Virus record (IMG/VR): IMGVR_UViG_3300048576_000485 | Coordinates: 1 to 62,573 of that record | Reading direction: 5' to 3' (one strand) | Origin: a virus | Lineage: Duplodnaviria > Caudoviricetes | Length of the DNA stretch: 62,573 nucleotides | Shown here: piece after piece, positions 1-62,573 of the stretch | Position numbering within the stretch: the first letter of the stretch is position 1 | Layout: every line of letters starts with the position of its first letter | Notes under the pieces: model-generated | Told to the model about the DNA's origin: nothing | Database searches by the model: none | Seen by the model: the letters and a program-made list of their open reading frames with translations, nothing else | Translations under genes and position numbers: made by a program

Positions 1-127
1 GGCTTTCAGGGAACTCTTAAAGAATTCGAGGGGAAAGTAAATAAAACTCACAAGGATAATCCCCAGTACTTGGCTGAATATATGGGCTTCATTAATTATT
101 TAAAAATGTTAGGAGCCGCAAAGTGAA
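1..127 (+). repeat. 127-bp exact direct repeat, copy 1 (3' end of a pentapeptide-repeat gene)
   Basis: 1-127 is identical to 7541-7667 and diverges at the next base (c vs a). Confidence 0.95.
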
Positions 128-581
128 CATGGGCGGACGTATTTTAACACTAAAAGAAAGAGAAACAAAAAGAAGGCGTGAGGTGAAAGAGTTTTTATTT
201 CGAGGGAAAACAGAAGAGGGGAAATGGGTAGAGGGTGATTTAATCAACCTCTACAAAAAAACATTAATTGCGGGGCCTGATAGAAGGGCTTCTGAATTTG
301 ATGGCGTAAGCGTTGAACTTAATTGCTCCGAAGTTCTTCCCGACACAGTGGGACTATGGTCGGGTAAGACTGATAAAAACGGCATTAAGATATTCGAGGG
401 AGATAAAGTAAGGGTAACAATAGAGGGCCAAACATTTGAGTCTGTTGTATCCTATAATAGTCGCTGGAGCTTGAAGTACGTGGGGAAATGGCGTACAAAA
501 TATTACTTCATACCTACAAGCAAGAAAATAGAAGTTATCGGGAATCTCTGGGACAATCGTGAATTATTGGGGGTAAAATGA
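123..581 (+). CDS. YopX-family phage protein
   Basis: FRGK..GKWVEG, DTVGLWSGKTDKNGIKIFEGD and IEVIGN motifs; true start may be GTG near 183. Confidence 0.8.
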   Translation: MNMGGRILTLKERETKRRREVKEFLFRGKTEEGKWVEGDLINLYKKTLIAGPDRRASEFDGVSVELNCSEVLPDTVGLWSGKTDKNGIKIFEGDKVRVTIEGQTFESVVSYNSRWSLKYVGKWRTKYYFIPTSKKIEVIGNLWDNRELLGVK

Positions 582-814
582 ATAAGGAATATATAAAAGG
601 AGATACTGTAAAACTTGCAAGAGAATCGAGGGGATTAACCCAGATGCAGTTGGCAAAAAGAATTGGAATAACGCAGAGCAACCTGTCAAAGATTGAATCA
701 GAATTTAAAAATAATCTATCCTCAAAAATTGTTAAAAGATTGTCTACTGTGTTAAATTATCCCAAGAGTTTCTTTTCGCAAACAATTGAGCGCCATAGGG
801 CCATAAGTTATTAA
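578..814 (+). CDS. XRE-family HTH regulator
   Basis: ARESRGLTQMQLAKRIGITQSNLSKIE. Confidence 0.85.
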   Translation: MNKEYIKGDTVKLARESRGLTQMQLAKRIGITQSNLSKIESEFKNNLSSKIVKRLSTVLNYPKSFFSQTIERHRAISY

Positions 815-833
815 CAAAACAGAGGACACTTTT

Positions 834-1172
834 ATGACATTCGGCGAATATATAAAACAAAAACGCCTCGCAAGAGGTTATACATTAAGAGAATTTTGCA
901 AAACCATTGGTTACGACGCCTCAAATTGGAGTAAGATAGAGAGGGGCAGATTAAAAGTACCTTTGAGTTACCTTCCCAAAATTTCGGAGCTATTGGAAAT
1001 TAGCAAAGAAGAATATAACGAAATGGAAGATTTAGCTCATATTTCGCAAGGCATTATACCGAAACCGCTTACAGAAGAAGAAATAGTCCAGCATCTTCCG
1101 TTATTCTGTAAAGCGTTAAGATGCCCGGGAAAAGCAGAAAAACTTATAAAGTTACTGGAGGAAAACCTATGA
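834..1172 (+). CDS. XRE-family HTH regulator
   Basis: FGEYIKQKRLARGYTLREFCKTIGYDASNWSKIERG. Confidence 0.85.
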   Translation: MTFGEYIKQKRLARGYTLREFCKTIGYDASNWSKIERGRLKVPLSYLPKISELLEISKEEYNEMEDLAHISQGIIPKPLTEEEIVQHLPLFCKALRCPGKAEKLIKLLEENL

Positions 1173-1894
1173 GCAATTTGAATTATAAAGACGTATTGAT
1201 TTGGGATAAGATACTGAAAGTAGAATGCAGATTAGTAGAAGATGTTAAATGTGAAATGGGTTACGAAATTCACCCCTTTTGGGGGACATCGAGGTTGGTA
1301 GAGCTTAAAAGCGAGGAAGGAATTTTTGTCAGGCCAATAAAGGATTGCGAATATTATTTCCCGGTTGAAAACATTACAGAAGTTAACGGAAAACAAATAT
1401 TTAAGAATTTTCATCTTGTTTCCTTCGGAACTTTTCCGGGGGAGAAACATATAGGGATTTTTATTGGTAATTATTTGAAATCTCTTGAATTTGACTTAGC
1501 CCTGTACAGCCCGTCTTACATACCGGATGTTGAAATTGTAGGCAATATCAAGCAAGAAAAATGGTTTGAATTATTTAATGGGTATGGCTTTAGGGGCAGA
1601 GAATGGGCCGGAAAGATAAAAAAACGATTGGAGCACATTAGCAGAGGAACTTATAAAATTAATGAAGGAAAACTTATGAATGACATATTACTAATAGCAG
1701 TAACATTTTTTGAGGACAATGGAGCCACGGTGTCTGCAACAGACAGGGGAGCCATTGTCGCTGCGTTTAGTGGAAATAAAGATGAAGCATGCTTAATGGT
1801 TGAAGAAATAAAGCACAAATATTTAACGGCAGGATACCAAGTAAGCGTTTGTTACCAAAACGAGGGGAAACAATTAACCCAGAGGGAAATATGA
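1169..1894 (+). CDS. hypothetical protein with partial YopX-like segment
   Basis: ATGA overlap with upstream stop; NGKQIF...VEIVGNI. Confidence 0.55.
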   Translation: MSNLNYKDVLIWDKILKVECRLVEDVKCEMGYEIHPFWGTSRLVELKSEEGIFVRPIKDCEYYFPVENITEVNGKQIFKNFHLVSFGTFPGEKHIGIFIGNYLKSLEFDLALYSPSYIPDVEIVGNIKQEKWFELFNGYGFRGREWAGKIKKRLEHISRGTYKINEGKLMNDILLIAVTFFEDNGATVSATDRGAIVAAFSGNKDEACLMVEEIKHKYLTAGYQVSVCYQNEGKQLTQREI

Positions 1895-2196
1895 GCACAA
1901 AAGAGAAAAACAAAACTGTAATTAAGATTATCAATTACCTGAATGATGAAGTTATTCCGAATATTGACTCCGGCAACCCGGTATTTTGTGTAGAAGACTA
2001 TAAAAACATTCAGCGGTACATTGAGGAAGATTATCAGCTTAAAGCAATTCCTTCAGATGAGCAGATAAGAGATTTTACGCTTGGAAACGAGTTATGCAAG
2101 CGTAAAATCAATGGGGAAGTAACAACCTTGGCAGACTTAAAACATATTATTAAGCAGGCCCTTGAGCATTTCGGAGGAAAGAATGAGAACAATTAA
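1891..2196 (+). CDS. hypothetical protein
   Basis: ATGA-coupled ORF preceded by GAGGG. Confidence 0.6.
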   Translation: MSTKEKNKTVIKIINYLNDEVIPNIDSGNPVFCVEDYKNIQRYIEEDYQLKAIPSDEQIRDFTLGNELCKRKINGEVTTLADLKHIIKQALEHFGGKNENN

Positions 2197-2935
2197 AACA
2201 ATTCAGAATAAAAAAAACTACACGGATTGTTTAACAAGTGCATTCCGCAATTTAGGAGAGGCCACTATTGGCACGTTAGATACGGCTCTTTCTTTCATGT
2301 ACTTATTTCGGCGTTTCGGAATGCCATCATATACGAATAAGGATGATTATAAAATATTATACGATTATCGTTTTAAGTATAAAGAGCTCTATGTATTTAT
2401 TCATGCAAGTTCCCATGAGCATGTTTACTTTAATGTTTTAGTGCCTAAAAAATATACAGAGCCTTTTTTTGAAGGAAGACGAGAATATTACAGAAGAATT
2501 GCCAAAGAATCTCTTGCAAAAGGCATTTGTAATATGCCTTTTGCAGTGTTATCTTGGAGTGACGATGGACTAACAAGCGAACAAAAAGAAATTAACAGCG
2601 AAATTATGGATAGAGAGGCTAAAGTTTTTTTTAGCCCTGAAGATTATAAGCTTTTGACTTCAAAACAAACAGAAACTGAAAGTAAAATCAGTTTTCATAA
2701 AATGTTACGACCCTTTACGGATATGCTGCATGAGAAATTCAAAAACAACTTGTCTCCTGAAGATGCCAAAATACTTTTTAATAACAGGATAAGTTTTGAG
2801 GATGTTCCTGAAATGAAAGAGCAGTCCATATCTTTTTTTGAAGATATGAAGAGGGGGGTTTGCGTCAGGGATGTATATTTTAACCTTATCGGTTATGAAT
2901 CAAGTACAAATCAAATAAAAAAACACATAAAATAG
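2183..2935 (+). CDS. hypothetical protein
   Basis: long ORF; GGAGG upstream of ATG 2183. Confidence 0.65.
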   Translation: MRTIKTIQNKKNYTDCLTSAFRNLGEATIGTLDTALSFMYLFRRFGMPSYTNKDDYKILYDYRFKYKELYVFIHASSHEHVYFNVLVPKKYTEPFFEGRREYYRRIAKESLAKGICNMPFAVLSWSDDGLTSEQKEINSEIMDREAKVFFSPEDYKLLTSKQTETESKISFHKMLRPFTDMLHEKFKNNLSPEDAKILFNNRISFEDVPEMKEQSISFFEDMKRGVCVRDVYFNLIGYESSTNQIKKHIK

Positions 2936-2936
2936 A

Positions 2937-3395
2937 GTGAAGATGATGAATAAATATATGTTTAGGTTTTTGTTTGCTGGAATAGTATTAATTCTTTTTG
3001 CGTGGGCAGCCCCTTCAGCAATGATAAAAAAAGACATTATTGCCAAGTTTTGGTTTACCGACTTAGCCGCAGATACCATAAGTCTTTTCGAAAGAATCAT
3101 ACGAATATCTATGGTTGTGGTCGCCATATTAAACGTGTTATATTTTATAATAGCCAGGGAAGAGGAACCGGACAAAAAAGATTTTGAAATAATAAACTTT
3201 AATAAAGAAACAGCGCATAGATATAGCCTTAAGAATCAAAACGGGCTGATAGGAGTATTCGGGATAGTTAAAGAAGGCTTTAAAGATGTTTGGAGTAGTC
3301 CTCCCTACAGATGGTATTTTAGAGTCATGGTAATACTTACGATACTAACTATTCTTTACGTAATTGGAGCTATAATAAAGTTAACAGTGAGATAA
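2937..3395 (+). CDS. membrane protein (about 3 TM segments)
   Basis: three hydrophobic stretches. Confidence 0.6.
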   Translation: MKMMNKYMFRFLFAGIVLILFAWAAPSAMIKKDIIAKFWFTDLAADTISLFERIIRISMVVVAILNVLYFIIAREEEPDKKDFEIINFNKETAHRYSLKNQNGLIGVFGIVKEGFKDVWSSPPYRWYFRVMVILTILTILYVIGAIIKLTVR

Positions 3396-3600
3396 TGGAT
3401 AATAGCATTAGTTTAAAAGCGGATAGGGAATATCTAAATGTTTCGCGGCAATAGAACAGTCAACTAAAAGTAAAGGGGAAATAGAAGCCTGAGAAAGTAA
3501 TATTACCCGGTCAACCGCGTTCTGTTTATATATTTAAAGAATCAGAACTTGAAAATTTAAAAAATGCCAAGTTGAAAAAAATTATTAATATTTTTGAAGA

Positions 3601-3635
3601 AATTACTTGATAAGCTGTCAAGTAATTGTTATATT
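3601..3635 (+). promoter_or_regulatory. sigma70-type promoter with overlapping palindromic operator
   Basis: TTGATA(3607)-17 bp-TATATT(3630) with TGn extension; AATTACTTGA-N7-TCAAGTAATT inverted repeat at 3601-3627. Confidence 0.7.
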
Positions 3636-3683
3636 ATATATAGTAATTAAAAACATTATTAAACAAAACAAAAGGGTAATAAA

Positions 3684-4184
3684 ATGAAACATGCAATAGT
3701 ATTAACAACGGTAGTCGCCGGCAAGGTCACGACGTCAATAGAAGATAAGTTCAATACTTTTGAAGAAGCGCAAAAGGACTTACGTAATACATTGGATATT
3801 TATTATAATCCTGAGCAATTTCACAGGGGTTATGAGGAGGAGGAAGCAATACCCGGCTGGTATGACGCCGACGGCGACCTCCTTATTACGGACGCTGACA
3901 TCAATTCCGATAATTTCCGTTCCTTCTCCCTAAAAAACAAAACGTGGGAAATAATGGAATGCCTCTACACCGTTATTGTCGATAAGGTGACTGTTCCACA
4001 ACACCGCTATACTGGAGAAGCCAACCAGGAGGTGTCCTATCTTAATGAACAAGACAGCTTCGTTTCTGAGGAAGAGGCCCGCGAATATATTTCCCAACAT
4101 GAACCTTCAATCGATTGTGAAGGGTATTTTTGGTACCTTAAAAAGGGCGACGAGACAGTAGAGCAAGATGCCGTTTGGTTTTAA
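3684..4184 (+). CDS. acidic hypothetical protein (candidate anti-defence protein)
   Basis: D/E-rich 166 aa; first gene after the operator-bearing promoter. Confidence 0.65.
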   Translation: MKHAIVLTTVVAGKVTTSIEDKFNTFEEAQKDLRNTLDIYYNPEQFHRGYEEEEAIPGWYDADGDLLITDADINSDNFRSFSLKNKTWEIMECLYTVIVDKVTVPQHRYTGEANQEVSYLNEQDSFVSEEEAREYISQHEPSIDCEGYFWYLKKGDETVEQDAVWF

Positions 4185-4185
4185 C

Positions 4186-4410
4186 ATGGAAATAATAAAG
4201 GGCTTAAGGAAGGCCGCTAAGGTCTTGGGGGTATCTCGACAATACGTTCACGAATTGGTTAGAGAGGATACCCCGACCGGAAGGACATTCTGTCGCTATA
4301 CACAAGTGTGGAGGGAATACGAACCCCTCCTTGGTAAGGAGGTTTTTGTTTTCGAGCTAAAGGGATTGCTTGAGTTTAAACGAATATTTATTTCAAAAAA
4401 AGATAAATGA
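4186..4410 (+). CDS. small HTH DNA-binding protein
   Basis: GLRKAAKVLGVSRQYVHELV. Confidence 0.7.
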   Translation: MEIIKGLRKAAKVLGVSRQYVHELVREDTPTGRTFCRYTQVWREYEPLLGKEVFVFELKGLLEFKRIFISKKDK

Positions 4411-5024
4411 GGGACAAAATGTATAATTCGGAAAACGGATGCAAAAGCATCTACGAAACATATTACGCCGAAAAATTGGCGGAAGGGAAGGGGGTAGGCG
4501 TTAAAAACACGTTCACCCGCGTACGTTTGTCACAGAAGGGTATTATTATCGGACTATGGGCAAGCAGGCCGTTCGGTTGGGAGGATTGGCAGGTATTCCG
4601 AAAAATGGACGAGTGTTCATTTGACGTCGTTTACAATAAGACCACTGATAAGATAATAGTAACAGAGAGGGGCAAGGGTTCCGTTACTGATATTATTCGG
4701 CGGAAGTGGAATCTACGTTTCCCAAATGGGCAAGGCGAGTGTGTCAGCTTATTGGAGATGCGTCAGGGCATCGAAGTAACACAAGATGCCGACAACGGAC
4801 ATCCAGCAGAAAACGAATGTACCAGTAGGCGGGTAGAGGAAACCGTCTTCTCTATGGGCGGGGTTAAATACCTCTGGTATTGGGGCGGTGGACGTTCTAA
4901 GTACGGGGAAGTGAGATATTCGAAAAACTATAAGGGGTGGGAGTATTTCCCAAAATTTGGAGTCTGTAAACTAGATTGTGTAAATGGGGCAACTCTTGGA
5001 AGGGTTTCAACGAACAGTAATTAG
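4407..5024 (+). CDS. hypothetical protein
   Basis: ATGA-coupled 205-aa ORF. Confidence 0.55.
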   Translation: MRDKMYNSENGCKSIYETYYAEKLAEGKGVGVKNTFTRVRLSQKGIIIGLWASRPFGWEDWQVFRKMDECSFDVVYNKTTDKIIVTERGKGSVTDIIRRKWNLRFPNGQGECVSLLEMRQGIEVTQDADNGHPAENECTSRRVEETVFSMGGVKYLWYWGGGRSKYGEVRYSKNYKGWEYFPKFGVCKLDCVNGATLGRVSTNSN

Positions 5025-5234
5025 AAACGCATTTGAACGAGGTTAAACACGTTTTATGTAGCAATAGATATGCCAGCTACTATATAATATTGAGCGAAAT
5101 AAAACACAGTGAAAAAATAAATTACAGAATAAAACACACACCTCAAATTGCATTGTTTCTTATTGCTTCTCATTCTTTGAGATGGTTGAAACTAAATAAA
5201 CGTGTGTTTTAATTCAGAAAAAAATAAAAAACAC

Positions 5235-5263
5235 TTGACAATCGACAAGCAATGTAGTAAGTT
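5235..5263 (+). promoter_or_regulatory. sigma70-type promoter
   Basis: TTGACA-17 bp-TAAGTT with A-rich upstream tract. Confidence 0.6.
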
Positions 5264-5374
5264 ACAATTAGTTAATAAAAGCAGTAATTAATAAGTTCAA
5301 AGAAGAAGTAACGAAGCGGGAAACGAATAAAATACAGCTTGAAAGTGTTTTTTATTAAGTAAAGGAGATTTCAA

Positions 5375-5800
5375 ATGAAACTATATGAAGTTGACCCGAA
5401 TAACCTGCCGGTTGGTAAAGTTTTAGCTTGGAATGGGAAAGAGCTTTTAACTGGTTATCTTCAAAAAGATCCGCCGGGGGGTAATGAAGGGATAATAGTA
5501 TGTAGAGAATGTGAAGTATCCTTATCCAAAGGACGGGGAGTATTGTTATTGGCAAACGTTACTCACTATGCTTTGGTGTCCGAAATCGAGGCAGAGTTTA
5601 AGAGGGAAGCTAACAAGTATTATTATAAAGCAACAGGCGAAAAATGCCCAGCTATAGACAGAGATTGGGATATAGGGTCTTTAACTTGCGAAAATAAATG
5701 CCGCCATGAGCAGATAAATATCAATGAAAACTGGATTATCTGCCCTGCCCTAAACAAGTACAAAGCAGAACAAAATTTAGTTAATAAAACCAATAAATAA
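5375..5800 (+). CDS. hypothetical protein
   Basis: AAGGAG RBS; 141 aa. Confidence 0.7.
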   Translation: MKLYEVDPNNLPVGKVLAWNGKELLTGYLQKDPPGGNEGIIVCRECEVSLSKGRGVLLLANVTHYALVSEIEAEFKREANKYYYKATGEKCPAIDRDWDIGSLTCENKCRHEQININENWIICPALNKYKAEQNLVNKTNK

Positions 5801-5820
5801 CAAGCATAAAGGAGAGAATC

Positions 5821-6018
5821 ATGTTTTGTTTGAAATTCAAAAAAGCAGACGTTGAAGGGTACTTGTCCAAAGCAAGGGAAAACAAACGAGTAGTAGCAGA
5901 ATCAAGCGACTCCGTTGTAATTGAACCGGCGCTAACAGATCAGGACAAGGCAAAGCTGGCCCGGAAAGAATTAACCATAGATGAAATACGTAGCAATATT
6001 GACTCATACTTAAACTAA
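5821..6018 (+). CDS. hypothetical protein
   Basis: AAGGAG RBS. Confidence 0.65.
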   Translation: MFCLKFKKADVEGYLSKARENKRVVAESSDSVVIEPALTDQDKAKLARKELTIDEIRSNIDSYLN

Positions 6019-6028
6019 AGAGGAAGAA

Positions 6029-6214
6029 ATGCCGGGAAAGAACACCATTAGCATAGTAAAAAACAAAAGAACTACACTATACTTATCCAATGGTTTAGAG
6101 GTTTACGATTGCGCAACATCCCAGTACCTTAAAGCAAGGAAGACGAAACCGGTAGAGAAGAAGAGAGATAAGAGAGAAACATTTGATTTAGAAATATTGG
6201 AATTAAGGACATGA
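6029..6214 (+). CDS. hypothetical protein
   Basis: GAGG RBS; tight packing. Confidence 0.55.
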   Translation: MPGKNTISIVKNKRTTLYLSNGLEVYDCATSQYLKARKTKPVEKKRDKRETFDLEILELRT

Positions 6215-6405
6215 AAATAAAACATGAACATAACCAGTCCTGCCCATTTGGGCAACAAATAGAGGGAGTCCCGATTGTAGTTAATTCGGCTGCCTGCCAT
6301 AATTGCGAACACTTATACAGCGTAAGTAACAATGAAGTTGACTGCCGGTATGAAGAAGATGAAGAAGGAAATCAAGAGGTAAAAGATGAAGCAAGGACTT
6401 GGTAA
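6211..6405 (+). CDS. small Cys-rich protein
   Basis: C..CxxC..C pattern; ATGA overlap. Confidence 0.55.
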   Translation: MKIKHEHNQSCPFGQQIEGVPIVVNSAACHNCEHLYSVSNNEVDCRYEEDEEGNQEVKDEARTW

Positions 6406-6724
6406 ATTCAATAATTATACTGAATCCAGATTTAGGAACAAAAGAATTTTAGTTGGAGGCGGTAACTGGTTTAGGATAGTTATTATACAGTACTTGAAAA
6501 AGTTAGGTGAACAGCCATGTGTAAGTGAATCTGTTATTAAAAATCACATTGTTAAAAGTGAAATAAAGCTATCAAAAGAAACATTTCATCACATCGTATT
6601 ATGCGCAATGATGGAAATGAGTAAAGAGGAAAGGGAATTATTTATTGAAGATATTAAATATCTTGAAAAAGTAATCAAAGTGGAGGAGAATAGAAAGTCC
6701 AGGGAGGTAAAAAGTGAAAGCTAA
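6386..6724 (+). CDS. hypothetical protein
   Basis: GAGGT RBS. Confidence 0.6.
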   Translation: MKQGLGKFNNYTESRFRNKRILVGGGNWFRIVIIQYLKKLGEQPCVSESVIKNHIVKSEIKLSKETFHHIVLCAMMEMSKEERELFIEDIKYLEKVIKVEENRKSREVKSES

Positions 6725-6926
6725 AAAGTATTATAACTGTACCAGAGTCTTTATGGATTTAGCTATAATTTGGTGGTGTGTGGAAACAATTTTCTTCCAA
6801 ATCCGTGACGGTTGGCATTGGGACGCATTATGCCATGCAGAGCAAGTATGTGATAATGTGGTTAACATATTAATAGTTATCGATATTTTGTGTTTTATCC
6901 GCATTAGGGACTTAATCGAAGAATAA
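6714..6926 (+). CDS. small membrane protein
   Basis: GGGAGG RBS; two hydrophobic segments. Confidence 0.55.
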   Translation: MKAKKYYNCTRVFMDLAIIWWCVETIFFQIRDGWHWDALCHAEQVCDNVVNILIVIDILCFIRIRDLIEE

Positions 6927-7090
6927 ATAAAGCGAAAACATGATTAATGCAAAGTTTCTAAGTACTTATGATACAACAAGAGATTATGCACAGTATGAAG
7001 TAGAATATCCAGAACATAGAGAGATTGATGCTGAAAAATGGAAGGGCATGTTTTCGGAAATTTTAAAATCAGAATAAAGGAGTAATCAAA

Positions 7091-7666
7091 ATGAGAACTT
7101 ATACGAAAATAGAATTACAGGAAATCTTAGAAAAACATAAATTATGGCTTGACGGCAAGGTAGGCGGGGAACGAGCCAACTTGAGCTTTGCTAACTTGCG
7201 CTTTGCTGACTTGCGCTCTGCTGACTTGCGCTTTGCCAACTTGCGCTTTGCTAACTTGCGCTTTGCTAACTTGCGCTCTGCCAACTTGAGCTCTGCTAAC
7301 TTGAGCTCTGCTAACTTGAGCGTTGCTGACTTGCGCTTTGCCAACTTGAGCTCTGCCAACTTGAGCTCTGCTAACTTGAGCTCTGCTAACTTGCGCTTTG
7401 CTGACTTGAGCTTTGCTAACTTGAGCTCTGCTAACTTGAGCTCTGCCAACACAGATAAGAGATATATCACTATCTCTTGTGTTGGAAGTTGGAAAGATAT
7501 GACCACTTATTGTTTTGAAGACAATATAATATGGTGCGAAGGCTTTCAGGGAACTCTTAAAGAATTCGAGGGGAAAGTAAATAAAACTCACAAGGATAAT
7601 CCCCAGTACTTGGCTGAATATATGGGCTTCATTAATTATTTAAAAATGTTAGGAGCCGCAAAGTGA
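7091..7666 (+). CDS. pentapeptide-repeat protein
   Basis: ILEKHKLWL..G.RANL followed by about 18 A[N/D]L[S/R]x repeats. Confidence 0.92.
   Translation: MRTYTKIELQEILEKHKLWLDGKVGGERANLSFANLRFADLRSADLRFANLRFANLRFANLRSANLSSANLSSANLSVADLRFANLSSANLSSANLSSANLRFADLSFANLSSANLSSANTDKRYITISCVGSWKDMTTYCFEDNIIWCEGFQGTLKEFEGKVNKTHKDNPQYLAEYMGFINYLKMLGAAK
7175..7449 (+). repeat. 15-bp degenerate tandem repeat encoding the pentapeptides
   Basis: units such as GCTAACTTGAGCTCT and GCTGACTTGCGCTTT. Confidence 0.9.
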
Positions 7667-7667
7667 A
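7541..7667 (+). repeat. 127-bp exact direct repeat, copy 2
   Basis: identical to 1-127. Confidence 0.95.
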
Positions 7668-7834
7668 AACGGAATACCCGGAAGGTTGGTTGCTTGATGG
7701 ATTGAATAAGCAATATGAGGAGAATGATGAAAACGGTTAATTTATTTGGCAAAGTCCATGATGTCGCCGCCGACCTCGTTAAGATATTTACAATTATTAT
7801 CAGCTAATTAATAAATCAAAGGAGAGAGTTCAAA

Positions 7835-8137
7835 ATGGCAAAAGCAATTGAAGTAAATAGTTGTTTGGAATGTCTCATTGAGAGGAATAAACCATGTGAT
7901 ATGGATGCCGCTATGGTGTTTTTTGGCACTGACTACAAAAACCCCATTCACCCAAGATGCCCTTTGCCTAATAAAATGGAGCTTCCGAGCAAAGAAGAGA
8001 TAAATAAAATCATAGATGATTTTTGTTGCAAAAACGACTGGGAAGGCAAGGATAAAAGGTTAGTCAGCCTCGGCTTTGATAAGGCGATTGAACGGCTTAA
8101 ACCAAAGGATGGGGATAGGGGAACCTATGAAATGTAA
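7835..8137 (+). CDS. small Cys-motif protein
   Basis: CLEC...C...HPRCPL; AAGGAG RBS. Confidence 0.6.
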   Translation: MAKAIEVNSCLECLIERNKPCDMDAAMVFFGTDYKNPIHPRCPLPNKMELPSKEEINKIIDDFCCKNDWEGKDKRLVSLGFDKAIERLKPKDGDRGTYEM

Positions 8138-8417
8138 AGTATGTGGTAAAGAAGCAAGGCGGGTCTATTGTTCTCCCGCTTGCCAAAAATTAGCGAAGTT
8201 CAAACGAGAGTCAGCGCGAGAATCCTCCCGATATGAGAAGCAAAAGGAAAAATATGAAGGACTGAAATGTGAGCGGTGTGGCAATACCGGATTCATATAC
8301 CCCGATGCAGAAGGGCGTTCTCTTTACTGTCATTTTCCACACCAGAACGGGCATGTGTGTTGTTGGCATCCGGCCGAGTATAAGATTTCTAATCAACCAA
8401 GCAGGAAGGTGGCATGA
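8127..8417 (+). CDS. zinc-finger protein
   Basis: CKVC..YCSPAC and CERC..C..C. Confidence 0.65.
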   Translation: MKCKVCGKEARRVYCSPACQKLAKFKRESARESSRYEKQKEKYEGLKCERCGNTGFIYPDAEGRSLYCHFPHQNGHVCCWHPAEYKISNQPSRKVA

Positions 8418-8539
8418 AACACGCTTCCTTGTTTACCGGGATTGGCGGGTTTGATTATGCCGCTGAGCAAGCCGGTATAAAAAACATATTCAGCGTTGAG
8501 ATAGACGATTTTCGTAATAAAAGATTGGAGAAAAAATGA
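8414..8539 (+). pseudogene. truncated C5-cytosine DNA methyltransferase (41 aa, not in ORF track)
   Basis: MKHASLFTGIGGFDYAAEQAGIKNIFSVEIDD = motifs I-II only, then stop. Confidence 0.75.
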
Positions 8540-8985
8540 AAATCTTGGCAATAGACCCCGGAACTAAATCAAGCGCTTATGTTATATATGATACATCGAA
8601 CAATAAAATCCTCTGTTTCAATAAAGCAGATAATGACAGATTGCTGAACCTAACAAATACATTACCGGACATTGTGCTTATTGAAATGGTTGCCTGTTAT
8701 GGCATGCCTGTCGGCAAGGAAGTCTTCGACACGGCAGTATGGGTCGGGAGGTATATGCAGGCGTTTCATCTTGCCAATCCGATACTAATTTACCGAAAAG
8801 ACGTGAAGTTGCATCACTGCAATACCATGCGGGCTAAAGACGGCAACATCATTCAGGCTTTAAAAGACAAATACGGAGATAAGGGAACAAAGAAAAATCC
8901 CGGTTTTTTTTACGGATTTTCCGCAGACGTATGGCAGGCGTTCGCTATTGCCTCTTACTGGGCCGAAACAAACAAAATAAAATAA
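8536..8985 (+). CDS. RuvC-like Holliday junction resolvase
   Basis: ILAIDPG, VLIEMV and terminal ADVWQAFAIA. Confidence 0.75.
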   Translation: MKILAIDPGTKSSAYVIYDTSNNKILCFNKADNDRLLNLTNTLPDIVLIEMVACYGMPVGKEVFDTAVWVGRYMQAFHLANPILIYRKDVKLHHCNTMRAKDGNIIQALKDKYGDKGTKKNPGFFYGFSADVWQAFAIASYWAETNKIK

Positions 8986-9000
8986 AAGGAATAAAATAAT

Positions 9001-9993
9001 ATGTCAAAAAGCAAGATAGAATGGACTAACAGGGTCTGGAACCCTGTTACGGGATGTACTAAAATAAGTACAGGTTGCAAAAATTGTTACGCGGAGGAAT
9101 TACACAATAAGCGGCATAAAGCATATTGGGAAGGGAAATTACAGGGTCTTCCGCAGTATGCACGGCCTTTCAGCAGGGTGCAATTGCATCCAGAAAGATT
9201 AGGGCAACCTTTACATTGGAAAAAACCGCAAAAGGTTTTTGTTAATAGCATGAGCGACTTGTTCCATAAAGATGTTCCGTTTGAATTTATTGAAGAAGTA
9301 TGGGATGCAATGTTCGATTGTTCTTTTGCCAAAAAAGGCTTCCGAACAAGACATATTTTCCAGATACTCACAAAAAGGCCAGAAAGAGCTATTGAGTTTT
9401 ATCAATACATGGAAGCGCATAACCTGAAGTCCAATTATAATAATATTTGGTTTGGGGTAACAGTCGAAAACCAAGAGCAGGCAGATAAGCGTATTCCGTT
9501 GCTTTTACAGATACCGGCAGCCGTAAGATTTATTTCAGTAGAGCCGATGTTAGGCCCGATAAAGTTAATTTCATCGGGCACTTTTATTGACCATAATTAT
9601 ATGACCGGAGAAGTAAGGCATAAAATGCTAAAAACAAATGATGATATTATATCAATAGAAAAGCAAAAAATCGATTGGGTAATCTGTGGTGGCGAAAGTG
9701 GAAAAAACGCCCGTCCAATGCATCCTGACTGGGTACGAAGCTTAAGGGATCAATGTAAGGCTGCTGACGTGCCGTTTTTCTTTAAGCAATGGGGGAAATA
9801 TAAAATCCTTTATGAAAGGAGCAACCCTCCAGAATTTACATTTGAAAGAGAATATTTCAGATATAACAGGATAAATATATCTGGAGGGCAAGACTCCCAC
9901 GGGGGGAATTTATGTTATTACAAAAAAGTCGGCAAAAGAAATTCCGGTTGCCTGGTTGACGGCGTAGAATATAAAGAATTCCCCAAAACTTAA
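9001..9993 (+). CDS. DUF5131 / phage Gp37-Gp68 family protein
   Basis: SKIEWT..WNPVTGC..S.GCKNCYA, FVNSMSDLFH, QILTKRP, WVICGGESG, FFFKQWG. Confidence 0.92.
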   Translation: MSKSKIEWTNRVWNPVTGCTKISTGCKNCYAEELHNKRHKAYWEGKLQGLPQYARPFSRVQLHPERLGQPLHWKKPQKVFVNSMSDLFHKDVPFEFIEEVWDAMFDCSFAKKGFRTRHIFQILTKRPERAIEFYQYMEAHNLKSNYNNIWFGVTVENQEQADKRIPLLLQIPAAVRFISVEPMLGPIKLISSGTFIDHNYMTGEVRHKMLKTNDDIISIEKQKIDWVICGGESGKNARPMHPDWVRSLRDQCKAADVPFFFKQWGKYKILYERSNPPEFTFEREYFRYNRINISGGQDSHGGNLCYYKKVGKRNSGCLVDGVEYKEFPKT

Positions 9994-10004
9994 AAGGTGA
10001 TAAA

Positions 10005-10280
10005 ATGATAAAGAAATATAAAATAGGTAAATTTGATTTGGATATAAAAACCATGGAATTTGAAAGAGAAACCGGTTCAATGTTATTCTCCAAAAACGGA
10101 AGAAGAGTTGTTAAAATTTGCGAATTGGAAAGTTATTACGATACTCCCGAATTAGCCAAAGAGGCATTAATAAAGAGAGAACAAATTAAATTGGATTATG
10201 CGAAAGAAGAAGTAGCCAGACATGAGAAAAGCTTAGAACTCGTTAAATCAATCGACCTTAAACAGTCTGGTCGACGGTAA
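10005..10280 (+). CDS. hypothetical protein
   Basis: AAGGTG RBS; coiled-coil-like C-terminus. Confidence 0.6.
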   Translation: MIKKYKIGKFDLDIKTMEFERETGSMLFSKNGRRVVKICELESYYDTPELAKEALIKREQIKLDYAKEEVARHEKSLELVKSIDLKQSGRR

Positions 10281-10322
10281 GGAGCATAAGGAATTTCCTA
10301 GCAGAATTGCAAAAGGGTAATT

Positions 10323-10811
10323 ATGATACGGTTTGAGCAAAACGACCCCAAAAAGATGCCTGATAGTGGTAATTTACCCTTCTTAAAAAAAAAGAATGAC
10401 CCCTTAGAAGAATACCAAAACGTAACTAAGGACATTATTAAAAACAAAGCCATTGAGAGAATAGCAAAGGAACTTGTAAAATATTCCGATTTCCCATTTT
10501 CAAACAAAAAAAGTGAAAAACTGATTAATTGGCAAATAATAACAGAAGAAATCAGAAAATCGTATATAGACTTGATACGTTACATCTATGATTTAGCCGA
10601 GCTTAATTTCTTCATACACCCAGAAGAAGTCCATTTTCATTGGGTTATGGAGAGGAGAAAAGAAGGTTGGTCTCATGGTTTTGGTTTCGATATTACACAT
10701 AAAAGAACTTATACGATGGGTTTGTACAAACACCTACCTCAAAATATAAAGATAGGGTATTTCGTATTGATAGAAAAAATTAAGGAGATAAAATGGTTAA
10801 TGAACGGTTAA
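10323..10811 (+). CDS. protein with degenerate RyR-domain-like C-terminus
   Basis: H..W...R.KEGWSHG...D...KRT...Y..LP...K. Confidence 0.55.
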   Translation: MIRFEQNDPKKMPDSGNLPFLKKKNDPLEEYQNVTKDIIKNKAIERIAKELVKYSDFPFSNKKSEKLINWQIITEEIRKSYIDLIRYIYDLAELNFFIHPEEVHFHWVMERRKEGWSHGFGFDITHKRTYTMGLYKHLPQNIKIGYFVLIEKIKEIKWLMNG

Positions 10812-11230
10812 TGGAGATTTATTCCCTTCCAAATACAATATTAGCGAAATTATACGATGAGATATATCCGTCAAATTATGATGGTAGAATTACTCCTGAA
10901 CACTTGAAAGCTGCTGCAATGAAAATGCTAATTGACCGTCTTAAGGGAAGTGAATCTGTAAAAGATTACTTGCTCATTGAGTCCAAACTTCCAAAAGAAG
11001 AATTTCCCGATAACAATAGAGAAGGAGACATACAGGAATTATGCAAGCAGGTAATGAATAGTTCGCTTGTAAAGGTTCCTTTAGAGGGCGGATGTGAGGA
11101 AATTTATTGCCCTTTATGTCAGATTGAGGCCGATTGTTACTGTGATAGCATGGAGGATTTTCCCCATGCCACGAATTGCGCTTATAATATCGCTAAAGAT
11201 TTAATGACAGGAATTAAAATAAAGGAATAA
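10793..11230 (+). CDS. hypothetical protein with Cys/His cluster
   Basis: CPLC...H...C; start may be 10811. Confidence 0.6.
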   Translation: MVNERLMEIYSLPNTILAKLYDEIYPSNYDGRITPEHLKAAAMKMLIDRLKGSESVKDYLLIESKLPKEEFPDNNREGDIQELCKQVMNSSLVKVPLEGGCEEIYCPLCQIEADCYCDSMEDFPHATNCAYNIAKDLMTGIKIKE

Positions 11231-11519
11231 TTCATGAAAGCAATAAAGGAATTCCCAAATGAAATTCATATACTATGTTGAAGAATATATGGGGGGCATA
11301 AGCGTTGAAGCAAGAAGCCAAAAGGCGGCCGACCGTATAATTAGGAAATTAGGGCTGCATGTATTTGCAGTACATTGGAGAAAAATCTAAAAGGGAAAAC
11401 ATTAAAAGAAGTCGAGCAGGCATTGCGAGAATATATTAAGAGAAAAAATACTAAATGTGATTATTATTATGATGGTAATGGAGTAAGAGACGGGACATCA
11501 TAATATTCCCCGGTAAAAA

Positions 11520-11563
11520 CTGAAAAAAAATAGACAAAAGTAAAAATAGCGAATTAATAAATT
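11520..11563 (+). promoter_or_regulatory. putative late promoter 1
   Basis: CTGAAAAAAAATAGACAA; TAAATT 21 bp after TAGACA; upstream of portal. Confidence 0.75.
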
Positions 11564-11589
11564 AACGCCTGAACAATCAGGCGTTTTTT
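11564..11589 (+). terminator. intrinsic terminator-like hairpin
   Basis: AACGCCTGA-ACAA-TCAGGCGTT followed by T tract. Confidence 0.65.
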
Positions 11590-11590
11590 A

Positions 11591-13372
11591 ATGCAAAAAA
11601 TTCAATTAGATAAAGAATTCTCGCCAGGGCAACAAGAAGAAAACCCGAACGAATTGATAGATACGATAAAAAAACAAAATCAGGAAGCTTTTGACAGGGT
11701 GCAGAAAGAAGGTTTTGAAATTAACCTAGCAATGGCTCAAGAATTGCTTGCCCACATCAGGGATATTGACGGGCCTATATACGATTACGCAGGCGGACAC
11801 CGGTACATTAACCTTGAAACTGAACCTATTCCCTATAGTCTGCTACGCAGGGCAGGAGATACAGAACCCGGAAGGCTTATCAAGAACAAAAGAAGATTAG
11901 ATTTTGCGCAATGGGGAGTTGCACCTTCAGGCGGACGGAAAAGAGGGGCAATATTTAAGTTTTCAAATCCTGATTTTCAACCAACAAAAGAAGAAAAAAC
12001 TCTTTTAAGTTTATGGCAAGAAAAGTTGTTATCCTCCTTTTTTTATCCCCCAAACGATACAAGCCCGAACTTTGCAAAATTTATTGGTGCGGCTTATGAG
12101 GATTACTTTGATCTCGACGACATAACCGTTGAAATAAGAACAGATGGTTTTGATAATCCGGTTGCAATTCACTTACAAGACCCGGTACTTTTTAAGCCGG
12201 TTGTTAAGAGACAAAGATATACTAATCATATAATCGGTTCAGATACTCAAGAACTAATCAATGAGCTAGAAAGTATTGTAGGCAAAGGGGTAAAGGAAGA
12301 AGCACCGATAGAGCCAGATTATTTGCTGGTTTATCAGAACATAAAACTCGCCGGTGTTACCAGGGATAAAGTAATGAAGTCTCATTTCTTCTTACGTTCA
12401 GATCATAAATTTGCGAATAGGGGATATAGCATTGCAGAACAGGCAGTAAGAATGATTACCTACATAACCAATGCTCTTAAGATGAACGCCAGCAACTTTA
12501 TGAACTCCCGATTGCCTTTAGGTGTATTCGCATTTACTGGGGGAGGGGTTAACCAGTTAGCATTAGAAGCCCTAAAAAAAACTATGTATGCTTATCAAAA
12601 TGGTTCAACCAACCAGAATAGGATTCCTATGATAAGCCTTAATGCCGAAAAAGGTGATCTGAAATGGGTAAGTGCAAGGGGGAGCAGCCGGGATATGGAA
12701 TACCATCAATTTATGACATTGTTGTTTTCTATTTTCTGTCAATTATCCGGTACAGACCCAAGGGAAGTAACTTTAGGTAGTTACGGCGATGCAGTAGGGG
12801 CAAAGAGCTTATTTCAGGAGTCAACGGATGGCGTTGTAAAAGAATCTAAGGATTTAGGGGCAAAGGTATTTCTTCAATACTTAGCCGACAGTCTTAACGC
12901 ACCCAATAAAGACGGGGCAAACATATTTAAACGAGTTACCGGACTTGATCTAATGTTATCCTTTGAAGGCTTTGAAATTGAAGACCGGAAAGCGAAGGTT
13001 GAAATTGATGCAAAGCTATTAGCAACTACAAAAAGTTTTAATGATCTATTGGCCGAAGAGGATAAAGAGAAGCAAGAACTTTTGTTGGGTGATATTAATG
13101 TTTACGATTTACCAGGCTTTACCAATCAGCAGATTTACCAAACAGTTCTATTTAACGCGCAACAAAAGGCGCAACAGGAACAGATGCAACAGCAAACGCA
13201 ATCCGGCGGCCCAGCTGCTCCACAGCAAGGGAATGAGCAAGGCGAGCGGAATGGCGGCCAATTAACCGACAAGGATAAGGAATTATTGAGATTGTACGGC
13301 AACGATGCTGATATGGAAGGAGATTTAAGATCGGAGTATGAAAATTTAAGCAAAACGAATAAGGAGGAATAG
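11591..13372 (+). CDS. portal protein
   Basis: GYS..EQ, SNFMNSRLPLG, RDMEY..F...L..I.CQL.G.DP.E pattern as in SPO1-like portals; first gene of head module. Confidence 0.85.
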   Translation: MQKIQLDKEFSPGQQEENPNELIDTIKKQNQEAFDRVQKEGFEINLAMAQELLAHIRDIDGPIYDYAGGHRYINLETEPIPYSLLRRAGDTEPGRLIKNKRRLDFAQWGVAPSGGRKRGAIFKFSNPDFQPTKEEKTLLSLWQEKLLSSFFYPPNDTSPNFAKFIGAAYEDYFDLDDITVEIRTDGFDNPVAIHLQDPVLFKPVVKRQRYTNHIIGSDTQELINELESIVGKGVKEEAPIEPDYLLVYQNIKLAGVTRDKVMKSHFFLRSDHKFANRGYSIAEQAVRMITYITNALKMNASNFMNSRLPLGVFAFTGGGVNQLALEALKKTMYAYQNGSTNQNRIPMISLNAEKGDLKWVSARGSSRDMEYHQFMTLLFSIFCQLSGTDPREVTLGSYGDAVGAKSLFQESTDGVVKESKDLGAKVFLQYLADSLNAPNKDGANIFKRVTGLDLMLSFEGFEIEDRKAKVEIDAKLLATTKSFNDLLAEEDKEKQELLLGDINVYDLPGFTNQQIYQTVLFNAQQKAQQEQMQQQTQSGGPAAPQQGNEQGERNGGQLTDKDKELLRLYGNDADMEGDLRSEYENLSKTNKEE

Positions 13373-13378
13373 GGGTAA

Positions 13379-13789
13379 ATGGGTAATGGATGTCCTGATA
13401 ACAACAAAGATTGCTATTTCTTAAAAGACAAAGAGGAAATTACAAAGCAATTACAGGAAGTCTTGAAAAGGATGGAAAATGTTGATTGCGATGTAACGTT
13501 AAAGAATGGTACAACAAAAGTCGTTAAGCAGAGCGAGGCTATCGTTTTGACGTGGGAAAATCAAATTGAGATATTTAAGCAAATTGAGCAGATAAACCAA
13601 CGCACACAGATACTGGAAGATGTGCACCTGCTGGTAGAGTACAGTAAAAAAATAGGCAAAATTCTATCTCCGGTATTCAGGATATTAAAAATAATAGCCA
13701 TAACGGGCATAATCTTTTTTGCTCTTTATTTGTTGGTAGCCGGACGGATTAAGATAGAGGATATTATGTCAAACATTTTCGGGTTATAG
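13379..13789 (+). CDS. coiled-coil protein with C-terminal TM helix
   Basis: IIAITGIIFFALYLLVAG. Confidence 0.65.
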   Translation: MGNGCPDNNKDCYFLKDKEEITKQLQEVLKRMENVDCDVTLKNGTTKVVKQSEAIVLTWENQIEIFKQIEQINQRTQILEDVHLLVEYSKKIGKILSPVFRILKIIAITGIIFFALYLLVAGRIKIEDIMSNIFGL

Positions 13790-13790
13790 T

Positions 13791-13961
13791 ATGATACCTG
13801 CTAATTTAATGAGTAAAGAAGAATATGAAATATATGAAGAGAGAGCCGCAATTTGCGAGTATGACGGCAATATGACCCGGCAAGAAGCGGAAAAAATAGC
13901 CACAAAACAAATAATTGACATGAGGTTCAAAAAGAGAAATGATTCAAACGATAGACGGTAA
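13791..13961 (+). CDS. small phage protein (56 aa, not in ORF track)
   Basis: YEERAAICEYDGNMTRQEAEKIA, a recurrent phage motif. Confidence 0.6.
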   Translation: MIPANLMSKEEYEIYEERAAICEYDGNMTRQEAEKIATKQIIDMRFKKRNDSNDRR

Positions 13962-15003
13962 ATTACATCACCTTAAGCAGTTGGATTTTATAGAAAGGCA
14001 TTTGTCAGGGTTATACAACCCTGATGCTTTTTATAATGACTTGCGTGAATTCCTGATTGAAAGTAAAACCATTGATTTGGATACCAAAGAGTATTTAACA
14101 ATTATGGAAATCGAAAGGATTGATACGTTTATTAAGGATTATTTCTATTTGCGTATTCCCGAAGCTCAAACTTATTTTTTACGTGCTTATGTTATCGGTA
14201 GATTGTTTTCAAGGGCTGACCTTCAGGGGGCAGCCGTTACTAATTTATTACAATTAAAGGTTGATAGTCTCCCGAAGTTCATTCGAGATGCAGCCGTTGA
14301 ATACGATTTGAATATAAGTGAAATAGAGGCTCTTAAAGCGGCAGTTGAGAAAGGGGGGCAGTTTATTACCAATACGACTACAAACACGCAACAGCAAGTA
14401 AAGATAGCCCTCACGGAGGCAATAATGCGGAGAGAAGGGGCAAGCGGGGTTGAGAGGCGGTTACGTGAAATGATGGTTGATGATACAGGTGAACTTAACC
14501 GGAATCTAAAAAGGGTTGCCATTACAGAAACCAATACAGCCTTTTCAGCTGGTTATCTTTCAACAATGAATGAGGGAGATTATGTAATCGGTATAAGTAT
14601 GCCGGATTGTTGCCCGTCTTGTGATGATGTTATTAACATGAAAGTTTATAAGGTAACTCAAAATCCTCCGCCGGACTATAGCACATTAACCGGAGAAGAT
14701 TATAAAAGAGTTGCTAAAACCTGGGAAAGTACTGTATGGGCTGGTAAAACAAATATTGGCCGCAGTATGTCAGTCCGGAAGCGAATTGACAAAACCAAAG
14801 GCAACAAAAAGGATAATTTGAGAGAAAAAAAGCATGATGAATATAGTATGCCTTGTATTCCCTTCCACCCAAATTGTCGCTGCCTATTTATTGCTTTCAA
14901 TCCATTAATGCAATGGGTAGATAATGGGAAGATAAGACTTGCCTTTGAAGATAGGGCAGCCCATAAAAAATGGTATGAACAAAACATATTGGGTATGGGA
15001 TGA
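13939..15003 (+). CDS. MuF-like head morphogenesis protein
   Basis: RVAITETN, CPSC, PFHPNCRC; located after portal. Confidence 0.8.
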   Translation: MIQTIDGKLHHLKQLDFIERHLSGLYNPDAFYNDLREFLIESKTIDLDTKEYLTIMEIERIDTFIKDYFYLRIPEAQTYFLRAYVIGRLFSRADLQGAAVTNLLQLKVDSLPKFIRDAAVEYDLNISEIEALKAAVEKGGQFITNTTTNTQQQVKIALTEAIMRREGASGVERRLREMMVDDTGELNRNLKRVAITETNTAFSAGYLSTMNEGDYVIGISMPDCCPSCDDVINMKVYKVTQNPPPDYSTLTGEDYKRVAKTWESTVWAGKTNIGRSMSVRKRIDKTKGNKKDNLREKKHDEYSMPCIPFHPNCRCLFIAFNPLMQWVDNGKIRLAFEDRAAHKKWYEQNILGMG

Positions 15004-18000
15004 AAATATTAAGTAGAGTACCCGATTTTGAGGGTGGATTTATTACAAAGAGTTTAGAAAACTATCAAATTATTACCCGAGATAATGAAGGACACATTCT
15101 TGATTCAATTCCTTATGATATGATTGAGATAGGGGCAGAAACAGATTTAGGCACAATAAAAGATTGCACCGAAGATACCGTAATTATGTCAGATAATCGG
15201 GAATTGGACAGGTTAATGGTTAATTCCCATTTACTCAATAAAGCACTTGAAACAGGCAAGATTGAAATAGAGGAACCCGAAGAGCCTTATGTATCAGGAA
15301 CATTTGAAACTGTTTTGGGAAAAGTTGAAGTTGAAAGAGAACCAGACAGCATAAGAGCGGTTTTGTGTTCCCCTGATAAAGTTGAAGAAGAATTTTTTTA
15401 CAAGAGCATCGGCAATAAACTCTACACGGCTGAAGTCATTAAACCCTTTATCGGTAATCACCGGATTTTTTGGTATGGCGCCGAGCGAAAAAAAAGAAAT
15501 CCAAAATTATATAAAGCATTCGGGAATAGCGTAAGAATAACAAACCCGACAGTTTCAACAGGTGGAAACGCGTGGAACAAAAAAGGTGGACAGAAGCCGG
15601 GGCACAAGTATCTTGACCGGAAGGAAGTTGCGCCAGGTAAGTATATTTATCTTTATAAATTGCCTGATGGCCGTAAGCAATGGCAAAATGAACAAGGGCA
15701 AAACGTTAAACAACCGGAAGAGCAGACAGCCGAGCTGGATATGAATTTTACAAAAGGGGATATTGTAAAATTTAACGGTGAAAATTACGCAGTAAAGGAA
15801 GCTGCCGACAATTTACTTGTTCTTTCGGGGGAAGGGAAAAAGCCAATAATAGTTAATAAAACCAATTATTTACAAGAGCAGAAAGACCTACAAAATTTCA
15901 GGCAGGGGGATATTGTAAACTTTCAGGGTAAAAGTTCAAGGGTAAAGCTAACCACAAATAACTTTGTTTTGTTGGAGTATGAAGATGGAGGGCATAAGCT
16001 TTTCAGAAAAAACGTTGAACTTAGGAAGGTTTCTTCCGGAGAAATGAGAACCCCGGAAACATTTAAGAAATATGGTATAGATAAAAAGGTTGCCGATGTT
16101 ACAGGGGGTATAGTAACGTCAGATGAATATCTCATGCAAAATCATAACTATAAAAATGACCCTGAGTATAAGTTATTCCTTCAGACTTCACAGGAAACTG
16201 GGTTTGGCCGTAAGAACGATTTACGGCAGCAAAAGTTTGTTAAAACTCCCAAAGGGCATATTTCGATTGAAAGACGGTACAATCCCATAAACGATGATAT
16301 TGAAATAAGTATTGATGGAATTGATAATTATCCTGTTTACATGAACGGAAAGAAATTTATTGCAGTTGATGCAATGGAGGATGGTTACATTGTTAAGGAT
16401 AAACGGGGGGAATATTTTCATTTGCCATTTGATGAGCTGGAAAAAGAACGGCAAAAAGAGATTGAAGTTCAGGAGAAGAAAAAACTAAAGATTAGTTTTG
16501 ATGATAAAGGCAATATTGTCAGTTCCAATTGGGTGAAAAAAGATGAAAACCCTGATATGCTGGCGGAGATAAAACAGGCAAATAAAGATAAGGCAGAAGG
16601 AAGGCCCAAATTATCAATAAGAAGTAAAGTAAAGACATCTCCGGTACAAACGCAGGAAGAAAAAGACAGGGTTAAACTCGAATACGAAAGAACTATTGCG
16701 GAGAAAAAGCAAACACTTGATACACCGGCTTATATTACTTTCAGGCAGGATGCTGAAAATGAGGGTTTTAAGGTTATGCCTGATCTATTCACCGCAGAGC
16801 AAACAGCTAAAGTAAATGGCGTTGATTATAAGTTTATGCGGAAATTTGATTATAAAACGAGCGAAGTATTAACCGAACAGATAGCAGGTAAGTATAAACA
16901 AGTAGAAATTAACGGTAAAAAGTTTGACATTGAGGGAATAAAAGGGAATAAAGTACTTTACAAAGATTCCGAAGATGATTTCAATAATAGTTTACTTGGT
17001 ACTTTAGGCGTTTCTTCAATCAAGAGCATTTCCTTAGATGAGCTAAAAAAGATGAACGGCGAAGCTCTTTTTGCAAAGACCGAAGCCAACAAGGGACTTG
17101 TAAGCAAAAAAAAGCAAACAAAACAGTTAAGTATCGACTCACAAACCAAAATACCATATTGGACGGAAGTAGTAGAAGCCGATCAGATTACTCCGAGCCA
17201 TACATACAATAATGGGGAATTCGTTAAAAACAATAATTACTCGATAAAGGCAGCTCAAAACCGAGATTACAATGCTAAAGATATTGAAGTAACAGAGGGG
17301 ATAAAGAATAAACCTGATTTTGATATGTTGGATGATGTTCACCTGGCAACGTCCGGCGCACCGATTGTTAACAATAATTATGAAGTGTATGGCGGGAACA
17401 ATAGAAGTATGGGAATTATTGCGCATTATTCTTCCGGCGGGAATAAGTATAAAGAGGATCTAATTAACCATGCAGAAGAATTAGGGTTTAATCCTGATGA
17501 AATAAAGGCAATGACCAATCCTATTCTTATTCGCCGCACAGATGTTTCCGCAGAGGAGGCCAATGTTTTAGGCGGGAAAACAAATCAGAGTCTTGCAAAA
17601 GAGCAAAGCCTTGATGATACGGCAAGGGCAAAAGTTCAGCAGATTAAGCGGGACGAAAACCTTGTTAACCAAATACATGAATTATTTGCAAAAGTAAAGG
17701 ATCCCGAAATAGATACTTTCAACAAATATATTGACTCAGATAAAGGCATTGGCGATGAAATATTTAACCTGCTAAGGCGCAAGGGCATTATTAACGCCAA
17801 CGAGATAAGGAAGTACACCAACAATAACGGTAAACCAAATAAGGAAGTATTAAAAACATTAATGCGAAACTTAATATTTGGCGACACCGGAGAATTTTTT
17901 GAAAATAATCTCATTCCTGAAAATACCGTTAAGGCCCTTGATATGTCATTAGGTACGTTAATGGGATTCAATAAGGAACAAAGTTTACAGGAACCGATTA

Positions 18001-18263
18001 ACAGCGCTATTAAAATAATCGGGAAGTATCAGAACTTTAAGGATAAGTACAACAATATTGGTGAATTCCTGAATTCTGATATTGACGTCTTTTCTGGTTC
18101 CGCAGAAGTGAACGATAAGGCAAAAGCAATGATTAAGCTATTAACCGAGAGTAAGCCTACTGAAGTGAAAAATAAAATAAATAATTACAGGGCTGATATG
18201 GAAAGCACAATGTTTAGTGATGGATTAAGCCCTGAAGAAGCATTTAAAAACAATTTCCAATAA
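15000..18263 (+). CDS. large head-associated protein with DdrB-like ParB domain
   Basis: VVEADQITPSH, QNRDY, GAPIV, GGNNRSM, NPILIR (~17160-17600); GHKYLDR..GKYIYLY motif; KOW/SH3-like GDIV repeats. Confidence 0.7.
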   Translation: MKILSRVPDFEGGFITKSLENYQIITRDNEGHILDSIPYDMIEIGAETDLGTIKDCTEDTVIMSDNRELDRLMVNSHLLNKALETGKIEIEEPEEPYVSGTFETVLGKVEVEREPDSIRAVLCSPDKVEEEFFYKSIGNKLYTAEVIKPFIGNHRIFWYGAERKKRNPKLYKAFGNSVRITNPTVSTGGNAWNKKGGQKPGHKYLDRKEVAPGKYIYLYKLPDGRKQWQNEQGQNVKQPEEQTAELDMNFTKGDIVKFNGENYAVKEAADNLLVLSGEGKKPIIVNKTNYLQEQKDLQNFRQGDIVNFQGKSSRVKLTTNNFVLLEYEDGGHKLFRKNVELRKVSSGEMRTPETFKKYGIDKKVADVTGGIVTSDEYLMQNHNYKNDPEYKLFLQTSQETGFGRKNDLRQQKFVKTPKGHISIERRYNPINDDIEISIDGIDNYPVYMNGKKFIAVDAMEDGYIVKDKRGEYFHLPFDELEKERQKEIEVQEKKKLKISFDDKGNIVSSNWVKKDENPDMLAEIKQANKDKAEGRPKLSIRSKVKTSPVQTQEEKDRVKLEYERTIAEKKQTLDTPAYITFRQDAENEGFKVMPDLFTAEQTAKVNGVDYKFMRKFDYKTSEVLTEQIAGKYKQVEINGKKFDIEGIKGNKVLYKDSEDDFNNSLLGTLGVSSIKSISLDELKKMNGEALFAKTEANKGLVSKKKQTKQLSIDSQTKIPYWTEVVEADQITPSHTYNNGEFVKNNNYSIKAAQNRDYNAKDIEVTEGIKNKPDFDMLDDVHLATSGAPIVNNNYEVYGGNNRSMGIIAHYSSGGNKYKEDLINHAEELGFNPDEIKAMTNPILIRRTDVSAEEANVLGGKTNQSLAKEQSLDDTARAKVQQIKRDENLVNQIHELFAKVKDPEIDTFNKYIDSDKGIGDEIFNLLRRKGIINANEIRKYTNNNGKPNKEVLKTLMRNLIFGDTGEFFENNLIPENTVKALDMSLGTLMGFNKEQSLQEPINSAIKIIGKYQNFKDKYNNIGEFLNSDIDVFSGSAEVNDKAKAMIKLLTESKPTEVKNKINNYRADMESTMFSDGLSPEEAFKNNFQ

Positions 18264-18299
18264 TGGGAAACATAAAAAACAAATAAAAGGAGTAGTATT

Positions 18300-18770
18300 A
18301 TGTCAGCTAAATATCCTAAATTGTCATCCGATATTCTTAATGCAAGGGATTTTTACAACAATCCAAATTCGTTAGCCGGTCTACTTGCATTGGCAAACCT
18401 GCCATTTAATGTAGTTACAGGAAAAGTAACAGCAGGCGCTTCAGGTGCAACAGTAAAAGACAACGTATTCATTTCGCCAACGAAACTTGAGATTAAGGAT
18501 GTGAATTTCGTTATTGACACAGTTCAGACGGGTACAGGAAATACCCCGAAAGTGCAGCTATTAAACTTAACACAGAGCATAACAATTGCTGAATCAGCCG
18601 ATATTGCATTAAGTAAAACAATTGGAGACGTTGTTCCTTTAGTGATTGATGCAGATAATGCGGTAATTGCTGAAGGGGATGTACTTCAGTTGGCAATTGT
18701 TAACCCGGCAGGCACAATTACAGTAGCTTTGATAGGTAAAGGTCAATTTGCATGGGTATCTGTAGCTTAG
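18300..18770 (+). CDS. putative virion decoration/structural protein
   Basis: beta-rich A/V/I/T composition; AAGGAG RBS; own terminator. Confidence 0.55.
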   Translation: MSAKYPKLSSDILNARDFYNNPNSLAGLLALANLPFNVVTGKVTAGASGATVKDNVFISPTKLEIKDVNFVIDTVQTGTGNTPKVQLLNLTQSITIAESADIALSKTIGDVVPLVIDADNAVIAEGDVLQLAIVNPAGTITVALIGKGQFAWVSVA

Positions 18771-18784
18771 TTGTTTAATTTACA

Positions 18785-18815
18785 AGGCTATCCTAAAAAA
18801 GGGTAGCCTATTTTT
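18785..18815 (+). terminator. intrinsic terminator
   Basis: AGGCTATCC-loop-GGGTAGCCT-ATTTTT. Confidence 0.7.
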
Positions 18816-18827
18816 ATAAGGGAAAAA

Positions 18828-21323
18828 ATGAAAAGAGTATTGTTATTATTGGTTTTAATAAGTCCGTTAATTTACGGACAGGAAATATTACAGCGGAACA
18901 ACGCAAGCGGGATTAATTACTCTTTAATAGAAAAATATACAGCCGTTAAGTTTACCGCAAATGATAATTACACGGTAGGGGCAATTGAGATACAGGCAAA
19001 GTACAATAAGCTGATCTTTAACAGTAATCAATGGATTTACGGTAATATTTACGATGATAACGGCAACAAACCGGGTAAACAGATTATCCAGGGCATATCC
19101 TCAAAGGTTACGGCCATCCCCAGCGTTTTTTGGCAAGTAAATATGTTAACAAATGCTATTCTTAACAAAAATACAGTTTATTGGTTAGTAATAAGACTTG
19201 ATTTTGCTTCGCCTGAAAACAGTCTAATATGTAATAGCGACACAATGGGGCAAGGAGCGATAAGCCGTGACGGAATTACTTGGACAGTAAACAAGGTTCA
19301 ATTAAATGTTATTATTAAAGGCAGGCCCTATAATCCGCCGGTTCAAGGGAACACAGAAGCAAGTCAGGCAACCAAAATTATTTCTCTTTCGGGAGATATG
19401 ACGAAGGATAATTCCAATAATGTTTTAAGGCTCAAACGTGACCTATACGGGCCATATATTGCAAGCGGTGACTTACTATACCTACAGGATAATAGTCACT
19501 CCATTGTTGCAGGAGCAGCTTTTATAGCTGAAATTGATAGTGTAATAAGAATAAAGCTTAACCCGAGAGCGCAAGGCGGTGAAACGGCCTATAAGTTTGA
19601 TACTAAAGAAGATGTTGCAGGGAATTTATTAGAAATTGCGAAGAAAGGAGTAACAAAGATAAAAGCCGATAGCGCCGGGATAATTGATGCAGGAGGCTTC
19701 ACAATAAAAGGGGAAAATATTCTTGATTCAATAAAAAGTACGAATGATTCTTTAACAGTAAAATTTAATGAATATGCAAAAACATATGATACTGATACAG
19801 CGAAAAGTAATTTAAGGAACGAAATAAACGGGAAGTTCAACAAAGCGGACACATTAGGGTTGAACGCGCAAAAGTTTTCAATGATTGCGGATTCACTTGC
19901 AAGAAATAGCCTGGATATTAATACTAATAAGCAATCGGCACTTGATTCAATATATAATCATATAACACGCATTAACGCACAATATGATAGCTTGAAGAGC
20001 CATAATTTAAGGCTTTTAGGTCTTATTGACAGCTTGAAAAAGAAAGTAAGTGACACAGATACTTCAGGGCGTTGGCAGCCAAAAGGCGTTTACGCCATTC
20101 CGGGGGATACACTTTTAAGTTTGGCATACTTAAAGGCTATGATGAATTATAAGCTCCCGAGTGCCGATACCAATAATTTTAGAGGTTATTCAAACTATTT
20201 ATATCAAAACAAAGGCATATATCTTGGTTGGGCAGATACTTCGTCAGCTTTAGCTTATGTAAAATTGATGCTGACTTATAAGCTTAGCTCTTCTGATACG
20301 AATATTTTTAGGGCGTTTAGTGATGCTAAATACATGGCAAGCGCCGGCACAGTAACCTCCGGCGCAATACCTTATTTCAGCTCTACTACTGGTAAGGCTT
20401 TGGGGACAAGTGATATGTATTGGGACGCGGTTAATGGGAGGTTGGGGATTGGGACGAGTAACCCCGAAACTATTTTTGATTTAGAAAGCGATAATTTGCC
20501 ATTGGTGATTTTTGCTGCCTATGGAGGAACGTCTGTTAAATCCGCCATGCGAATGCGGGCAGCTCGTGGCACTAAGTCCTCTCCGTCGGCGATACAAGTA
20601 GATGATTATTTATTCTCATTCACAGCGCAGGGTTATAATGGTACAACTTGGTCGCCTTCAAATAATGTATCCATATATGGGCGCGCCGCAGAAAATTTTA
20701 CATCTTCGGCAATGGGGGCTTACCTAAGCTTTGAAACATCGCAAATTGGGACTAACACGAGATTGGAACGAATGAGGATTGGGGACTCTGGCAAACTCTC
20801 CCTCTACGACAACGCCTCAACCCCAGTAGTACGCTTTTTCGCCGACCCGAATGTGGCGGATGGTGCAAGTGCGGTTGCGTACTCAATGGATACAAAAAAC
20901 AATCTGCAAACTTCGGGGGCTAAGTTACTCTCTATTAGGAATGGGGGGACGGAGAAGGCGTATGTAAATTATAATGGTTATGCCGTGTTTAACGGCATAG
21001 CCTCTTTAAGTGATTTTATTGCATACAACCCAGCATATTTTAGTTCTAATTTTAATGTTAGGAATAAAGCTAACTCCGCATGGCTCTCCTTCGCCACCCG
21101 CAACACAACAGGAACCGAAGCAGTTTACGACCTGTCGAATGTGGGGACGATTTCAGCAAGTTCAACTGTTACGGCGGCGCAGTTCTCTTTAAGCGCATTA
21201 AATACAGCTCCCGCAAGTTCTACAGCAACCGGGACAACAGGAGAGATAAGAATAGTAGATGGTTTTATTTATGTGTGTGTTTCCGCTAATTCATGGAAAC
21301 GTGCGGCATTAAGTTCATGGTAA
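18828..21323 (+). CDS. fibre-like protein with N-terminal Sec signal peptide
   Basis: MKRVLLLLVLISPLIYG|Q; GRLGIGT, ERMRI and C-terminal PASSTATGTTGEIR..FIYVCV.ANSWKRAALSSW fibre motifs. Confidence 0.7.
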   Translation: MKRVLLLLVLISPLIYGQEILQRNNASGINYSLIEKYTAVKFTANDNYTVGAIEIQAKYNKLIFNSNQWIYGNIYDDNGNKPGKQIIQGISSKVTAIPSVFWQVNMLTNAILNKNTVYWLVIRLDFASPENSLICNSDTMGQGAISRDGITWTVNKVQLNVIIKGRPYNPPVQGNTEASQATKIISLSGDMTKDNSNNVLRLKRDLYGPYIASGDLLYLQDNSHSIVAGAAFIAEIDSVIRIKLNPRAQGGETAYKFDTKEDVAGNLLEIAKKGVTKIKADSAGIIDAGGFTIKGENILDSIKSTNDSLTVKFNEYAKTYDTDTAKSNLRNEINGKFNKADTLGLNAQKFSMIADSLARNSLDINTNKQSALDSIYNHITRINAQYDSLKSHNLRLLGLIDSLKKKVSDTDTSGRWQPKGVYAIPGDTLLSLAYLKAMMNYKLPSADTNNFRGYSNYLYQNKGIYLGWADTSSALAYVKLMLTYKLSSSDTNIFRAFSDAKYMASAGTVTSGAIPYFSSTTGKALGTSDMYWDAVNGRLGIGTSNPETIFDLESDNLPLVIFAAYGGTSVKSAMRMRAARGTKSSPSAIQVDDYLFSFTAQGYNGTTWSPSNNVSIYGRAAENFTSSAMGAYLSFETSQIGTNTRLERMRIGDSGKLSLYDNASTPVVRFFADPNVADGASAVAYSMDTKNNLQTSGAKLLSIRNGGTEKAYVNYNGYAVFNGIASLSDFIAYNPAYFSSNFNVRNKANSAWLSFATRNTTGTEAVYDLSNVGTISASSTVTAAQFSLSALNTAPASSTATGTTGEIRIVDGFIYVCVSANSWKRAALSSW

Positions 21324-21345
21324 TAAATAAATATAAGGAAACAAT

Positions 21346-21819
21346 ATGAAAAAAATACTTTGGTTCGTTTTAGTTTTGTTTTCATGTGTGGCAGCACAGG
21401 AGAAGAACAATTATTTACTTGTGGATACAACAAATGTAGTACAGGGAATAATCCAGCTTGCCCCAAATTCACAAGCAGATTCAGCTTTTGGAGGATGCAG
21501 GGTTTATAAGTTTTCAGGAGATTATAATCCGGCTTATCTTCAGACGAGAACATTTGACGGTACGACTTTAATCGAGATTAAGCCGCCTAAATGGGTACTG
21601 ACAAAATTCGAGTTTAACAGTAAGTTCACAATGGAGGAGCTGGTAAATATCGAAAATGCAGCGACAACTGATGTTTTGGTAAAAGTATTGATGAATAAGT
21701 TCAATATAGCGGAAGAAATAGAGTTGAGAGATCCGGCAGTTATTTATGGCGTAAATACTTTAGTTGAAAAAGAATTATTAACAGCGGAAAGGGCGAAGGA
21801 GATACTTAGCCCAAAATAA
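21346..21819 (+). CDS. signal-peptide protein resembling small fibre-adjacent phage proteins
   Basis: MKKILWFVLVLFSCVAA|Q; LTKFEF..KFT.EE...LLTAERAKEIL. Confidence 0.6.
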   Translation: MKKILWFVLVLFSCVAAQEKNNYLLVDTTNVVQGIIQLAPNSQADSAFGGCRVYKFSGDYNPAYLQTRTFDGTTLIEIKPPKWVLTKFEFNSKFTMEELVNIENAATTDVLVKVLMNKFNIAEEIELRDPAVIYGVNTLVEKELLTAERAKEILSPK

Positions 21820-21836
21820 ACAAGGAGTTTTATAAA

Positions 21837-22112
21837 TTGAAAATATTAGCAATAACAACCAAATACATAATCTATTTAGTATTTATTTTATCATTGGTAA
21901 CAATAGTTACTTACCTGCATGGTTGTGAAGTTGAAACGCCCGTAGTTGGCAATGCAGCGGTATCAATTATATCATTTACTGTAATTGCCGGGATAGTATT
22001 TAATATTCTTTGCAAGAGCAGGAGGGAGGGGGAGGGGGCAATTGTTTTTATCGGATTTACAATTGGGGCATTTCTTTTTGTTTTACAGACAATCAGGACA
22101 GCATTAAAGTAA
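21837..22112 (+). CDS. 3-TM membrane protein
   Basis: three hydrophobic helices; AAGGAG RBS; TTG start. Confidence 0.6.
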   Translation: MKILAITTKYIIYLVFILSLVTIVTYLHGCEVETPVVGNAAVSIISFTVIAGIVFNILCKSRREGEGAIVFIGFTIGAFLFVLQTIRTALK

Positions 22113-22116
22113 CTGT

Positions 22117-22148
22117 AACCCCTTACGAATAGTAAGGGGTTTTTATTT
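22117..22148 (+). terminator. intrinsic terminator
   Basis: AACCCCTTAC-GAATA-GTAAGGGGTT then T-rich tail. Confidence 0.75.
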
Positions 22149-22162
22149 AATTCAAATATTTA

Positions 22163-22191
22163 TTGCGGGGTACGAAAAAACACCGTATATT
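22163..22191 (+). promoter_or_regulatory. possible sigma70 promoter for the Mor-like gene
   Basis: TTGCGG-17 bp-TATATT. Confidence 0.4.
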
Positions 22192-22237
22192 AAAAACATT
22201 AATTAATAATTACATTTATTAACTAATAACCAGCAAC

Positions 22238-22573
22238 ATGAATAACGAAAAAAGATGCAGAGAGGAAGATAAACAACGACTACTTGAAATATTGGGGGAG
22301 TTATTAGGGCCGATTGAGCATGAGACTATAAAAAAATTATACGATTCAAGCCGAAAGATAAGGGCAGAGATGCACATCAATGCTTTCCCCATAGCGTTGC
22401 TTTACAGAATTTCTTTATATAAGAAATTAGATAATGAATATATCGGAGTATCAACGCAAGAAATAGCAGCAAGGGAAGGAATATCACCCCGACGTATGTA
22501 CAATATAAGGAAAGATTATTTTAAGCATACAAGGCAAAACAAAAATAAATATCAGCAAGGGAGAGAAAAGTAA
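22238..22573 (+). CDS. Mor/C-like transcriptional activator
   Basis: FP...EYIGVSTQEIAAREGISPRRMYNI C-terminal HTH. Confidence 0.55.
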   Translation: MNNEKRCREEDKQRLLEILGELLGPIEHETIKKLYDSSRKIRAEMHINAFPIALLYRISLYKKLDNEYIGVSTQEIAAREGISPRRMYNIRKDYFKHTRQNKNKYQQGREK

Positions 22574-22825
22574 ATGATCCTAACAGGAAAATGCGAAGAA
22601 CAATTGAACTCAATTCCAGAAGGGAGCATAGATTTTATTTGTTCCGATGTTCCTTATGGATTAACAAACTTAGACCCGTTAAAGTCAATAGAAGATGATT
22701 CGGTAAAGGGAAATAGCTTTATGAATAAGGATTGGGATAATATTCCAACAATTGAAGCAAGATTGGAAGCGGGGGTACCTTTAGAACCAACATTATTTGA
22801 TAATTTATTTCAGGTTGCAGTATGA
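22574..22825 (+). pseudogene. internally deleted amino (N6A/N4C) DNA methyltransferase
   Basis: GKCEEQL..IPEGSIDFICSDVPYGL...FMNKDWD joined directly to terminal IEARL; no SAM-binding motif. Confidence 0.65.
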
Positions 22826-23340
22826 AAACATGGCAAATTATTCTTTGTGCAATAATTGTTATAGTATTTTGCGGATTAACTTTTTTTATAACAAAAGAAG
22901 TTTATGAATATAAAGCCCCAAAACAAAAACAACGAACCGATACATGTTATGTCCCTTATCCTGTACCAGGTGAGCCAAAATATATTAAGGGCCGGATTGA
23001 TACCGTTAAGGCAGATGCTGTTTTTATAAGTATAACTGATACAATCAGAATACCGCAGGGAACACTTTTAGCAAGCACAGACACAACAGCGAATTTTAAC
23101 TTAGACGGTGATAGTTTGAGCATTGCTGCCAGCTATACTTTCCCCCCGGCTAATTTCTTCCAAATAGGGATTAAGAGTTACTACCGAAAGAAAATAAATC
23201 AAGTTGATACAGTTTTCAGGGAGCAGCCTAAATCATTTTGGAGTAAGTTCCATTTTGGCATAGGGGTAGGGGTAGGATATGAATTCAAAGAGAAAAAAAC
23301 TTATCCGGGTTTGTTTATTGGAGGATTTTACGAATTATAA
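22822..23340 (+). CDS. membrane-anchored, possibly spanin-like protein
   Basis: N-terminal TM, DT-rich linker, C-terminal GIGVGVGY...PGLFIGGFYEL beta strands. Confidence 0.5.
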   Translation: MKTWQIILCAIIVIVFCGLTFFITKEVYEYKAPKQKQRTDTCYVPYPVPGEPKYIKGRIDTVKADAVFISITDTIRIPQGTLLASTDTTANFNLDGDSLSIAASYTFPPANFFQIGIKSYYRKKINQVDTVFREQPKSFWSKFHFGIGVGVGYEFKEKKTYPGLFIGGFYEL

Positions 23341-23432
23341 AGTTTCGCATGAACTCAAGGCGAAGATCGGCACATAGCGGTTACTCCGATTAAAAACAAA
23401 AGGATGCACTCACTCCATTCTTTTTTCACCTC

Positions 23433-23466
23433 AAGGCTGCCCCATAATAGGGTAGCCTTTTCTTTT
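23433..23466 (+). terminator. intrinsic terminator
   Basis: AAGGCTGCCC-loop-GGGTAGCCTT-TTCTTTT. Confidence 0.75.
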
Positions 23467-23494
23467 CCTAGAAATATAACAATCAACCAAAATA

Positions 23495-23538
23495 CTGAAA
23501 AAAAATAGACAATCTTTTAGAATTGCAAATTGTATGTT
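23495..23538 (+). promoter_or_regulatory. putative late promoter 2
   Basis: same 18-bp box; TATGTT 21 bp after TAGACA; upstream of protease. Confidence 0.75.
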
Positions 23539-23569
23539 TCCTTAAGTAAAAAGAAGGATACAATAAAAA

Positions 23570-24940
23570 TTGGAACACTTTTCATTTTTCGCCCCGGCAA
23601 CATTGATTAAATCGGGGCATAACGGGAAACGAAAAATAAGAGTAGGCGGACTAATCTCATCAGAGGCCAAAGATGCAGATGGTGAAATTGTTGAATCTGG
23701 AGGCATTGATTTTAATTACTTTACTTCCGGTTTTGGGAAGATAAAGTTTGAACATGACTCACCCTTGTTAAAAGAACCTGATAATATTATTGGTTTCCCT
23801 GATAAACTTATTAGAAAAGGCAAAGACACATTTTTTGAAGGAACTCTTGTTGATTTTGAAGGGGTTCCCGATGGAAGTTTAACCCCGCAGCAGAAAGCTG
23901 CAAAGTCAGCTTATGGATTATTGAAAAGTATGGAAGATCATAATGCTGATTCTCCCAGCATTCCCCAGAAAGCAGGTTGGAGCATTGAGGGAGATGTATT
24001 AGAGAGGGATAAAGCAACACGCAGAGTAAAAAAATCAATAGTAACAAATGTTGTACTTACAACCAAGCCCGTTAATACAACAACATACGCCACATTAATT
24101 AAATCATTAAATACAGGATATGAAGTAAACCCGGCTAATATGTCGGGTATTGCAGTAGCACGAAAAGAGAGTATCGAAGAAGGTAATTTAAAACATAATA
24201 AAAATACAAAAGGAGTAAAATGTATGTTTAAGAACAGACAGGAAGCATACGATCATTACCTTGCCAAAGGGATGAGCGAGGAAAAAGCTACCGAAATGGC
24301 TAACGTTTGGGAAACCGAAAGCAAAGCCGAAACCGCATTAACAGGGGCTAGAGAATCTTTGCAGAAATCCATCAAAGAAATTGAAGCAATTGAAAAAATC
24401 GAATTAGAAGCTTCAAACCCTGAAAAATTACGCAAATCCTTAAAAACCCTACAGGAAGATGAGGAAGCAGATTTGGGTGCTTATCTTGGCGAGAAGCAGC
24501 AGACAGATTTTCAGAATGCACAGAACATCGAGCAGCTTGCAAAAAAAGTTGACGGATTAGCAAAATCTTTAAGTTCTTTAGTTGCCGGTATTGATGGACT
24601 TTTGCAGTATAACGCTTATTCAAGAACCGCTATGCAGAAATCTATTTCGGCCAACACAGAAATTTCAGCCGTTACCGCTAAAGGTGTTGCTAAACTTGTT
24701 GGCGTACAGGCTGGTAAAACAGGCTTAGTTACAGATGGAATTCAGAATATGAATTATACAGATAATAATAAGCCACAACCCCCGGTTTTGAACAGACAAG
24801 AAACTTTGACTCTGTTGAAATCGCTTCAGGCAAATAATGAAATAACGGCGGATGATGTTATGAACTATGAACTTACAGGCCGTTTAACTCCGACGCATGA
24901 GGCATTGGTAAAATCAAAAGCAACCGGCGTAATAGGTTAG
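23570..24940 (+). CDS. prohead protease fused to scaffold-like region
   Basis: S.E.KD.DGE, EH, GWSIEG, VVLT.KPVN..T, then coiled coil with many xxKS sites. Confidence 0.85.
   Translation: MEHFSFFAPATLIKSGHNGKRKIRVGGLISSEAKDADGEIVESGGIDFNYFTSGFGKIKFEHDSPLLKEPDNIIGFPDKLIRKGKDTFFEGTLVDFEGVPDGSLTPQQKAAKSAYGLLKSMEDHNADSPSIPQKAGWSIEGDVLERDKATRRVKKSIVTNVVLTTKPVNTTTYATLIKSLNTGYEVNPANMSGIAVARKESIEEGNLKHNKNTKGVKCMFKNRQEAYDHYLAKGMSEEKATEMANVWETESKAETALTGARESLQKSIKEIEAIEKIELEASNPEKLRKSLKTLQEDEEADLGAYLGEKQQTDFQNAQNIEQLAKKVDGLAKSLSSLVAGIDGLLQYNAYSRTAMQKSISANTEISAVTAKGVAKLVGVQAGKTGLVTDGIQNMNYTDNNKPQPPVLNRQETLTLLKSLQANNEITADDVMNYELTGRLTPTHEALVKSKATGVIG
24224..24940 (+). CDS. putative nested scaffold protein (internal in-frame start)
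   Basis: AGGAG at 24211-24215, 8 nt before in-frame ATG, after an A-rich stretch. Confidence 0.55.
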   Translation: MFKNRQEAYDHYLAKGMSEEKATEMANVWETESKAETALTGARESLQKSIKEIEAIEKIELEASNPEKLRKSLKTLQEDEEADLGAYLGEKQQTDFQNAQNIEQLAKKVDGLAKSLSSLVAGIDGLLQYNAYSRTAMQKSISANTEISAVTAKGVAKLVGVQAGKTGLVTDGIQNMNYTDNNKPQPPVLNRQETLTLLKSLQANNEITADDVMNYELTGRLTPTHEALVKSKATGVIG

Positions 24941-24988
24941 TTAATTAAAGCAAATACTAATTAATTTTAATAATAAAAAGGAAATCAC

Positions 24989-26410
24989 ATGAACGACTTT
25001 GAATTTGGAATAGCCACTCTCGATGATATTCGGGAGTTGGGGAAATCCTTAGACAGTCTTAGTAAATCGCTTCCTACAGGTTACGCCGTTGATCCTCAAC
25101 AGATGTTCGACATGGCAGTTTCACGTAGAGAAGACATTGATTCTACTTTGACCTATTTGACGGAACAGGAATCTGTTTCTACATTTTGGAAAGCCACCAC
25201 CAAAATTAAAGCGAAAAGTACCGTTATTCAGTACAACATCGTTGAAAGCTTAGGCGGCGCAAATTTCTTCCCGGAAGGCGGAGTTCCTGAAGAATATGAC
25301 GAGTCTTTGAAAAGGGAATTTGAAAATATCCGGTATATTGGGTCATTGGGTAGAATGTCATACCCGGCTCAAATTGTTGACTCCACATTTGATACGCTTG
25401 CGGAGATAAAGAAGCTTAAGACAACAGCCATAATTCGTGCGGCAGATTATAAACTGTTTTTTGCCGACTTCAACAACAATCCAATAGAATGGAATGGCGT
25501 TTATGCCCAGGTTGCAAAAAAGGCAAAAAACTTCTCTGCTCAAGTAATTGATATGAAGGGGAAAAAATTAACCCCCGAAGCACTTAACAAAACCGGTCAG
25601 ATTATTCAAGGCAACTATGGTAATCCGGGCAACATTAGAGGTTGGATTTCTCCGCTTGCCTATGCCGATTACGCACAGGATATTCTTGATCGTAAGATTG
25701 CTGTTATCATGGGTCAGAAAATCACTGATATTACTTCTATACCGCAGACTTTCGGTTTCGGTGAAGTAAAAGGCTCATTCCTTACAAACTTGCACTTAAG
25801 ATATAAGGGGCAGACTCACATTGAGGACTTACACCCAAAATTGAATAAAGCAAGAACAGCTTTTGCTCCTACCACTAATAAACCTGCTGCGAAATTAGAT
25901 GCTAATACAGCGACCTGTACAGTTGAGGCATTAACAGGAAGTTCATTAGCGGCTGAAACCTACGATTATTGCTTCTTAGCAGGCAATATGTTCGGCGTTA
26001 GCGCTGGATTTGAAGTGAAGGGTGTTGTTGTTAATGCTGTAAATAAAAAGGTTACATTCTCATTTTCTGATAATGGTTCATTGCCAGGGCAGGAAATGCT
26101 TTTCGTAGAAGTTTACAGAAAACTTTCAAGCTCTACAGGAATTTCGGACTATAGATATATGAAAACTATTGCTCTATCTGACACAACAAAATGTGATGAT
26201 GGAACAAAAATTCCCGGCACAACAATGGGCTTCTTCTTTGATTGGGATCCGCAGGTTTACCATTTCAGACAGTTGTTACCGTTAATGTATGATCCGCTTG
26301 CAAAAGTTGATGACTCTGTAAGATGGATGCAGAAACTTTACGGAACACCGCTCGTTAAGAATCCAAACAAAATTGTGATTATCGACAATATTGGTACTAT
26401 ACCAAACTAA
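24989..26410 (+). CDS. major capsid protein (SPO1/phage K-like)
   Basis: SKS|LPTGY...SRREDID..L..LT N-terminus; QLLPLM..PLA, LYGTP...P.K...I.NIG C-terminus. Confidence 0.9.
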   Translation: MNDFEFGIATLDDIRELGKSLDSLSKSLPTGYAVDPQQMFDMAVSRREDIDSTLTYLTEQESVSTFWKATTKIKAKSTVIQYNIVESLGGANFFPEGGVPEEYDESLKREFENIRYIGSLGRMSYPAQIVDSTFDTLAEIKKLKTTAIIRAADYKLFFADFNNNPIEWNGVYAQVAKKAKNFSAQVIDMKGKKLTPEALNKTGQIIQGNYGNPGNIRGWISPLAYADYAQDILDRKIAVIMGQKITDITSIPQTFGFGEVKGSFLTNLHLRYKGQTHIEDLHPKLNKARTAFAPTTNKPAAKLDANTATCTVEALTGSSLAAETYDYCFLAGNMFGVSAGFEVKGVVVNAVNKKVTFSFSDNGSLPGQEMLFVEVYRKLSSSTGISDYRYMKTIALSDTTKCDDGTKIPGTTMGFFFDWDPQVYHFRQLLPLMYDPLAKVDDSVRWMQKLYGTPLVKNPNKIVIIDNIGTIPN

Positions 26411-26429
26411 GTTCTATTTAAGTTCTTAT

Positions 26430-26463
26430 AAGGCAAGGGGTATATATCCTTTGCCTTTTATTT
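26430..26463 (+). terminator. intrinsic terminator after capsid gene
   Basis: AAGGCAAGGG-loop-CCTTTGCCTT-TTATTT. Confidence 0.75.
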
Positions 26464-26484
26464 ACACATATCAAAGAGGCAAAA

Positions 26485-26754
26485 ATGTTTATTAAAAATT
26501 TATTATTCGTAGGCAAAACCGCAATTGTATCAAAGGACATTTCGGAAGACGGAAAGTTAAAATTTGATGCTGAAGGAGTTGCTGAAGTTTCAGATGAAGC
26601 CGGAAAACAATTATGTCTACTTCCAGGCTTTGAGGAAGATACAAAGGTTCGGTTAACCGCAAGTGAAATTAAAAAAGCAGAAAAAGAGAAAGAAAAAGCA
26701 GAAGCAGAAGCAAAGGCAGAAGCCGATGCTGAAAAAGTGAAGAAAGTCAAATAA
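26485..26754 (+). CDS. small post-capsid protein with K/E/A-rich tail
   Basis: FDAEGVAEV...LPGF; position after capsid gene. Confidence 0.65.
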   Translation: MFIKNLLFVGKTAIVSKDISEDGKLKFDAEGVAEVSDEAGKQLCLLPGFEEDTKVRLTASEIKKAEKEKEKAEAEAKAEADAEKVKKVK

Positions 26755-26809
26755 TCCCAAAGTTCGCAGAACAGAGGGGCAAAATATAATAAATAAAAGG
26801 TAAGGAAAA

Positions 26810-27220
26810 ATGAAAGACAAAAAAGCAGTAATCGGCTTCAGTGTTGCCTTGTTTTGCTTTATTGCATACATGGTAGCGCAATATATTCTGGGCATCCAGA
26901 TTAATCAGACTGTTGCAGAAGCAGTGTTCCAAATCGTTGGAATCATAGGCGGATTTTTCGGAATATATGGTATCCGCGAACAAATTGGGAAGTATCAAGC
27001 TAATGTGCCTGATGTTCCCAAAACATCAAAAACAATGTGGGGCTTTGGTATAGGCCTATTTGTATTTGCCGTGCGGAATATACTTGAAAATGCATTCGGT
27101 ATTGTAATCCCTCCCGGTACATGGGACATTGTCACACAGGTAATCGTTTACGGGGCCGGGCTATTTGGAGTTTACGGGGTTCAGGATGCAATTAAAAATA
27201 TAACCTATAATAAAAGCTAA
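26810..27220 (+). CDS. putative holin, 4 TM (duplicated 2-TM unit)
   Basis: halves end in GFFGIYGIREQI and GLFGVYGVQDAI; SKTMW motif. Confidence 0.6.
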   Translation: MKDKKAVIGFSVALFCFIAYMVAQYILGIQINQTVAEAVFQIVGIIGGFFGIYGIREQIGKYQANVPDVPKTSKTMWGFGIGLFVFAVRNILENAFGIVIPPGTWDIVTQVIVYGAGLFGVYGVQDAIKNITYNKS

Positions 27221-27224
27221 AGAA

Positions 27225-28295
27225 ATGAAGAAATTCAAAAAAGGTATTTCGATTTCCGTTCCCCTCGACCAAGTTATTGTCGAGGGGAATGTTATTTTAT
27301 TGACGATTTACGGTGAAGATGGAAATCCCATAAATGATAATGAGAATTATCCTATTGTAAATAAACAACTCACTTACGATAGTATAACAAAAAAATATTT
27401 AGTCGAATTAACCATAAATGCAAATACCCCCGAGCAGTATTTACGTTTATATTTTGATTCGATAAATGTTGACATTGCGCCCGAATATCAGCCGGAAGAT
27501 GCTTGTCTTATCGACAATACTGTAGTTCTTCAGGAGCTCGTGCCGGTTCAATATTTTATTGACAACATTATAAATGTTGACAGTAAAATGGATATTGCTT
27601 ACAGAAAAGGGTTTATTCAGTATATCAATAATAACAGAACAGCTATAAGAGATTATTTGTTTGCAGCACAAAGCCAGCTTGAAACAGAAACACAGGTGTA
27701 TTTCACAGAGAGAGAAGTTACAGACGAAAAGAGAGACTATTATTTTGATTCCTTCCGCTCTAATCTTTGGTATTACAAAACAAGATACAACCCATTAACA
27801 GAGTTTATAAGCTTTAAGCTTAAATTTGGAGAGAATGAGTTAATTCAGATCAGTAAAGAATTTTTTGTTGTGGATAAAGATGCTGGTACAATTGAGTTTC
27901 TTCCTTCGGCTTCAGGGAACACATCAAGTCTTTACACTTTCCTACTTACCAATATGACGGGGTTATCTTACAATATACTATCAGGCGGAATTCTTGACAG
28001 AGTTCCTTGTCTATTTCATGTCCATTACAAAACAGGCATTATTCATTCAGGCAGTGACCCAGTAGAGAAAAATGCCGTAAGGTTGGCCGTCGCACAAAGA
28101 GCTCTAGTTCAGTTATTGCCCCTTGTAGATCAAGCAATGAGAAGCGCAAGCATAACAGAAGGGCTGGACGGCGTAAGTACATCGTATAACTTTAATCCAG
28201 AGAAGGTAATTAATTTCTATAAAGAAGAAGAAGCTAAATTCATTAAAAACATTAAACAAAAGTATTCACAAAATATTCACATGGTAATTGTATAA
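27225..28295 (+). CDS. head-tail adaptor/neck protein
   Basis: position; P.LFHVHY.TG, S..EGLDGVSTS. Confidence 0.65.
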   Translation: MKKFKKGISISVPLDQVIVEGNVILLTIYGEDGNPINDNENYPIVNKQLTYDSITKKYLVELTINANTPEQYLRLYFDSINVDIAPEYQPEDACLIDNTVVLQELVPVQYFIDNIINVDSKMDIAYRKGFIQYINNNRTAIRDYLFAAQSQLETETQVYFTEREVTDEKRDYYFDSFRSNLWYYKTRYNPLTEFISFKLKFGENELIQISKEFFVVDKDAGTIEFLPSASGNTSSLYTFLLTNMTGLSYNILSGGILDRVPCLFHVHYKTGIIHSGSDPVEKNAVRLAVAQRALVQLLPLVDQAMRSASITEGLDGVSTSYNFNPEKVINFYKEEEAKFIKNIKQKYSQNIHMVIV

Positions 28296-31200
28296 TGAAG
28301 GCAAAATTATTCGGCAGGGACACCACAGTTTTTGGGAAGAGTATTGGACAATTTATAAATAATCCGGAATATAACCTTGAGGGAGAGCCAAAGCGTTGGC
28401 ACAAAAAGGAATTGGGAGAGAAGAAGGGTGAATTCGGTACAATTTGGGAAGAATACAAAGGGAAGCCGAAAGAGGCAATTCAGCATTTAATAAAGGTCAA
28501 AGAAGGTGAAGTACCAGGGGCATTACATCATAAAGATATTGGGGCAATTGATCTTGTTTGGGGCAAAGAGGGTACGGGGCATAGTGATGGATTCGGACTA
28601 TCAAAAATTGCAAAATATCATCCTGAAGTTCTTGAGAATTTACAAGAAATTTTAGATGAGATGGAAGTCAAGGTCAGGAAGGACAGTAGAGTAAAATTAG
28701 AATCCCATTCACATGAAGCTTCCGTAAGCTTAAATTGGTTAGGGAAAGAAAAAACGTGGTTATTGACTGAATATAAAAAAGCCGGAAGGACGATGAACGT
28801 TTCCGGCGACTTCTTAAAAGAAGTTGGTGAGACGACTCCCTCACCCAATATCGGAAACAAAAATAAAGAAACCTTGTCGAAAAGTCAAGTTAAATCATAT
28901 AAATTATTTGGCAAATTAATTAATCTCGATGATAAGTTGAAAGAGGGGAAAGAATTTCCTTTGCAGGGAGAGCTTAACTTTCAGGGCTTGAAAATAGTAA
29001 TTGAGAACCGGAAAGGCAGTGTAAGGAAAGGCGTTGACAATGACGGCGAGGAATGGCGGACGCTAATGTTTTACCCTTACGGCTATATTAAGGGGAATAA
29101 CGAGGGGGTAGATGGAGATAAAGTCGATGTTTATATCGGCCCGAACAAAGAAAGCCGGAAAGTATTTGTTATTCACCAAAAGGATCCTGAAACTGGCAAG
29201 TATGATGAAGATAAATGTATGTTAGGCTTTAATGATGAACGACAGGCCAGAGATGCTTATTTGGCTCATTATGATGATTACCGTTTTTTAGGTGATATTG
29301 TTGAAATGGACATTGACGAGTTTAAGCAGAAATTGAAAATATACAAGGGGAAAATGATTAAATCCCTTAAGTCGGAAGGCGGCAGGTTTATTACAGAAAA
29401 TGAATTGTTAGCTCATAGATTCCCCATTAATTCAAAGGTTAGTTTTCATGGAGAAATATGGGTAGTAAAAGGTCATGGCAAATGGGGATGTTATCTTCAG
29501 TCAGAAGACGGGATTAGAACAATAAAAGGGCAGATTAATTATAAAGATTTAGAATTAATTGAACCGCTCAAAAAAGGTAAAGTTAAGGAGTATCTTTTTG
29601 AGAAGGATTCTAAACCTGTAATTGCTATTGATTTTGATGGAGTACTTCACAAATACAGCAAAGGGTATGGAGATGGTTCTTTATATGATAAATCGATGGA
29701 GGGAGTTTCGGAGGCTCTTAAGCAATTAAGTAAACAGTATGATATTGTTATTTTCACAACAAGAGAGAATACAGGGATGCCCCCTGAAATGGGAATCGAA
29801 AAGGACGAAAACACAGTATGGGGATGGTTAATAAAGAATAAACTTGATAATTATATTTATGATATAACCAACAAGAAACCGGTTGAAGCAAAGCTATTTA
29901 TTGATGATAGAGCTTTAGAGTTTAAAAATTGGAATGATGCTCTTGATAAAGTAGAAGATAAAATAAAAAAATCTATAAATTCCTCAACATTAGAAGAAGC
30001 TACAGAATACGAAGCCGAACACGAGGATTTATACCAGGAACTTAGCCGGAGATTAAAAGAAGACGGCTCAAAAATGCCAATGTCGGAAGATGAATTTTTT
30101 GAATGGATTGCTACAGAGCATTTAGGAGAGAACCCTAATTATTACAGTCTGTTAAAAAAATATGTTGAAGTAAAGAAATCGAAGGGTAACAGCTTCTTAG
30201 GACGTATCCTAAATTTATTCAAGGGTACAAAGATTAAAGATTTAATGCAGCTTGATTTATTCGGGCAGGCACACGCAGAGGGAGATTCCTTTTCAAAGGA
30301 CGGTAAACAGTACCAGGTAAAGCGAGGGGCTAACGGGGCAGTAAGAGTTCATAGAGTTGACAGTCAGCTTGATTTATTTGGGAAGAATTCGGGCAAGGTA
30401 GAGGATAAGCCCAAACCGAAGCTTACGCTTAAAACCAAAACAGCCAAAAAAAATAATGATGAACAACTTAATATGTTTCCCGGGGCAAAACAAGAAGCAA
30501 AACCCAAGCAAAATAACCCCGAACAATTGGATATTTTCAATGATAAATCGGAAGGGGTAAAGCCGAGTTCAACCCCTTCAGCAGAAGCTATTCCTTCCAT
30601 CAAGATAATTGACAAACAATCGGATAAGAAAATAAAAGCTAACCTTGCAAGTGATAAAAAGTTTGAAATATTAGCTACAAGCAAAAAAGGAGCTAAATTA
30701 ATAACAGATGGGGAAAAAGTTACGTGGATAATGCCAAAACAAATGCGTTCTGATGGAACTTTTACGGAGGGAGCGCTAAAAGCACTTGATGAAAGTACAA
30801 AAACATACCAAGATTACGTTGAAGAGCAAAAAGAAAGAGCAAACCCAAATCAAGAAATTAAACCGATCAAGGAGACAGATAATGCAATAGCGATAATAGC
30901 TTATTCTAATTATTATAATCATGTAATAGAGGATAATACAGCTCAAGTAACGTTATTGTGGGTTCCAAAAAAAATAATTAATGAACGTGGGGAAGCTCCC
31001 AAATGGTTTTTAAAGAAAAAATTGGATGAATTACAAAATCAGGATGGGCATGGATTTCATATTTTCGAGATTTCCGATATTAATATAGGGGACATCATAG
31101 AGAATGATGGTAGGAAATCGGAAATAATGGGGATTACAACCCAAACCGTGAACTTGAAAGTAATTAATAGCGAGGGGAAAGACTTGGAATATCACTTAAG

Positions 31201-34200
31201 TGCAAAGGATTTTTTTGGGCAATTAGGACGCGGGATAATAAAAAAAATCAAAGAGGGGCAACTAAATTTATACCCTCCAATGGAGGATAAACAATCGGAC
31301 AATAAGAGCGACAAAAAAGAAGAGAAACCCGATGCAAATGGCAAAGAGTTTGAGGACATAAAACCGGGGTCAAAAACAAAGTACGGTGTATTTGTTGATG
31401 AAACAAACCTAATAGGAATAAGAGCCAAAGCAGTACAAGTAATGACAAGAGCAGAGCTTGACGAGGCTACAGAGAATGGTATGAATTGGGATGATGCAAA
31501 TTCTATTGCAGGTTTTATTGAAACAAAACAAAAAGGAACACAGGTAATTGAAAAGGGTCCTAAATCAGAAAATAAAGAAGATGATTCAATAGTTGATGTT
31601 ACCGGGAAATCAGAGGATATACCGAAAGAGGAAGCCAGCGACAATAAAGAGGGAAAAGTTTTGTCATTCCATGATTTTGTAAATGAATTGATTGAAAATG
31701 ATAAATTGGAAAGACCTTCTTTGGCTGATAAAATGAAAACCGTTTACGAGACAGGAAACTCTATAGATGGTTATTCATATAATGGTTTAGTCCAAAATTA
31801 TATTGATAATTATCTTGATTACCAAGACATATCGAAAGAAGATTACTCAAAGTATGCTGATGAAGCAAGAAACAGCCAACCAAAAAGCAAAGCAGCCGAA
31901 AATCCTTTAATGGAACTTCAGGAAATGAAGCATACTAAAACGGGGGCACAGTTATTTGTTGTAAGCCTTAAGAAGTTAGTGGGCCGGGGTGAATATATGA
32001 CTTACAACAACAAAGCCAAGAGTATGGGCGGATGGTATTCGAGCTTTAAGGGAGACGGGGCAATTCCTGGGTTTATGTTTAAGGATAAGAAAACCGCAGA
32101 GGCATTTATTGAAAACTTTACTCCAAAAGGTTCAACAGAACCCGAACACCACACAGGCGACACGAAAACCGAAAACGGGCATACCTACCAGCTCAACGAA
32201 AATCACCGTTGGGAGCGGGTAGATGAAGAAAATAATTTGACAAATCCAACTGAAATTAATAATTTAGAACCAACTACTCTAAGAGGCAATGATGGACAAG
32301 CAGATCAAAGAGGCAATAAACAACCCGATAGCGGAACTGATAGAACGAGTATTGAGGGAGGAAAGCCTGATGCGGCAAACGCAGAACAACCAACAGCATC
32401 AGCAAGCGAGGACGATTCTAAGCAACCAAATGAAGGAGGATTATCAAATCCTGTCAGTAGCTCTGATGAGAATAGCGGGGACAATGGGGTACAAGCCGAG
32501 TCCACAGGAATGGGACGACAGCAAGCCGTTAGAAGTGATGGCAGAACAGATACCGGGACTTCAAAAAACAAATTGGTATCAGATTCAGCAAAGCCTAATA
32601 ATGGGAATTATGAGTTAAGAGATAAACCCCCGGTAGAATTGACTAAGGGGCAAAGGCGGGCAATTAATGATAAGGTTAAAGAGATAATTGCCAGCGGGAA
32701 AAAATCCAATGAGCTTACAGACGAAGAAAAAGACACCTTAAGACAATACACCGGTGAGGGCGGATTAAGCAGCGGCACTTCAGAAGCTTTAACACAGCAC
32801 TACACGGGTTACCAGCTCATTAACCGGATGTTTGAAGCCTTAAACGAAGCAGGGGTAAAATACAAGAACGTATTAGAACCAGCAGTCGGTTCAGGTAACT
32901 TTATCGGCCATGCACCGGGCGCAAAATGGACAGCGGTTGACATTGATAAAACCAACACCGAAGTTGCCAAACTCTTATACCCCGAAGCAAAAATATATAA
33001 TACCCCATATCAAGAATTCAAGGGGAAGGGATTTGATTTAATAATTTCAAACGTTCCTTTCCTTGAAAAAATGCCAGGAGAGAAACACGCCTTACATGAT
33101 TTCTACTTTATTCACTCATTAGACCTTGCAAAAGATAACGGAGTAGTAGCGTTTGTTACCAGCAAGGGAACGATGGATAAATTAGACTCCGCAGCCCGAA
33201 AAGAAATGATTGAAAGGGGGGATGTTTTAGGATGTTTCAGGTTGCCCAGCAGTACCTTTGAAAAGAATGCTCATACTTCGGTAATTACTGATGTTATCTT
33301 TTTGCAGAAAAGACCAGGTAAAATACCCGCAGAGTTAAGCAAACATAAAGCAGAAAATGAGTTGTTTTTAGAGTCCAGCAAAACTAATGACGGAATTCCT
33401 TTAAGTAAATATTATCAGGCCCACCCTGAAAATATTTTAGGAGATATGCAGGTAGGCAGAAATAAGTTGTATGGCGGGGTAGATTACCATATAACAGGAG
33501 AAGCAGATTTAAGCAAAATTTCTCTTCCACAGATTGACAACTATCCTACACAAAACAATGATGATGACATAAAAATCCGTTCTTCAGTTGATTTTGAAAA
33601 ATATGCAGTAGAAAATAATATCCGTTATCGTTCTTCTAATAATTCTGATTATTTTCAGAATGTTGAATATGATGCAAATAATAATGAATTATGGGTTAGG
33701 GATGGAGATTATAATTTTGATGATACAGCTATGAAAATAAAAACCTATAAGCAGGTTGAAGATGATGAACTGAAGGGGAAAATAAGGATATTGGATCAGT
33801 TAAAACAACTTGCCGACCTTAAGCAGGAGGGTATTCCAATTTCAACTGATGATGTTACTGATTTAATTCAATTATACCAGCAGAATTATAAGCACCCGGC
33901 AAATGATAAAGAGTTCAAAAAATTCTTTAAGTCAAACGATGAAATGAAATATTTTCAGGATTTGGGTAGTTATTTTGATGAAGATTTTAACCCTAAAGAA
34001 GTTTTTTCAGCACAAACTAGGTATTCCGGCAGCGGTACAATTGAGATAAAAGCAGATTCTTCATTAGCAGACAGAGCTTTTGCCAGTGAAGATTTACATG
34101 GAGTTATTGACCTTGATAGTTCAACATACTTAAAGCCGTCTGATTTTAAGGAATTAGTAAAATTAGGTTACAATATTGTTGGCCCTAATAAGCTGCAAAA

Positions 34201-37200
34201 TAACGCACTTTATTATTCCGGTAACATTTATGCGAAGATAGATAATGCAAAAAGTCTAATCGAAGATAAAATTGGCGACAAAGAAGTTCTTGAAAAGCAG
34301 CTCAAAAATTTAACTCGTGTTATCCCGGAAGAGAGAGAAATAGGCGATATTTCTTTCAAGGGTAACGAAAAGTGGATGGAGCAGTTCAGGAGTGAACTGG
34401 GTATTTATGTAAAAGAAAGAGATGGCAAACATATTTTTGAATTTAGCATGAGGGGTGTTTCACGGGACGAAAGGGAAATTTATAATAAATACCTAAATTC
34501 GCAACCATTAGCCGAATTATTCAATACAGTTAGAGATCCAATAACCGGGAATGATAAAAAAGTCCCGAAACCGGAAGCCGAACAGAAACAGCTTATTACG
34601 GAGGCCAACGAAAAACTTGAAAAAGCAAAACAAGCTATCCGTGACAAGGTAATGGCAGACCCTATTTTGTCCGGACAAATACAGTCCGCTTTTAACAGGC
34701 AGTATAATAATTATGTAAAACCAGATTATAATACGATAATAGAGACTACATTAAAGCCATTCCTTCAGGAGTTGCCGGAAGGATTTCAGTTTAGGAAAAA
34801 TCAAATTGAATGGGTTGCCAAAGCTCTTTACGAAGGCAAAGGAATAAACGCACACGATGTTGGTGGGGGGAAAACACTCGCTGCAATATTTCTTGCAAGA
34901 GTATTAAAAGCAAAGGGGATTTCAAAGAAACCTTTGTTTATGGTTCCGGCAAAGACTATACGAAAATGGGAACGTGAAATTAAGATGATTTACCCGGATG
35001 CAAATATTGTCAATTTGGGGAACCTTACAAAAGATAAAAGAAATGAAGCATTGTTTAATGTTTCCAATCAGAACGCAGATTATGTTCTGATAACACATGA
35101 AGGTTTTGAAAAGATAAAGTTGCCAAAAGATAAAGAAATGGAGTATTTTCGTCAAATAGTTGATGAGTCTATGTTTGACGAGGAAAAGAAGGGACGGGCA
35201 GCAGCTTTACAGGATAAACGTATTTCAGAATTTGAAAAAGTATTAAAAGAACAACCGGTTGATCCGAGACTTACTTTTGATAAATTGGGCTTTGATGCTT
35301 TAATTTGTGATGAAGCGCATAATTTCAAGAACATAGGGGTAAGCAGTAAATTAACAAAATGGGGAGCCGGTAAAGCTTTTGCGATGAAAGCTGGTAATGA
35401 TGGTGATGTTAAGCTTGACAGCGCAAGGAGTTATGATTTGCGTTTCAAGGCGACATATATTAATGAAATGAATAACGGTAAAAATGTGTTCCTGTTAACA
35501 GCCACACCGACACCAAATAAACCAATGGAATTATTCACAATGTTAAGACACCTTGACCCGGATTTACTTTCAAGGGAGTATAATATTCGCACGGATAGGG
35601 ATTTCGCTTCAATGTTCTTCACTTATGCCCAGGTGCAGAACCCGGAAAGACCAAAAGGGCATGACAATATTATTACAAGTATTACACACGGAATTGCATT
35701 AAGGAAAATACTTGATAGGTTTGTCGATAAACTTCCAATGCAAAAAATGAATTGGATTAAGGTTCCCGAGTCAGAAGTTGTAAAGCACTATATGCAACCG
35801 TCAGATTCAATAACAAGCATAATGAAGGATATTCAGGAAAGAACAGGAAACCTAAAGAGCAAAGTACAAAAAGGGGATGATACATTAGTTGCTATTTATG
35901 CTACAGGCAGAAATGCTGCCATTGACCCGAGATTGTATAATTCAGAACACGCAAGAGTTAAAATTCATTCAAGAACCGGGGATGTAAAGACAGATAAAAT
36001 AGAACGCTGCATTAAAACGGTTGCGGAAGTACATAAAGAGGATAAAGAAGCTAACCAGCTTATTTTCCTTGATAATTCAGGTATCCAAACCGGGGTTGAT
36101 ATTCATGGAGAAATTAAAAGAGAGCTTGCAAGGAAAGGATTCAAAGAAAACGAAATAGCAATTATTTCAGGCGATAAGATCACCAATCCGGCAACAGGCA
36201 AGGACATTAAAGCTACAGGAGATAAACTTAACACCTTAAAACAGCAGGTTGCAGATGATTTTAATGCAGGTAAAATTAAAGTAATTATCGGCACTACTAA
36301 AAGTATGGGTGAAGGAATGGATTTACAGGTAAAAACAACCGACATTCATCACCTTGACATACCTTATACACCGGCAGAAATAATTCAGAGACGGGGCAGA
36401 GGCGTAAGGCCCGGAAACGTAAACGAGAAAGTAAGGGAACACGTTTACATTCAGGGCGGAACTTTTGACAATCTGTCCTACAGCATTGTAAGCAATAAGA
36501 CAGGTTGGAATGAGGCTATGTGGGATAAAGCCGCAGCCGATGTAATAGATACCAGCGCAGATATGGCCGGGGCGATGCCTTCAGAGGATGAAATAAGAAT
36601 TGAACTTGAGCGAGATCCGGTTAAAAAGCAAAAATTAATTGTTGATTTACGCCGCAAAAAACTTGCCAGCGGATTACTTGACACAAGGCAATTACACCGC
36701 CGGGCAGAAAGTGAGTTGAAAATAAAGCAAGACGCTCTAAAAGCAATGCCCGATCAATTAAAAGAGGCCGAGGCGAATAAAGAAAAGATCAAATCATTTC
36801 AGGCCGACTTAAAAGAAATCATAAAAGACCGTGAGAAATATTATGACATAGCCCGGAAGTATAATTGGGGTTCTACAGCACCGGTTAAAGTCGATTGGAG
36901 CGATAGCGCTATGGAGTATAATCTTGATAAAGTTAAAGATGCAATGAAAGATGTTAACTGGAGAATTGATTACTTCAAACACTCAATTGAAAGACTTCCT
37001 GAATCAATTGCAAAACTTCAGACAAAATATGATAAAACAAAGGCTACAGCCGATCAGGTAGAACAAGAGGTACTTGATTTTGTTAAGCGCTATAAAATGG
37101 GCAAAGACACCCGAGACATTTACAATGATATTACCTTGCCAAAAGAAGAAAAAGACGAAGCTATTCGCCGTTTCAATGAAGAGCAGGATATGTATAAAAG

Positions 37201-37306
37201 CATTGTAATTGCAAAAATATTCGGGAAACCTTCTGTAATCTTCAAAGAACGGCCACAACTACCTGGTAGCAGAAGAATAATAAAAGTATTTGGAAAGTCC
37301 CTATAA
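28295..37306 (+). CDS. giant DarB-like polyvalent protein (BECR-type nuclease-like, InPase-like, HAD, DUF5661-like, N6-adenine MTase, SF2/SNF2 helicase)
   Basis: IGAIDLVWG..GFGLSKI..YHPE; IENRKGSVR..YGYI..DGDKVDV..DEDK; IDFDGV..FTTR..KP..IDDR; EHL.E.P.YY; EPAVGSG and SNVPF; AHDVGGGKT, DEAH, TATP, QRRGRGVR. Confidence 0.85.
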   Translation: MKAKLFGRDTTVFGKSIGQFINNPEYNLEGEPKRWHKKELGEKKGEFGTIWEEYKGKPKEAIQHLIKVKEGEVPGALHHKDIGAIDLVWGKEGTGHSDGFGLSKIAKYHPEVLENLQEILDEMEVKVRKDSRVKLESHSHEASVSLNWLGKEKTWLLTEYKKAGRTMNVSGDFLKEVGETTPSPNIGNKNKETLSKSQVKSYKLFGKLINLDDKLKEGKEFPLQGELNFQGLKIVIENRKGSVRKGVDNDGEEWRTLMFYPYGYIKGNNEGVDGDKVDVYIGPNKESRKVFVIHQKDPETGKYDEDKCMLGFNDERQARDAYLAHYDDYRFLGDIVEMDIDEFKQKLKIYKGKMIKSLKSEGGRFITENELLAHRFPINSKVSFHGEIWVVKGHGKWGCYLQSEDGIRTIKGQINYKDLELIEPLKKGKVKEYLFEKDSKPVIAIDFDGVLHKYSKGYGDGSLYDKSMEGVSEALKQLSKQYDIVIFTTRENTGMPPEMGIEKDENTVWGWLIKNKLDNYIYDITNKKPVEAKLFIDDRALEFKNWNDALDKVEDKIKKSINSSTLEEATEYEAEHEDLYQELSRRLKEDGSKMPMSEDEFFEWIATEHLGENPNYYSLLKKYVEVKKSKGNSFLGRILNLFKGTKIKDLMQLDLFGQAHAEGDSFSKDGKQYQVKRGANGAVRVHRVDSQLDLFGKNSGKVEDKPKPKLTLKTKTAKKNNDEQLNMFPGAKQEAKPKQNNPEQLDIFNDKSEGVKPSSTPSAEAIPSIKIIDKQSDKKIKANLASDKKFEILATSKKGAKLITDGEKVTWIMPKQMRSDGTFTEGALKALDESTKTYQDYVEEQKERANPNQEIKPIKETDNAIAIIAYSNYYNHVIEDNTAQVTLLWVPKKIINERGEAPKWFLKKKLDELQNQDGHGFHIFEISDINIGDIIENDGRKSEIMGITTQTVNLKVINSEGKDLEYHLSAKDFFGQLGRGIIKKIKEGQLNLYPPMEDKQSDNKSDKKEEKPDANGKEFEDIKPGSKTKYGVFVDETNLIGIRAKAVQVMTRAELDEATENGMNWDDANSIAGFIETKQKGTQVIEKGPKSENKEDDSIVDVTGKSEDIPKEEASDNKEGKVLSFHDFVNELIENDKLERPSLADKMKTVYETGNSIDGYSYNGLVQNYIDNYLDYQDISKEDYSKYADEARNSQPKSKAAENPLMELQEMKHTKTGAQLFVVSLKKLVGRGEYMTYNNKAKSMGGWYSSFKGDGAIPGFMFKDKKTAEAFIENFTPKGSTEPEHHTGDTKTENGHTYQLNENHRWERVDEENNLTNPTEINNLEPTTLRGNDGQADQRGNKQPDSGTDRTSIEGGKPDAANAEQPTASASEDDSKQPNEGGLSNPVSSSDENSGDNGVQAESTGMGRQQAVRSDGRTDTGTSKNKLVSDSAKPNNGNYELRDKPPVELTKGQRRAINDKVKEIIASGKKSNELTDEEKDTLRQYTGEGGLSSGTSEALTQHYTGYQLINRMFEALNEAGVKYKNVLEPAVGSGNFIGHAPGAKWTAVDIDKTNTEVAKLLYPEAKIYNTPYQEFKGKGFDLIISNVPFLEKMPGEKHALHDFYFIHSLDLAKDNGVVAFVTSKGTMDKLDSAARKEMIERGDVLGCFRLPSSTFEKNAHTSVITDVIFLQKRPGKIPAELSKHKAENELFLESSKTNDGIPLSKYYQAHPENILGDMQVGRNKLYGGVDYHITGEADLSKISLPQIDNYPTQNNDDDIKIRSSVDFEKYAVENNIRYRSSNNSDYFQNVEYDANNNELWVRDGDYNFDDTAMKIKTYKQVEDDELKGKIRILDQLKQLADLKQEGIPISTDDVTDLIQLYQQNYKHPANDKEFKKFFKSNDEMKYFQDLGSYFDEDFNPKEVFSAQTRYSGSGTIEIKADSSLADRAFASEDLHGVIDLDSSTYLKPSDFKELVKLGYNIVGPNKLQNNALYYSGNIYAKIDNAKSLIEDKIGDKEVLEKQLKNLTRVIPEEREIGDISFKGNEKWMEQFRSELGIYVKERDGKHIFEFSMRGVSRDEREIYNKYLNSQPLAELFNTVRDPITGNDKKVPKPEAEQKQLITEANEKLEKAKQAIRDKVMADPILSGQIQSAFNRQYNNYVKPDYNTIIETTLKPFLQELPEGFQFRKNQIEWVAKALYEGKGINAHDVGGGKTLAAIFLARVLKAKGISKKPLFMVPAKTIRKWEREIKMIYPDANIVNLGNLTKDKRNEALFNVSNQNADYVLITHEGFEKIKLPKDKEMEYFRQIVDESMFDEEKKGRAAALQDKRISEFEKVLKEQPVDPRLTFDKLGFDALICDEAHNFKNIGVSSKLTKWGAGKAFAMKAGNDGDVKLDSARSYDLRFKATYINEMNNGKNVFLLTATPTPNKPMELFTMLRHLDPDLLSREYNIRTDRDFASMFFTYAQVQNPERPKGHDNIITSITHGIALRKILDRFVDKLPMQKMNWIKVPESEVVKHYMQPSDSITSIMKDIQERTGNLKSKVQKGDDTLVAIYATGRNAAIDPRLYNSEHARVKIHSRTGDVKTDKIERCIKTVAEVHKEDKEANQLIFLDNSGIQTGVDIHGEIKRELARKGFKENEIAIISGDKITNPATGKDIKATGDKLNTLKQQVADDFNAGKIKVIIGTTKSMGEGMDLQVKTTDIHHLDIPYTPAEIIQRRGRGVRPGNVNEKVREHVYIQGGTFDNLSYSIVSNKTGWNEAMWDKAAADVIDTSADMAGAMPSEDEIRIELERDPVKKQKLIVDLRRKKLASGLLDTRQLHRRAESELKIKQDALKAMPDQLKEAEANKEKIKSFQADLKEIIKDREKYYDIARKYNWGSTAPVKVDWSDSAMEYNLDKVKDAMKDVNWRIDYFKHSIERLPESIAKLQTKYDKTKATADQVEQEVLDFVKRYKMGKDTRDIYNDITLPKEEKDEAIRRFNEEQDMYKSIVIAKIFGKPSVIFKERPQLPGSRRIIKVFGKSL

Positions 37307-37323
37307 AGGGGCTTTTCTTTTTT
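37293..37323 (+). terminator. intrinsic terminator overlapping the stop codon
   Basis: GAAAGTCCCT-ATAA-AGGGGCTTTT followed by T tract. Confidence 0.7.
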
Positions 37324-37367
37324 CTGAAAAAAAATAGACAATCTTTATTCTCCCTGCCTATTATATT
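37324..37367 (+). promoter_or_regulatory. putative late promoter 3
   Basis: same 18-bp box; TATATT 21 bp after TAGACA. Confidence 0.75.
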
Positions 37368-37394
37368 AATTCTTAAAAAATAAGGTTATGTCCG

Positions 37395-38069
37395 ATGTTT
37401 GTGACAGATGATAATTTCGGAATGTCAGTAGAGCATTACCGCCAAACATTTAAGTATTACGCCGGAAGATTATGTACCTGTATTGGGGAGAACAATGGCC
37501 AGCCAGACCCTAAATGTGGATGTGATTTAGGTTATTGGTACGACGAGCCCGAAACCATTTATGGTATTAGGCAGGATATGAAAATGAGGTACACAAACAC
37601 CCCCTCAGGTGTAATTTACAATGGGGATTGCAAAATAAGCATACCACAGTATTATCAAGGGAAATTGCAGAATGCCTATATGCTTTTAACCAAAGGGGAT
37701 GTAATAGTATTAGAAAACAAATATCGTAGAGATGCCGATATATTAAGAAGAGGGATAAGGGATAGAATTCTTGCCTTTGATGTCCATGAAGTATTAAGCG
37801 TTTCCTATAAGAATTTTAAATATCTGAAAGATTTGGATTACACCGTTGAAGACAGGACAATTGTATGGCAGGGCCGGAATGAACCGGAAGATCATTATTC
37901 CGTTGAATTTATTTGCGCACAGCAATATAAGATATGGGATAACGGCGCAAAAGACAGGGGTACAGACGAAAATCAATTACCGAGATTAGTTATCGGGGTA
38001 TTGAGGAGATATGTAAACACGGAAGAAATAAACACTATTGATTCAATCAGTTTTGAGAATTTAAAATGA
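37395..38069 (+). CDS. neck/head-closure protein
   Basis: CTC..P.PKCGC.LGY motif as in SPO1-like neck proteins; DYTV...IVW. Confidence 0.65.
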   Translation: MFVTDDNFGMSVEHYRQTFKYYAGRLCTCIGENNGQPDPKCGCDLGYWYDEPETIYGIRQDMKMRYTNTPSGVIYNGDCKISIPQYYQGKLQNAYMLLTKGDVIVLENKYRRDADILRRGIRDRILAFDVHEVLSVSYKNFKYLKDLDYTVEDRTIVWQGRNEPEDHYSVEFICAQQYKIWDNGAKDRGTDENQLPRLVIGVLRRYVNTEEINTIDSISFENLK

Positions 38070-39196
38070 AGTTTTTTGGGAAAGTAATTGGAATGTTCAA
38101 ATCATTGAAGTTAAAAAATATGCTTCAGTATAATTTATTCAATGATTCCCATAAAGAGGGAGATTTATTTACCAAAGATGGTAAACAGTACGAAGTAAAA
38201 AGAGGCGAGTCAGGGAAAACCCGAGTACATAGGGCCGATGAACAGATTAATATGTTTGAGCCTAAAAAAGAAAAGCCGAAACTTACACTTCGTACTAAAA
38301 TCAATAAACCGGCAGAGCATTTCAATATGTTAAAGCCCAAAGGAAGTCGAGCCGGAAAACAAGCAGTTGAAGAACCAGAACATATTCATAGTAAAACTAC
38401 AGAAATGTATGATAAAAAGCAGGGACGCAAATATTCAAAGGAAGAAGCAGAAAAAATACTTAATGAGTATATGGAGGAAGTCGCAGAAATGCAGGAGAGG
38501 GGAGAAATAAATAGCAAAAAGAAAAGAAGTAAAATTTATCAGAAACGTGTAGAATTAGGTTTACATGAAGTCGCCCCAATACCTGTTTCTAATACGAAAG
38601 AGGAAAAGAATGAAAAATATTCAATAGAAATCACTTCCGAATACAATTTAGGAAATCCACACGTTTATGATAATTATTGGAATTTGGATGATGCCGTAAA
38701 AGATTTACATAAAGTCCATGAATATATAGAAGATAAAGAAAAGGAAAAACATACAGCTTATATAGTAAAATACAAAAGAAATGAAGATGAGGATGGGGAT
38801 GAAGATGGGTTTATCCGTGATAATGATTGGGATGACGATAAATATGTGAAAACATATGGGGGGATTAACGAAAAAACAAATGAGATATTAAGAGAGGTTG
38901 AGGATGAATTTGGAGGAAAATATTCGGAAATTAATTTGGGAAGTAATAAAGAAGGTGAAGCGGTCACCCTGGAATTAAGAATAGCAGACCATTCAGGCAA
39001 TGACGGAAATACCAATTATAATAGTGTCAATAAGGTATTATCAATTGTAATTGCAAATAAAGATTTTACGGAAAGGTTTAAGAAATCAGAATATAGCATT
39101 CCCGATGAATATTACTTTGATGAAAATTATAGTGCGACAAAAATTATTAATTTTATAAATAAAAAAATTAAAGAGCTAAAACATTCAGTTATATAG
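38066..39196 (+). CDS. putative capsid-cargo protein sharing a module with the giant protein
   Basis: N-terminal ~75 aa paralogous to the 30190-30440 segment; C-terminal LRIADH domain of unknown function. Confidence 0.7.
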   Translation: MKFFGKVIGMFKSLKLKNMLQYNLFNDSHKEGDLFTKDGKQYEVKRGESGKTRVHRADEQINMFEPKKEKPKLTLRTKINKPAEHFNMLKPKGSRAGKQAVEEPEHIHSKTTEMYDKKQGRKYSKEEAEKILNEYMEEVAEMQERGEINSKKKRSKIYQKRVELGLHEVAPIPVSNTKEEKNEKYSIEITSEYNLGNPHVYDNYWNLDDAVKDLHKVHEYIEDKEKEKHTAYIVKYKRNEDEDGDEDGFIRDNDWDDDKYVKTYGGINEKTNEILREVEDEFGGKYSEINLGSNKEGEAVTLELRIADHSGNDGNTNYNSVNKVLSIVIANKDFTERFKKSEYSIPDEYYFDENYSATKIINFINKKIKELKHSVI

Positions 39197-39220
39197 ATTA
39201 ACTTACGGATGAGAAAATAA

Positions 39221-39550
39221 ATGGGATATTTTGTCAAGCCCTTTCAGGATAAATTTAACAAATCATATTCAACTTCTAAATTACCAAAAGGTTATGTATC
39301 TGTATTTGGCAAGCAAATAAGCCTATTCAGGAATAAGGGAAAGAAAACCACGAAATATACAGAGCCGTTTGGGAACCCAGAGAAATATGCAAAGCCTCCA
39401 AATCCTGCAACCCCGGTACAAGGCAATGAGCAGCTTGATTTATTTAAGGCGGAAAAGAATAAATTAAAAACAAACCCTTTCCCAGGGCCCAGGAAAAAGA
39501 AGAAATTAAGAAGGTTTCTAATTAAAAGAGCGAAAAGGATAAATGTATAG
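39221..39550 (+). CDS. small very basic protein with FGK tag and QLDLF
   Basis: VSVFGKQISLFR, EQLDLFKA. Confidence 0.6.
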   Translation: MGYFVKPFQDKFNKSYSTSKLPKGYVSVFGKQISLFRNKGKKTTKYTEPFGNPEKYAKPPNPATPVQGNEQLDLFKAEKNKLKTNPFPGPRKKKKLRRFLIKRAKRINV

Positions 39551-40478
39551 AGTAACGTATGATATTGATTTTTCCCCTCTTTTAGATTTTCTTCAGGCGC
39601 TTGAGTATCAACTTTCAACAAAGGCAGGCGAAACTAATACGGCGCAAGCTATCAAGAACGCAGGTGATTATCTTGCGCAAGAATGGATTCTAACCGCTTC
39701 CACAAAATTTAAACACACAAGCGGGGCATATGCGAAGGGGGTACTTGACGGCAGACAATATCCATATCAGGGTGATTATTTAAGGCATGATATTATTCAC
39801 CCGGATAAATCGGCTTATTGGTTCGAAAATGGTTATGAAAGTTTTGACATGAAAAAAGCACTTGAAACCAGCCCGAAAGTCAGGGTTAATAAGAAAGGGC
39901 AAAGATATTTAGTAATTCCTTTTGAGCATAATATGCCGGGGCAGGGCAAAAACCCTATGCCGAAAGATGTTTACAAGGAAGCAAAAAATATGAAGGGAAG
40001 CTTTATAACTGGAACTTATCAAGAAGGCATTCGGCAGATTTATGAGCCGAAAACCAAGAACGGTAAGGCTGTTATGGTGGGGCGGAAAATATCTTTTGAT
40101 GAAGCTGAAATATTAAAAGAAAACAATCCAGAGAAAGTAAAGAGGTATGCTTACAGTTATGGCGATAAGCTGACAAGCGATAATCCGAAATACAATAATA
40201 TGTACCGGTTTGAAAATAATGTTAATATTGCCAGGAATGAGTTTAATCCCACAATGGGCAAGTTTATTAATAAAACAAACAACCAAATGCAGAACTCCAC
40301 CTATTTAACATTTCGTGTAATGAAAGAAGATTCCGAAGGCTGGTGGCATCCGGGGTTAGACCCGATGAACATATTAAAAGAAACAGTTGACAGGGCGCAA
40401 GAAAACGCAGTAAAAATTATTGCGGAAGGGGTTAAGCAGGATATTGAACAATTCTTTAACAATCAATTAAAATACTGA
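39543..40478 (+). CDS. neck/tail-completion protein
   Basis: FDMK..L, YLVIPF, YLTFRVM..SEGWWHPG. Confidence 0.65.
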   Translation: MYRVTYDIDFSPLLDFLQALEYQLSTKAGETNTAQAIKNAGDYLAQEWILTASTKFKHTSGAYAKGVLDGRQYPYQGDYLRHDIIHPDKSAYWFENGYESFDMKKALETSPKVRVNKKGQRYLVIPFEHNMPGQGKNPMPKDVYKEAKNMKGSFITGTYQEGIRQIYEPKTKNGKAVMVGRKISFDEAEILKENNPEKVKRYAYSYGDKLTSDNPKYNNMYRFENNVNIARNEFNPTMGKFINKTNNQMQNSTYLTFRVMKEDSEGWWHPGLDPMNILKETVDRAQENAVKIIAEGVKQDIEQFFNNQLKY

Positions 40479-40518
40479 AAAAAAATAGACAATCTTTTTA
40501 TCAGTTACCCCTTATTTT
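40475..40518 (+). promoter_or_regulatory. putative late promoter 4
   Basis: same 18-bp box; TATTTT 21 bp after TAGACA; heads the tail operon. Confidence 0.75.
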
Positions 40519-40546
40519 TAAGTCAATATTAAGGAAATAAGGTTTA

Positions 40547-41416
40547 ATGGATTCTCTCTTAAATTTCTATTCTTACCCTCCGGCATTTGGCAGTGAAATT
40601 TCCCTACATTGGAATTTACCGGCTGCTTTACCGGCCGATTACAGTATTTATTTATTCAAGAAAAAAGCCGGGGTAATTACAGATGATGAGATAAATTCCT
40701 TCTTTGCTACTAATGTACTAAACAACGCGGAAGTAATTCAATTAAAACCTGGCACGATTGGCTTTTATGATTCCGAGGTTGTAAATGATTGTAAATATTA
40801 CTATAAAGCCATTATTAGGGATCCAGAAACAGGGGAAATAAGTCCGTCTGTTTTTGCGGAGAATACAGCACACCCTCAGTTAACTGTTAATATAAAAGAT
40901 GGTAAAAATATTGTAACCAAAGCAATAAAGTTGTTGCTAACCAGCGTTTATAATGCAGAAGGGGAAAATATCAAACTCGATAAAGATGTTAAAGTAATAA
41001 AGAACTTTTCCCTGGATTCCTTAACCGAAAATATAATTTTTGTTGAAAGAGTTAACGGTAGTAATTATGCGCAATTTTTGGGTAATGTGTATGCACAGTA
41101 TCAATCAGAAGTCACTTTGGGCAGTATAGATGTAGATGTGGTAAGAATGACATTTTTAACAGAGGGCAGTCCTGATAGAAGGGATACTATGTTGAACATT
41201 TTCAGGGCATACAAGTTCTTCTTAACCAGGGCGATTAAGAAAATGGGCGCACTTACTTGTGAAATAACCATTGAGGGGGATTATTATAATCCGGCAGTAC
41301 ATGGTAGCGCCGCTACAGGCTTTCAAGTTATTTTCAGTATGTTGATGTCAAATAAACTAACATACAATTTAGAAGAGTTAAATGTAATTTTAGGGAATAT
41401 TCAAGTAATAAAATAA
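40547..41416 (+). CDS. putative tail terminator/completion protein with FN3-like N-terminus
   Basis: LHW..YSIY..FYD..YYY; position before sheath. Confidence 0.5.
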   Translation: MDSLLNFYSYPPAFGSEISLHWNLPAALPADYSIYLFKKKAGVITDDEINSFFATNVLNNAEVIQLKPGTIGFYDSEVVNDCKYYYKAIIRDPETGEISPSVFAENTAHPQLTVNIKDGKNIVTKAIKLLLTSVYNAEGENIKLDKDVKVIKNFSLDSLTENIIFVERVNGSNYAQFLGNVYAQYQSEVTLGSIDVDVVRMTFLTEGSPDRRDTMLNIFRAYKFFLTRAIKKMGALTCEITIEGDYYNPAVHGSAATGFQVIFSMLMSNKLTYNLEELNVILGNIQVIK

Positions 41417-41430
41417 AAGGATAATTAATT

Positions 41431-41649
41431 ATGGCAGACGTAAAAGATAAAAACGTGGGGGTCCCCCAATCCACACCACAGCCAGTACCGCTATCAAAGC
41501 CAGCAGAAACGCCAATTACATTGCAGGCGTATTTTGCTTTTAAGAAGTTTGATAAAATCGGGCAAGATACCCGAAGCTTCGTTGCAAAAACTAAAGGTAT
41601 CGAGAACGAATGGAAAACATTCAGCGATTGGGAAGAGGCTCTTAAATGA
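41431..41649 (+). CDS. small pre-sheath protein
   Basis: AAGGA RBS; position. Confidence 0.55.
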   Translation: MADVKDKNVGVPQSTPQPVPLSKPAETPITLQAYFAFKKFDKIGQDTRSFVAKTKGIENEWKTFSDWEEALK

Positions 41650-42176
41650 TAAAAACCGAAGCTGATATTTGCAAGTGGGTACATGAGAAATTAGCACCAT
41701 TTATTAATGATGCCATTAAAGGGACTATCTACAAAGAAGATTGGTTAGGCGCAATGGTAATAAGAGAAACCGGAGGTTTAATTAAAAAACACGTTAATGC
41801 CGGTAAGTCATTTGATGAGATATGTTCATTAATGAGAGGGGACTATTCAAACGGGAAATATCACGGGTTTAGTTTCTTTCAAATTGATATAAGAAGCTTT
41901 CCTGAATTTATAAATTCAGGTTTGTGGATAAACCCGCAGGCCAGTGCCAAAAAAGCAGTTGACGTTTTGGAAGATAAGAGGAAATATCTATTGAAATATA
42001 AAGCTCAATTGGGAAACAATTTTGACAGGGCAATAACCGCAGCGTATAATTCAGGTCAAGGTTCGGTTGCCAGAGCACTTCTCAAGGGGTTTGACGTAGA
42101 TAAATATACGGCGCATGGGAATTATTCAGCGGACGTATTCAGAATTAGGGAAATATATTCAAAAATTAATGAATAA
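41646..42176 (+). CDS. endolysin, goose-type lysozyme / GH23-like
   Basis: IRETG, GFSFFQID, AAYNSG, T.HGNYSADV. Confidence 0.8.
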   Translation: MIKTEADICKWVHEKLAPFINDAIKGTIYKEDWLGAMVIRETGGLIKKHVNAGKSFDEICSLMRGDYSNGKYHGFSFFQIDIRSFPEFINSGLWINPQASAKKAVDVLEDKRKYLLKYKAQLGNNFDRAITAAYNSGQGSVARALLKGFDVDKYTAHGNYSADVFRIREIYSKINE

Positions 42177-42209
42177 AAGCAAATACTAACAAAAACAAAG
42201 GGAAAAGAA

Positions 42210-43913
42210 ATGATTACAATTGACGGAAGAACCTACTCCGTACCGGACGTTTACGGTGCGGTTGAGGTGATTAACCTGGGCAGCGTTGCGCTTCCTTCGT
42301 TCAATACTCTTTTAACTGTAGGTAGCGCAAGAAAGGGTATCCCTTATTCAGCAAGTACCGGAGATCAAGTAATTAAAGCGTTTACCAACAGTGTAGATGC
42401 TATTAATTATTATGGCAAAAGTCCGTTAACAGACGGATTACAGGCAAATAAGGATGGCGGAGCAGGCGTTGTTTATACGTTAAACGTAGCACCTTTAACA
42501 AAAGGTAGTGCGATTATTAAAGATAATGCAACTACTCCTGCCAACACAATGAAACTTGTTCCTAAGCAGTATGGAGCAGGGGAAAATGATATTAGCATCA
42601 CAATTGCAACAGTCAGTAACACAACTACAGTTACAATTGTTCCGGCAAAATTGACAAAATTTTTAAAAGCAAATGCAGCAACATCGAATAAAAATATTTC
42701 GCTTGAAGAGGTATCTGGTTTACAGGTAGGGCAGACGGTTCTCATTAATACAAATGCCGTAGCTTCGCCGCAATCGACCACAATAACGGCCATTGACCCG
42801 GTTAACAACATCGTTTCGCTTGCAGATGCCCCAGCCGCAGCTTATGCAACTTCCGATTATGCAAGAATATTCCAGGAAGATTTAGATAATCAGGAAGTTT
42901 TCACTTTTGATGCAACAAACGTAATTGATGATGTTATTGCCAAAATCACAACGGGGCAAAATTTCATTGCTACACGTGAGACATATACCGGTGTTGTGCC
43001 AACAACTTTAACAAAAACCTATTTCCAAAATATTTCAGGCGCAACAAAAGGAACCTCCCCGATTGCTACAGAAACAGTTGGTGGTGATTTTGATTTGGCA
43101 GCCGCAGCTCTTCCAAAATTAATTGAAGAGTTTATGGGTGTGACAAAATCCAGAATCAGAATTGTCAACGTTATTTCTTCAACTGCAAGCGTGCACGCAG
43201 CTTATTTAAGCCTTGCAAAAACAATGAGAGCAAACCAATTACCTATTCAGGTAGTTGTTGGTTGCGCTTTAGGTGATATTGCCTTAGCAACATCTGATGC
43301 CGGGAACCCGATTAAAAGGGCAAAAAGCCTTAATAATCAGGATGTTATTTTAGTTGGAATGGGACGCGACGATAAAGCAGCTTACATTTCATTGGCTCCT
43401 TACTTTGCCGGTATGATGTCGGCCAGTTCAGTTAAGAAGAATCTTACATGGGACGCTGTATCAGCGATTAAAGTTGAGAAAATGTTTGGGTTATTTAACA
43501 GAGAAACCGAAACAGCTAATTACGTAAAAGCGGGCGTTGTAGTTATTGGCACAAGCAAAAACGGTTTCTATGTTGTTCAGGCAGTTAATACCTATCAGAA
43601 CAATGCTACAGTATGGAATCAGGCAGATGCAATGACCTACTTAATTCAGCAGAGACAAATTGTGGATTATGTTTATGCAGGTTACAAGGATCAAATGGAA
43701 TCCGGAGTTGGCGCAGACGGATATGGTATAACCGAAGCAAGTGTAGGCGGACAGTCCATTTTACAGAAATATTTGAACGGGGGTTTTATTACTTACGCCG
43801 CAATAAAGAAAGCTTACAGAGAAGGGAATGCAATCATAACAGAACCGGAAATTACTCCGCTTGATGCTACAGACTTTGTAGGATTCATTTTAAGAGTCGT
43901 TGTAAACAGTTAG
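42210..43913 (+). CDS. tail sheath protein
   Basis: 567 aa; P.VYG, GSARKGIP, YG.GEN.I.I, GFYVVQAVNTY; immediately before tube. Confidence 0.85.
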   Translation: MITIDGRTYSVPDVYGAVEVINLGSVALPSFNTLLTVGSARKGIPYSASTGDQVIKAFTNSVDAINYYGKSPLTDGLQANKDGGAGVVYTLNVAPLTKGSAIIKDNATTPANTMKLVPKQYGAGENDISITIATVSNTTTVTIVPAKLTKFLKANAATSNKNISLEEVSGLQVGQTVLINTNAVASPQSTTITAIDPVNNIVSLADAPAAAYATSDYARIFQEDLDNQEVFTFDATNVIDDVIAKITTGQNFIATRETYTGVVPTTLTKTYFQNISGATKGTSPIATETVGGDFDLAAAALPKLIEEFMGVTKSRIRIVNVISSTASVHAAYLSLAKTMRANQLPIQVVVGCALGDIALATSDAGNPIKRAKSLNNQDVILVGMGRDDKAAYISLAPYFAGMMSASSVKKNLTWDAVSAIKVEKMFGLFNRETETANYVKAGVVVIGTSKNGFYVVQAVNTYQNNATVWNQADAMTYLIQQRQIVDYVYAGYKDQMESGVGADGYGITEASVGGQSILQKYLNGGFITYAAIKKAYREGNAIITEPEITPLDATDFVGFILRVVVNS

Positions 43914-43930
43914 CAGAAGCATATAATAAC

Positions 43931-43959
43931 AAAGGGAAGGGGTAAAAGTCCTTCCCTTT
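43931..43959 (+). terminator. hairpin between sheath and tube genes (weak terminator or stabiliser)
   Basis: AAAGGGAAGG-loop-CCTTCCCTTT with poor T tract. Confidence 0.45.
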
Positions 43960-44001
43960 ACCGCTTAGATATTTTAATCAAATAATTTAGGAGATAATCA
44001 A

Positions 44002-44613
44002 ATGTCGTTTGCAGAAAAATTAGAGTTGCCTATAAAGATTAAAGGCATAGAGGATACCGAAAGCTATTATCAGGCTTTACCTGGTTCAGCTTTGTTAATC
44101 AAAGTCTTCGATCAGGATAAAAACATGATAGCCAGGGGTATGGGCGTTTCATGGGCAGAGAACTATCAAATGACCCCGGTAATGGAAGTAGGGCAGAGAT
44201 ATTGCGTTGAGATCGTAAAAGGCGCAATGCCTCCGGGACAAATCAACTTGCAGTCAATGTACTTTATGCAGCTCAATGATACATTGCCAACCTACAAAAA
44301 CCTTGTTTCAAGACGTGAGTTAAGCGCTTTAATTCAGATCGCAGAGCACGAAGACGAAGCATTAAAAGGGGTTGTACTTGATGTATTTGAAGGAATTGTT
44401 ATTCAGGGGCAGCAGGGCAACTTCAATGCGCAGAGCCTTTATTTGAGAAATTCAAATATGCTTTATCGCAAAAGAATGACCGGTATCGAATGGAAGAAGA
44501 AGAACGCAAGTGCTCTTTATCCTGCTACAGCCGGCGATGAAATCAAATTTAACGGCACAGAAAAATACCAGCTAAGTTCAATGCAGGCGAATGAATTAAC
44601 AGTTAATCAATAA
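44002..44613 (+). CDS. tail tube protein
   Basis: position; IAR..GVSW.ENY..TPVMEVG...EIV. Confidence 0.75.
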   Translation: MSFAEKLELPIKIKGIEDTESYYQALPGSALLIKVFDQDKNMIARGMGVSWAENYQMTPVMEVGQRYCVEIVKGAMPPGQINLQSMYFMQLNDTLPTYKNLVSRRELSALIQIAEHEDEALKGVVLDVFEGIVIQGQQGNFNAQSLYLRNSNMLYRKRMTGIEWKKKNASALYPATAGDEIKFNGTEKYQLSSMQANELTVNQ

Positions 44614-44632
44614 AATAAGGTAAAGTAATTAT

Positions 44633-45124
44633 ATGGACTTAATCAAAGTAAAGACCCCGAAAGGACAGGAGTTAGAGTTCAAAGCAGAACCTAACTTTCT
44701 TGAATCGAGGAAAATAAACAGTGAAATGGCTGAAGTGATTGGTGGTTATGATAAATTAGCTAAACTGGATCAAATACTTTCGGAAAAGTACGAAGACAGT
44801 ATATCTTTCAACATAAAGAAATACGGGGAAGCGGCTTATAAAGAAAAAGCGAACCGGTTAAGAGAACTAGATGCTGCCGATACCGAATCTGAAGAAGTTA
44901 TGTCTTTACGGAAAGATTTATACGATAACAAATATTACAATGCTTATTTGAACATGGTAACTGAAAAAGCATTAATTCATAGTTATGCGTGGATGAATGT
45001 TTTGTGTGTAAAAAAACCAGCAGACTTTGAATTTTACGAACAGGATGAATTAACACTGCAATTAATGTGGGGGGAGGTTCATCAGCAGCGCAAATTTTTT
45101 CGCAGACAGTCTAAGGAAGGTTAA
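44633..45124 (+). CDS. tail assembly chaperone (short form)
   Basis: between tube and tape measure; ends KFFRR. Confidence 0.7.
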   Translation: MDLIKVKTPKGQELEFKAEPNFLESRKINSEMAEVIGGYDKLAKLDQILSEKYEDSISFNIKKYGEAAYKEKANRLRELDAADTESEEVMSLRKDLYDNKYYNAYLNMVTEKALIHSYAWMNVLCVKKPADFEFYEQDELTLQLMWGEVHQQRKFFRRQSKEG

Positions 45125-45443
45125 GCAATTAGCCTTCCTTGACACTACCGGTCAGGTATTAAGTGAGGAATTTCTTTCTCTTGCCGAAAATCAGAAATAT
45201 GATGTTCATTTTTGGTGGAGAAAGAAATTTAATTATAGCCGTAACGATCCCAGATATTTAACTGCAACAGATTCACAGATTTATGAAGACTATCTTGATT
45301 ATTCTATTGAGATATTCCGAAAAGAAATAGGTGACGACCCAAATGCTTTAGCTATTACAAGGGGGAGAGCATTAAACCCCAATTACGATAAAGTAGAAAG
45401 CGAGAAATTCAAGAATGAACTTTTAGAGGCACTTAATGAGTGA
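45099..45443 (+). CDS. tail assembly chaperone frameshift extension (not in ORF track)
   Basis: open +1 frame with no ATG: ...FWWRKKFNYSRNDPRYLTATDSQIYEDY...; stop overlaps the tape-measure start. Confidence 0.75.
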   Translation, partial: FADSLRKVKQLAFLDTTGQVLSEEFLSLAENQKYDVHFWWRKKFNYSRNDPRYLTATDSQIYEDYLDYSIEIFRKEIGDDPNALAITRGRALNPNYDKVESEKFKNELLEALNE

Positions 45444-48400
45444 TACAGAACATAAAGTCGGTATATCCGTACAAATGCGGTTAGAGCAATTAATAGGGGA
45501 TAATGATTTAAGGAATAAATTAGGACAAATAACCGCAGATGTTGCCAATCTTGACAAAAGCGTAGGGGCGCAGGTTGCCCCAATTTTGCAGGAGAATATA
45601 AATATCCCTGGGACAGAGCAAACATCAGACAAAGGTGGGGATGCCTTAAACAAAATCAACAAGGCCATGAATGCCCAGCTTAAATTGCTAAGTGAGCAGT
45701 CGCAGTCGCTTGTAAATGATTTTATGAATGATTATGAGGCCTCTGATGGGAATATACCCAACTACACAATTACGTCACTCTCCAAAGCCTCAATCAAGCA
45801 AAGAGAGAAAGCAAAAGAAACATTTGCTTCCGAGATGCATGAAATTGAATATACGGCCACATCTGGATTAACTGATTCCGAAAGGGAAGAAGTCTCCGTG
45901 AGAACAGGAGATGCTATTAATAAAGCATTATCGCTGATTGATGAGAAATATACTTTATTTAATAAAGCTATTCGGAATGTGCAGGAAGAGGATAGCAAAT
46001 TTGACAATTATGTTTCCGGGATCAAGAGAACTGGATTTCTGTCAATGATAGACAGCATGGGTACGGGCGAAGAAAGGAAACAGAATTTCCAGCAAGCTGC
46101 CGAAGAACTGACAAATCTTGAAAAAATCACAGAAAGAACCAATCCATATTTCGATACCGAACAATATATTAAGGAGGGGGTACAATTTTCAGAGAAAGGT
46201 AAAGAGTCGTTATCAAAAGTTCAAAAAGCGATTGAAGCAGAATTAAAAAGCGATAATACAAAATCTGAAAAGCTATTAACTCAATTCCTTATTGATGTTG
46301 AGACAGGCGACGGGCAGGTATCATCTGGGGGCATACAAAATTTTACACAATCCTCAATTAAGCAGCGGGAAAGGGCCAAGCAATCTTTAATTGAAGAAAC
46401 CAATAAGGCAGTAAGCAAGGCTATAGTAGGACTGCCTTCAGATGAACAGGAAGAAATAGCGGAGAGATCGGCAAGGGCACTAAACGAAGCACTTGAACAG
46501 TTGGATGTAAAGTTTAAAAATCTCAATACTACTGTAAAGGATTTTCAGGAACAAGGGGGTAGTCAATTAGAGAGCTTTATTTCTGGAATAAAACAGGCCG
46601 GGTATTGGGCGTTGGCACAACAAGCGGTCAATACTAAAATCAATTGGGAGAGAACAAATGCGCAAATAGAATATGTAAACTCTACTTCCTTCAATCTCAC
46701 AAGCCCCCAAGGTATGTATAACGAGATTGCACAAGCAAATCTGCAATCCGATATAATGAAAAGGGACAGGGATTATTCTCTTTATGGAGGACTAATAGGC
46801 GCCGGGGCGGGAGCATTAGTTGGATCTGTTATTGCTCCCGGAATAGGAACCGGTTGGGGAGCAATGAGGGGGTGGCAGTTAGGTCAATCCGTTGCGACTC
46901 AATTAGCGGGGATTGAAGATGTAAAGGAAAGAGCGGAAGTCGAAAGTAATCTTAAATTTAAAAACCAGACTTACCAAATGGTTCAGAGTTACGTTGATGA
47001 GTATAATCAGATTGATTCTACTGCACGTGAACTTGAGGCGCGGTTTGGGCAAAAAATAAGAGGGACAAGCGGGTTAGGGTATCAGGAACAGGAGGAACAG
47101 AGGCTAAAAGGAGCATTTGGAGACTCATTAGGACGTTTCGATCAGGATTTATATAAAGAGCAATTAACCTTCTCAAAAGGGAACGGGATAAATGCGGCTG
47201 AACTTTTCCAGTTCAACCAAGCCAACAGGCTTACAGGGGCAAATTTAGGAATAGAGGAGTTATACCAGGCAAAACAATTCACGCAACATATTTTCGGTGA
47301 AGATTCCAATGTAAGGATAATTGATATTCTTAATTCCATTAAGGACGTTAACTTGAAACAATTGGAGTTCACGAACAAAGCAGATCAGAGAGAGACGATG
47401 AAGTTTCTTTCTGTTCCTGGTATGTTATTCGGGATAGATAGCCCTTATGGTAGAATGGGTGATTTAGGCGGGCAGGCCCTTAATAATTTAAGCGATCTTA
47501 TCCATCCAAAATCAACTGCACATGAAGCTTTATTATTCCAGGCATTAAGCAAAAATGGTGATATTGCTGAATTCAAAATGAAGATGGATCAGGGGATTTT
47601 TGCCGGAGATAACTTAACCGACATATTGGGTGAACTTCACAAATGGGCGGGTAACGATAAGAACACAGCTTATTTAATGTTAAGCGAATTGATGCCGAAA
47701 ATCAGTTATTCCGAGCGAAATGTGTATGCAGATTTAATTTCAGGGAAAGAAAGAGAAGTTTTAACTGCTGCCTACAGAAAAGATGAAGAAGGGAACTATG
47801 TAAAGCGTACTCCCGAGACAGATGAAAAAGGGAAAGCAATAGAAAGAGACGGGAAAGTCCAGTACAAATATGAAAAAGTAGAAGATAAAAGCGAAGCTTT
47901 AATTAACCCTCTTGAATACGAAAAAACAAAAGATGGTTTATTTAGGGACAAAACCACAGGAGATACTATACACGTTGAAGAGGAAAAGACAAAAGTATCT
48001 ATTGATAATTTAAAAAAAGTAATAGACCAGTCCGTTCAGACTTATGAGAAAATTTTCAAAAGCGAAGAAGAAAGAGAGGAATTCAAAAAGAATTTGATGG
48101 GGATAGCCAAAACTGATGCAGAAAATGCAACAACATCATGGAAGAAGACACAGGAAGACTTACAGGAGATACATAAAAATATAGGGGGGATGTACACAAA
48201 ATTATACGAAGAGACAGCAAGGAAAATGGGGGACGTTGAAAACTATTGGTTAAGCAGCGGAAAGGCATTCGATAATGTAAGCCGGATGTTGAACGAGGGG
48301 GTAGAAGCTGTTATTAATAAGCTTAAAGAATTGGGGATATACAAAGATGAAAGTAGCATAAAAGAAGAATATAAAAATAATTTATATAAAGAGATTTATA

Positions 48401-51171
48401 ATAGTACTAAAGGGGTCATAGATAAAGATAAAGGCTTAACGCCTAAAGATGTTTACGGTGATAAACTTGAAAGTGTTATTAAACAAATATCCCAAGGAAA
48501 ATATAAAACAGTCAATGAGAATTTAGAAGAAGTGACGGCGAAGACTTTTGAGGAGGCTTTTATCAATGATGTTGCGACACAAAAAACCCTGAAAGAACAG
48601 AAATCCGTAGCAGATAGAGCAGCGAAAGCAGGGGTAGCGTTTACTTTTGATTATAAAGCAAAAAGAGGCGAGTATATACGACAATTTAAGCAAGATTTCG
48701 AGCTTAACAAAAAGAAAGAACAAGAAGCAATTACAGAGCATAACAAAAAGGCGGGCTTCAACGAATACATTAAAGATCAGGCCCGAGAACAGGGAAACAA
48801 GAAGCCCAAATCAAGAATCCAAGCAGGATGGATAGGTAAAGAAGAAGTAAAAAAATTAACTTCAGAAGAGAAAGTAATTAAGGCCGAAAAAGAGCCGGAA
48901 AAGTTAAATGTCCAGGATTTCAGGGAATTAATAAAAGATGTAAATAAAAAGGTTACGGATCCTGAAAAGAAAAAAGTGCTATTAAAAAATATTGATAACG
49001 CTCAAAGAAAATTAGATAAAGGGCAGGCTTTTAGGGCAGAAGTAGTTAAAACCGCAAACAAATATTTAGAATCAAGGGGGAAGAAAGGTTTTACAGTTAA
49101 GCCTATAAGTGGATTTAGAACAGTTAGTAAGAATGATTCCTTAGAGCATTCCTCCCCTGATAGTCCTCATACTGTAGCCGGAGAGGGTAAGGCGGTAGAT
49201 ATAGGGATTTATGATGAAAAGGGCAATTATATTCCCAAAAATAATTCGTTATACAAAGAAATAGGACAATATGTAAAGGAAGAGACAGGGGCAAAATGGG
49301 GAGGGGATTTCACAAGTAATGCAGCCTATGAAGTAAACCATTTCCAGGCTGATAACCTTGATGGGAAAAGTGAGACTCCGCAACTGTATGTAAACCCGAA
49401 ATTTGCTGATCAATATGCGAGTAAGGATGATTTTTGGGCAAAAATGTCAAAGACAAATAAGACCCAGCTCGAAAAGGATTATTTGGAATTTTTAACATTC
49501 CCCAAAGATCATTCAAAAGCTGAAGCAGGTAAGCTAAAAGAAAGAATAAACCAAAATTATAATAGAGAGTCCTATAATTCTGTTTATAAAATTGCAGATA
49601 ACAAAGGGAAAGGCAAAAAAGATGTAGCAAAGGATGGAGAAAATATAGATGCCTATATAAAACGTTTAGCCGGGTATAATGAGAAAGAAGGCAGCGAGGC
49701 TTATAAAGGCTTGGTTAAAAAAATGCAAAATGAAGTATCAAAGATTAACCAAGTAAGGGATTACAACCTCAATGAAATTGACAATGCAATAACAGGGATC
49801 TCGAATTTTGCTAAAGCCGTAAATGAAGAAAAGAAGAAGATTGAACAAACAGTTGAAGCAAAAAGACAGACAGAAGATACCCCAAAACAGGAGGGGACTG
49901 GCACAAGCACAGGAAAGCCAATTAATAAAGTAAAAGTTGTCACAGAAGAACAAAAAGCCGCAGCAAATTTTGATGAAAAGCCAAAAGAAGAAATAAAGCC
50001 CGCAACGGAAGCCGTAGAATCTTCAGTAAATGACAAGGGAAAGCGTAAAGTTATTGAGAAAGAAAGTTTAAAAATTGGAGATTTGACAAGCGAAAAGCTT
50101 TATCGAATTGGTTTAACGGAAAAGAACATTGGGAAGGACAAACTCAAAAAAGCAAAGCTTATAAGTATAAAGGATTTTACTAAAAAGAAACAGAAAAAGC
50201 TTAAAATCAACGGGATTAAACAGGACGAGTTAAATAATATTGAGGTCAAAGATATATCCCAGGAGAAAATACTTCAAAGCGTAAAAAATAACAGAGACTT
50301 ATTTGACAATATCGAGCTTAAGCCATTTGGAGATAATGGGGCAAATGCAAAGGATGCTGGCCCGAAGAAGAATATCAATGAAAAAATTATACAAGACTCA
50401 ATATTAGAACAAGTCCCGGAAAGCGTTAAGAAAAAAGAATTAGTTTTGTTATCTGATAAACCGGAACCACAAAAAGAGGCGTCGGGCATTCCGAAAGTTG
50501 CCGAATCTGAATTTGATTTATATGCCGGAATAAAAAGGGTCACACAATACAAGCAAGCGCTTGATGAATATCAGGTTAAAGACTTTTTATTTAAAAGCGA
50601 AAATCAACACCCAACAATATTCCAGGCAAATGAATATACTCCGAAGAATAAAATGCCGGAGTTAAAGGATTTTGAATTTCCAACAAATACGCCTAAAAAC
50701 AGGGAATTCCCGAGTCCTGATTTTCTTAAAGATTTGCAACCAGTTGAAAAACCTTCATTCAAAGAGCGGTCTATTCCAGAAGTACCGGTATTTGGATTTA
50801 GAAAAAGCACAGAAGAAACAATAAACCTTCAGGGCTTAATTAATGAGTGGACAAAAGCTATAGAGGCTCAGCCAAAGAAGGATAGATATGCTCCATTAAA
50901 AGATCAGGATATTCTGCCAATCAGGAAGGAAGAACCCGTAAGGCAGGAAATTATAAAGCAAGAGAAAGAGCCGGTTCAGACGAGATCGGAGGATTTGAAA
51001 GAGGCAGCCGAAATAATAGCGAATAGAATTGCAGAAAGTATTGCAAGAAGCCTTAAGGATATTCCGAAGGATACAAACCAGCCGATAAATGTTTCGCTTA
51101 ATTTCAGCGACATAAGTTATCCGATGATGGAAAATTTACAAAATTCTAATATTATTGCAAATAGAGTATAA
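45436..51171 (+). CDS. tape measure protein with embedded M15-type peptidase domain
   Basis: 1911 aa, helical; Gly-rich TM segment; SGFRT..SPH..G.AVDI..WGGDF..E..HFQ (~49080-49350). Confidence 0.8.
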   Translation: MSDTEHKVGISVQMRLEQLIGDNDLRNKLGQITADVANLDKSVGAQVAPILQENINIPGTEQTSDKGGDALNKINKAMNAQLKLLSEQSQSLVNDFMNDYEASDGNIPNYTITSLSKASIKQREKAKETFASEMHEIEYTATSGLTDSEREEVSVRTGDAINKALSLIDEKYTLFNKAIRNVQEEDSKFDNYVSGIKRTGFLSMIDSMGTGEERKQNFQQAAEELTNLEKITERTNPYFDTEQYIKEGVQFSEKGKESLSKVQKAIEAELKSDNTKSEKLLTQFLIDVETGDGQVSSGGIQNFTQSSIKQRERAKQSLIEETNKAVSKAIVGLPSDEQEEIAERSARALNEALEQLDVKFKNLNTTVKDFQEQGGSQLESFISGIKQAGYWALAQQAVNTKINWERTNAQIEYVNSTSFNLTSPQGMYNEIAQANLQSDIMKRDRDYSLYGGLIGAGAGALVGSVIAPGIGTGWGAMRGWQLGQSVATQLAGIEDVKERAEVESNLKFKNQTYQMVQSYVDEYNQIDSTARELEARFGQKIRGTSGLGYQEQEEQRLKGAFGDSLGRFDQDLYKEQLTFSKGNGINAAELFQFNQANRLTGANLGIEELYQAKQFTQHIFGEDSNVRIIDILNSIKDVNLKQLEFTNKADQRETMKFLSVPGMLFGIDSPYGRMGDLGGQALNNLSDLIHPKSTAHEALLFQALSKNGDIAEFKMKMDQGIFAGDNLTDILGELHKWAGNDKNTAYLMLSELMPKISYSERNVYADLISGKEREVLTAAYRKDEEGNYVKRTPETDEKGKAIERDGKVQYKYEKVEDKSEALINPLEYEKTKDGLFRDKTTGDTIHVEEEKTKVSIDNLKKVIDQSVQTYEKIFKSEEEREEFKKNLMGIAKTDAENATTSWKKTQEDLQEIHKNIGGMYTKLYEETARKMGDVENYWLSSGKAFDNVSRMLNEGVEAVINKLKELGIYKDESSIKEEYKNNLYKEIYNSTKGVIDKDKGLTPKDVYGDKLESVIKQISQGKYKTVNENLEEVTAKTFEEAFINDVATQKTLKEQKSVADRAAKAGVAFTFDYKAKRGEYIRQFKQDFELNKKKEQEAITEHNKKAGFNEYIKDQAREQGNKKPKSRIQAGWIGKEEVKKLTSEEKVIKAEKEPEKLNVQDFRELIKDVNKKVTDPEKKKVLLKNIDNAQRKLDKGQAFRAEVVKTANKYLESRGKKGFTVKPISGFRTVSKNDSLEHSSPDSPHTVAGEGKAVDIGIYDEKGNYIPKNNSLYKEIGQYVKEETGAKWGGDFTSNAAYEVNHFQADNLDGKSETPQLYVNPKFADQYASKDDFWAKMSKTNKTQLEKDYLEFLTFPKDHSKAEAGKLKERINQNYNRESYNSVYKIADNKGKGKKDVAKDGENIDAYIKRLAGYNEKEGSEAYKGLVKKMQNEVSKINQVRDYNLNEIDNAITGISNFAKAVNEEKKKIEQTVEAKRQTEDTPKQEGTGTSTGKPINKVKVVTEEQKAAANFDEKPKEEIKPATEAVESSVNDKGKRKVIEKESLKIGDLTSEKLYRIGLTEKNIGKDKLKKAKLISIKDFTKKKQKKLKINGIKQDELNNIEVKDISQEKILQSVKNNRDLFDNIELKPFGDNGANAKDAGPKKNINEKIIQDSILEQVPESVKKKELVLLSDKPEPQKEASGIPKVAESEFDLYAGIKRVTQYKQALDEYQVKDFLFKSENQHPTIFQANEYTPKNKMPELKDFEFPTNTPKNREFPSPDFLKDLQPVEKPSFKERSIPEVPVFGFRKSTEETINLQGLINEWTKAIEAQPKKDRYAPLKDQDILPIRKEEPVRQEIIKQEKEPVQTRSEDLKEAAEIIANRIAESIARSLKDIPKDTNQPINVSLNFSDISYPMMENLQNSNIIANRV

Positions 51172-51172
51172 A

Positions 51173-52855
51173 ATGCAAATAAGACAAATTCAGCCAGAGG
51201 TAATAATACTAAACGACTCTTCCAAAGAAGTTGATATGTCTTCAGTGGTAAGTAGAATTATGGTGAACAGATCCGTAAATAGTCCGGTAGGCAGTTGCCA
51301 GATAACCTTTGAACCATCACTTGATAACAGAGCAATATTTAACATAACCACACAAGAGATAATTAACTCATGGCGTAAATATGTAAAGAAAAATGGTATT
51401 GTAGCGGCCAAGATTGACAGGACACAAAAAAAATATAAGTTTTTGGGCTTTATAGATCAAATAATTGAGTCAGATCATAGCGAGAACCAAAGCGTTGGAA
51501 GGAACTTAACAATTAATTGCAGTATGCTTATTCCGAAGTTATTAGTAAGAGACACTATTGTAAACGCTCCGCAGTTAATGGCCAACGAAACCCTTAAAAG
51601 TGACCCCAAATGGAGTAAAAGGCTGGACTTTTTTACATGGTTGAGAGGGAAAGAAAAAGATACGAAGGAAAATGTTTTTGCTTCCACCCCCGAGAAAGCC
51701 GTTAATTGGATTCTTGATAATTGCATTGCAACCAATTCAGAATATACATTTGGTGAAAAAAAGCTTAACGCAAAAGCCTTTATAGACAATCGGAGGGAAA
51801 AAGATTATAACGGCAACCGATTGTTGGATTTTCAGTTCCTATCAGAAGAAAAACTATTTGCCCCGCAGTTAACAATGTTCACAGGGACATTGTTAGAATA
51901 TATTTATCAGTGCCTTGACAGAGATTTTTACGAGATATTTTTTGATGCTACAACTTTAAAAAATAGCGGATCCCCCGTGAATAAAATAACAATCCGTCCG
52001 AAACCATTTTCAAGGCAAAACTATAGGACGGCGCAGGAAGCAAAAACCAAAAATGATAATTGGCTCTATTGGGAGAATTTACCTATTCGTAAAATAAACA
52101 AATCAATGAGATTAAAAGAGTCAATTAGTCAGGCAGATTTTGAAGTAAAGAACTTTTACTGGACAATCTATGAAAATCAGTTAATAGCCAGCGCCAGCAG
52201 TACAGCGGGCAAGTTCGGATTAAACTATCCTGTAATGAACTTAAAGTCTATGGAAAAGTATGGGCTAAGAGAGCTTAAAACAAGCTCCAGGATGTTAAAC
52301 ATTGAGGGACAAACACAACAGGAAAACTACAATAAAGCAATAGAAGATAATAAATCCGCTTTAGTAATTGTAGAAGATCAAGCAAAAACAATCGGTTTAT
52401 TTGATAAGCTTATGGATAAAAGGAACCGGATTGTTGAATGGTACGGCTTCCCTAATTATGAGACGGGCCAAATTACTTTAATCGGGGGATATGATGAATA
52501 CAACCCAGGTGAAAGACTGTATTACGAAGATAAAATATATTGGGAGGAAGAACGAGAGAAGGAGTTTAAGGGGGTACTCTACTATATAAATGATGTGAGC
52601 GAACAGGCGAATTATTCACATGGGAAATATACAGTAACATTAGGGTTAACAAGAGGCGCACCGGCTTTTGAAGGGTCGGATGATTATGTGGTAAAATGGT
52701 TTGAAAGACATGAAGCTGATTTTATTAGAATTGACAAGTTGCCCCCGGTAGAAATTGACACTTCTTCGATTCAGCTCGAAAGACAACCGGTAAGAGATAT
52801 GAGAGAAGCGCTTCCAAAAACAATGTTTGAAATATCAGAATTAAAGGCGGAATAA
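51173..52855 (+). CDS. baseplate hub protein
   Basis: position after tape measure; FLGFID, FYEIFFD, RPKPF, KYGLR, T.LGLTRG. Confidence 0.7.
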   Translation: MQIRQIQPEVIILNDSSKEVDMSSVVSRIMVNRSVNSPVGSCQITFEPSLDNRAIFNITTQEIINSWRKYVKKNGIVAAKIDRTQKKYKFLGFIDQIIESDHSENQSVGRNLTINCSMLIPKLLVRDTIVNAPQLMANETLKSDPKWSKRLDFFTWLRGKEKDTKENVFASTPEKAVNWILDNCIATNSEYTFGEKKLNAKAFIDNRREKDYNGNRLLDFQFLSEEKLFAPQLTMFTGTLLEYIYQCLDRDFYEIFFDATTLKNSGSPVNKITIRPKPFSRQNYRTAQEAKTKNDNWLYWENLPIRKINKSMRLKESISQADFEVKNFYWTIYENQLIASASSTAGKFGLNYPVMNLKSMEKYGLRELKTSSRMLNIEGQTQQENYNKAIEDNKSALVIVEDQAKTIGLFDKLMDKRNRIVEWYGFPNYETGQITLIGGYDEYNPGERLYYEDKIYWEEEREKEFKGVLYYINDVSEQANYSHGKYTVTLGLTRGAPAFEGSDDYVVKWFERHEADFIRIDKLPPVEIDTSSIQLERQPVRDMREALPKTMFEISELKAE

Positions 52856-53907
52856 TGCACACAGGATTAGAACAGGGACTAAACAGTAAAGAGTTAAGCA
52901 AGGATTTTAATGGGTTTTCTCTTCAGTCGGGAAAATTAATTTATACAGAGAAGGACAAAACATTAGAATTTGAGGATGCTTATGGTAAAAGGCAACCACT
53001 GGAAAGAGTTTATTTTTTAGGAGCAGAATATAATACTGAAGACGGTGAGAAGAGAATGCCAAAACCTTATATCAAGTCGGAGACCGGGTATAAGAGCTTG
53101 GGGGATATTCTATTATACAGCATTATTGACAACAATGTAAACAGAATAGTTGTTTTGGGTAGCATAAGGAATTTTAATGTTGATATGCACGATAAGGCCT
53201 TGAATTATGACAAAACGGATATTGAGGATTTGGAAGAAAGAAACCTTGTCAGGAATAACGACAAGAGATATTTCACAGTCAGAGATGATGGGAAAGGGAA
53301 TATACTTGTATATTTAGAAGGGAAAAAAGGGGAGAAAACCGGGACAGGTAATGTATCAATAAAAGTACAGGGGGCTGATGAAAAGAGCGGGAATGTGAAA
53401 CTCGAAGTATCGGGAAAGGTTGCAATCAATCAGATTGTTAAGGATGGAGAAACCGAAAAAATAACCACACAGATATTAATGGATAATACAAAAGATGCAG
53501 AAAAAATACAGATAAAAGACCAGTTCAAAAATACTATTGTTGTTGACAAGAAAGGAGTAGCATTAACTGATTCCAATAAGAATACAATAGTAACCAGCAA
53601 GGATGGAATAGCGATTACAGATTTCAGCGAAAACCACATTATAACAACAGCAGAGGAAATTAATATAAAAACTGCAAAGAACTTTACTCAAAAAACTGAA
53701 AAAAAATATACAATAAATGTCGGTGGAGATGCCAATATTTCGGTTGAAGGTAAAACAGTTCTCAAAAGCCCTGATGTAACAATAACCGGAGGTAAATTGA
53801 CAGTAAATGGGACAGCGGCGCCAACAGGATCAGGAGGGTTCTGTGGAATTCCGGCCTGCATATTTTCATCCGCACCGCATGTTGGTAATGTAATTCAGAG
53901 TACATAA
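52855..53907 (+). CDS. baseplate central spike
   Basis: beta-helix-like repeats (I.D..KN.I.) and terminal C..C.F..APH metal-binding tip. Confidence 0.7.
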   Translation: MHTGLEQGLNSKELSKDFNGFSLQSGKLIYTEKDKTLEFEDAYGKRQPLERVYFLGAEYNTEDGEKRMPKPYIKSETGYKSLGDILLYSIIDNNVNRIVVLGSIRNFNVDMHDKALNYDKTDIEDLEERNLVRNNDKRYFTVRDDGKGNILVYLEGKKGEKTGTGNVSIKVQGADEKSGNVKLEVSGKVAINQIVKDGETEKITTQILMDNTKDAEKIQIKDQFKNTIVVDKKGVALTDSNKNTIVTSKDGIAITDFSENHIITTAEEINIKTAKNFTQKTEKKYTINVGGDANISVEGKTVLKSPDVTITGGKLTVNGTAAPTGSGGFCGIPACIFSSAPHVGNVIQST

Positions 53908-54440
53908 TGGCAATAAACGGTTCGGATTTAGGAAGTCAAATAGCTGGAGCGATGAACCAGGCAGATAATCCAACGGATGCACATAATAATTTTTCGGTAA
54001 AGCTTCAGAGTTACATAAATGAGAATTGTGAGATTTTAGGTACTTATGTTGGTGTGCTCCCGACAGTGCCGCCAAGTCCCGACCCTTTAAGTGGCCCTTA
54101 TCAATGGAAGGCGCAGGCAGTTATTTCAGGAAGTGCGTTAAAGAGTGGAGCAACGGGAGGATTTAGTTCATGGGCAATATCATTGGCAGTTCAATTAAGC
54201 AATACAATGTTTCAGGGTACAGACAAAACAAATACAGTAACCGCAGCACCGACAAAATTAACAATAACAACGGTAAGTATAGATATGTCAGGCAAACCAA
54301 ATAACATGGATAATGCAATGGCGCAAGTAGGTGTGGGAATAGTTAACGCCTTAAAATCAGGTATTCCAACACCACCAGTCAGTGCAGCGACAAGCACTGC
54401 AGGCGGCACAGGAGCGGTAACATGGGGGACAGTCGGATGA
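53907..54440 (+). CDS. spike-associated baseplate protein
   Basis: position; G/A/T-rich. Confidence 0.5.
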   Translation: MAINGSDLGSQIAGAMNQADNPTDAHNNFSVKLQSYINENCEILGTYVGVLPTVPPSPDPLSGPYQWKAQAVISGSALKSGATGGFSSWAISLAVQLSNTMFQGTDKTNTVTAAPTKLTITTVSIDMSGKPNNMDNAMAQVGVGIVNALKSGIPTPPVSAATSTAGGTGAVTWGTVG

Positions 54441-55192
54441 GCTTTGCAGATAGCTTGATAAAATCAAGAATACCCCGGATCCCGACCATTGTATTTGAGT
54501 TGGTTAAAATAGATGCGAAGAAAATTGCAGAGGAAAATCCAGAGAATTACAGGGCAAAACAGGAAAATTATATTTCGTTACAGGTTTTACCCGAGAGTTT
54601 CAATAGCGGATTAAGGAGCAGAGATAATATTACTCAAACAAACAAAGTATTCGTTCAGAAGTTTACACCACAGCCAGAAATGATACGACTTTCAGGAACA
54701 TTTGGAGATCAGGAAAGCGCATTATCAGTAGCAGGCATAAATATTACATTAGATGGTTGGGGTAGATTGATTCAGTTTGAGGAAATGGTTAAAAAGTCAA
54801 TGAAAATTGATTCCAATTCCATTTATGCAATTAATTATTACGACTTTCTTTTCCAAAGGTTTGGAGCTATAAACATAAATAGTTTTAATATTTCGGCGAA
54901 TGCTTCAGAAAATACAAATTTAGTAAGATATAATTTAGAGTTCCCAATTATAGGTAAACTGATTGATGTAGAACCCGGAGCAGCTTTAACAAGCACTCTT
55001 TTTGCCCAAATTTTGGCAGCCAATTCAGCGAATTTTACTGAATTGGGATTAGTTTTAGGAGCCGCAGATATAACAAAGCTAATTGATCTTTTTGATACAA
55101 AAATTGCAGATGCGTTAGATTTAATGAACAGTAAAATGTTGGAGACAACGGGCATAACCAAAGGATTAACTTTTGTCAAGGATTTATTTTAA
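54437..55192 (+). CDS. baseplate/tube-initiator-like protein
   Basis: LPES, IRLSGTFG, YNLEF. Confidence 0.55.
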   Translation: MSFADSLIKSRIPRIPTIVFELVKIDAKKIAEENPENYRAKQENYISLQVLPESFNSGLRSRDNITQTNKVFVQKFTPQPEMIRLSGTFGDQESALSVAGINITLDGWGRLIQFEEMVKKSMKIDSNSIYAINYYDFLFQRFGAININSFNISANASENTNLVRYNLEFPIIGKLIDVEPGAALTSTLFAQILAANSANFTELGLVLGAADITKLIDLFDTKIADALDLMNSKMLETTGITKGLTFVKDLF

Positions 55193-55974
55193 TGGATAGC
55201 AGAAGTTATTACATAGAGTTGGCAAACATTTTATCTGTGCTTGAAAGTCAGATTTTACTAATAAGCGGCCAGAAGCCAGACGTATACGATACAGAGGCTA
55301 ATTATGCGGAGATACTAAAAAGCTTAGACGACAGAGTGAGAGCGGTGAAGAGATTATTGGCTGGTCATTCCATAGCAAAGATGTCAAAGCAGCAGTTTTT
55401 AGGCACATTGACAAATCAAACAGCGGAAACCACCTATACAGTTAAGCAATATGATACTGCAACTTCAATAGCGCAAAATTTTAATTTAAGTCTGGAAGAT
55501 TTACTCAAACGGAATAGTATTACAGCCAAAGACATTATTCCGGGTAAAGAATTGATTGTTCCAGCTATAACCCAAGATTACGGAACGGATGTATCCGAAA
55601 TTCCTACATTTGGAGATCAGACAGGAAAATTGATTTTAGGAAATGATGCAGGTAGCTCTTTCACCGAAAGCGGGATTGGAGACTTAGAAATATTAACCCC
55701 GGAGAACACATTCTCCCAGGGGGTAATAAACAGGTTGAAAACTCTTGCAAAACAATATCCCGGAGAGGATGATTTTGGGCTGGATGTCTTTATCGGGAGT
55801 GAATTAGAACAGGATACCCTTAATTCCCTTCTCATGGTAAAAGTATTAACGCAGTTAGCTTTAGATAAAAGAGTTGAGAGTGTTGAAAATTTAGAAGTAG
55901 TGCGGGAAAGTAACGGAGTAATAGTTAAAGGCACAATAAACTCAATTGGAAATTTAGCGCAATTAACATTATGA
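55192..55974 (+). CDS. LysM-containing baseplate protein with gp25-like C-terminus
   Basis: YTVKQYDT..SIA..F..N.I...I.PG.EL.VP; RL.T..P..FG, D.RVESV. Confidence 0.75.
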   Translation: MDSRSYYIELANILSVLESQILLISGQKPDVYDTEANYAEILKSLDDRVRAVKRLLAGHSIAKMSKQQFLGTLTNQTAETTYTVKQYDTATSIAQNFNLSLEDLLKRNSITAKDIIPGKELIVPAITQDYGTDVSEIPTFGDQTGKLILGNDAGSSFTESGIGDLEILTPENTFSQGVINRLKTLAKQYPGEDDFGLDVFIGSELEQDTLNSLLMVKVLTQLALDKRVESVENLEVVRESNGVIVKGTINSIGNLAQLTL

Positions 55975-57104
55975 AAACAAAAGATGAAATATTAAACGGA
56001 TTAATTTTAGATACTTTGTCAGAGACAGATAAAATCACATACTTTGGCAAAGATGGTGCAGTAAGGGGGTTGTATTCAGCAATTAGTCATGTATTTGTAG
56101 AGATATGGAATGATATTGACCAGACTAAGCGACAATTGCAGATACAGACCGCCACAGGTACGGATTTAGAGCTACTTGCAGAAAAGGTCGGCTTAACGAG
56201 AGGCGAGGCAACAAAAGGGACAGTACCGCTTATATTTAATGGTGTGGCGGATACAGTAATTCCGGCTGCAAGCGTTGTTACTTCCATTATTAACGGGGCA
56301 AAGTATCAAACATTAAATGAAATCACATTAGGGCAAAGAAACAGCAGCTTAACCCGTCCGGTATATTCAAATGCAATTGGAGATATTGTTTTGGCAGAGA
56401 GTCTTTCAACCGGATACCTGCAAAATGTAGGTGTTGGTGAAATGATAACATTAGATGTACCGGTCACGGGAGTTACGGTAACAAATTTAGTTCCCTCTAC
56501 CGGTGCGGTTGATTCAGAAAGCGATGAAGAATTACGGAATAGGATTTTGCAAAAAGTTGATATACTCAACCAAGGGACTAATGCGTTTTATGAGAGTATT
56601 GCAAAAGAAGTCAGGCCCGATGTATTAAGGGCAATCACAACTTATAATCCCACCAATTCGGGAATTAATGTTTATTTACTTAAGAATAGCTTAGGTACTT
56701 ATTCAGGTGCAGAATTATTGCAAATCGCAATAGACATTTACCCGAAGCAACGGGCAATGCACAAAGTAACCTGCTATAATCTTAATTTAGCTTCAATAGA
56801 GATTACCGGAAATATTGCCATAAAACAAGGCTATACTTTAGCCCCGGTAATAAGCAATATTGCCAGTGCCCTATCTGATTTGATAAATACAGCCAAATAC
56901 AGTTTTGCCGGGATTATATCATATTACGATGTTTACAAAGCAGTACAAGGAAGCGCCGGGGTTGATTATATCCTATCAGATACTTTATTGCTCAATTCGG
57001 GAATTGCTGATATTCAGCTTGCAGGGTTGGAACTCCCCAAATTCACTTACTTATCAATTAATGATAATAATAAAATGATTCAACAATCTTATGTAATAAT
57101 GTAA
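55971..57104 (+). CDS. baseplate J-like wedge protein
   Basis: TATGTDL..LA...GLTR, G..D.ESDEELRNRI. Confidence 0.88.
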   Translation: MKTKDEILNGLILDTLSETDKITYFGKDGAVRGLYSAISHVFVEIWNDIDQTKRQLQIQTATGTDLELLAEKVGLTRGEATKGTVPLIFNGVADTVIPAASVVTSIINGAKYQTLNEITLGQRNSSLTRPVYSNAIGDIVLAESLSTGYLQNVGVGEMITLDVPVTGVTVTNLVPSTGAVDSESDEELRNRILQKVDILNQGTNAFYESIAKEVRPDVLRAITTYNPTNSGINVYLLKNSLGTYSGAELLQIAIDIYPKQRAMHKVTCYNLNLASIEITGNIAIKQGYTLAPVISNIASALSDLINTAKYSFAGIISYYDVYKAVQGSAGVDYILSDTLLLNSGIADIQLAGLELPKFTYLSINDNNKMIQQSYVIM

Positions 57105-57694
57105 TGTACGCAGAATTAGACGAAATAGGGAAAAAGCAATATATAAAGGATAAGATTTTCCAGTTCTTGCCTACATTCCTTGATTATAGAAGTGAAAATC
57201 TAAATTCATTGATAAATGTTATTGTAAACGCCATATATAGGGTTAATGAAGAGACTTTAATCCAACATTTTTGGGTAGGAAAAGGATTGAGGCTTACGGC
57301 TGAAGGGGATAGAATTTTTTACAAGCAGGCCTATTCGGATAATGATATACAATCCTTGCTCATTGACAGATTTAATATTTTAGTTAAGAGAGGTACAGAA
57401 GCGGGTATTCAGGACGACATAAGCAATATGGACTTAAATATAAGCCCTACAGTTGAGTTTCTTGATACCGGCTGGATAATGGATCAGGTTTACCCGGAAA
57501 CGGAAGGCTCGAAAATATCTTTTTTAGATGGATATAAGAGTATAAAGCTTAATATGAACTATCCTTATTCAATTGGACACGGGAGAATAGGACACATGAA
57601 AATAGGAGATCATTTTACGGCTTACATTGGTTCAGACAGACAAAAAATAGACAATAAAATAGTACCGGCAGATACACAAATAATATACGAATAA
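57104..57694 (+). CDS. baseplate wedge subunit
   Basis: follows J-like gene; LP.FL, RGT.AGI. Confidence 0.55.
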   Translation: MYAELDEIGKKQYIKDKIFQFLPTFLDYRSENLNSLINVIVNAIYRVNEETLIQHFWVGKGLRLTAEGDRIFYKQAYSDNDIQSLLIDRFNILVKRGTEAGIQDDISNMDLNISPTVEFLDTGWIMDQVYPETEGSKISFLDGYKSIKLNMNYPYSIGHGRIGHMKIGDHFTAYIGSDRQKIDNKIVPADTQIIYE

Positions 57695-57704
57695 AAGGAT
57701 TTAT

Positions 57705-58907
57705 ATGGACAGCTTATTTATTAAGTCTCAAATGTTTACAGGCAGTTTAGAGATGAAGCAGTTGCAGCAGATTCTTAATGAAAACTACTTAAAATTATTG
57801 AGGCCCGTTATATCGACTTATGGATTAATGGTTACAGAAAATTTTCATGGAGTTCTAACAAATGAATGGAAAGTAACGCAAAACGGATTCAATGGAGTTA
57901 CTATTCAGCCGGGGCGGGGGATTGCCAACGATAACGGAAATCCATGCCTCTTTGAGTTAAGCAGTGCGAAAAGTTTAAGTATCCCGAGCACAGACAGCAC
58001 TTATTACATTATCGCAAAAAACACAAAAACTAATTATGAAAAAGGCACTGTTACTTTAACACAAGGCAGCAATCAGATTACCGGGACAGATACGGCTTTT
58101 ACTGAAATATTCGCGATTAACCGTAGAATAATTGTTAATGGCGTAGCCTACACAATTTTGGACGTACTTAGCGACACCCTGATGGAAATAACAGCAGCTT
58201 ACACGGGTACAACACAAACTGATGTCCAGTATATTGCAGGGGCATGGTTTGCTGGTTATCCTTTAACTATACCGGATAACTATATAAGAGAACATGATGC
58301 CTTACAGCTTGTTGTTAAAAATACCCCAAAAACAACAGGAGAGTACCTTCTTGCAACGATAACGGTTTATGGCAATGTAATTACAAATGTAGCAGATCAG
58401 AGGGCAACAAATCTATTAACCTGGTACAGCGAGAAACCGCAGGTAAGTTCTGCTTTAATGAGAGAGCGGAAAAAGATTCTTTACAGTCCGACTTCTATTT
58501 GTTCAGGGTTAAATGGAAGTTCCAGTGCGATTACAGCCCAGATTTTAGCGAATGACTCTCACGGCACTATATATGCAGAAAAATTAAGATTGAAATTTTT
58601 TAAGACTTCAGACGACAAAACAATAAATGTAAAATTCAGTTCATATTATACGGATACAGGTTTGCCTATTGCTTATGCGGATTCATTAAAATGGAAAGTT
58701 CAAGCGCAAGCGGGTGATATTTCAGGAGCGGAAAGCGTTTTAGACATTACAGCAAGTTCAACATATACTTTAGACATAAGTGCGTTAGTTAATAATGCCT
58801 ATTATGAATTAGCATTTTATCTCAAGAAAGTTATTACGGCGTTCAATCTAAGTATTTTGATTAATGAAGTTTACATATCTTCAAATAATATACTTGTAAT
58901 AGAATAA
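57705..58907 (+). CDS. baseplate/tail-fibre attachment protein
   Basis: VTIQPG.G, GTVTLTQGS..ITG.DT.FT, LATITV....ITNVADQR. Confidence 0.65.
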   Translation: MDSLFIKSQMFTGSLEMKQLQQILNENYLKLLRPVISTYGLMVTENFHGVLTNEWKVTQNGFNGVTIQPGRGIANDNGNPCLFELSSAKSLSIPSTDSTYYIIAKNTKTNYEKGTVTLTQGSNQITGTDTAFTEIFAINRRIIVNGVAYTILDVLSDTLMEITAAYTGTTQTDVQYIAGAWFAGYPLTIPDNYIREHDALQLVVKNTPKTTGEYLLATITVYGNVITNVADQRATNLLTWYSEKPQVSSALMRERKKILYSPTSICSGLNGSSSAITAQILANDSHGTIYAEKLRLKFFKTSDDKTINVKFSSYYTDTGLPIAYADSLKWKVQAQAGDISGAESVLDITASSTYTLDISALVNNAYYELAFYLKKVITAFNLSILINEVYISSNNILVIE

Positions 58908-58918
58908 GGGTTAAATAC

Positions 58919-59293
58919 ATGTTAGTATTGTTACAAAAAAATGATATAATAACAGGGGCAGTTGTACTTCCTGATTATTGGTTAAGGATTATTGAGGCAT
59001 TCGATGGAACGAATGAAACCGATTTAGTTATTAATGGAGAAGTGCATTTACAGGAAGGGAAGTTATATTTTAACGATGTTCAAATGGATTGTACCGCAGC
59101 AGAACTTAACACACTACACAACAGGACGCCCGGAACAGTTGAAGCCTTAAAGCCGATAATTCCAGATTTAAGTAAAAAAATCGACGAATTATATATAGCT
59201 AATTTAACGGTTGATAGTTTGACCAATAATAGCGGGCAGGGGGCGGCGGCTTTAGCAGGGGGTACTATTTATTCGTATTTGAATTTTAAATAA
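58919..59293 (+). CDS. short tail-fibre-like protein
   Basis: TAAELN.L...TPGT..A.K motif. Confidence 0.5.
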   Translation: MLVLLQKNDIITGAVVLPDYWLRIIEAFDGTNETDLVINGEVHLQEGKLYFNDVQMDCTAAELNTLHNRTPGTVEALKPIIPDLSKKIDELYIANLTVDSLTNNSGQGAAALAGGTIYSYLNFK

Positions 59294-59320
59294 TTAATTA
59301 ATAATAGGGAATAATAACAA

Positions 59321-59734
59321 ATGATTAATATAAATCCTGTCTTCGTTAAGACCCCTGCAATATTTTGGGGCAAGTTAACAACAGCCAATACCGCCAAAGA
59401 CGGAACAGGCACGGTTGTTTGTATTTTTACAGCAGGAGTAGACGGTTCAAGAGTTGATAAAATTGTTTTCCAACCGTTAGGAACAAATGTAGCTACAGTC
59501 GCAAGAATATTTATTAATAATGGTACAGATAATACAGTAGCAACGAATAATACTTACATAGGGGATATAGCATTAGCAAGCTCTTCATTAAGTGAATCAC
59601 TTGAAATGCCGAAGACAGAATATCAATTCCCTGATGGTTTATTTTTGCCAGCAGGATACAAAGTTAATGTTGCAATCGGGACAACCGTTGCCGCAGGGAT
59701 ACAAGCTATAGCGTTTGGCGGTCATTTAAGCTAA
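59321..59734 (+). CDS. tail-associated structural protein
   Basis: P.F..TP, TANT..DGTGT, TAG.DGSR, VARIFINNG, LPAGY. Confidence 0.6.
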   Translation: MININPVFVKTPAIFWGKLTTANTAKDGTGTVVCIFTAGVDGSRVDKIVFQPLGTNVATVARIFINNGTDNTVATNNTYIGDIALASSSLSESLEMPKTEYQFPDGLFLPAGYKVNVAIGTTVAAGIQAIAFGGHLS

Positions 59735-59744
59735 AGAGGTAAAT

Positions 59745-61175
59745 ATGAATGGATTTATCACAAATGTAAAAAAAGAAATCCCTATAGAAGGGGGAATAAG
59801 ACTTTTAGCAGATTCAAGGTTAAAAACCGGGGATACGGCATATAGAGTAAATGGGAAAATTCGCAAGCTCTGCAACCCAATTATAGGAGTTGGAAGTGTT
59901 GCGAAGAATACTGGCACATATAATGGCGCCAATGCACAGATATTATTTCCTTCTAATAGTGCAATAAAAAATTCATTATGGATGTTACCTTTTAATAATA
60001 ACAGTACAACATTATTTACTGTTTCTGGGGAAACGCTTTCGGTTAATTTACCCGGGCAGGTCACCGGAATGGATTCAAATTGTAACACAATATCATTTTG
60101 TGCCCCAATTGGCGCAAATAAAGTTTTGTTACGTTATTACAATTCCACTCTTTCAAATTATTATACTGTAATTTTTGATAAAACTACACCGGGAACCGTA
60201 ACAACTCTTACGGATATAGATTCATTTTCCGTCAATGGAGAAGGTTTTGTAGGTTTATCCGATACCTGTTTTGCGGTTTTTCAACCAACCAACAGAGGAG
60301 TCATTGTATATAATAACAATAGCCCCGGAAGCAACTATGCAATAACTTCTTTGACAAATTCTTCAGATGTAGGGGCTATATTTTTCGTAAATACAAGTAC
60401 GATTGGTTTTGTTGGACGAAATTCAACAGGGACTCCTTTCATTGTTATAGGGACAATTTCAGGTAATGCTATAACATGGGGGAGTGCATATACGATAATG
60501 GGAACTTTTGTTGACACAGTTTTTTTTAAAGGTACTTATTTATTTGATAATTGCATTATAATAAGTTTCGTTGATCGTATTACAGGATCTAATCATAAAT
60601 TTTATACCCTAAAAATCTCAATCTCCGGCACAAACCTAACTATGGACAGCGTGGTTTTAGCCTCTCAAGTTTCCAATGGAGCCTATTATAAAACGCATGT
60701 CGTGCCTTTGATAGAATCGGAAGGTATTATGGCGATATTATTTAAGAATGGATCTGGAACATTTGGGACAAATCTTCAGGATGTTATGAACATTGATTAT
60801 AGTTTTAATAATTTTTTGTCCGATGAATCAATATCTTCATATGTGTCTAAAGGAATGGGGGCTTTAGGGGCAAAAAATAATTTCCTATTGCATGGACAAG
60901 ATAATGACGGATATGGCAGCGTTCATTTATTCAAAGGAGGCGAAATATTAAGCTATACCAATGACAGCACTAGTTATGAAGGTATTGCTCAAAATGATGC
61001 TTTCCCAGGCCAGCCGGTAGTTTTGAAGAAGAGTGGTTTTTATTCTTACGGACATAAAGGCTTAATACCGGGGACAACCTATTATGTGAATACACTAAAT
61101 GGAAGTTTAACTACAACGCCCACAGATATAACGGCAGGGGTAGCGATAACAGACAAAATTCTAAAAGTAAATTAG
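59745..61175 (+). CDS. receptor-binding/tail fibre protein
   Basis: S/T/N/G-rich; GTISGNAITWG; GIAQ...GLIPGTTYY..G.L..AGVAI. Confidence 0.65.
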   Translation: MNGFITNVKKEIPIEGGIRLLADSRLKTGDTAYRVNGKIRKLCNPIIGVGSVAKNTGTYNGANAQILFPSNSAIKNSLWMLPFNNNSTTLFTVSGETLSVNLPGQVTGMDSNCNTISFCAPIGANKVLLRYYNSTLSNYYTVIFDKTTPGTVTTLTDIDSFSVNGEGFVGLSDTCFAVFQPTNRGVIVYNNNSPGSNYAITSLTNSSDVGAIFFVNTSTIGFVGRNSTGTPFIVIGTISGNAITWGSAYTIMGTFVDTVFFKGTYLFDNCIIISFVDRITGSNHKFYTLKISISGTNLTMDSVVLASQVSNGAYYKTHVVPLIESEGIMAILFKNGSGTFGTNLQDVMNIDYSFNNFLSDESISSYVSKGMGALGAKNNFLLHGQDNDGYGSVHLFKGGEILSYTNDSTSYEGIAQNDAFPGQPVVLKKSGFYSYGHKGLIPGTTYYVNTLNGSLTTTPTDITAGVAITDKILKVN

Positions 61176-61183
61176 AGGACAAA

Positions 61184-62017
61184 ATGAATATTTTAGTAAG
61201 TAAAGCAGACAAGATAGTTTTTTATGCAACAAATAAGCTCATTGAGCTTGATGCAAATGAAGCAAGAGTATTTTCCGGCAATGTTAAAGAAACAGTTATG
61301 CCCGGGATAAATACCTCAAATACAGAGCTTTTCCAAAATTTGACAACGGTTCCTACAAATGTAGAATTTCGGTTCAAATATGAAAACGATGAGTTCATAA
61401 AAAACGATCAGTACTTCCCAAATGCAACAGAGGAATTGAGACAACTTTCAGAAATGACAATTTTGGAACTTCCAAAAACGTCAACACCTGAATATATTGA
61501 AGAGAAAGTAAACAAAATTGTAGAATTTTGGATAGGGATGATTCAATCCGGACAAATGATTACACAGATACCCGATTCAATTAAAGCTGGTTTATTCCTT
61601 TTGGGTTTTCCTGGACTAACAGGTCAAGAAGCAGCAGATCAGAAAGCCGCCCAAGATTGGGTTAATAAGATTAGGGCCAGAGTGAGGATAGATGCAGAAG
61701 TCGGAGATGTTTTCGACCAAGTTGCCAATGTTGATAAACAAGTGCAGTTAATAACACCGGTAATTTTAAGAACCTATCAGTTGTTAATTAATCTATTTGG
61801 GCAGGTGGCAAAAACAATTCCGATTGAACTTCTTCCGGCTGATCTAAAATTGCAATATGATAATTTTTCGAGTAATTACTTACAGGAAGTTGGAACAGGT
61901 GCTTATAAAGACAGGATAGATATTGACCCGAATCCAGAATCAATAATTAATCGTGTCCTTTTAAATAATATCAAAACCGGCGCTATTGTGAAAGAAGAAT
62001 ATTTAGATAAAAAATAA
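61184..62017 (+). CDS. tail-fibre-associated protein
   Basis: follows fibre gene; R.RI..EVGD..DQ.A. Confidence 0.5.
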   Translation: MNILVSKADKIVFYATNKLIELDANEARVFSGNVKETVMPGINTSNTELFQNLTTVPTNVEFRFKYENDEFIKNDQYFPNATEELRQLSEMTILELPKTSTPEYIEEKVNKIVEFWIGMIQSGQMITQIPDSIKAGLFLLGFPGLTGQEAADQKAAQDWVNKIRARVRIDAEVGDVFDQVANVDKQVQLITPVILRTYQLLINLFGQVAKTIPIELLPADLKLQYDNFSSNYLQEVGTGAYKDRIDIDPNPESIINRVLLNNIKTGAIVKEEYLDKK

Positions 62018-62027
62018 AGAGGCAGAA

Positions 62028-62573
62028 ATGGTTGGAGATATATTATTATCGAGCTGCAATGATGGCAATTTTTTATCAAAAGCTATTAAATTTTTCACAA
62101 CTAGCGAATATACCCATACGGCCCCGAGTATGGGAGATTTAGGGTTAGACTCCGAAAGTTTTTTGAGTGCGGAGCCGATGATTTGTGTTTTGCCAAAAAC
62201 AAATTGGGATAAACCGACATATAAATACAAAATTTTTCGTTTCAAAAATGTTCCTGAAGACTTTATGAGGCAAATAGTTTTACAATTATATAAAGAGTAT
62301 GCGGGTACAGTTTACGGCTGGCGCTCGTTATTTTGGTTTATTTATCGTTGGTTAATGGAAAAGTTTGGACGGGATGTTAGAAAGCAGAAGAATTGGTTTA
62401 CCGTTAATGGTTTTTGTAGTGAGTTAACATACAGGTTGATGTTGCCGGTTGCCGAACAGTATTATCCTTCGCTTTTTTTAACTCTTTTAGAGTGGAATGC
62501 TGAAACATTCTCTCCAAAAGATACAGAAATTGTAATAAGTCTTTTTCCCAACTATTTTGAAGAAATAAAATAG
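62028..62573 (+). CDS. permuted papain-like (YiiX/YebB, NlpC/P60) enzyme
   Basis: GDILL, S.AI..FT.S.YTH, G..Y, FCSEL, SP (His before Cys). Confidence 0.75.
   Translation: MVGDILLSSCNDGNFLSKAIKFFTTSEYTHTAPSMGDLGLDSESFLSAEPMICVLPKTNWDKPTYKYKIFRFKNVPEDFMRQIVLQLYKEYAGTVYGWRSLFWFIYRWLMEKFGRDVRKQKNWFTVNGFCSELTYRLMLPVAEQYYPSLFLTLLEWNAETFSPKDTEIVISLFPNYFEEIK

What the first reader, a model, noticed from the sequence alone, without database searches (positions are those of the whole stretch)
28295..37306. 3003-aa effector polyprotein with protease-type sites at domain borders
Seen order: BECR-type nuclease-like (~28400-28790), InPase-like (~28950-29350), small SH3-like, HAD (~29600-29960), DUF5661-like (~29990-30165), clamp-motif region, N6-MTase (~32600-33500), SF2 helicase (~34780-36540). 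Junctions carry FGKS (K at 28337), LSKS/VKS (~28880), MIKS/LKS (~29360), LKKG (~29570), IKKS (~29965), VKKS/LFKG (~30175-30225) and MYKS (~37190). Known: DarB-like polyvalent proteins are injected with DNA. Inference: the prohead protease cuts it into separate enzymes inside the capsid. The gene interrupts the neck genes.
Basis: partly seen in the sequence, partly recalled or inferred. Interest (0 to 1): 0.85.

Follow-up and report, generated by a model that had tools for sequence, protein, structure and literature searches.

The report
Phage cargo polyprotein with protease sites
A 3003-residue phage protein strings together several anti-host enzymes, and the joints between them carry the cutting motif of the phage's own head-maturation protease, so it may be packed into the capsid as one chain and cut into separate enzymes there.

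Summary
The ORF 28295..37306 (+), its domain order and every listed junction motif are real. It is a DarB-type polyvalent protein: PBECR1, InPase, a small beta module, a minimal HAD phosphatase, a helical module, a Q-L-x-x-F motif region, an N6-MTase and an SNF2 helicase. It sits inside a Herelleviridae-like head-neck operon.

The protease idea gains independent sequence support. The protease/scaffold gene carries 12-18 Phi-x-K-[SA] motifs against about 2 expected, in 11 of 11 close and 11 of 11 distant relatives examined. The capsid protein has an invariant Lys at the homologous N-terminal site, and a deposited phi812-type capsid chain starts right after it. A matrix trained only on relatives puts 5 of the 13 best lysines of the window in this protein and none in the 50 other ORFs.

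Four strict sites lie 1-8 residues after independently defined module ends (P=6e-5). Two recreate natural N-termini of separately encoded homologues.

Packaging and cleavage remain inferred. The K|G sites and the C-terminal site are weak.

Verdict: a new variant of a known kind, worth a virion mass-spectrometry test.

The parts
28295..37306 (+). 3003-aa polyvalent (DarB-type) protein gene, P0001
   Evidence: 95% identical over aa 1284-3003 to P0004 of locus L001
28295..28339 (+). N-terminal leader aa 1-15 ending in F-G-K|S (K15): candidate capsid-targeting propeptide with protease site
   Evidence: aa 1-38 are conserved with P0004 although the next module is swapped. Relatives' large ORFs start with the same Phi-F-G-K-S type leader. 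Matrix score 5.8.
28520..28783 (+). PBECR1 nuclease-like domain, aa 76-163
   Evidence: Pfam PF18809, 36.8 bits on the segment; replaced by an LPD3 module in P0004
28880..28885 (+). junction site L-S-K|S (K196|S197)
   Evidence: Matrix score 11.0. Identity with P0004 resumes at aa 192. A relic leader (aa 201-210) follows, homologous to natural N-termini of relatives' InPase-led proteins.
28964..29338 (+). InPase domain, aa 224-348
   Evidence: Pfam PF18823, E 1.6e-44; pLDDT 61-87
29360..29365 (+). junction site M-I-K|S (K356|S357)
   Evidence: K356 is invariant in 9 of 9 rows of alignment A2. Score 8.8. aa 357-366 are disordered in the model. A motif in this place is found in only 6 of 57 InPase tails of other polyvalent proteins.
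29435..29536 (+). small beta module, aa 381-414 ('SH3-like', identity open)
   Evidence: four strands, pLDDT 53-68; no Pfam hit; only P0004 and a few partial hits
29573..29578 (+). L-K-K|G (K427|G428): weak candidate site
   Evidence: Lies in a break between two low-confidence helices. Gly at P1' is not in the motif set.
29609..29968 (+). minimal HAD-type phosphatase module, aa 439-558
   Evidence: D-x-D-G-V, T-T-R and D-D motifs are read
29969..29974 (+). junction site I-K-K|S (K559|S560)
   Evidence: Score 9.8. It lies 1 residue after the natural C-termini of standalone HAD homologues. It sits in the predicted helix 546-575.
29987..30172 (+). helical module aa 565-626 (weak DUF5661 likeness)
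30176..30226 (+). junction V-K-K|S (K628|S629) plus relic leader aa 634-644 ending L-F-K|G (K643)
   Evidence: K628 scores 6.5. aa 634-745 are 43% identical to aa 3-107 of ORF 38066, i.e. to a natural N-terminus. Relatives have K|A or K|S at the K643 position.
30248..30538 (+). four Q-L-x-x-F short motifs (aa 652, 691, 724, 744) in a Lys/Pro-rich stretch
   Evidence: conserved in P0004 while the spacers vary
30662..32143 (+). variable region aa 790-1283, replaced by unrelated sequence in P0004; function unknown
   Evidence: only PHROG hits at aa 1176-1281; Atlas search gave nothing
32639..33460 (+). N6-adenine methyltransferase module, aa 1449-1722
   Evidence: PHROG 1685/10089/3820; motif I and an N-V-P-F motif IV are read
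34622..34627 (+). high-scoring internal site L-E-K|A (K2110|A2111) between MTase and helicase
   Evidence: score 10.6; accessibility unknown
34787..36547 (+). SNF2/SF2 helicase module, aa 2165-2751
   Evidence: Pfam SNF2-rel, ResIII, Helicase_C
37196..37201 (+). C-terminal site M-Y-K|S (K2968|S2969)
   Evidence: score 11.4, the best outside protease and capsid protein
37292..37317 (+). terminator-like hairpin covering the last codons (F-G-K-S-L) and the stop
   Evidence: 11 pairs plus T run
23570..24940 (+). prohead protease fused to a scaffold-like C-terminal half (P0002), the proposed cutting enzyme
   Evidence: PHROG 1028; tblastn to Herelleviridae proteases; 12 motifs against 1.8+-1.3 expected
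24989..26410 (+). major capsid protein (P0003) with the reference site L-S-K|S (K26|S27)
13939..18263 (+). MuF-like minor head gene (13939-15003) and 1087-aa ddrB-ParB protein (15000-18263): further Dar-type cargo context
38066..39550 (+). ORF 38066 (376 aa, paralogue of aa 634-745) and ORF 39221 (109 aa), both with leader-like N-termini and Q-x-x-x-F motifs

Best explanation
The gene encodes a virion cargo polyprotein of the polyvalent / DarB kind. It is transcribed with the head-neck genes.

Inferred mechanism: its short N-terminal leader brings it into the prohead. There the phage's HK97-type (S78-like) prohead serine protease cleaves it after Lys in Phi-x-K|S. This is the same enzyme that trims the capsid protein after K26 and shreds its own scaffold half.

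The predicted cuts:
- removal of the leader (K15);
- release of a PBECR1 nuclease-like unit (aa 16-196);
- release of an InPase unit (aa 197-356);
- release of a small beta module, a minimal HAD phosphatase and a helical module (borders K559 and K628, perhaps K427);
- trimming of the C-terminus (K2968).

This leaves a core of about 2300 aa holding the Q-L-x-x-F motif region, the N6-methyltransferase and the SNF2 helicase, possibly split again at K2110. The pieces would then leave through the tail with the DNA and act separately on host nucleic acids, nucleotide or phosphate signals and restriction.

Shown: the ORF, its domains, the motif, its clade-wide link to protease, scaffold and capsid protein, and the coincidence of sites with module ends.

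Inferred: packaging, cleavage, ejection and the activities.
For: 1. Motif defined independently of this gene.
- The window protease/scaffold has 12 Phi-x-K-[SG] motifs against 1.8+-1.3 in shuffles.
- The protease/scaffold ORF has 12-18 [LIVMF]-x-K-[SA] against 1.6-2.5 expected in 11 of 11 loci with capsid protein 38-44% identical (L003-L013).
- The ORF just upstream of the capsid gene is likewise enriched (z>4) in 11 of 11 more distant loci examined.
- 18 of the 41 loci were not inspected one by one.

2. Capsid protein.
- K26 and L28 are invariant in 28 sequences at 37-48% identity, with S or A next.
- The phi812 chain 5lii_P (463 aa) has V-V-K-S at the aligned place.
- Chain 9row_B (439 aa, 24 shorter) begins at that Ser.

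3. Protease family. A Twortvirinae homologue of the protease is Pfam Peptidase_S78, E 6e-9.

4. Scoring matrix.
- It was built from 112 sites of 8 relatives, with the window left out.
- The 13 best lysines among 1731 in 53 window ORFs are 7 in protease/scaffold, 1 in the capsid protein and 5 in this protein (K2968, K196, K2110, K559, K356).
- There are none in the 50 other ORFs. P is about 1e-4 to 4e-4.
- The background in relatives' other ORFs is 4 hits in 23,273 aa, giving Poisson P=2e-4.

5. Position.
- The 4 strict non-leader sites in aa 17-650 all fall among the 9 of 85 lysines lying within 8 aa after module ends.
- Those ends were defined without the motif: breakpoint 192, Pfam end 348, natural C-termini 558 and 626.
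- Hypergeometric P=6e-5.

6. Clade specificity. K356 is invariant in 9 of 9 clade rows. Only 6 of 57 distinct InPase tails from other polyvalent proteins have a motif within 30 aa, and one of the 6 belongs to this clade.

7. Natural termini.
- aa 634-745 equal the N-terminus of ORF 38066 (43% identity, E 2e-27).
- aa 201-222 equal the N-termini of relatives' InPase-led proteins.

8. Leaders. 21 of 32 ORFs of 700 aa or more in the loci have the motif with K at position 5-30, against 103 of 350 ORFs of 150-699 aa.

9. No peptidase domain of its own was found.

10. Context: MuF-like gene, ddrB-ParB protein, portal, protease and capsid gene.

11. Precedents read in papers.
- P1 DarB has an N-terminal 30-residue capsid-targeting signal (PMC9024508, abstract and passages).
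- Prohead proteases cut ejected head proteins in SPN3US (PMC10052503, abstract).
- A 2811-aa polyvalent protein was found in phi24B virions (bioRxiv 10.64898/2026.04.10.717836, passages).
Against: - The raw count is not clearly above chance: 19 loose motifs against 12.5+-3.4 expected, and only 8 strict ones in 3003 aa.
- In relatives the leader and post-InPase sites mostly score below the 8.5 threshold. Their large ORFs show only 8 hits in all, not clearly above background.
- K559 sits inside a predicted helix 546-575 at pLDDT about 80-96.
- K427 and K643 have Gly at P1', which the motif set does not contain. The two K-G motifs of the protease lie in its conserved core.
- The last site (K3001) is encoded by an arm of a terminator-like hairpin, which may explain it.
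- The window protease itself has no Pfam hit, so S78 membership is by homology only.
- The model of aa 1-700 was poor, at pLDDT 45.
- P1 DarB is listed in virions at 251.4 kDa (PMC9024508, table passage). N4 virion RNA polymerase is packaged unprocessed (PMC5512222, passage). Giant cargo can therefore stay whole.
- The module borders for the position test were picked after the sites had been seen.
- There are no proteomic or expression data, and the host is unknown.
Confidence: 0.55

Rival explanations
1. The protein is packaged and ejected essentially whole, with at most the leader removed. The junction motifs are relic N-terminal leaders left by fusion of once separate cargo genes, or docking motifs for the scaffold, protease or portal. 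They are not working cleavage sites.
For: - The junctions at aa 197-222 and 629-644 are homologous to natural N-terminal leaders.
- In the window the relic leader at aa 201-207 has lost the K-S that P0004 still has, as a decaying relic would.
- The junction sites of relatives score modestly.
- P1 DarB is listed at full predicted mass in virions (PMC9024508, passages).
- N4 virion RNA polymerase is unprocessed (PMC5512222, passage).
Against: - K356 is invariant in 9 of 9 rows at 34-81% identity, so the site is old and kept.
- K559 and K2968 score 9.8 and 11.4 and are not next to any leader relic.
- Where the relic site decayed, a second site (K196) five residues upstream is kept in both phages.
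- Five of the 13 best matrix hits of the proteome lie in this protein.
Confidence: 0.27
2. The protein is not a virion component. It is a late cytoplasmic anti-defence enzyme complex, and the motif positions reflect Lys/Ser-rich linker composition.
For: - No direct evidence of packaging exists.
- The gene is an insertion into the neck module relative to most relatives.
- Linkers are Lys-rich; the protein is 11.7% Lys.
Against: - The start overlaps the stop of a neck gene, and the unit is bounded by terminator-like hairpins at 26430 and 37292.
- Relatives keep their version between the portal-side genes and the protease.
- The conserved leader is shared with other large ORFs of the head module.
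- The position test used lysines as the universe and still gave P=6e-5.
- InPase tails of other polyvalent proteins are also Lys-rich but lack the motif in 51 of 57 cases.
- InPase, PBECR1 and ddrB-ParB are described as phage-type polyvalent domains likely packaged in virions (PMC5512222, passages).
Confidence: 0.1
3. The chain is cut, but by something other than the prohead protease. Candidates are a host protease after ejection, or an unrecognised peptidase in the unassigned region aa 790-1283, as proposed for metallopeptidase-bearing polyvalent proteins.
For: - Iyer et al. 2017 propose internal peptidase domains as the processing device (PMC5512222, passages).
- About 500 aa of this protein have no assignment.
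Against: - No peptidase family was found at E up to 1.
- The unassigned region is replaced by unrelated sequence in P0004 while all junction sites are kept.
- The sites match the motif of the phage's own protease substrates.
Confidence: 0.06

Closest known systems
Polyvalent proteins of phages and conjugative elements (Iyer, Burroughs, Anand, de Souza, Aravind 2017, PMC5512222; passages read)
   Same: Many unrelated enzymatic domains lie in one giant chain. The signature domains PBECR1 and InPase are joined to an MTase and an SNF2 helicase. The gene lies near head-morphogenesis genes, including a MuF-like gene and a ddrB-ParB protein. Close relatives swap modules.
   Different: That paper assigns processing to peptidase domains inside the protein (zincin-like MPTase, or an assemblin-like domain at the C-terminus). 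None was found here. Instead the joints carry the motif of the separate prohead protease.
Phage P1 DarB and the Dar anti-restriction system (PMC9024508, abstract and passages)
   Same: An MTase plus helicase giant protein (PHROG 'DarB-like antirestriction', E 2.4e-152). A short N-terminal segment behaves like a targeting signal. A ddrB-ParB domain protein is encoded nearby.
   Different: P1 DarB is listed at its full 251 kDa. It has no N-terminal string of small enzymes and no reported internal protease sites. P1 cuts its capsid protein after Glu (E120|S121), not after Lys. No DarA or Hdf homologue was looked for here.
Head-internal and ejected proteins cut by the prohead protease: T4 internal proteins and Alt (recalled; T4 capsid-targeting sequence also mentioned in PMC9024508), and SPN3US/phiKZ ejection proteins (PMC10052503, abstract)
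   Same: Cargo enters the prohead by an N-terminal signal. The same protease that matures the capsid protein and scaffold trims it at a short consensus.
   Different: Those cuts remove propeptides or split single proteins, after Glu. Here the sites are after Lys. They would separate up to six different enzymes from one chain, in the manner of a polyprotein.
HK97-type (Peptidase_S78) prohead proteases and capsid processing in Herelleviridae (phi812 5lii/9row, SPO1 9vel)
   Same: The window protease and capsid protein are homologues. The capsid N-terminal Phi-x-K|[SA] site is shared, and a deposited mature chain starts after it.
   Different: About 27-33% identity only. Here the protease is fused to the scaffold-like half. 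Cargo substrates of this protease family were not found described in my searches.
Polyproteins of RNA viruses cut by a viral protease (recalled analogy)
   Same: One translation product, a short consensus at domain borders, and a virus-encoded protease.
   Different: A different protease class. Cutting would be coupled to capsid maturation, and the products are injected effectors rather than replication proteins.

Membership tests
Polyvalent protein (Iyer et al. 2017) | Several functionally unrelated domains in one polypeptide, including class-specific domains (PBECR1, InPase, LPDs) | tested here: met
   PBECR1, InPase, HAD, MTase and SNF2 helicase; 1762 relatives of aa 1-700 with E<=0.001, the listed ones carrying these Pfam domains
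Polyvalent protein (Iyer et al. 2017) | Encoded by a phage or conjugative element, in or beside the virion morphogenesis genes | tested here: met
   portal, MuF-like gene, protease, capsid gene and neck genes around it
Polyvalent protein (Iyer et al. 2017) | Delivered into the host cell with the DNA | not testable with these tools
   no proteome or infection data
P1 DarB-like anti-restriction protein | N6-adenine MTase and SF2 helicase in one giant protein | tested here: met
   phrog_10089 E 2.4e-152; Pfam SNF2-rel, ResIII, Helicase_C; motifs read
P1 DarB-like anti-restriction protein | N-terminal capsid-targeting signal | tested here: inconclusive
   aa 1-38 are conserved across a module swap and the leader type is shared with other large ORFs; function not tested and no likeness to the P1 signal was examined
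P1 DarB-like anti-restriction protein | Accessory Dar proteins (DarA, Hdf, DdrA, DdrB, Ulx) | tested here: inconclusive
   a ddrB-ParB domain protein at 15000-18263; the others were not searched for
P1 DarB-like anti-restriction protein | Protects incoming DNA from type I restriction | not testable with these tools
   needs infection assays
Substrate of an S78-type prohead protease | The phage encodes such a protease | tested here: inconclusive
   PHROG 1028 E 1e-24; tblastn to Herelleviridae proteases down to E 2e-17, one of which is Pfam S78 E 6e-9; the window protein itself has no Pfam hit
Substrate of an S78-type prohead protease | Carries the consensus seen in the protease's established substrates (capsid protein, scaffold) | tested here: met
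Substrate of an S78-type prohead protease | Sites lie in exposed inter-domain segments | tested here: inconclusive
   K196, K356 and K628 lie in coil, disordered or helix-end segments, but K559 is inside a helix; borders by homology agree
Substrate of an S78-type prohead protease | Present in the prohead and found cut in the virion | not testable with these tools
   needs virion mass spectrometry
Beta-clamp-binding motif proteins (consensus Q-L-[SD]-L-F, recalled) | Motif match in a disordered segment | tested here: met
   two exact and two near matches at aa 652-748; 9 in the proteome against 1.8+-1.4 expected
Beta-clamp-binding motif proteins (consensus Q-L-[SD]-L-F, recalled) | Binds the host sliding clamp | not testable with these tools
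   host unknown; needs a binding assay

The most novel reading that the evidence does not exclude
In this Herelleviridae-like clade the head cargo may be built as a cassette system. Every cargo unit carries a short Phi-F-G-K|S type leader that serves both as the ticket into the prohead and as the cutting site of the S78 prohead protease. Units can therefore be fused, inserted or swapped at these joints without losing delivery. The 3003-aa gene would be such a fusion, delivering five or six separate enzymes from one chain. In addition, the Q-L-D-L-F motifs that follow the leaders in three adjacent cargo genes may tether the ejected pieces to the host sliding clamp.
Probability: 0.3. Interest if true: 0.8.

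Novelty: new variant of a known kind. Interest (0 to 1): 0.62.

Why it matters
Polyvalent proteins are very common; this one protein has 1762 relatives of its first 700 residues. How a chain of 2000-5000 residues is packed, passed through a tail and turned into enzymes that act in different places is unsettled.

The published proposal relies on peptidase domains inside the chain. If the capsid's own maturation protease does the job here, three things follow:
- Polyprotein logic extends to injected phage effectors.
- A simple rule (leader plus Lys|Ser joint) would predict the mature products and help find cargo genes in uncultured phages.
- It suggests a natural design for loading several foreign proteins into a capsid from one gene.

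It also gives a sharp, cheap test: look for neo-N-termini at four named residues.

Tried and rejected
- megablast of the gene against the phage collection found no match.
- AlphaFold of aa 1-700 with a 9-row alignment gave pLDDT 45. It was used only for InPase and rough coil calls.
- Foldseek of the aa 357-632 model against PDB gave no row at E<=0.001. The HAD rows are weak by E-value. The small beta module stayed unassigned.
- An ESM Atlas search of aa 790-1283 gave no usable hit. The first attempt exceeded the length limit.
- The complex prediction of aa 640-760 with two copies of E. coli DnaN gave no verdict: score 0.30 against a mark of 0.34, and controls were not run. It counts neither way.
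- Literature searches for a described cleavage motif of Herelleviridae prohead proteases, or for protease-cut polyvalent proteins, found no such statement in the listings or passages I read. Subscription papers and supplements were not visible.
- The HK97 paper passages give a 103-residue scaffold domain but not the residues at the cut. K103|S104 is my recollection only.
- I considered that the motif excess in the scaffold half is a coiled-coil artefact. I rejected this because Ser or Ala follows the Lys at homologous positions across the clade, and because the motif also marks the protease N-terminus and the capsid N-terminus.
- I considered that Lys-rich linkers explain the positions. I rejected this as the sole cause.

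Full report
**Observation.**
The window is a 62.6-kb phage contig with nearly all genes on the + strand. ORF 28295..37306 encodes 3003 aa.
- PBECR1, aa 76-163.
- InPase, aa 224-348 (E 1.6e-44).
- A weak HAD hit.
- A weak partial DUF5661 hit.
- A DarB-like MTase-helicase block (PHROG 10089, E 2.4e-152; SNF2-rel, ResIII, Helicase_C).

A library-wide search with aa 357-632 showed two things. First, aa 439-558 equal the whole length of many standalone 100-135-aa proteins. Second, aa 565-626 equal the C-terminal ends of other large proteins.

With a 76-row alignment this part folds at mean pLDDT 75:
- a disordered start (aa 357-366);
- a four-strand beta module (aa 381-414, low confidence);
- a confident HAD core (aa 442-545);
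- a helical tail.

The best Foldseek rows are small HAD phosphatases, though with weak E-values.

No peptidase domain was found in the chain.

**Context.**
- Upstream lie a portal (11591), a MuF-like gene (13939), a 1087-aa ddrB-ParB protein (15000), a protease fused to a scaffold-like half (23570) and the capsid gene (24989).
- Capsid protein and protease are distant homologues of those of Herelleviridae, at about 27% and 26-33% identity.
- A Twortvirinae homologue of the protease is Pfam Peptidase_S78. The window protein itself has no Pfam hit.
- In 6 relatives (L005, L007-L010, L012) the 358-aa neck-side gene is followed directly by the 235-263-aa gene; in L004, L006, L009 and L011 further ORFs lie between or beside them. 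In the window and in L001 the giant gene follows the homologue of the 358-aa gene, and in the window the homologue of the second gene comes next.
- The start of the giant gene overlaps the preceding stop.
- The block 26810-37306 is bracketed by the two best + strand terminator-like hairpins of the region.
- Some capsid relatives come from records labelled Ignavibacteriales or Ignavibacteriaceae. The host is otherwise unknown.

**The protease motif, defined without this gene.**
- The window protease/scaffold protein has 12 Phi-x-K-[SG] motifs, 10 of them K-S, against 1.8+-1.3 in shuffles. No other window ORF is comparable.
- The same holds in 11 of 11 loci with capsid protein 38-44% identical: 12-18 motifs against 1.6-2.5 expected.
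- It also holds for the ORF just upstream of the capsid gene in 11 of 11 more distant loci that I inspected. Eighteen of the 41 loci were not inspected singly.
- The sites recur at homologous places: the protease N-terminus, a copy of the capsid N-terminal segment after the protease domain, many in the scaffold half, and the C-terminus.
- In 28 capsid proteins the Lys aligned to window K26 and the Leu two residues later are invariant, with Ser or Ala between them.
- The phi812 capsid chain 5lii_P has V-V-K-S at that place. Chain 9row_B of the same protein is 24 residues shorter and begins at that Ser. This fits processing after the Lys, although a deposited sequence is indirect evidence.
- I recall, but did not verify, that HK97 cuts its capsid protein after K103 (one search gives only the 103-residue length).

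**Does the giant protein carry that motif where it should?**
By raw count the answer is hardly: 19 loose motifs against 12.5+-3.4 expected, and 8 strict ones.

By quality and place the answer is yes.
- A matrix built from 112 sites of eight relatives' protease/scaffold ORFs, with the window excluded, ranks all 1731 lysines of 53 window ORFs.
- The top 13 are 7 in protease/scaffold, 1 in the capsid protein (K26) and 5 in the giant protein: K2968, K196, K2110, K559 and K356.
- None falls in any of the other 50 ORFs. P is about 1e-4 to 4e-4 by length or Lys share.
- Against a background of 4 hits in 23,273 aa in relatives' ordinary ORFs, the Poisson P is 2e-4.
- In aa 17-650 the four strict sites all fall among the 9 of 85 lysines that lie within 8 residues after module ends fixed by other data.
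- Those ends are the recombination breakpoint with P0004 (192), the end of the full InPase profile (348), the natural C-termini of HAD homologues (558) and those of the helical module (626). Hypergeometric P=6e-5.
- The borders were chosen after I had seen the sites, so this P is generous.

**Comparative evidence.**
- The closest relative (L001, capsid 92% identical) has a 2750-aa version, P0004.
- Its aa 1-38 are kept. PBECR1 is replaced by an LPD3 module, and identity resumes exactly at the L-S-K-S joint.
- Window aa 790-1283 are replaced by unrelated sequence in P0004, and the last 1720 aa are 95% identical.
- More distant relatives have 2038-2409-aa versions lying upstream of the protease. 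They begin with a 6-11-residue leader ending in K-S.
- In the versions with a complete N-terminus that include InPase (L008/L012, L009, L011, L013) the leader is followed by InPase. L007 has the leader but no InPase, and the InPase-bearing ORFs of L004 and L006 are cut at their 5' ends.
- In the versions inspected the next element is a double Phi-Phi-K-[SA] joint before the Q-L-x-x-F region and the MTase-helicase; L004 has Gly at the second position.
- K356 is invariant in 9 of 9 rows.
- By contrast, only 6 of 57 distinct InPase tails from other polyvalent proteins have any such motif within 30 residues. One of the 6 belongs to this clade.
- Window aa 634-745 are 43% identical to aa 3-107 of the separate ORF 38066 (E 2e-27).
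- Window aa 201-222 align with the natural N-termini of relatives' InPase-led proteins.
- Cuts at K628 and K196 would therefore recreate natural protein starts.
- The window-specific block (beta module, HAD, helical module) is inserted right after the M-I-K-S joint and ends with its own K-S.
- Across all loci, 21 of 32 ORFs of 700 aa or more have the motif with K at position 5-30, against 103 of 350 smaller ORFs.

**Against.**
- Relatives' leader and joint sites mostly score below my threshold. Their large ORFs have only 8 hits in all.
- K559 is inside a confidently predicted helix.
- The two K-G sites have no support from the motif set.
- The final F-G-K-S-L is encoded by a terminator hairpin arm.
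- P1 DarB is listed at full mass in virions (PMC9024508), and N4 virion RNA polymerase is unprocessed (PMC5512222).
- Nothing here shows packaging or cleavage.

**Mechanism and rivals.**
I rate at 0.55 that the chain is a capsid cargo cut by the prohead protease at some or all of K15, K196, K356, K559, K628 and K2968. The rivals:
- A whole-chain cargo whose joints are relic leaders or docking motifs: 0.27.
- A non-virion protein: 0.10.
- Cutting by another protease: 0.06.

**What is known, and novelty.**
- Polyvalent proteins and their likely packaging are described. Processing is there ascribed to internal metallopeptidase or assemblin-like domains (PMC5512222, passages).
- Prohead proteases cutting ejected proteins are known in SPN3US-type phages (PMC10052503, abstract) and, from memory, in T4.
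- P1 DarB has an N-terminal targeting signal (PMC9024508).
- A polyvalent protein has been seen in phi24B virions (bioRxiv 10.64898/2026.04.10.717836, passages).
- I found no description of a polyvalent protein whose inter-module joints carry the separate prohead protease's motif, nor of a cargo leader in this protease family. Supplements were closed.
- I therefore class it as a new variant of a known kind, with interest 0.62.

Noticed in passing
window 30248-30538; 38066-39550: The motif Q-[LIVM]-x-[LIMF]-F occurs 9 times in 53 ORFs against 1.8+-1.4 expected. Seven of the 9 are in three adjacent genes: four in the giant protein, one in ORF 38066 and two in ORF 39221. Two are exact matches to the recalled beta-clamp-binding consensus. 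In relatives the motif follows the N-terminal leader of the large ORFs. It could be a host-clamp tether or a head or portal docking motif.
   Followed up: partly
window 15000-18263: A second large head-module protein (1087 aa) carries a ddrB-like ParB domain (PF18763, E 5e-18). It sits directly after a MuF-like gene, so the phage has a Dar-like set of cargo genes.
   Followed up: partly
window 1-127 and 7541-7667: An exact 127-bp direct repeat joins the contig start to the 3' end of ORF 7091-7666. The same 3003-aa protein is on record on a 118-kb contig. The window contig may therefore be partial or misjoined at its start.
   Followed up: no
window 23570-24940 and 24989-26410: After its protease domain, the protease carries a copy of the capsid protein's N-terminal segment: K|S followed by L-x-T-G-Y-x-V-x-P. 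The same pairing is seen in a Staphylococcus Twortvirinae phage. The protease may mimic the capsid N-arm to be co-assembled.
   Followed up: partly
window 32144-32230 (aa 1284-1311) and 30290-30370 (aa 666-692): A short G-D/E ... [DN]-G-x-x-Y-x-[VL] ... [HR]-R-[VW] element recurs in the giant protein, in ORF 38066 and in relatives. One copy is 82% identical in L006. Large ORFs of distant relatives have a similar G-G-W-x-Y element right after their leader. Its role is unknown.
   Followed up: no
L003-L013, upstream of the protease: In relatives the polyvalent gene lies between the portal-side genes and the protease, not in the neck module. L003 instead has it downstream, as in the window. The gene has moved within the structural operon.
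   Followed up: partly
window 9001-9993: A full-length DUF5131 protein (E 1.5e-91) lies in the early or middle region.
   Followed up: no
window 45436-51171: The 1911-aa presumed tape-measure protein has a cluster of medium-scoring K|A sites in its first 330 residues, with scores 5.6-8.3. This is probably coiled-coil composition, but it is the only other protein with several hits.
   Followed up: no
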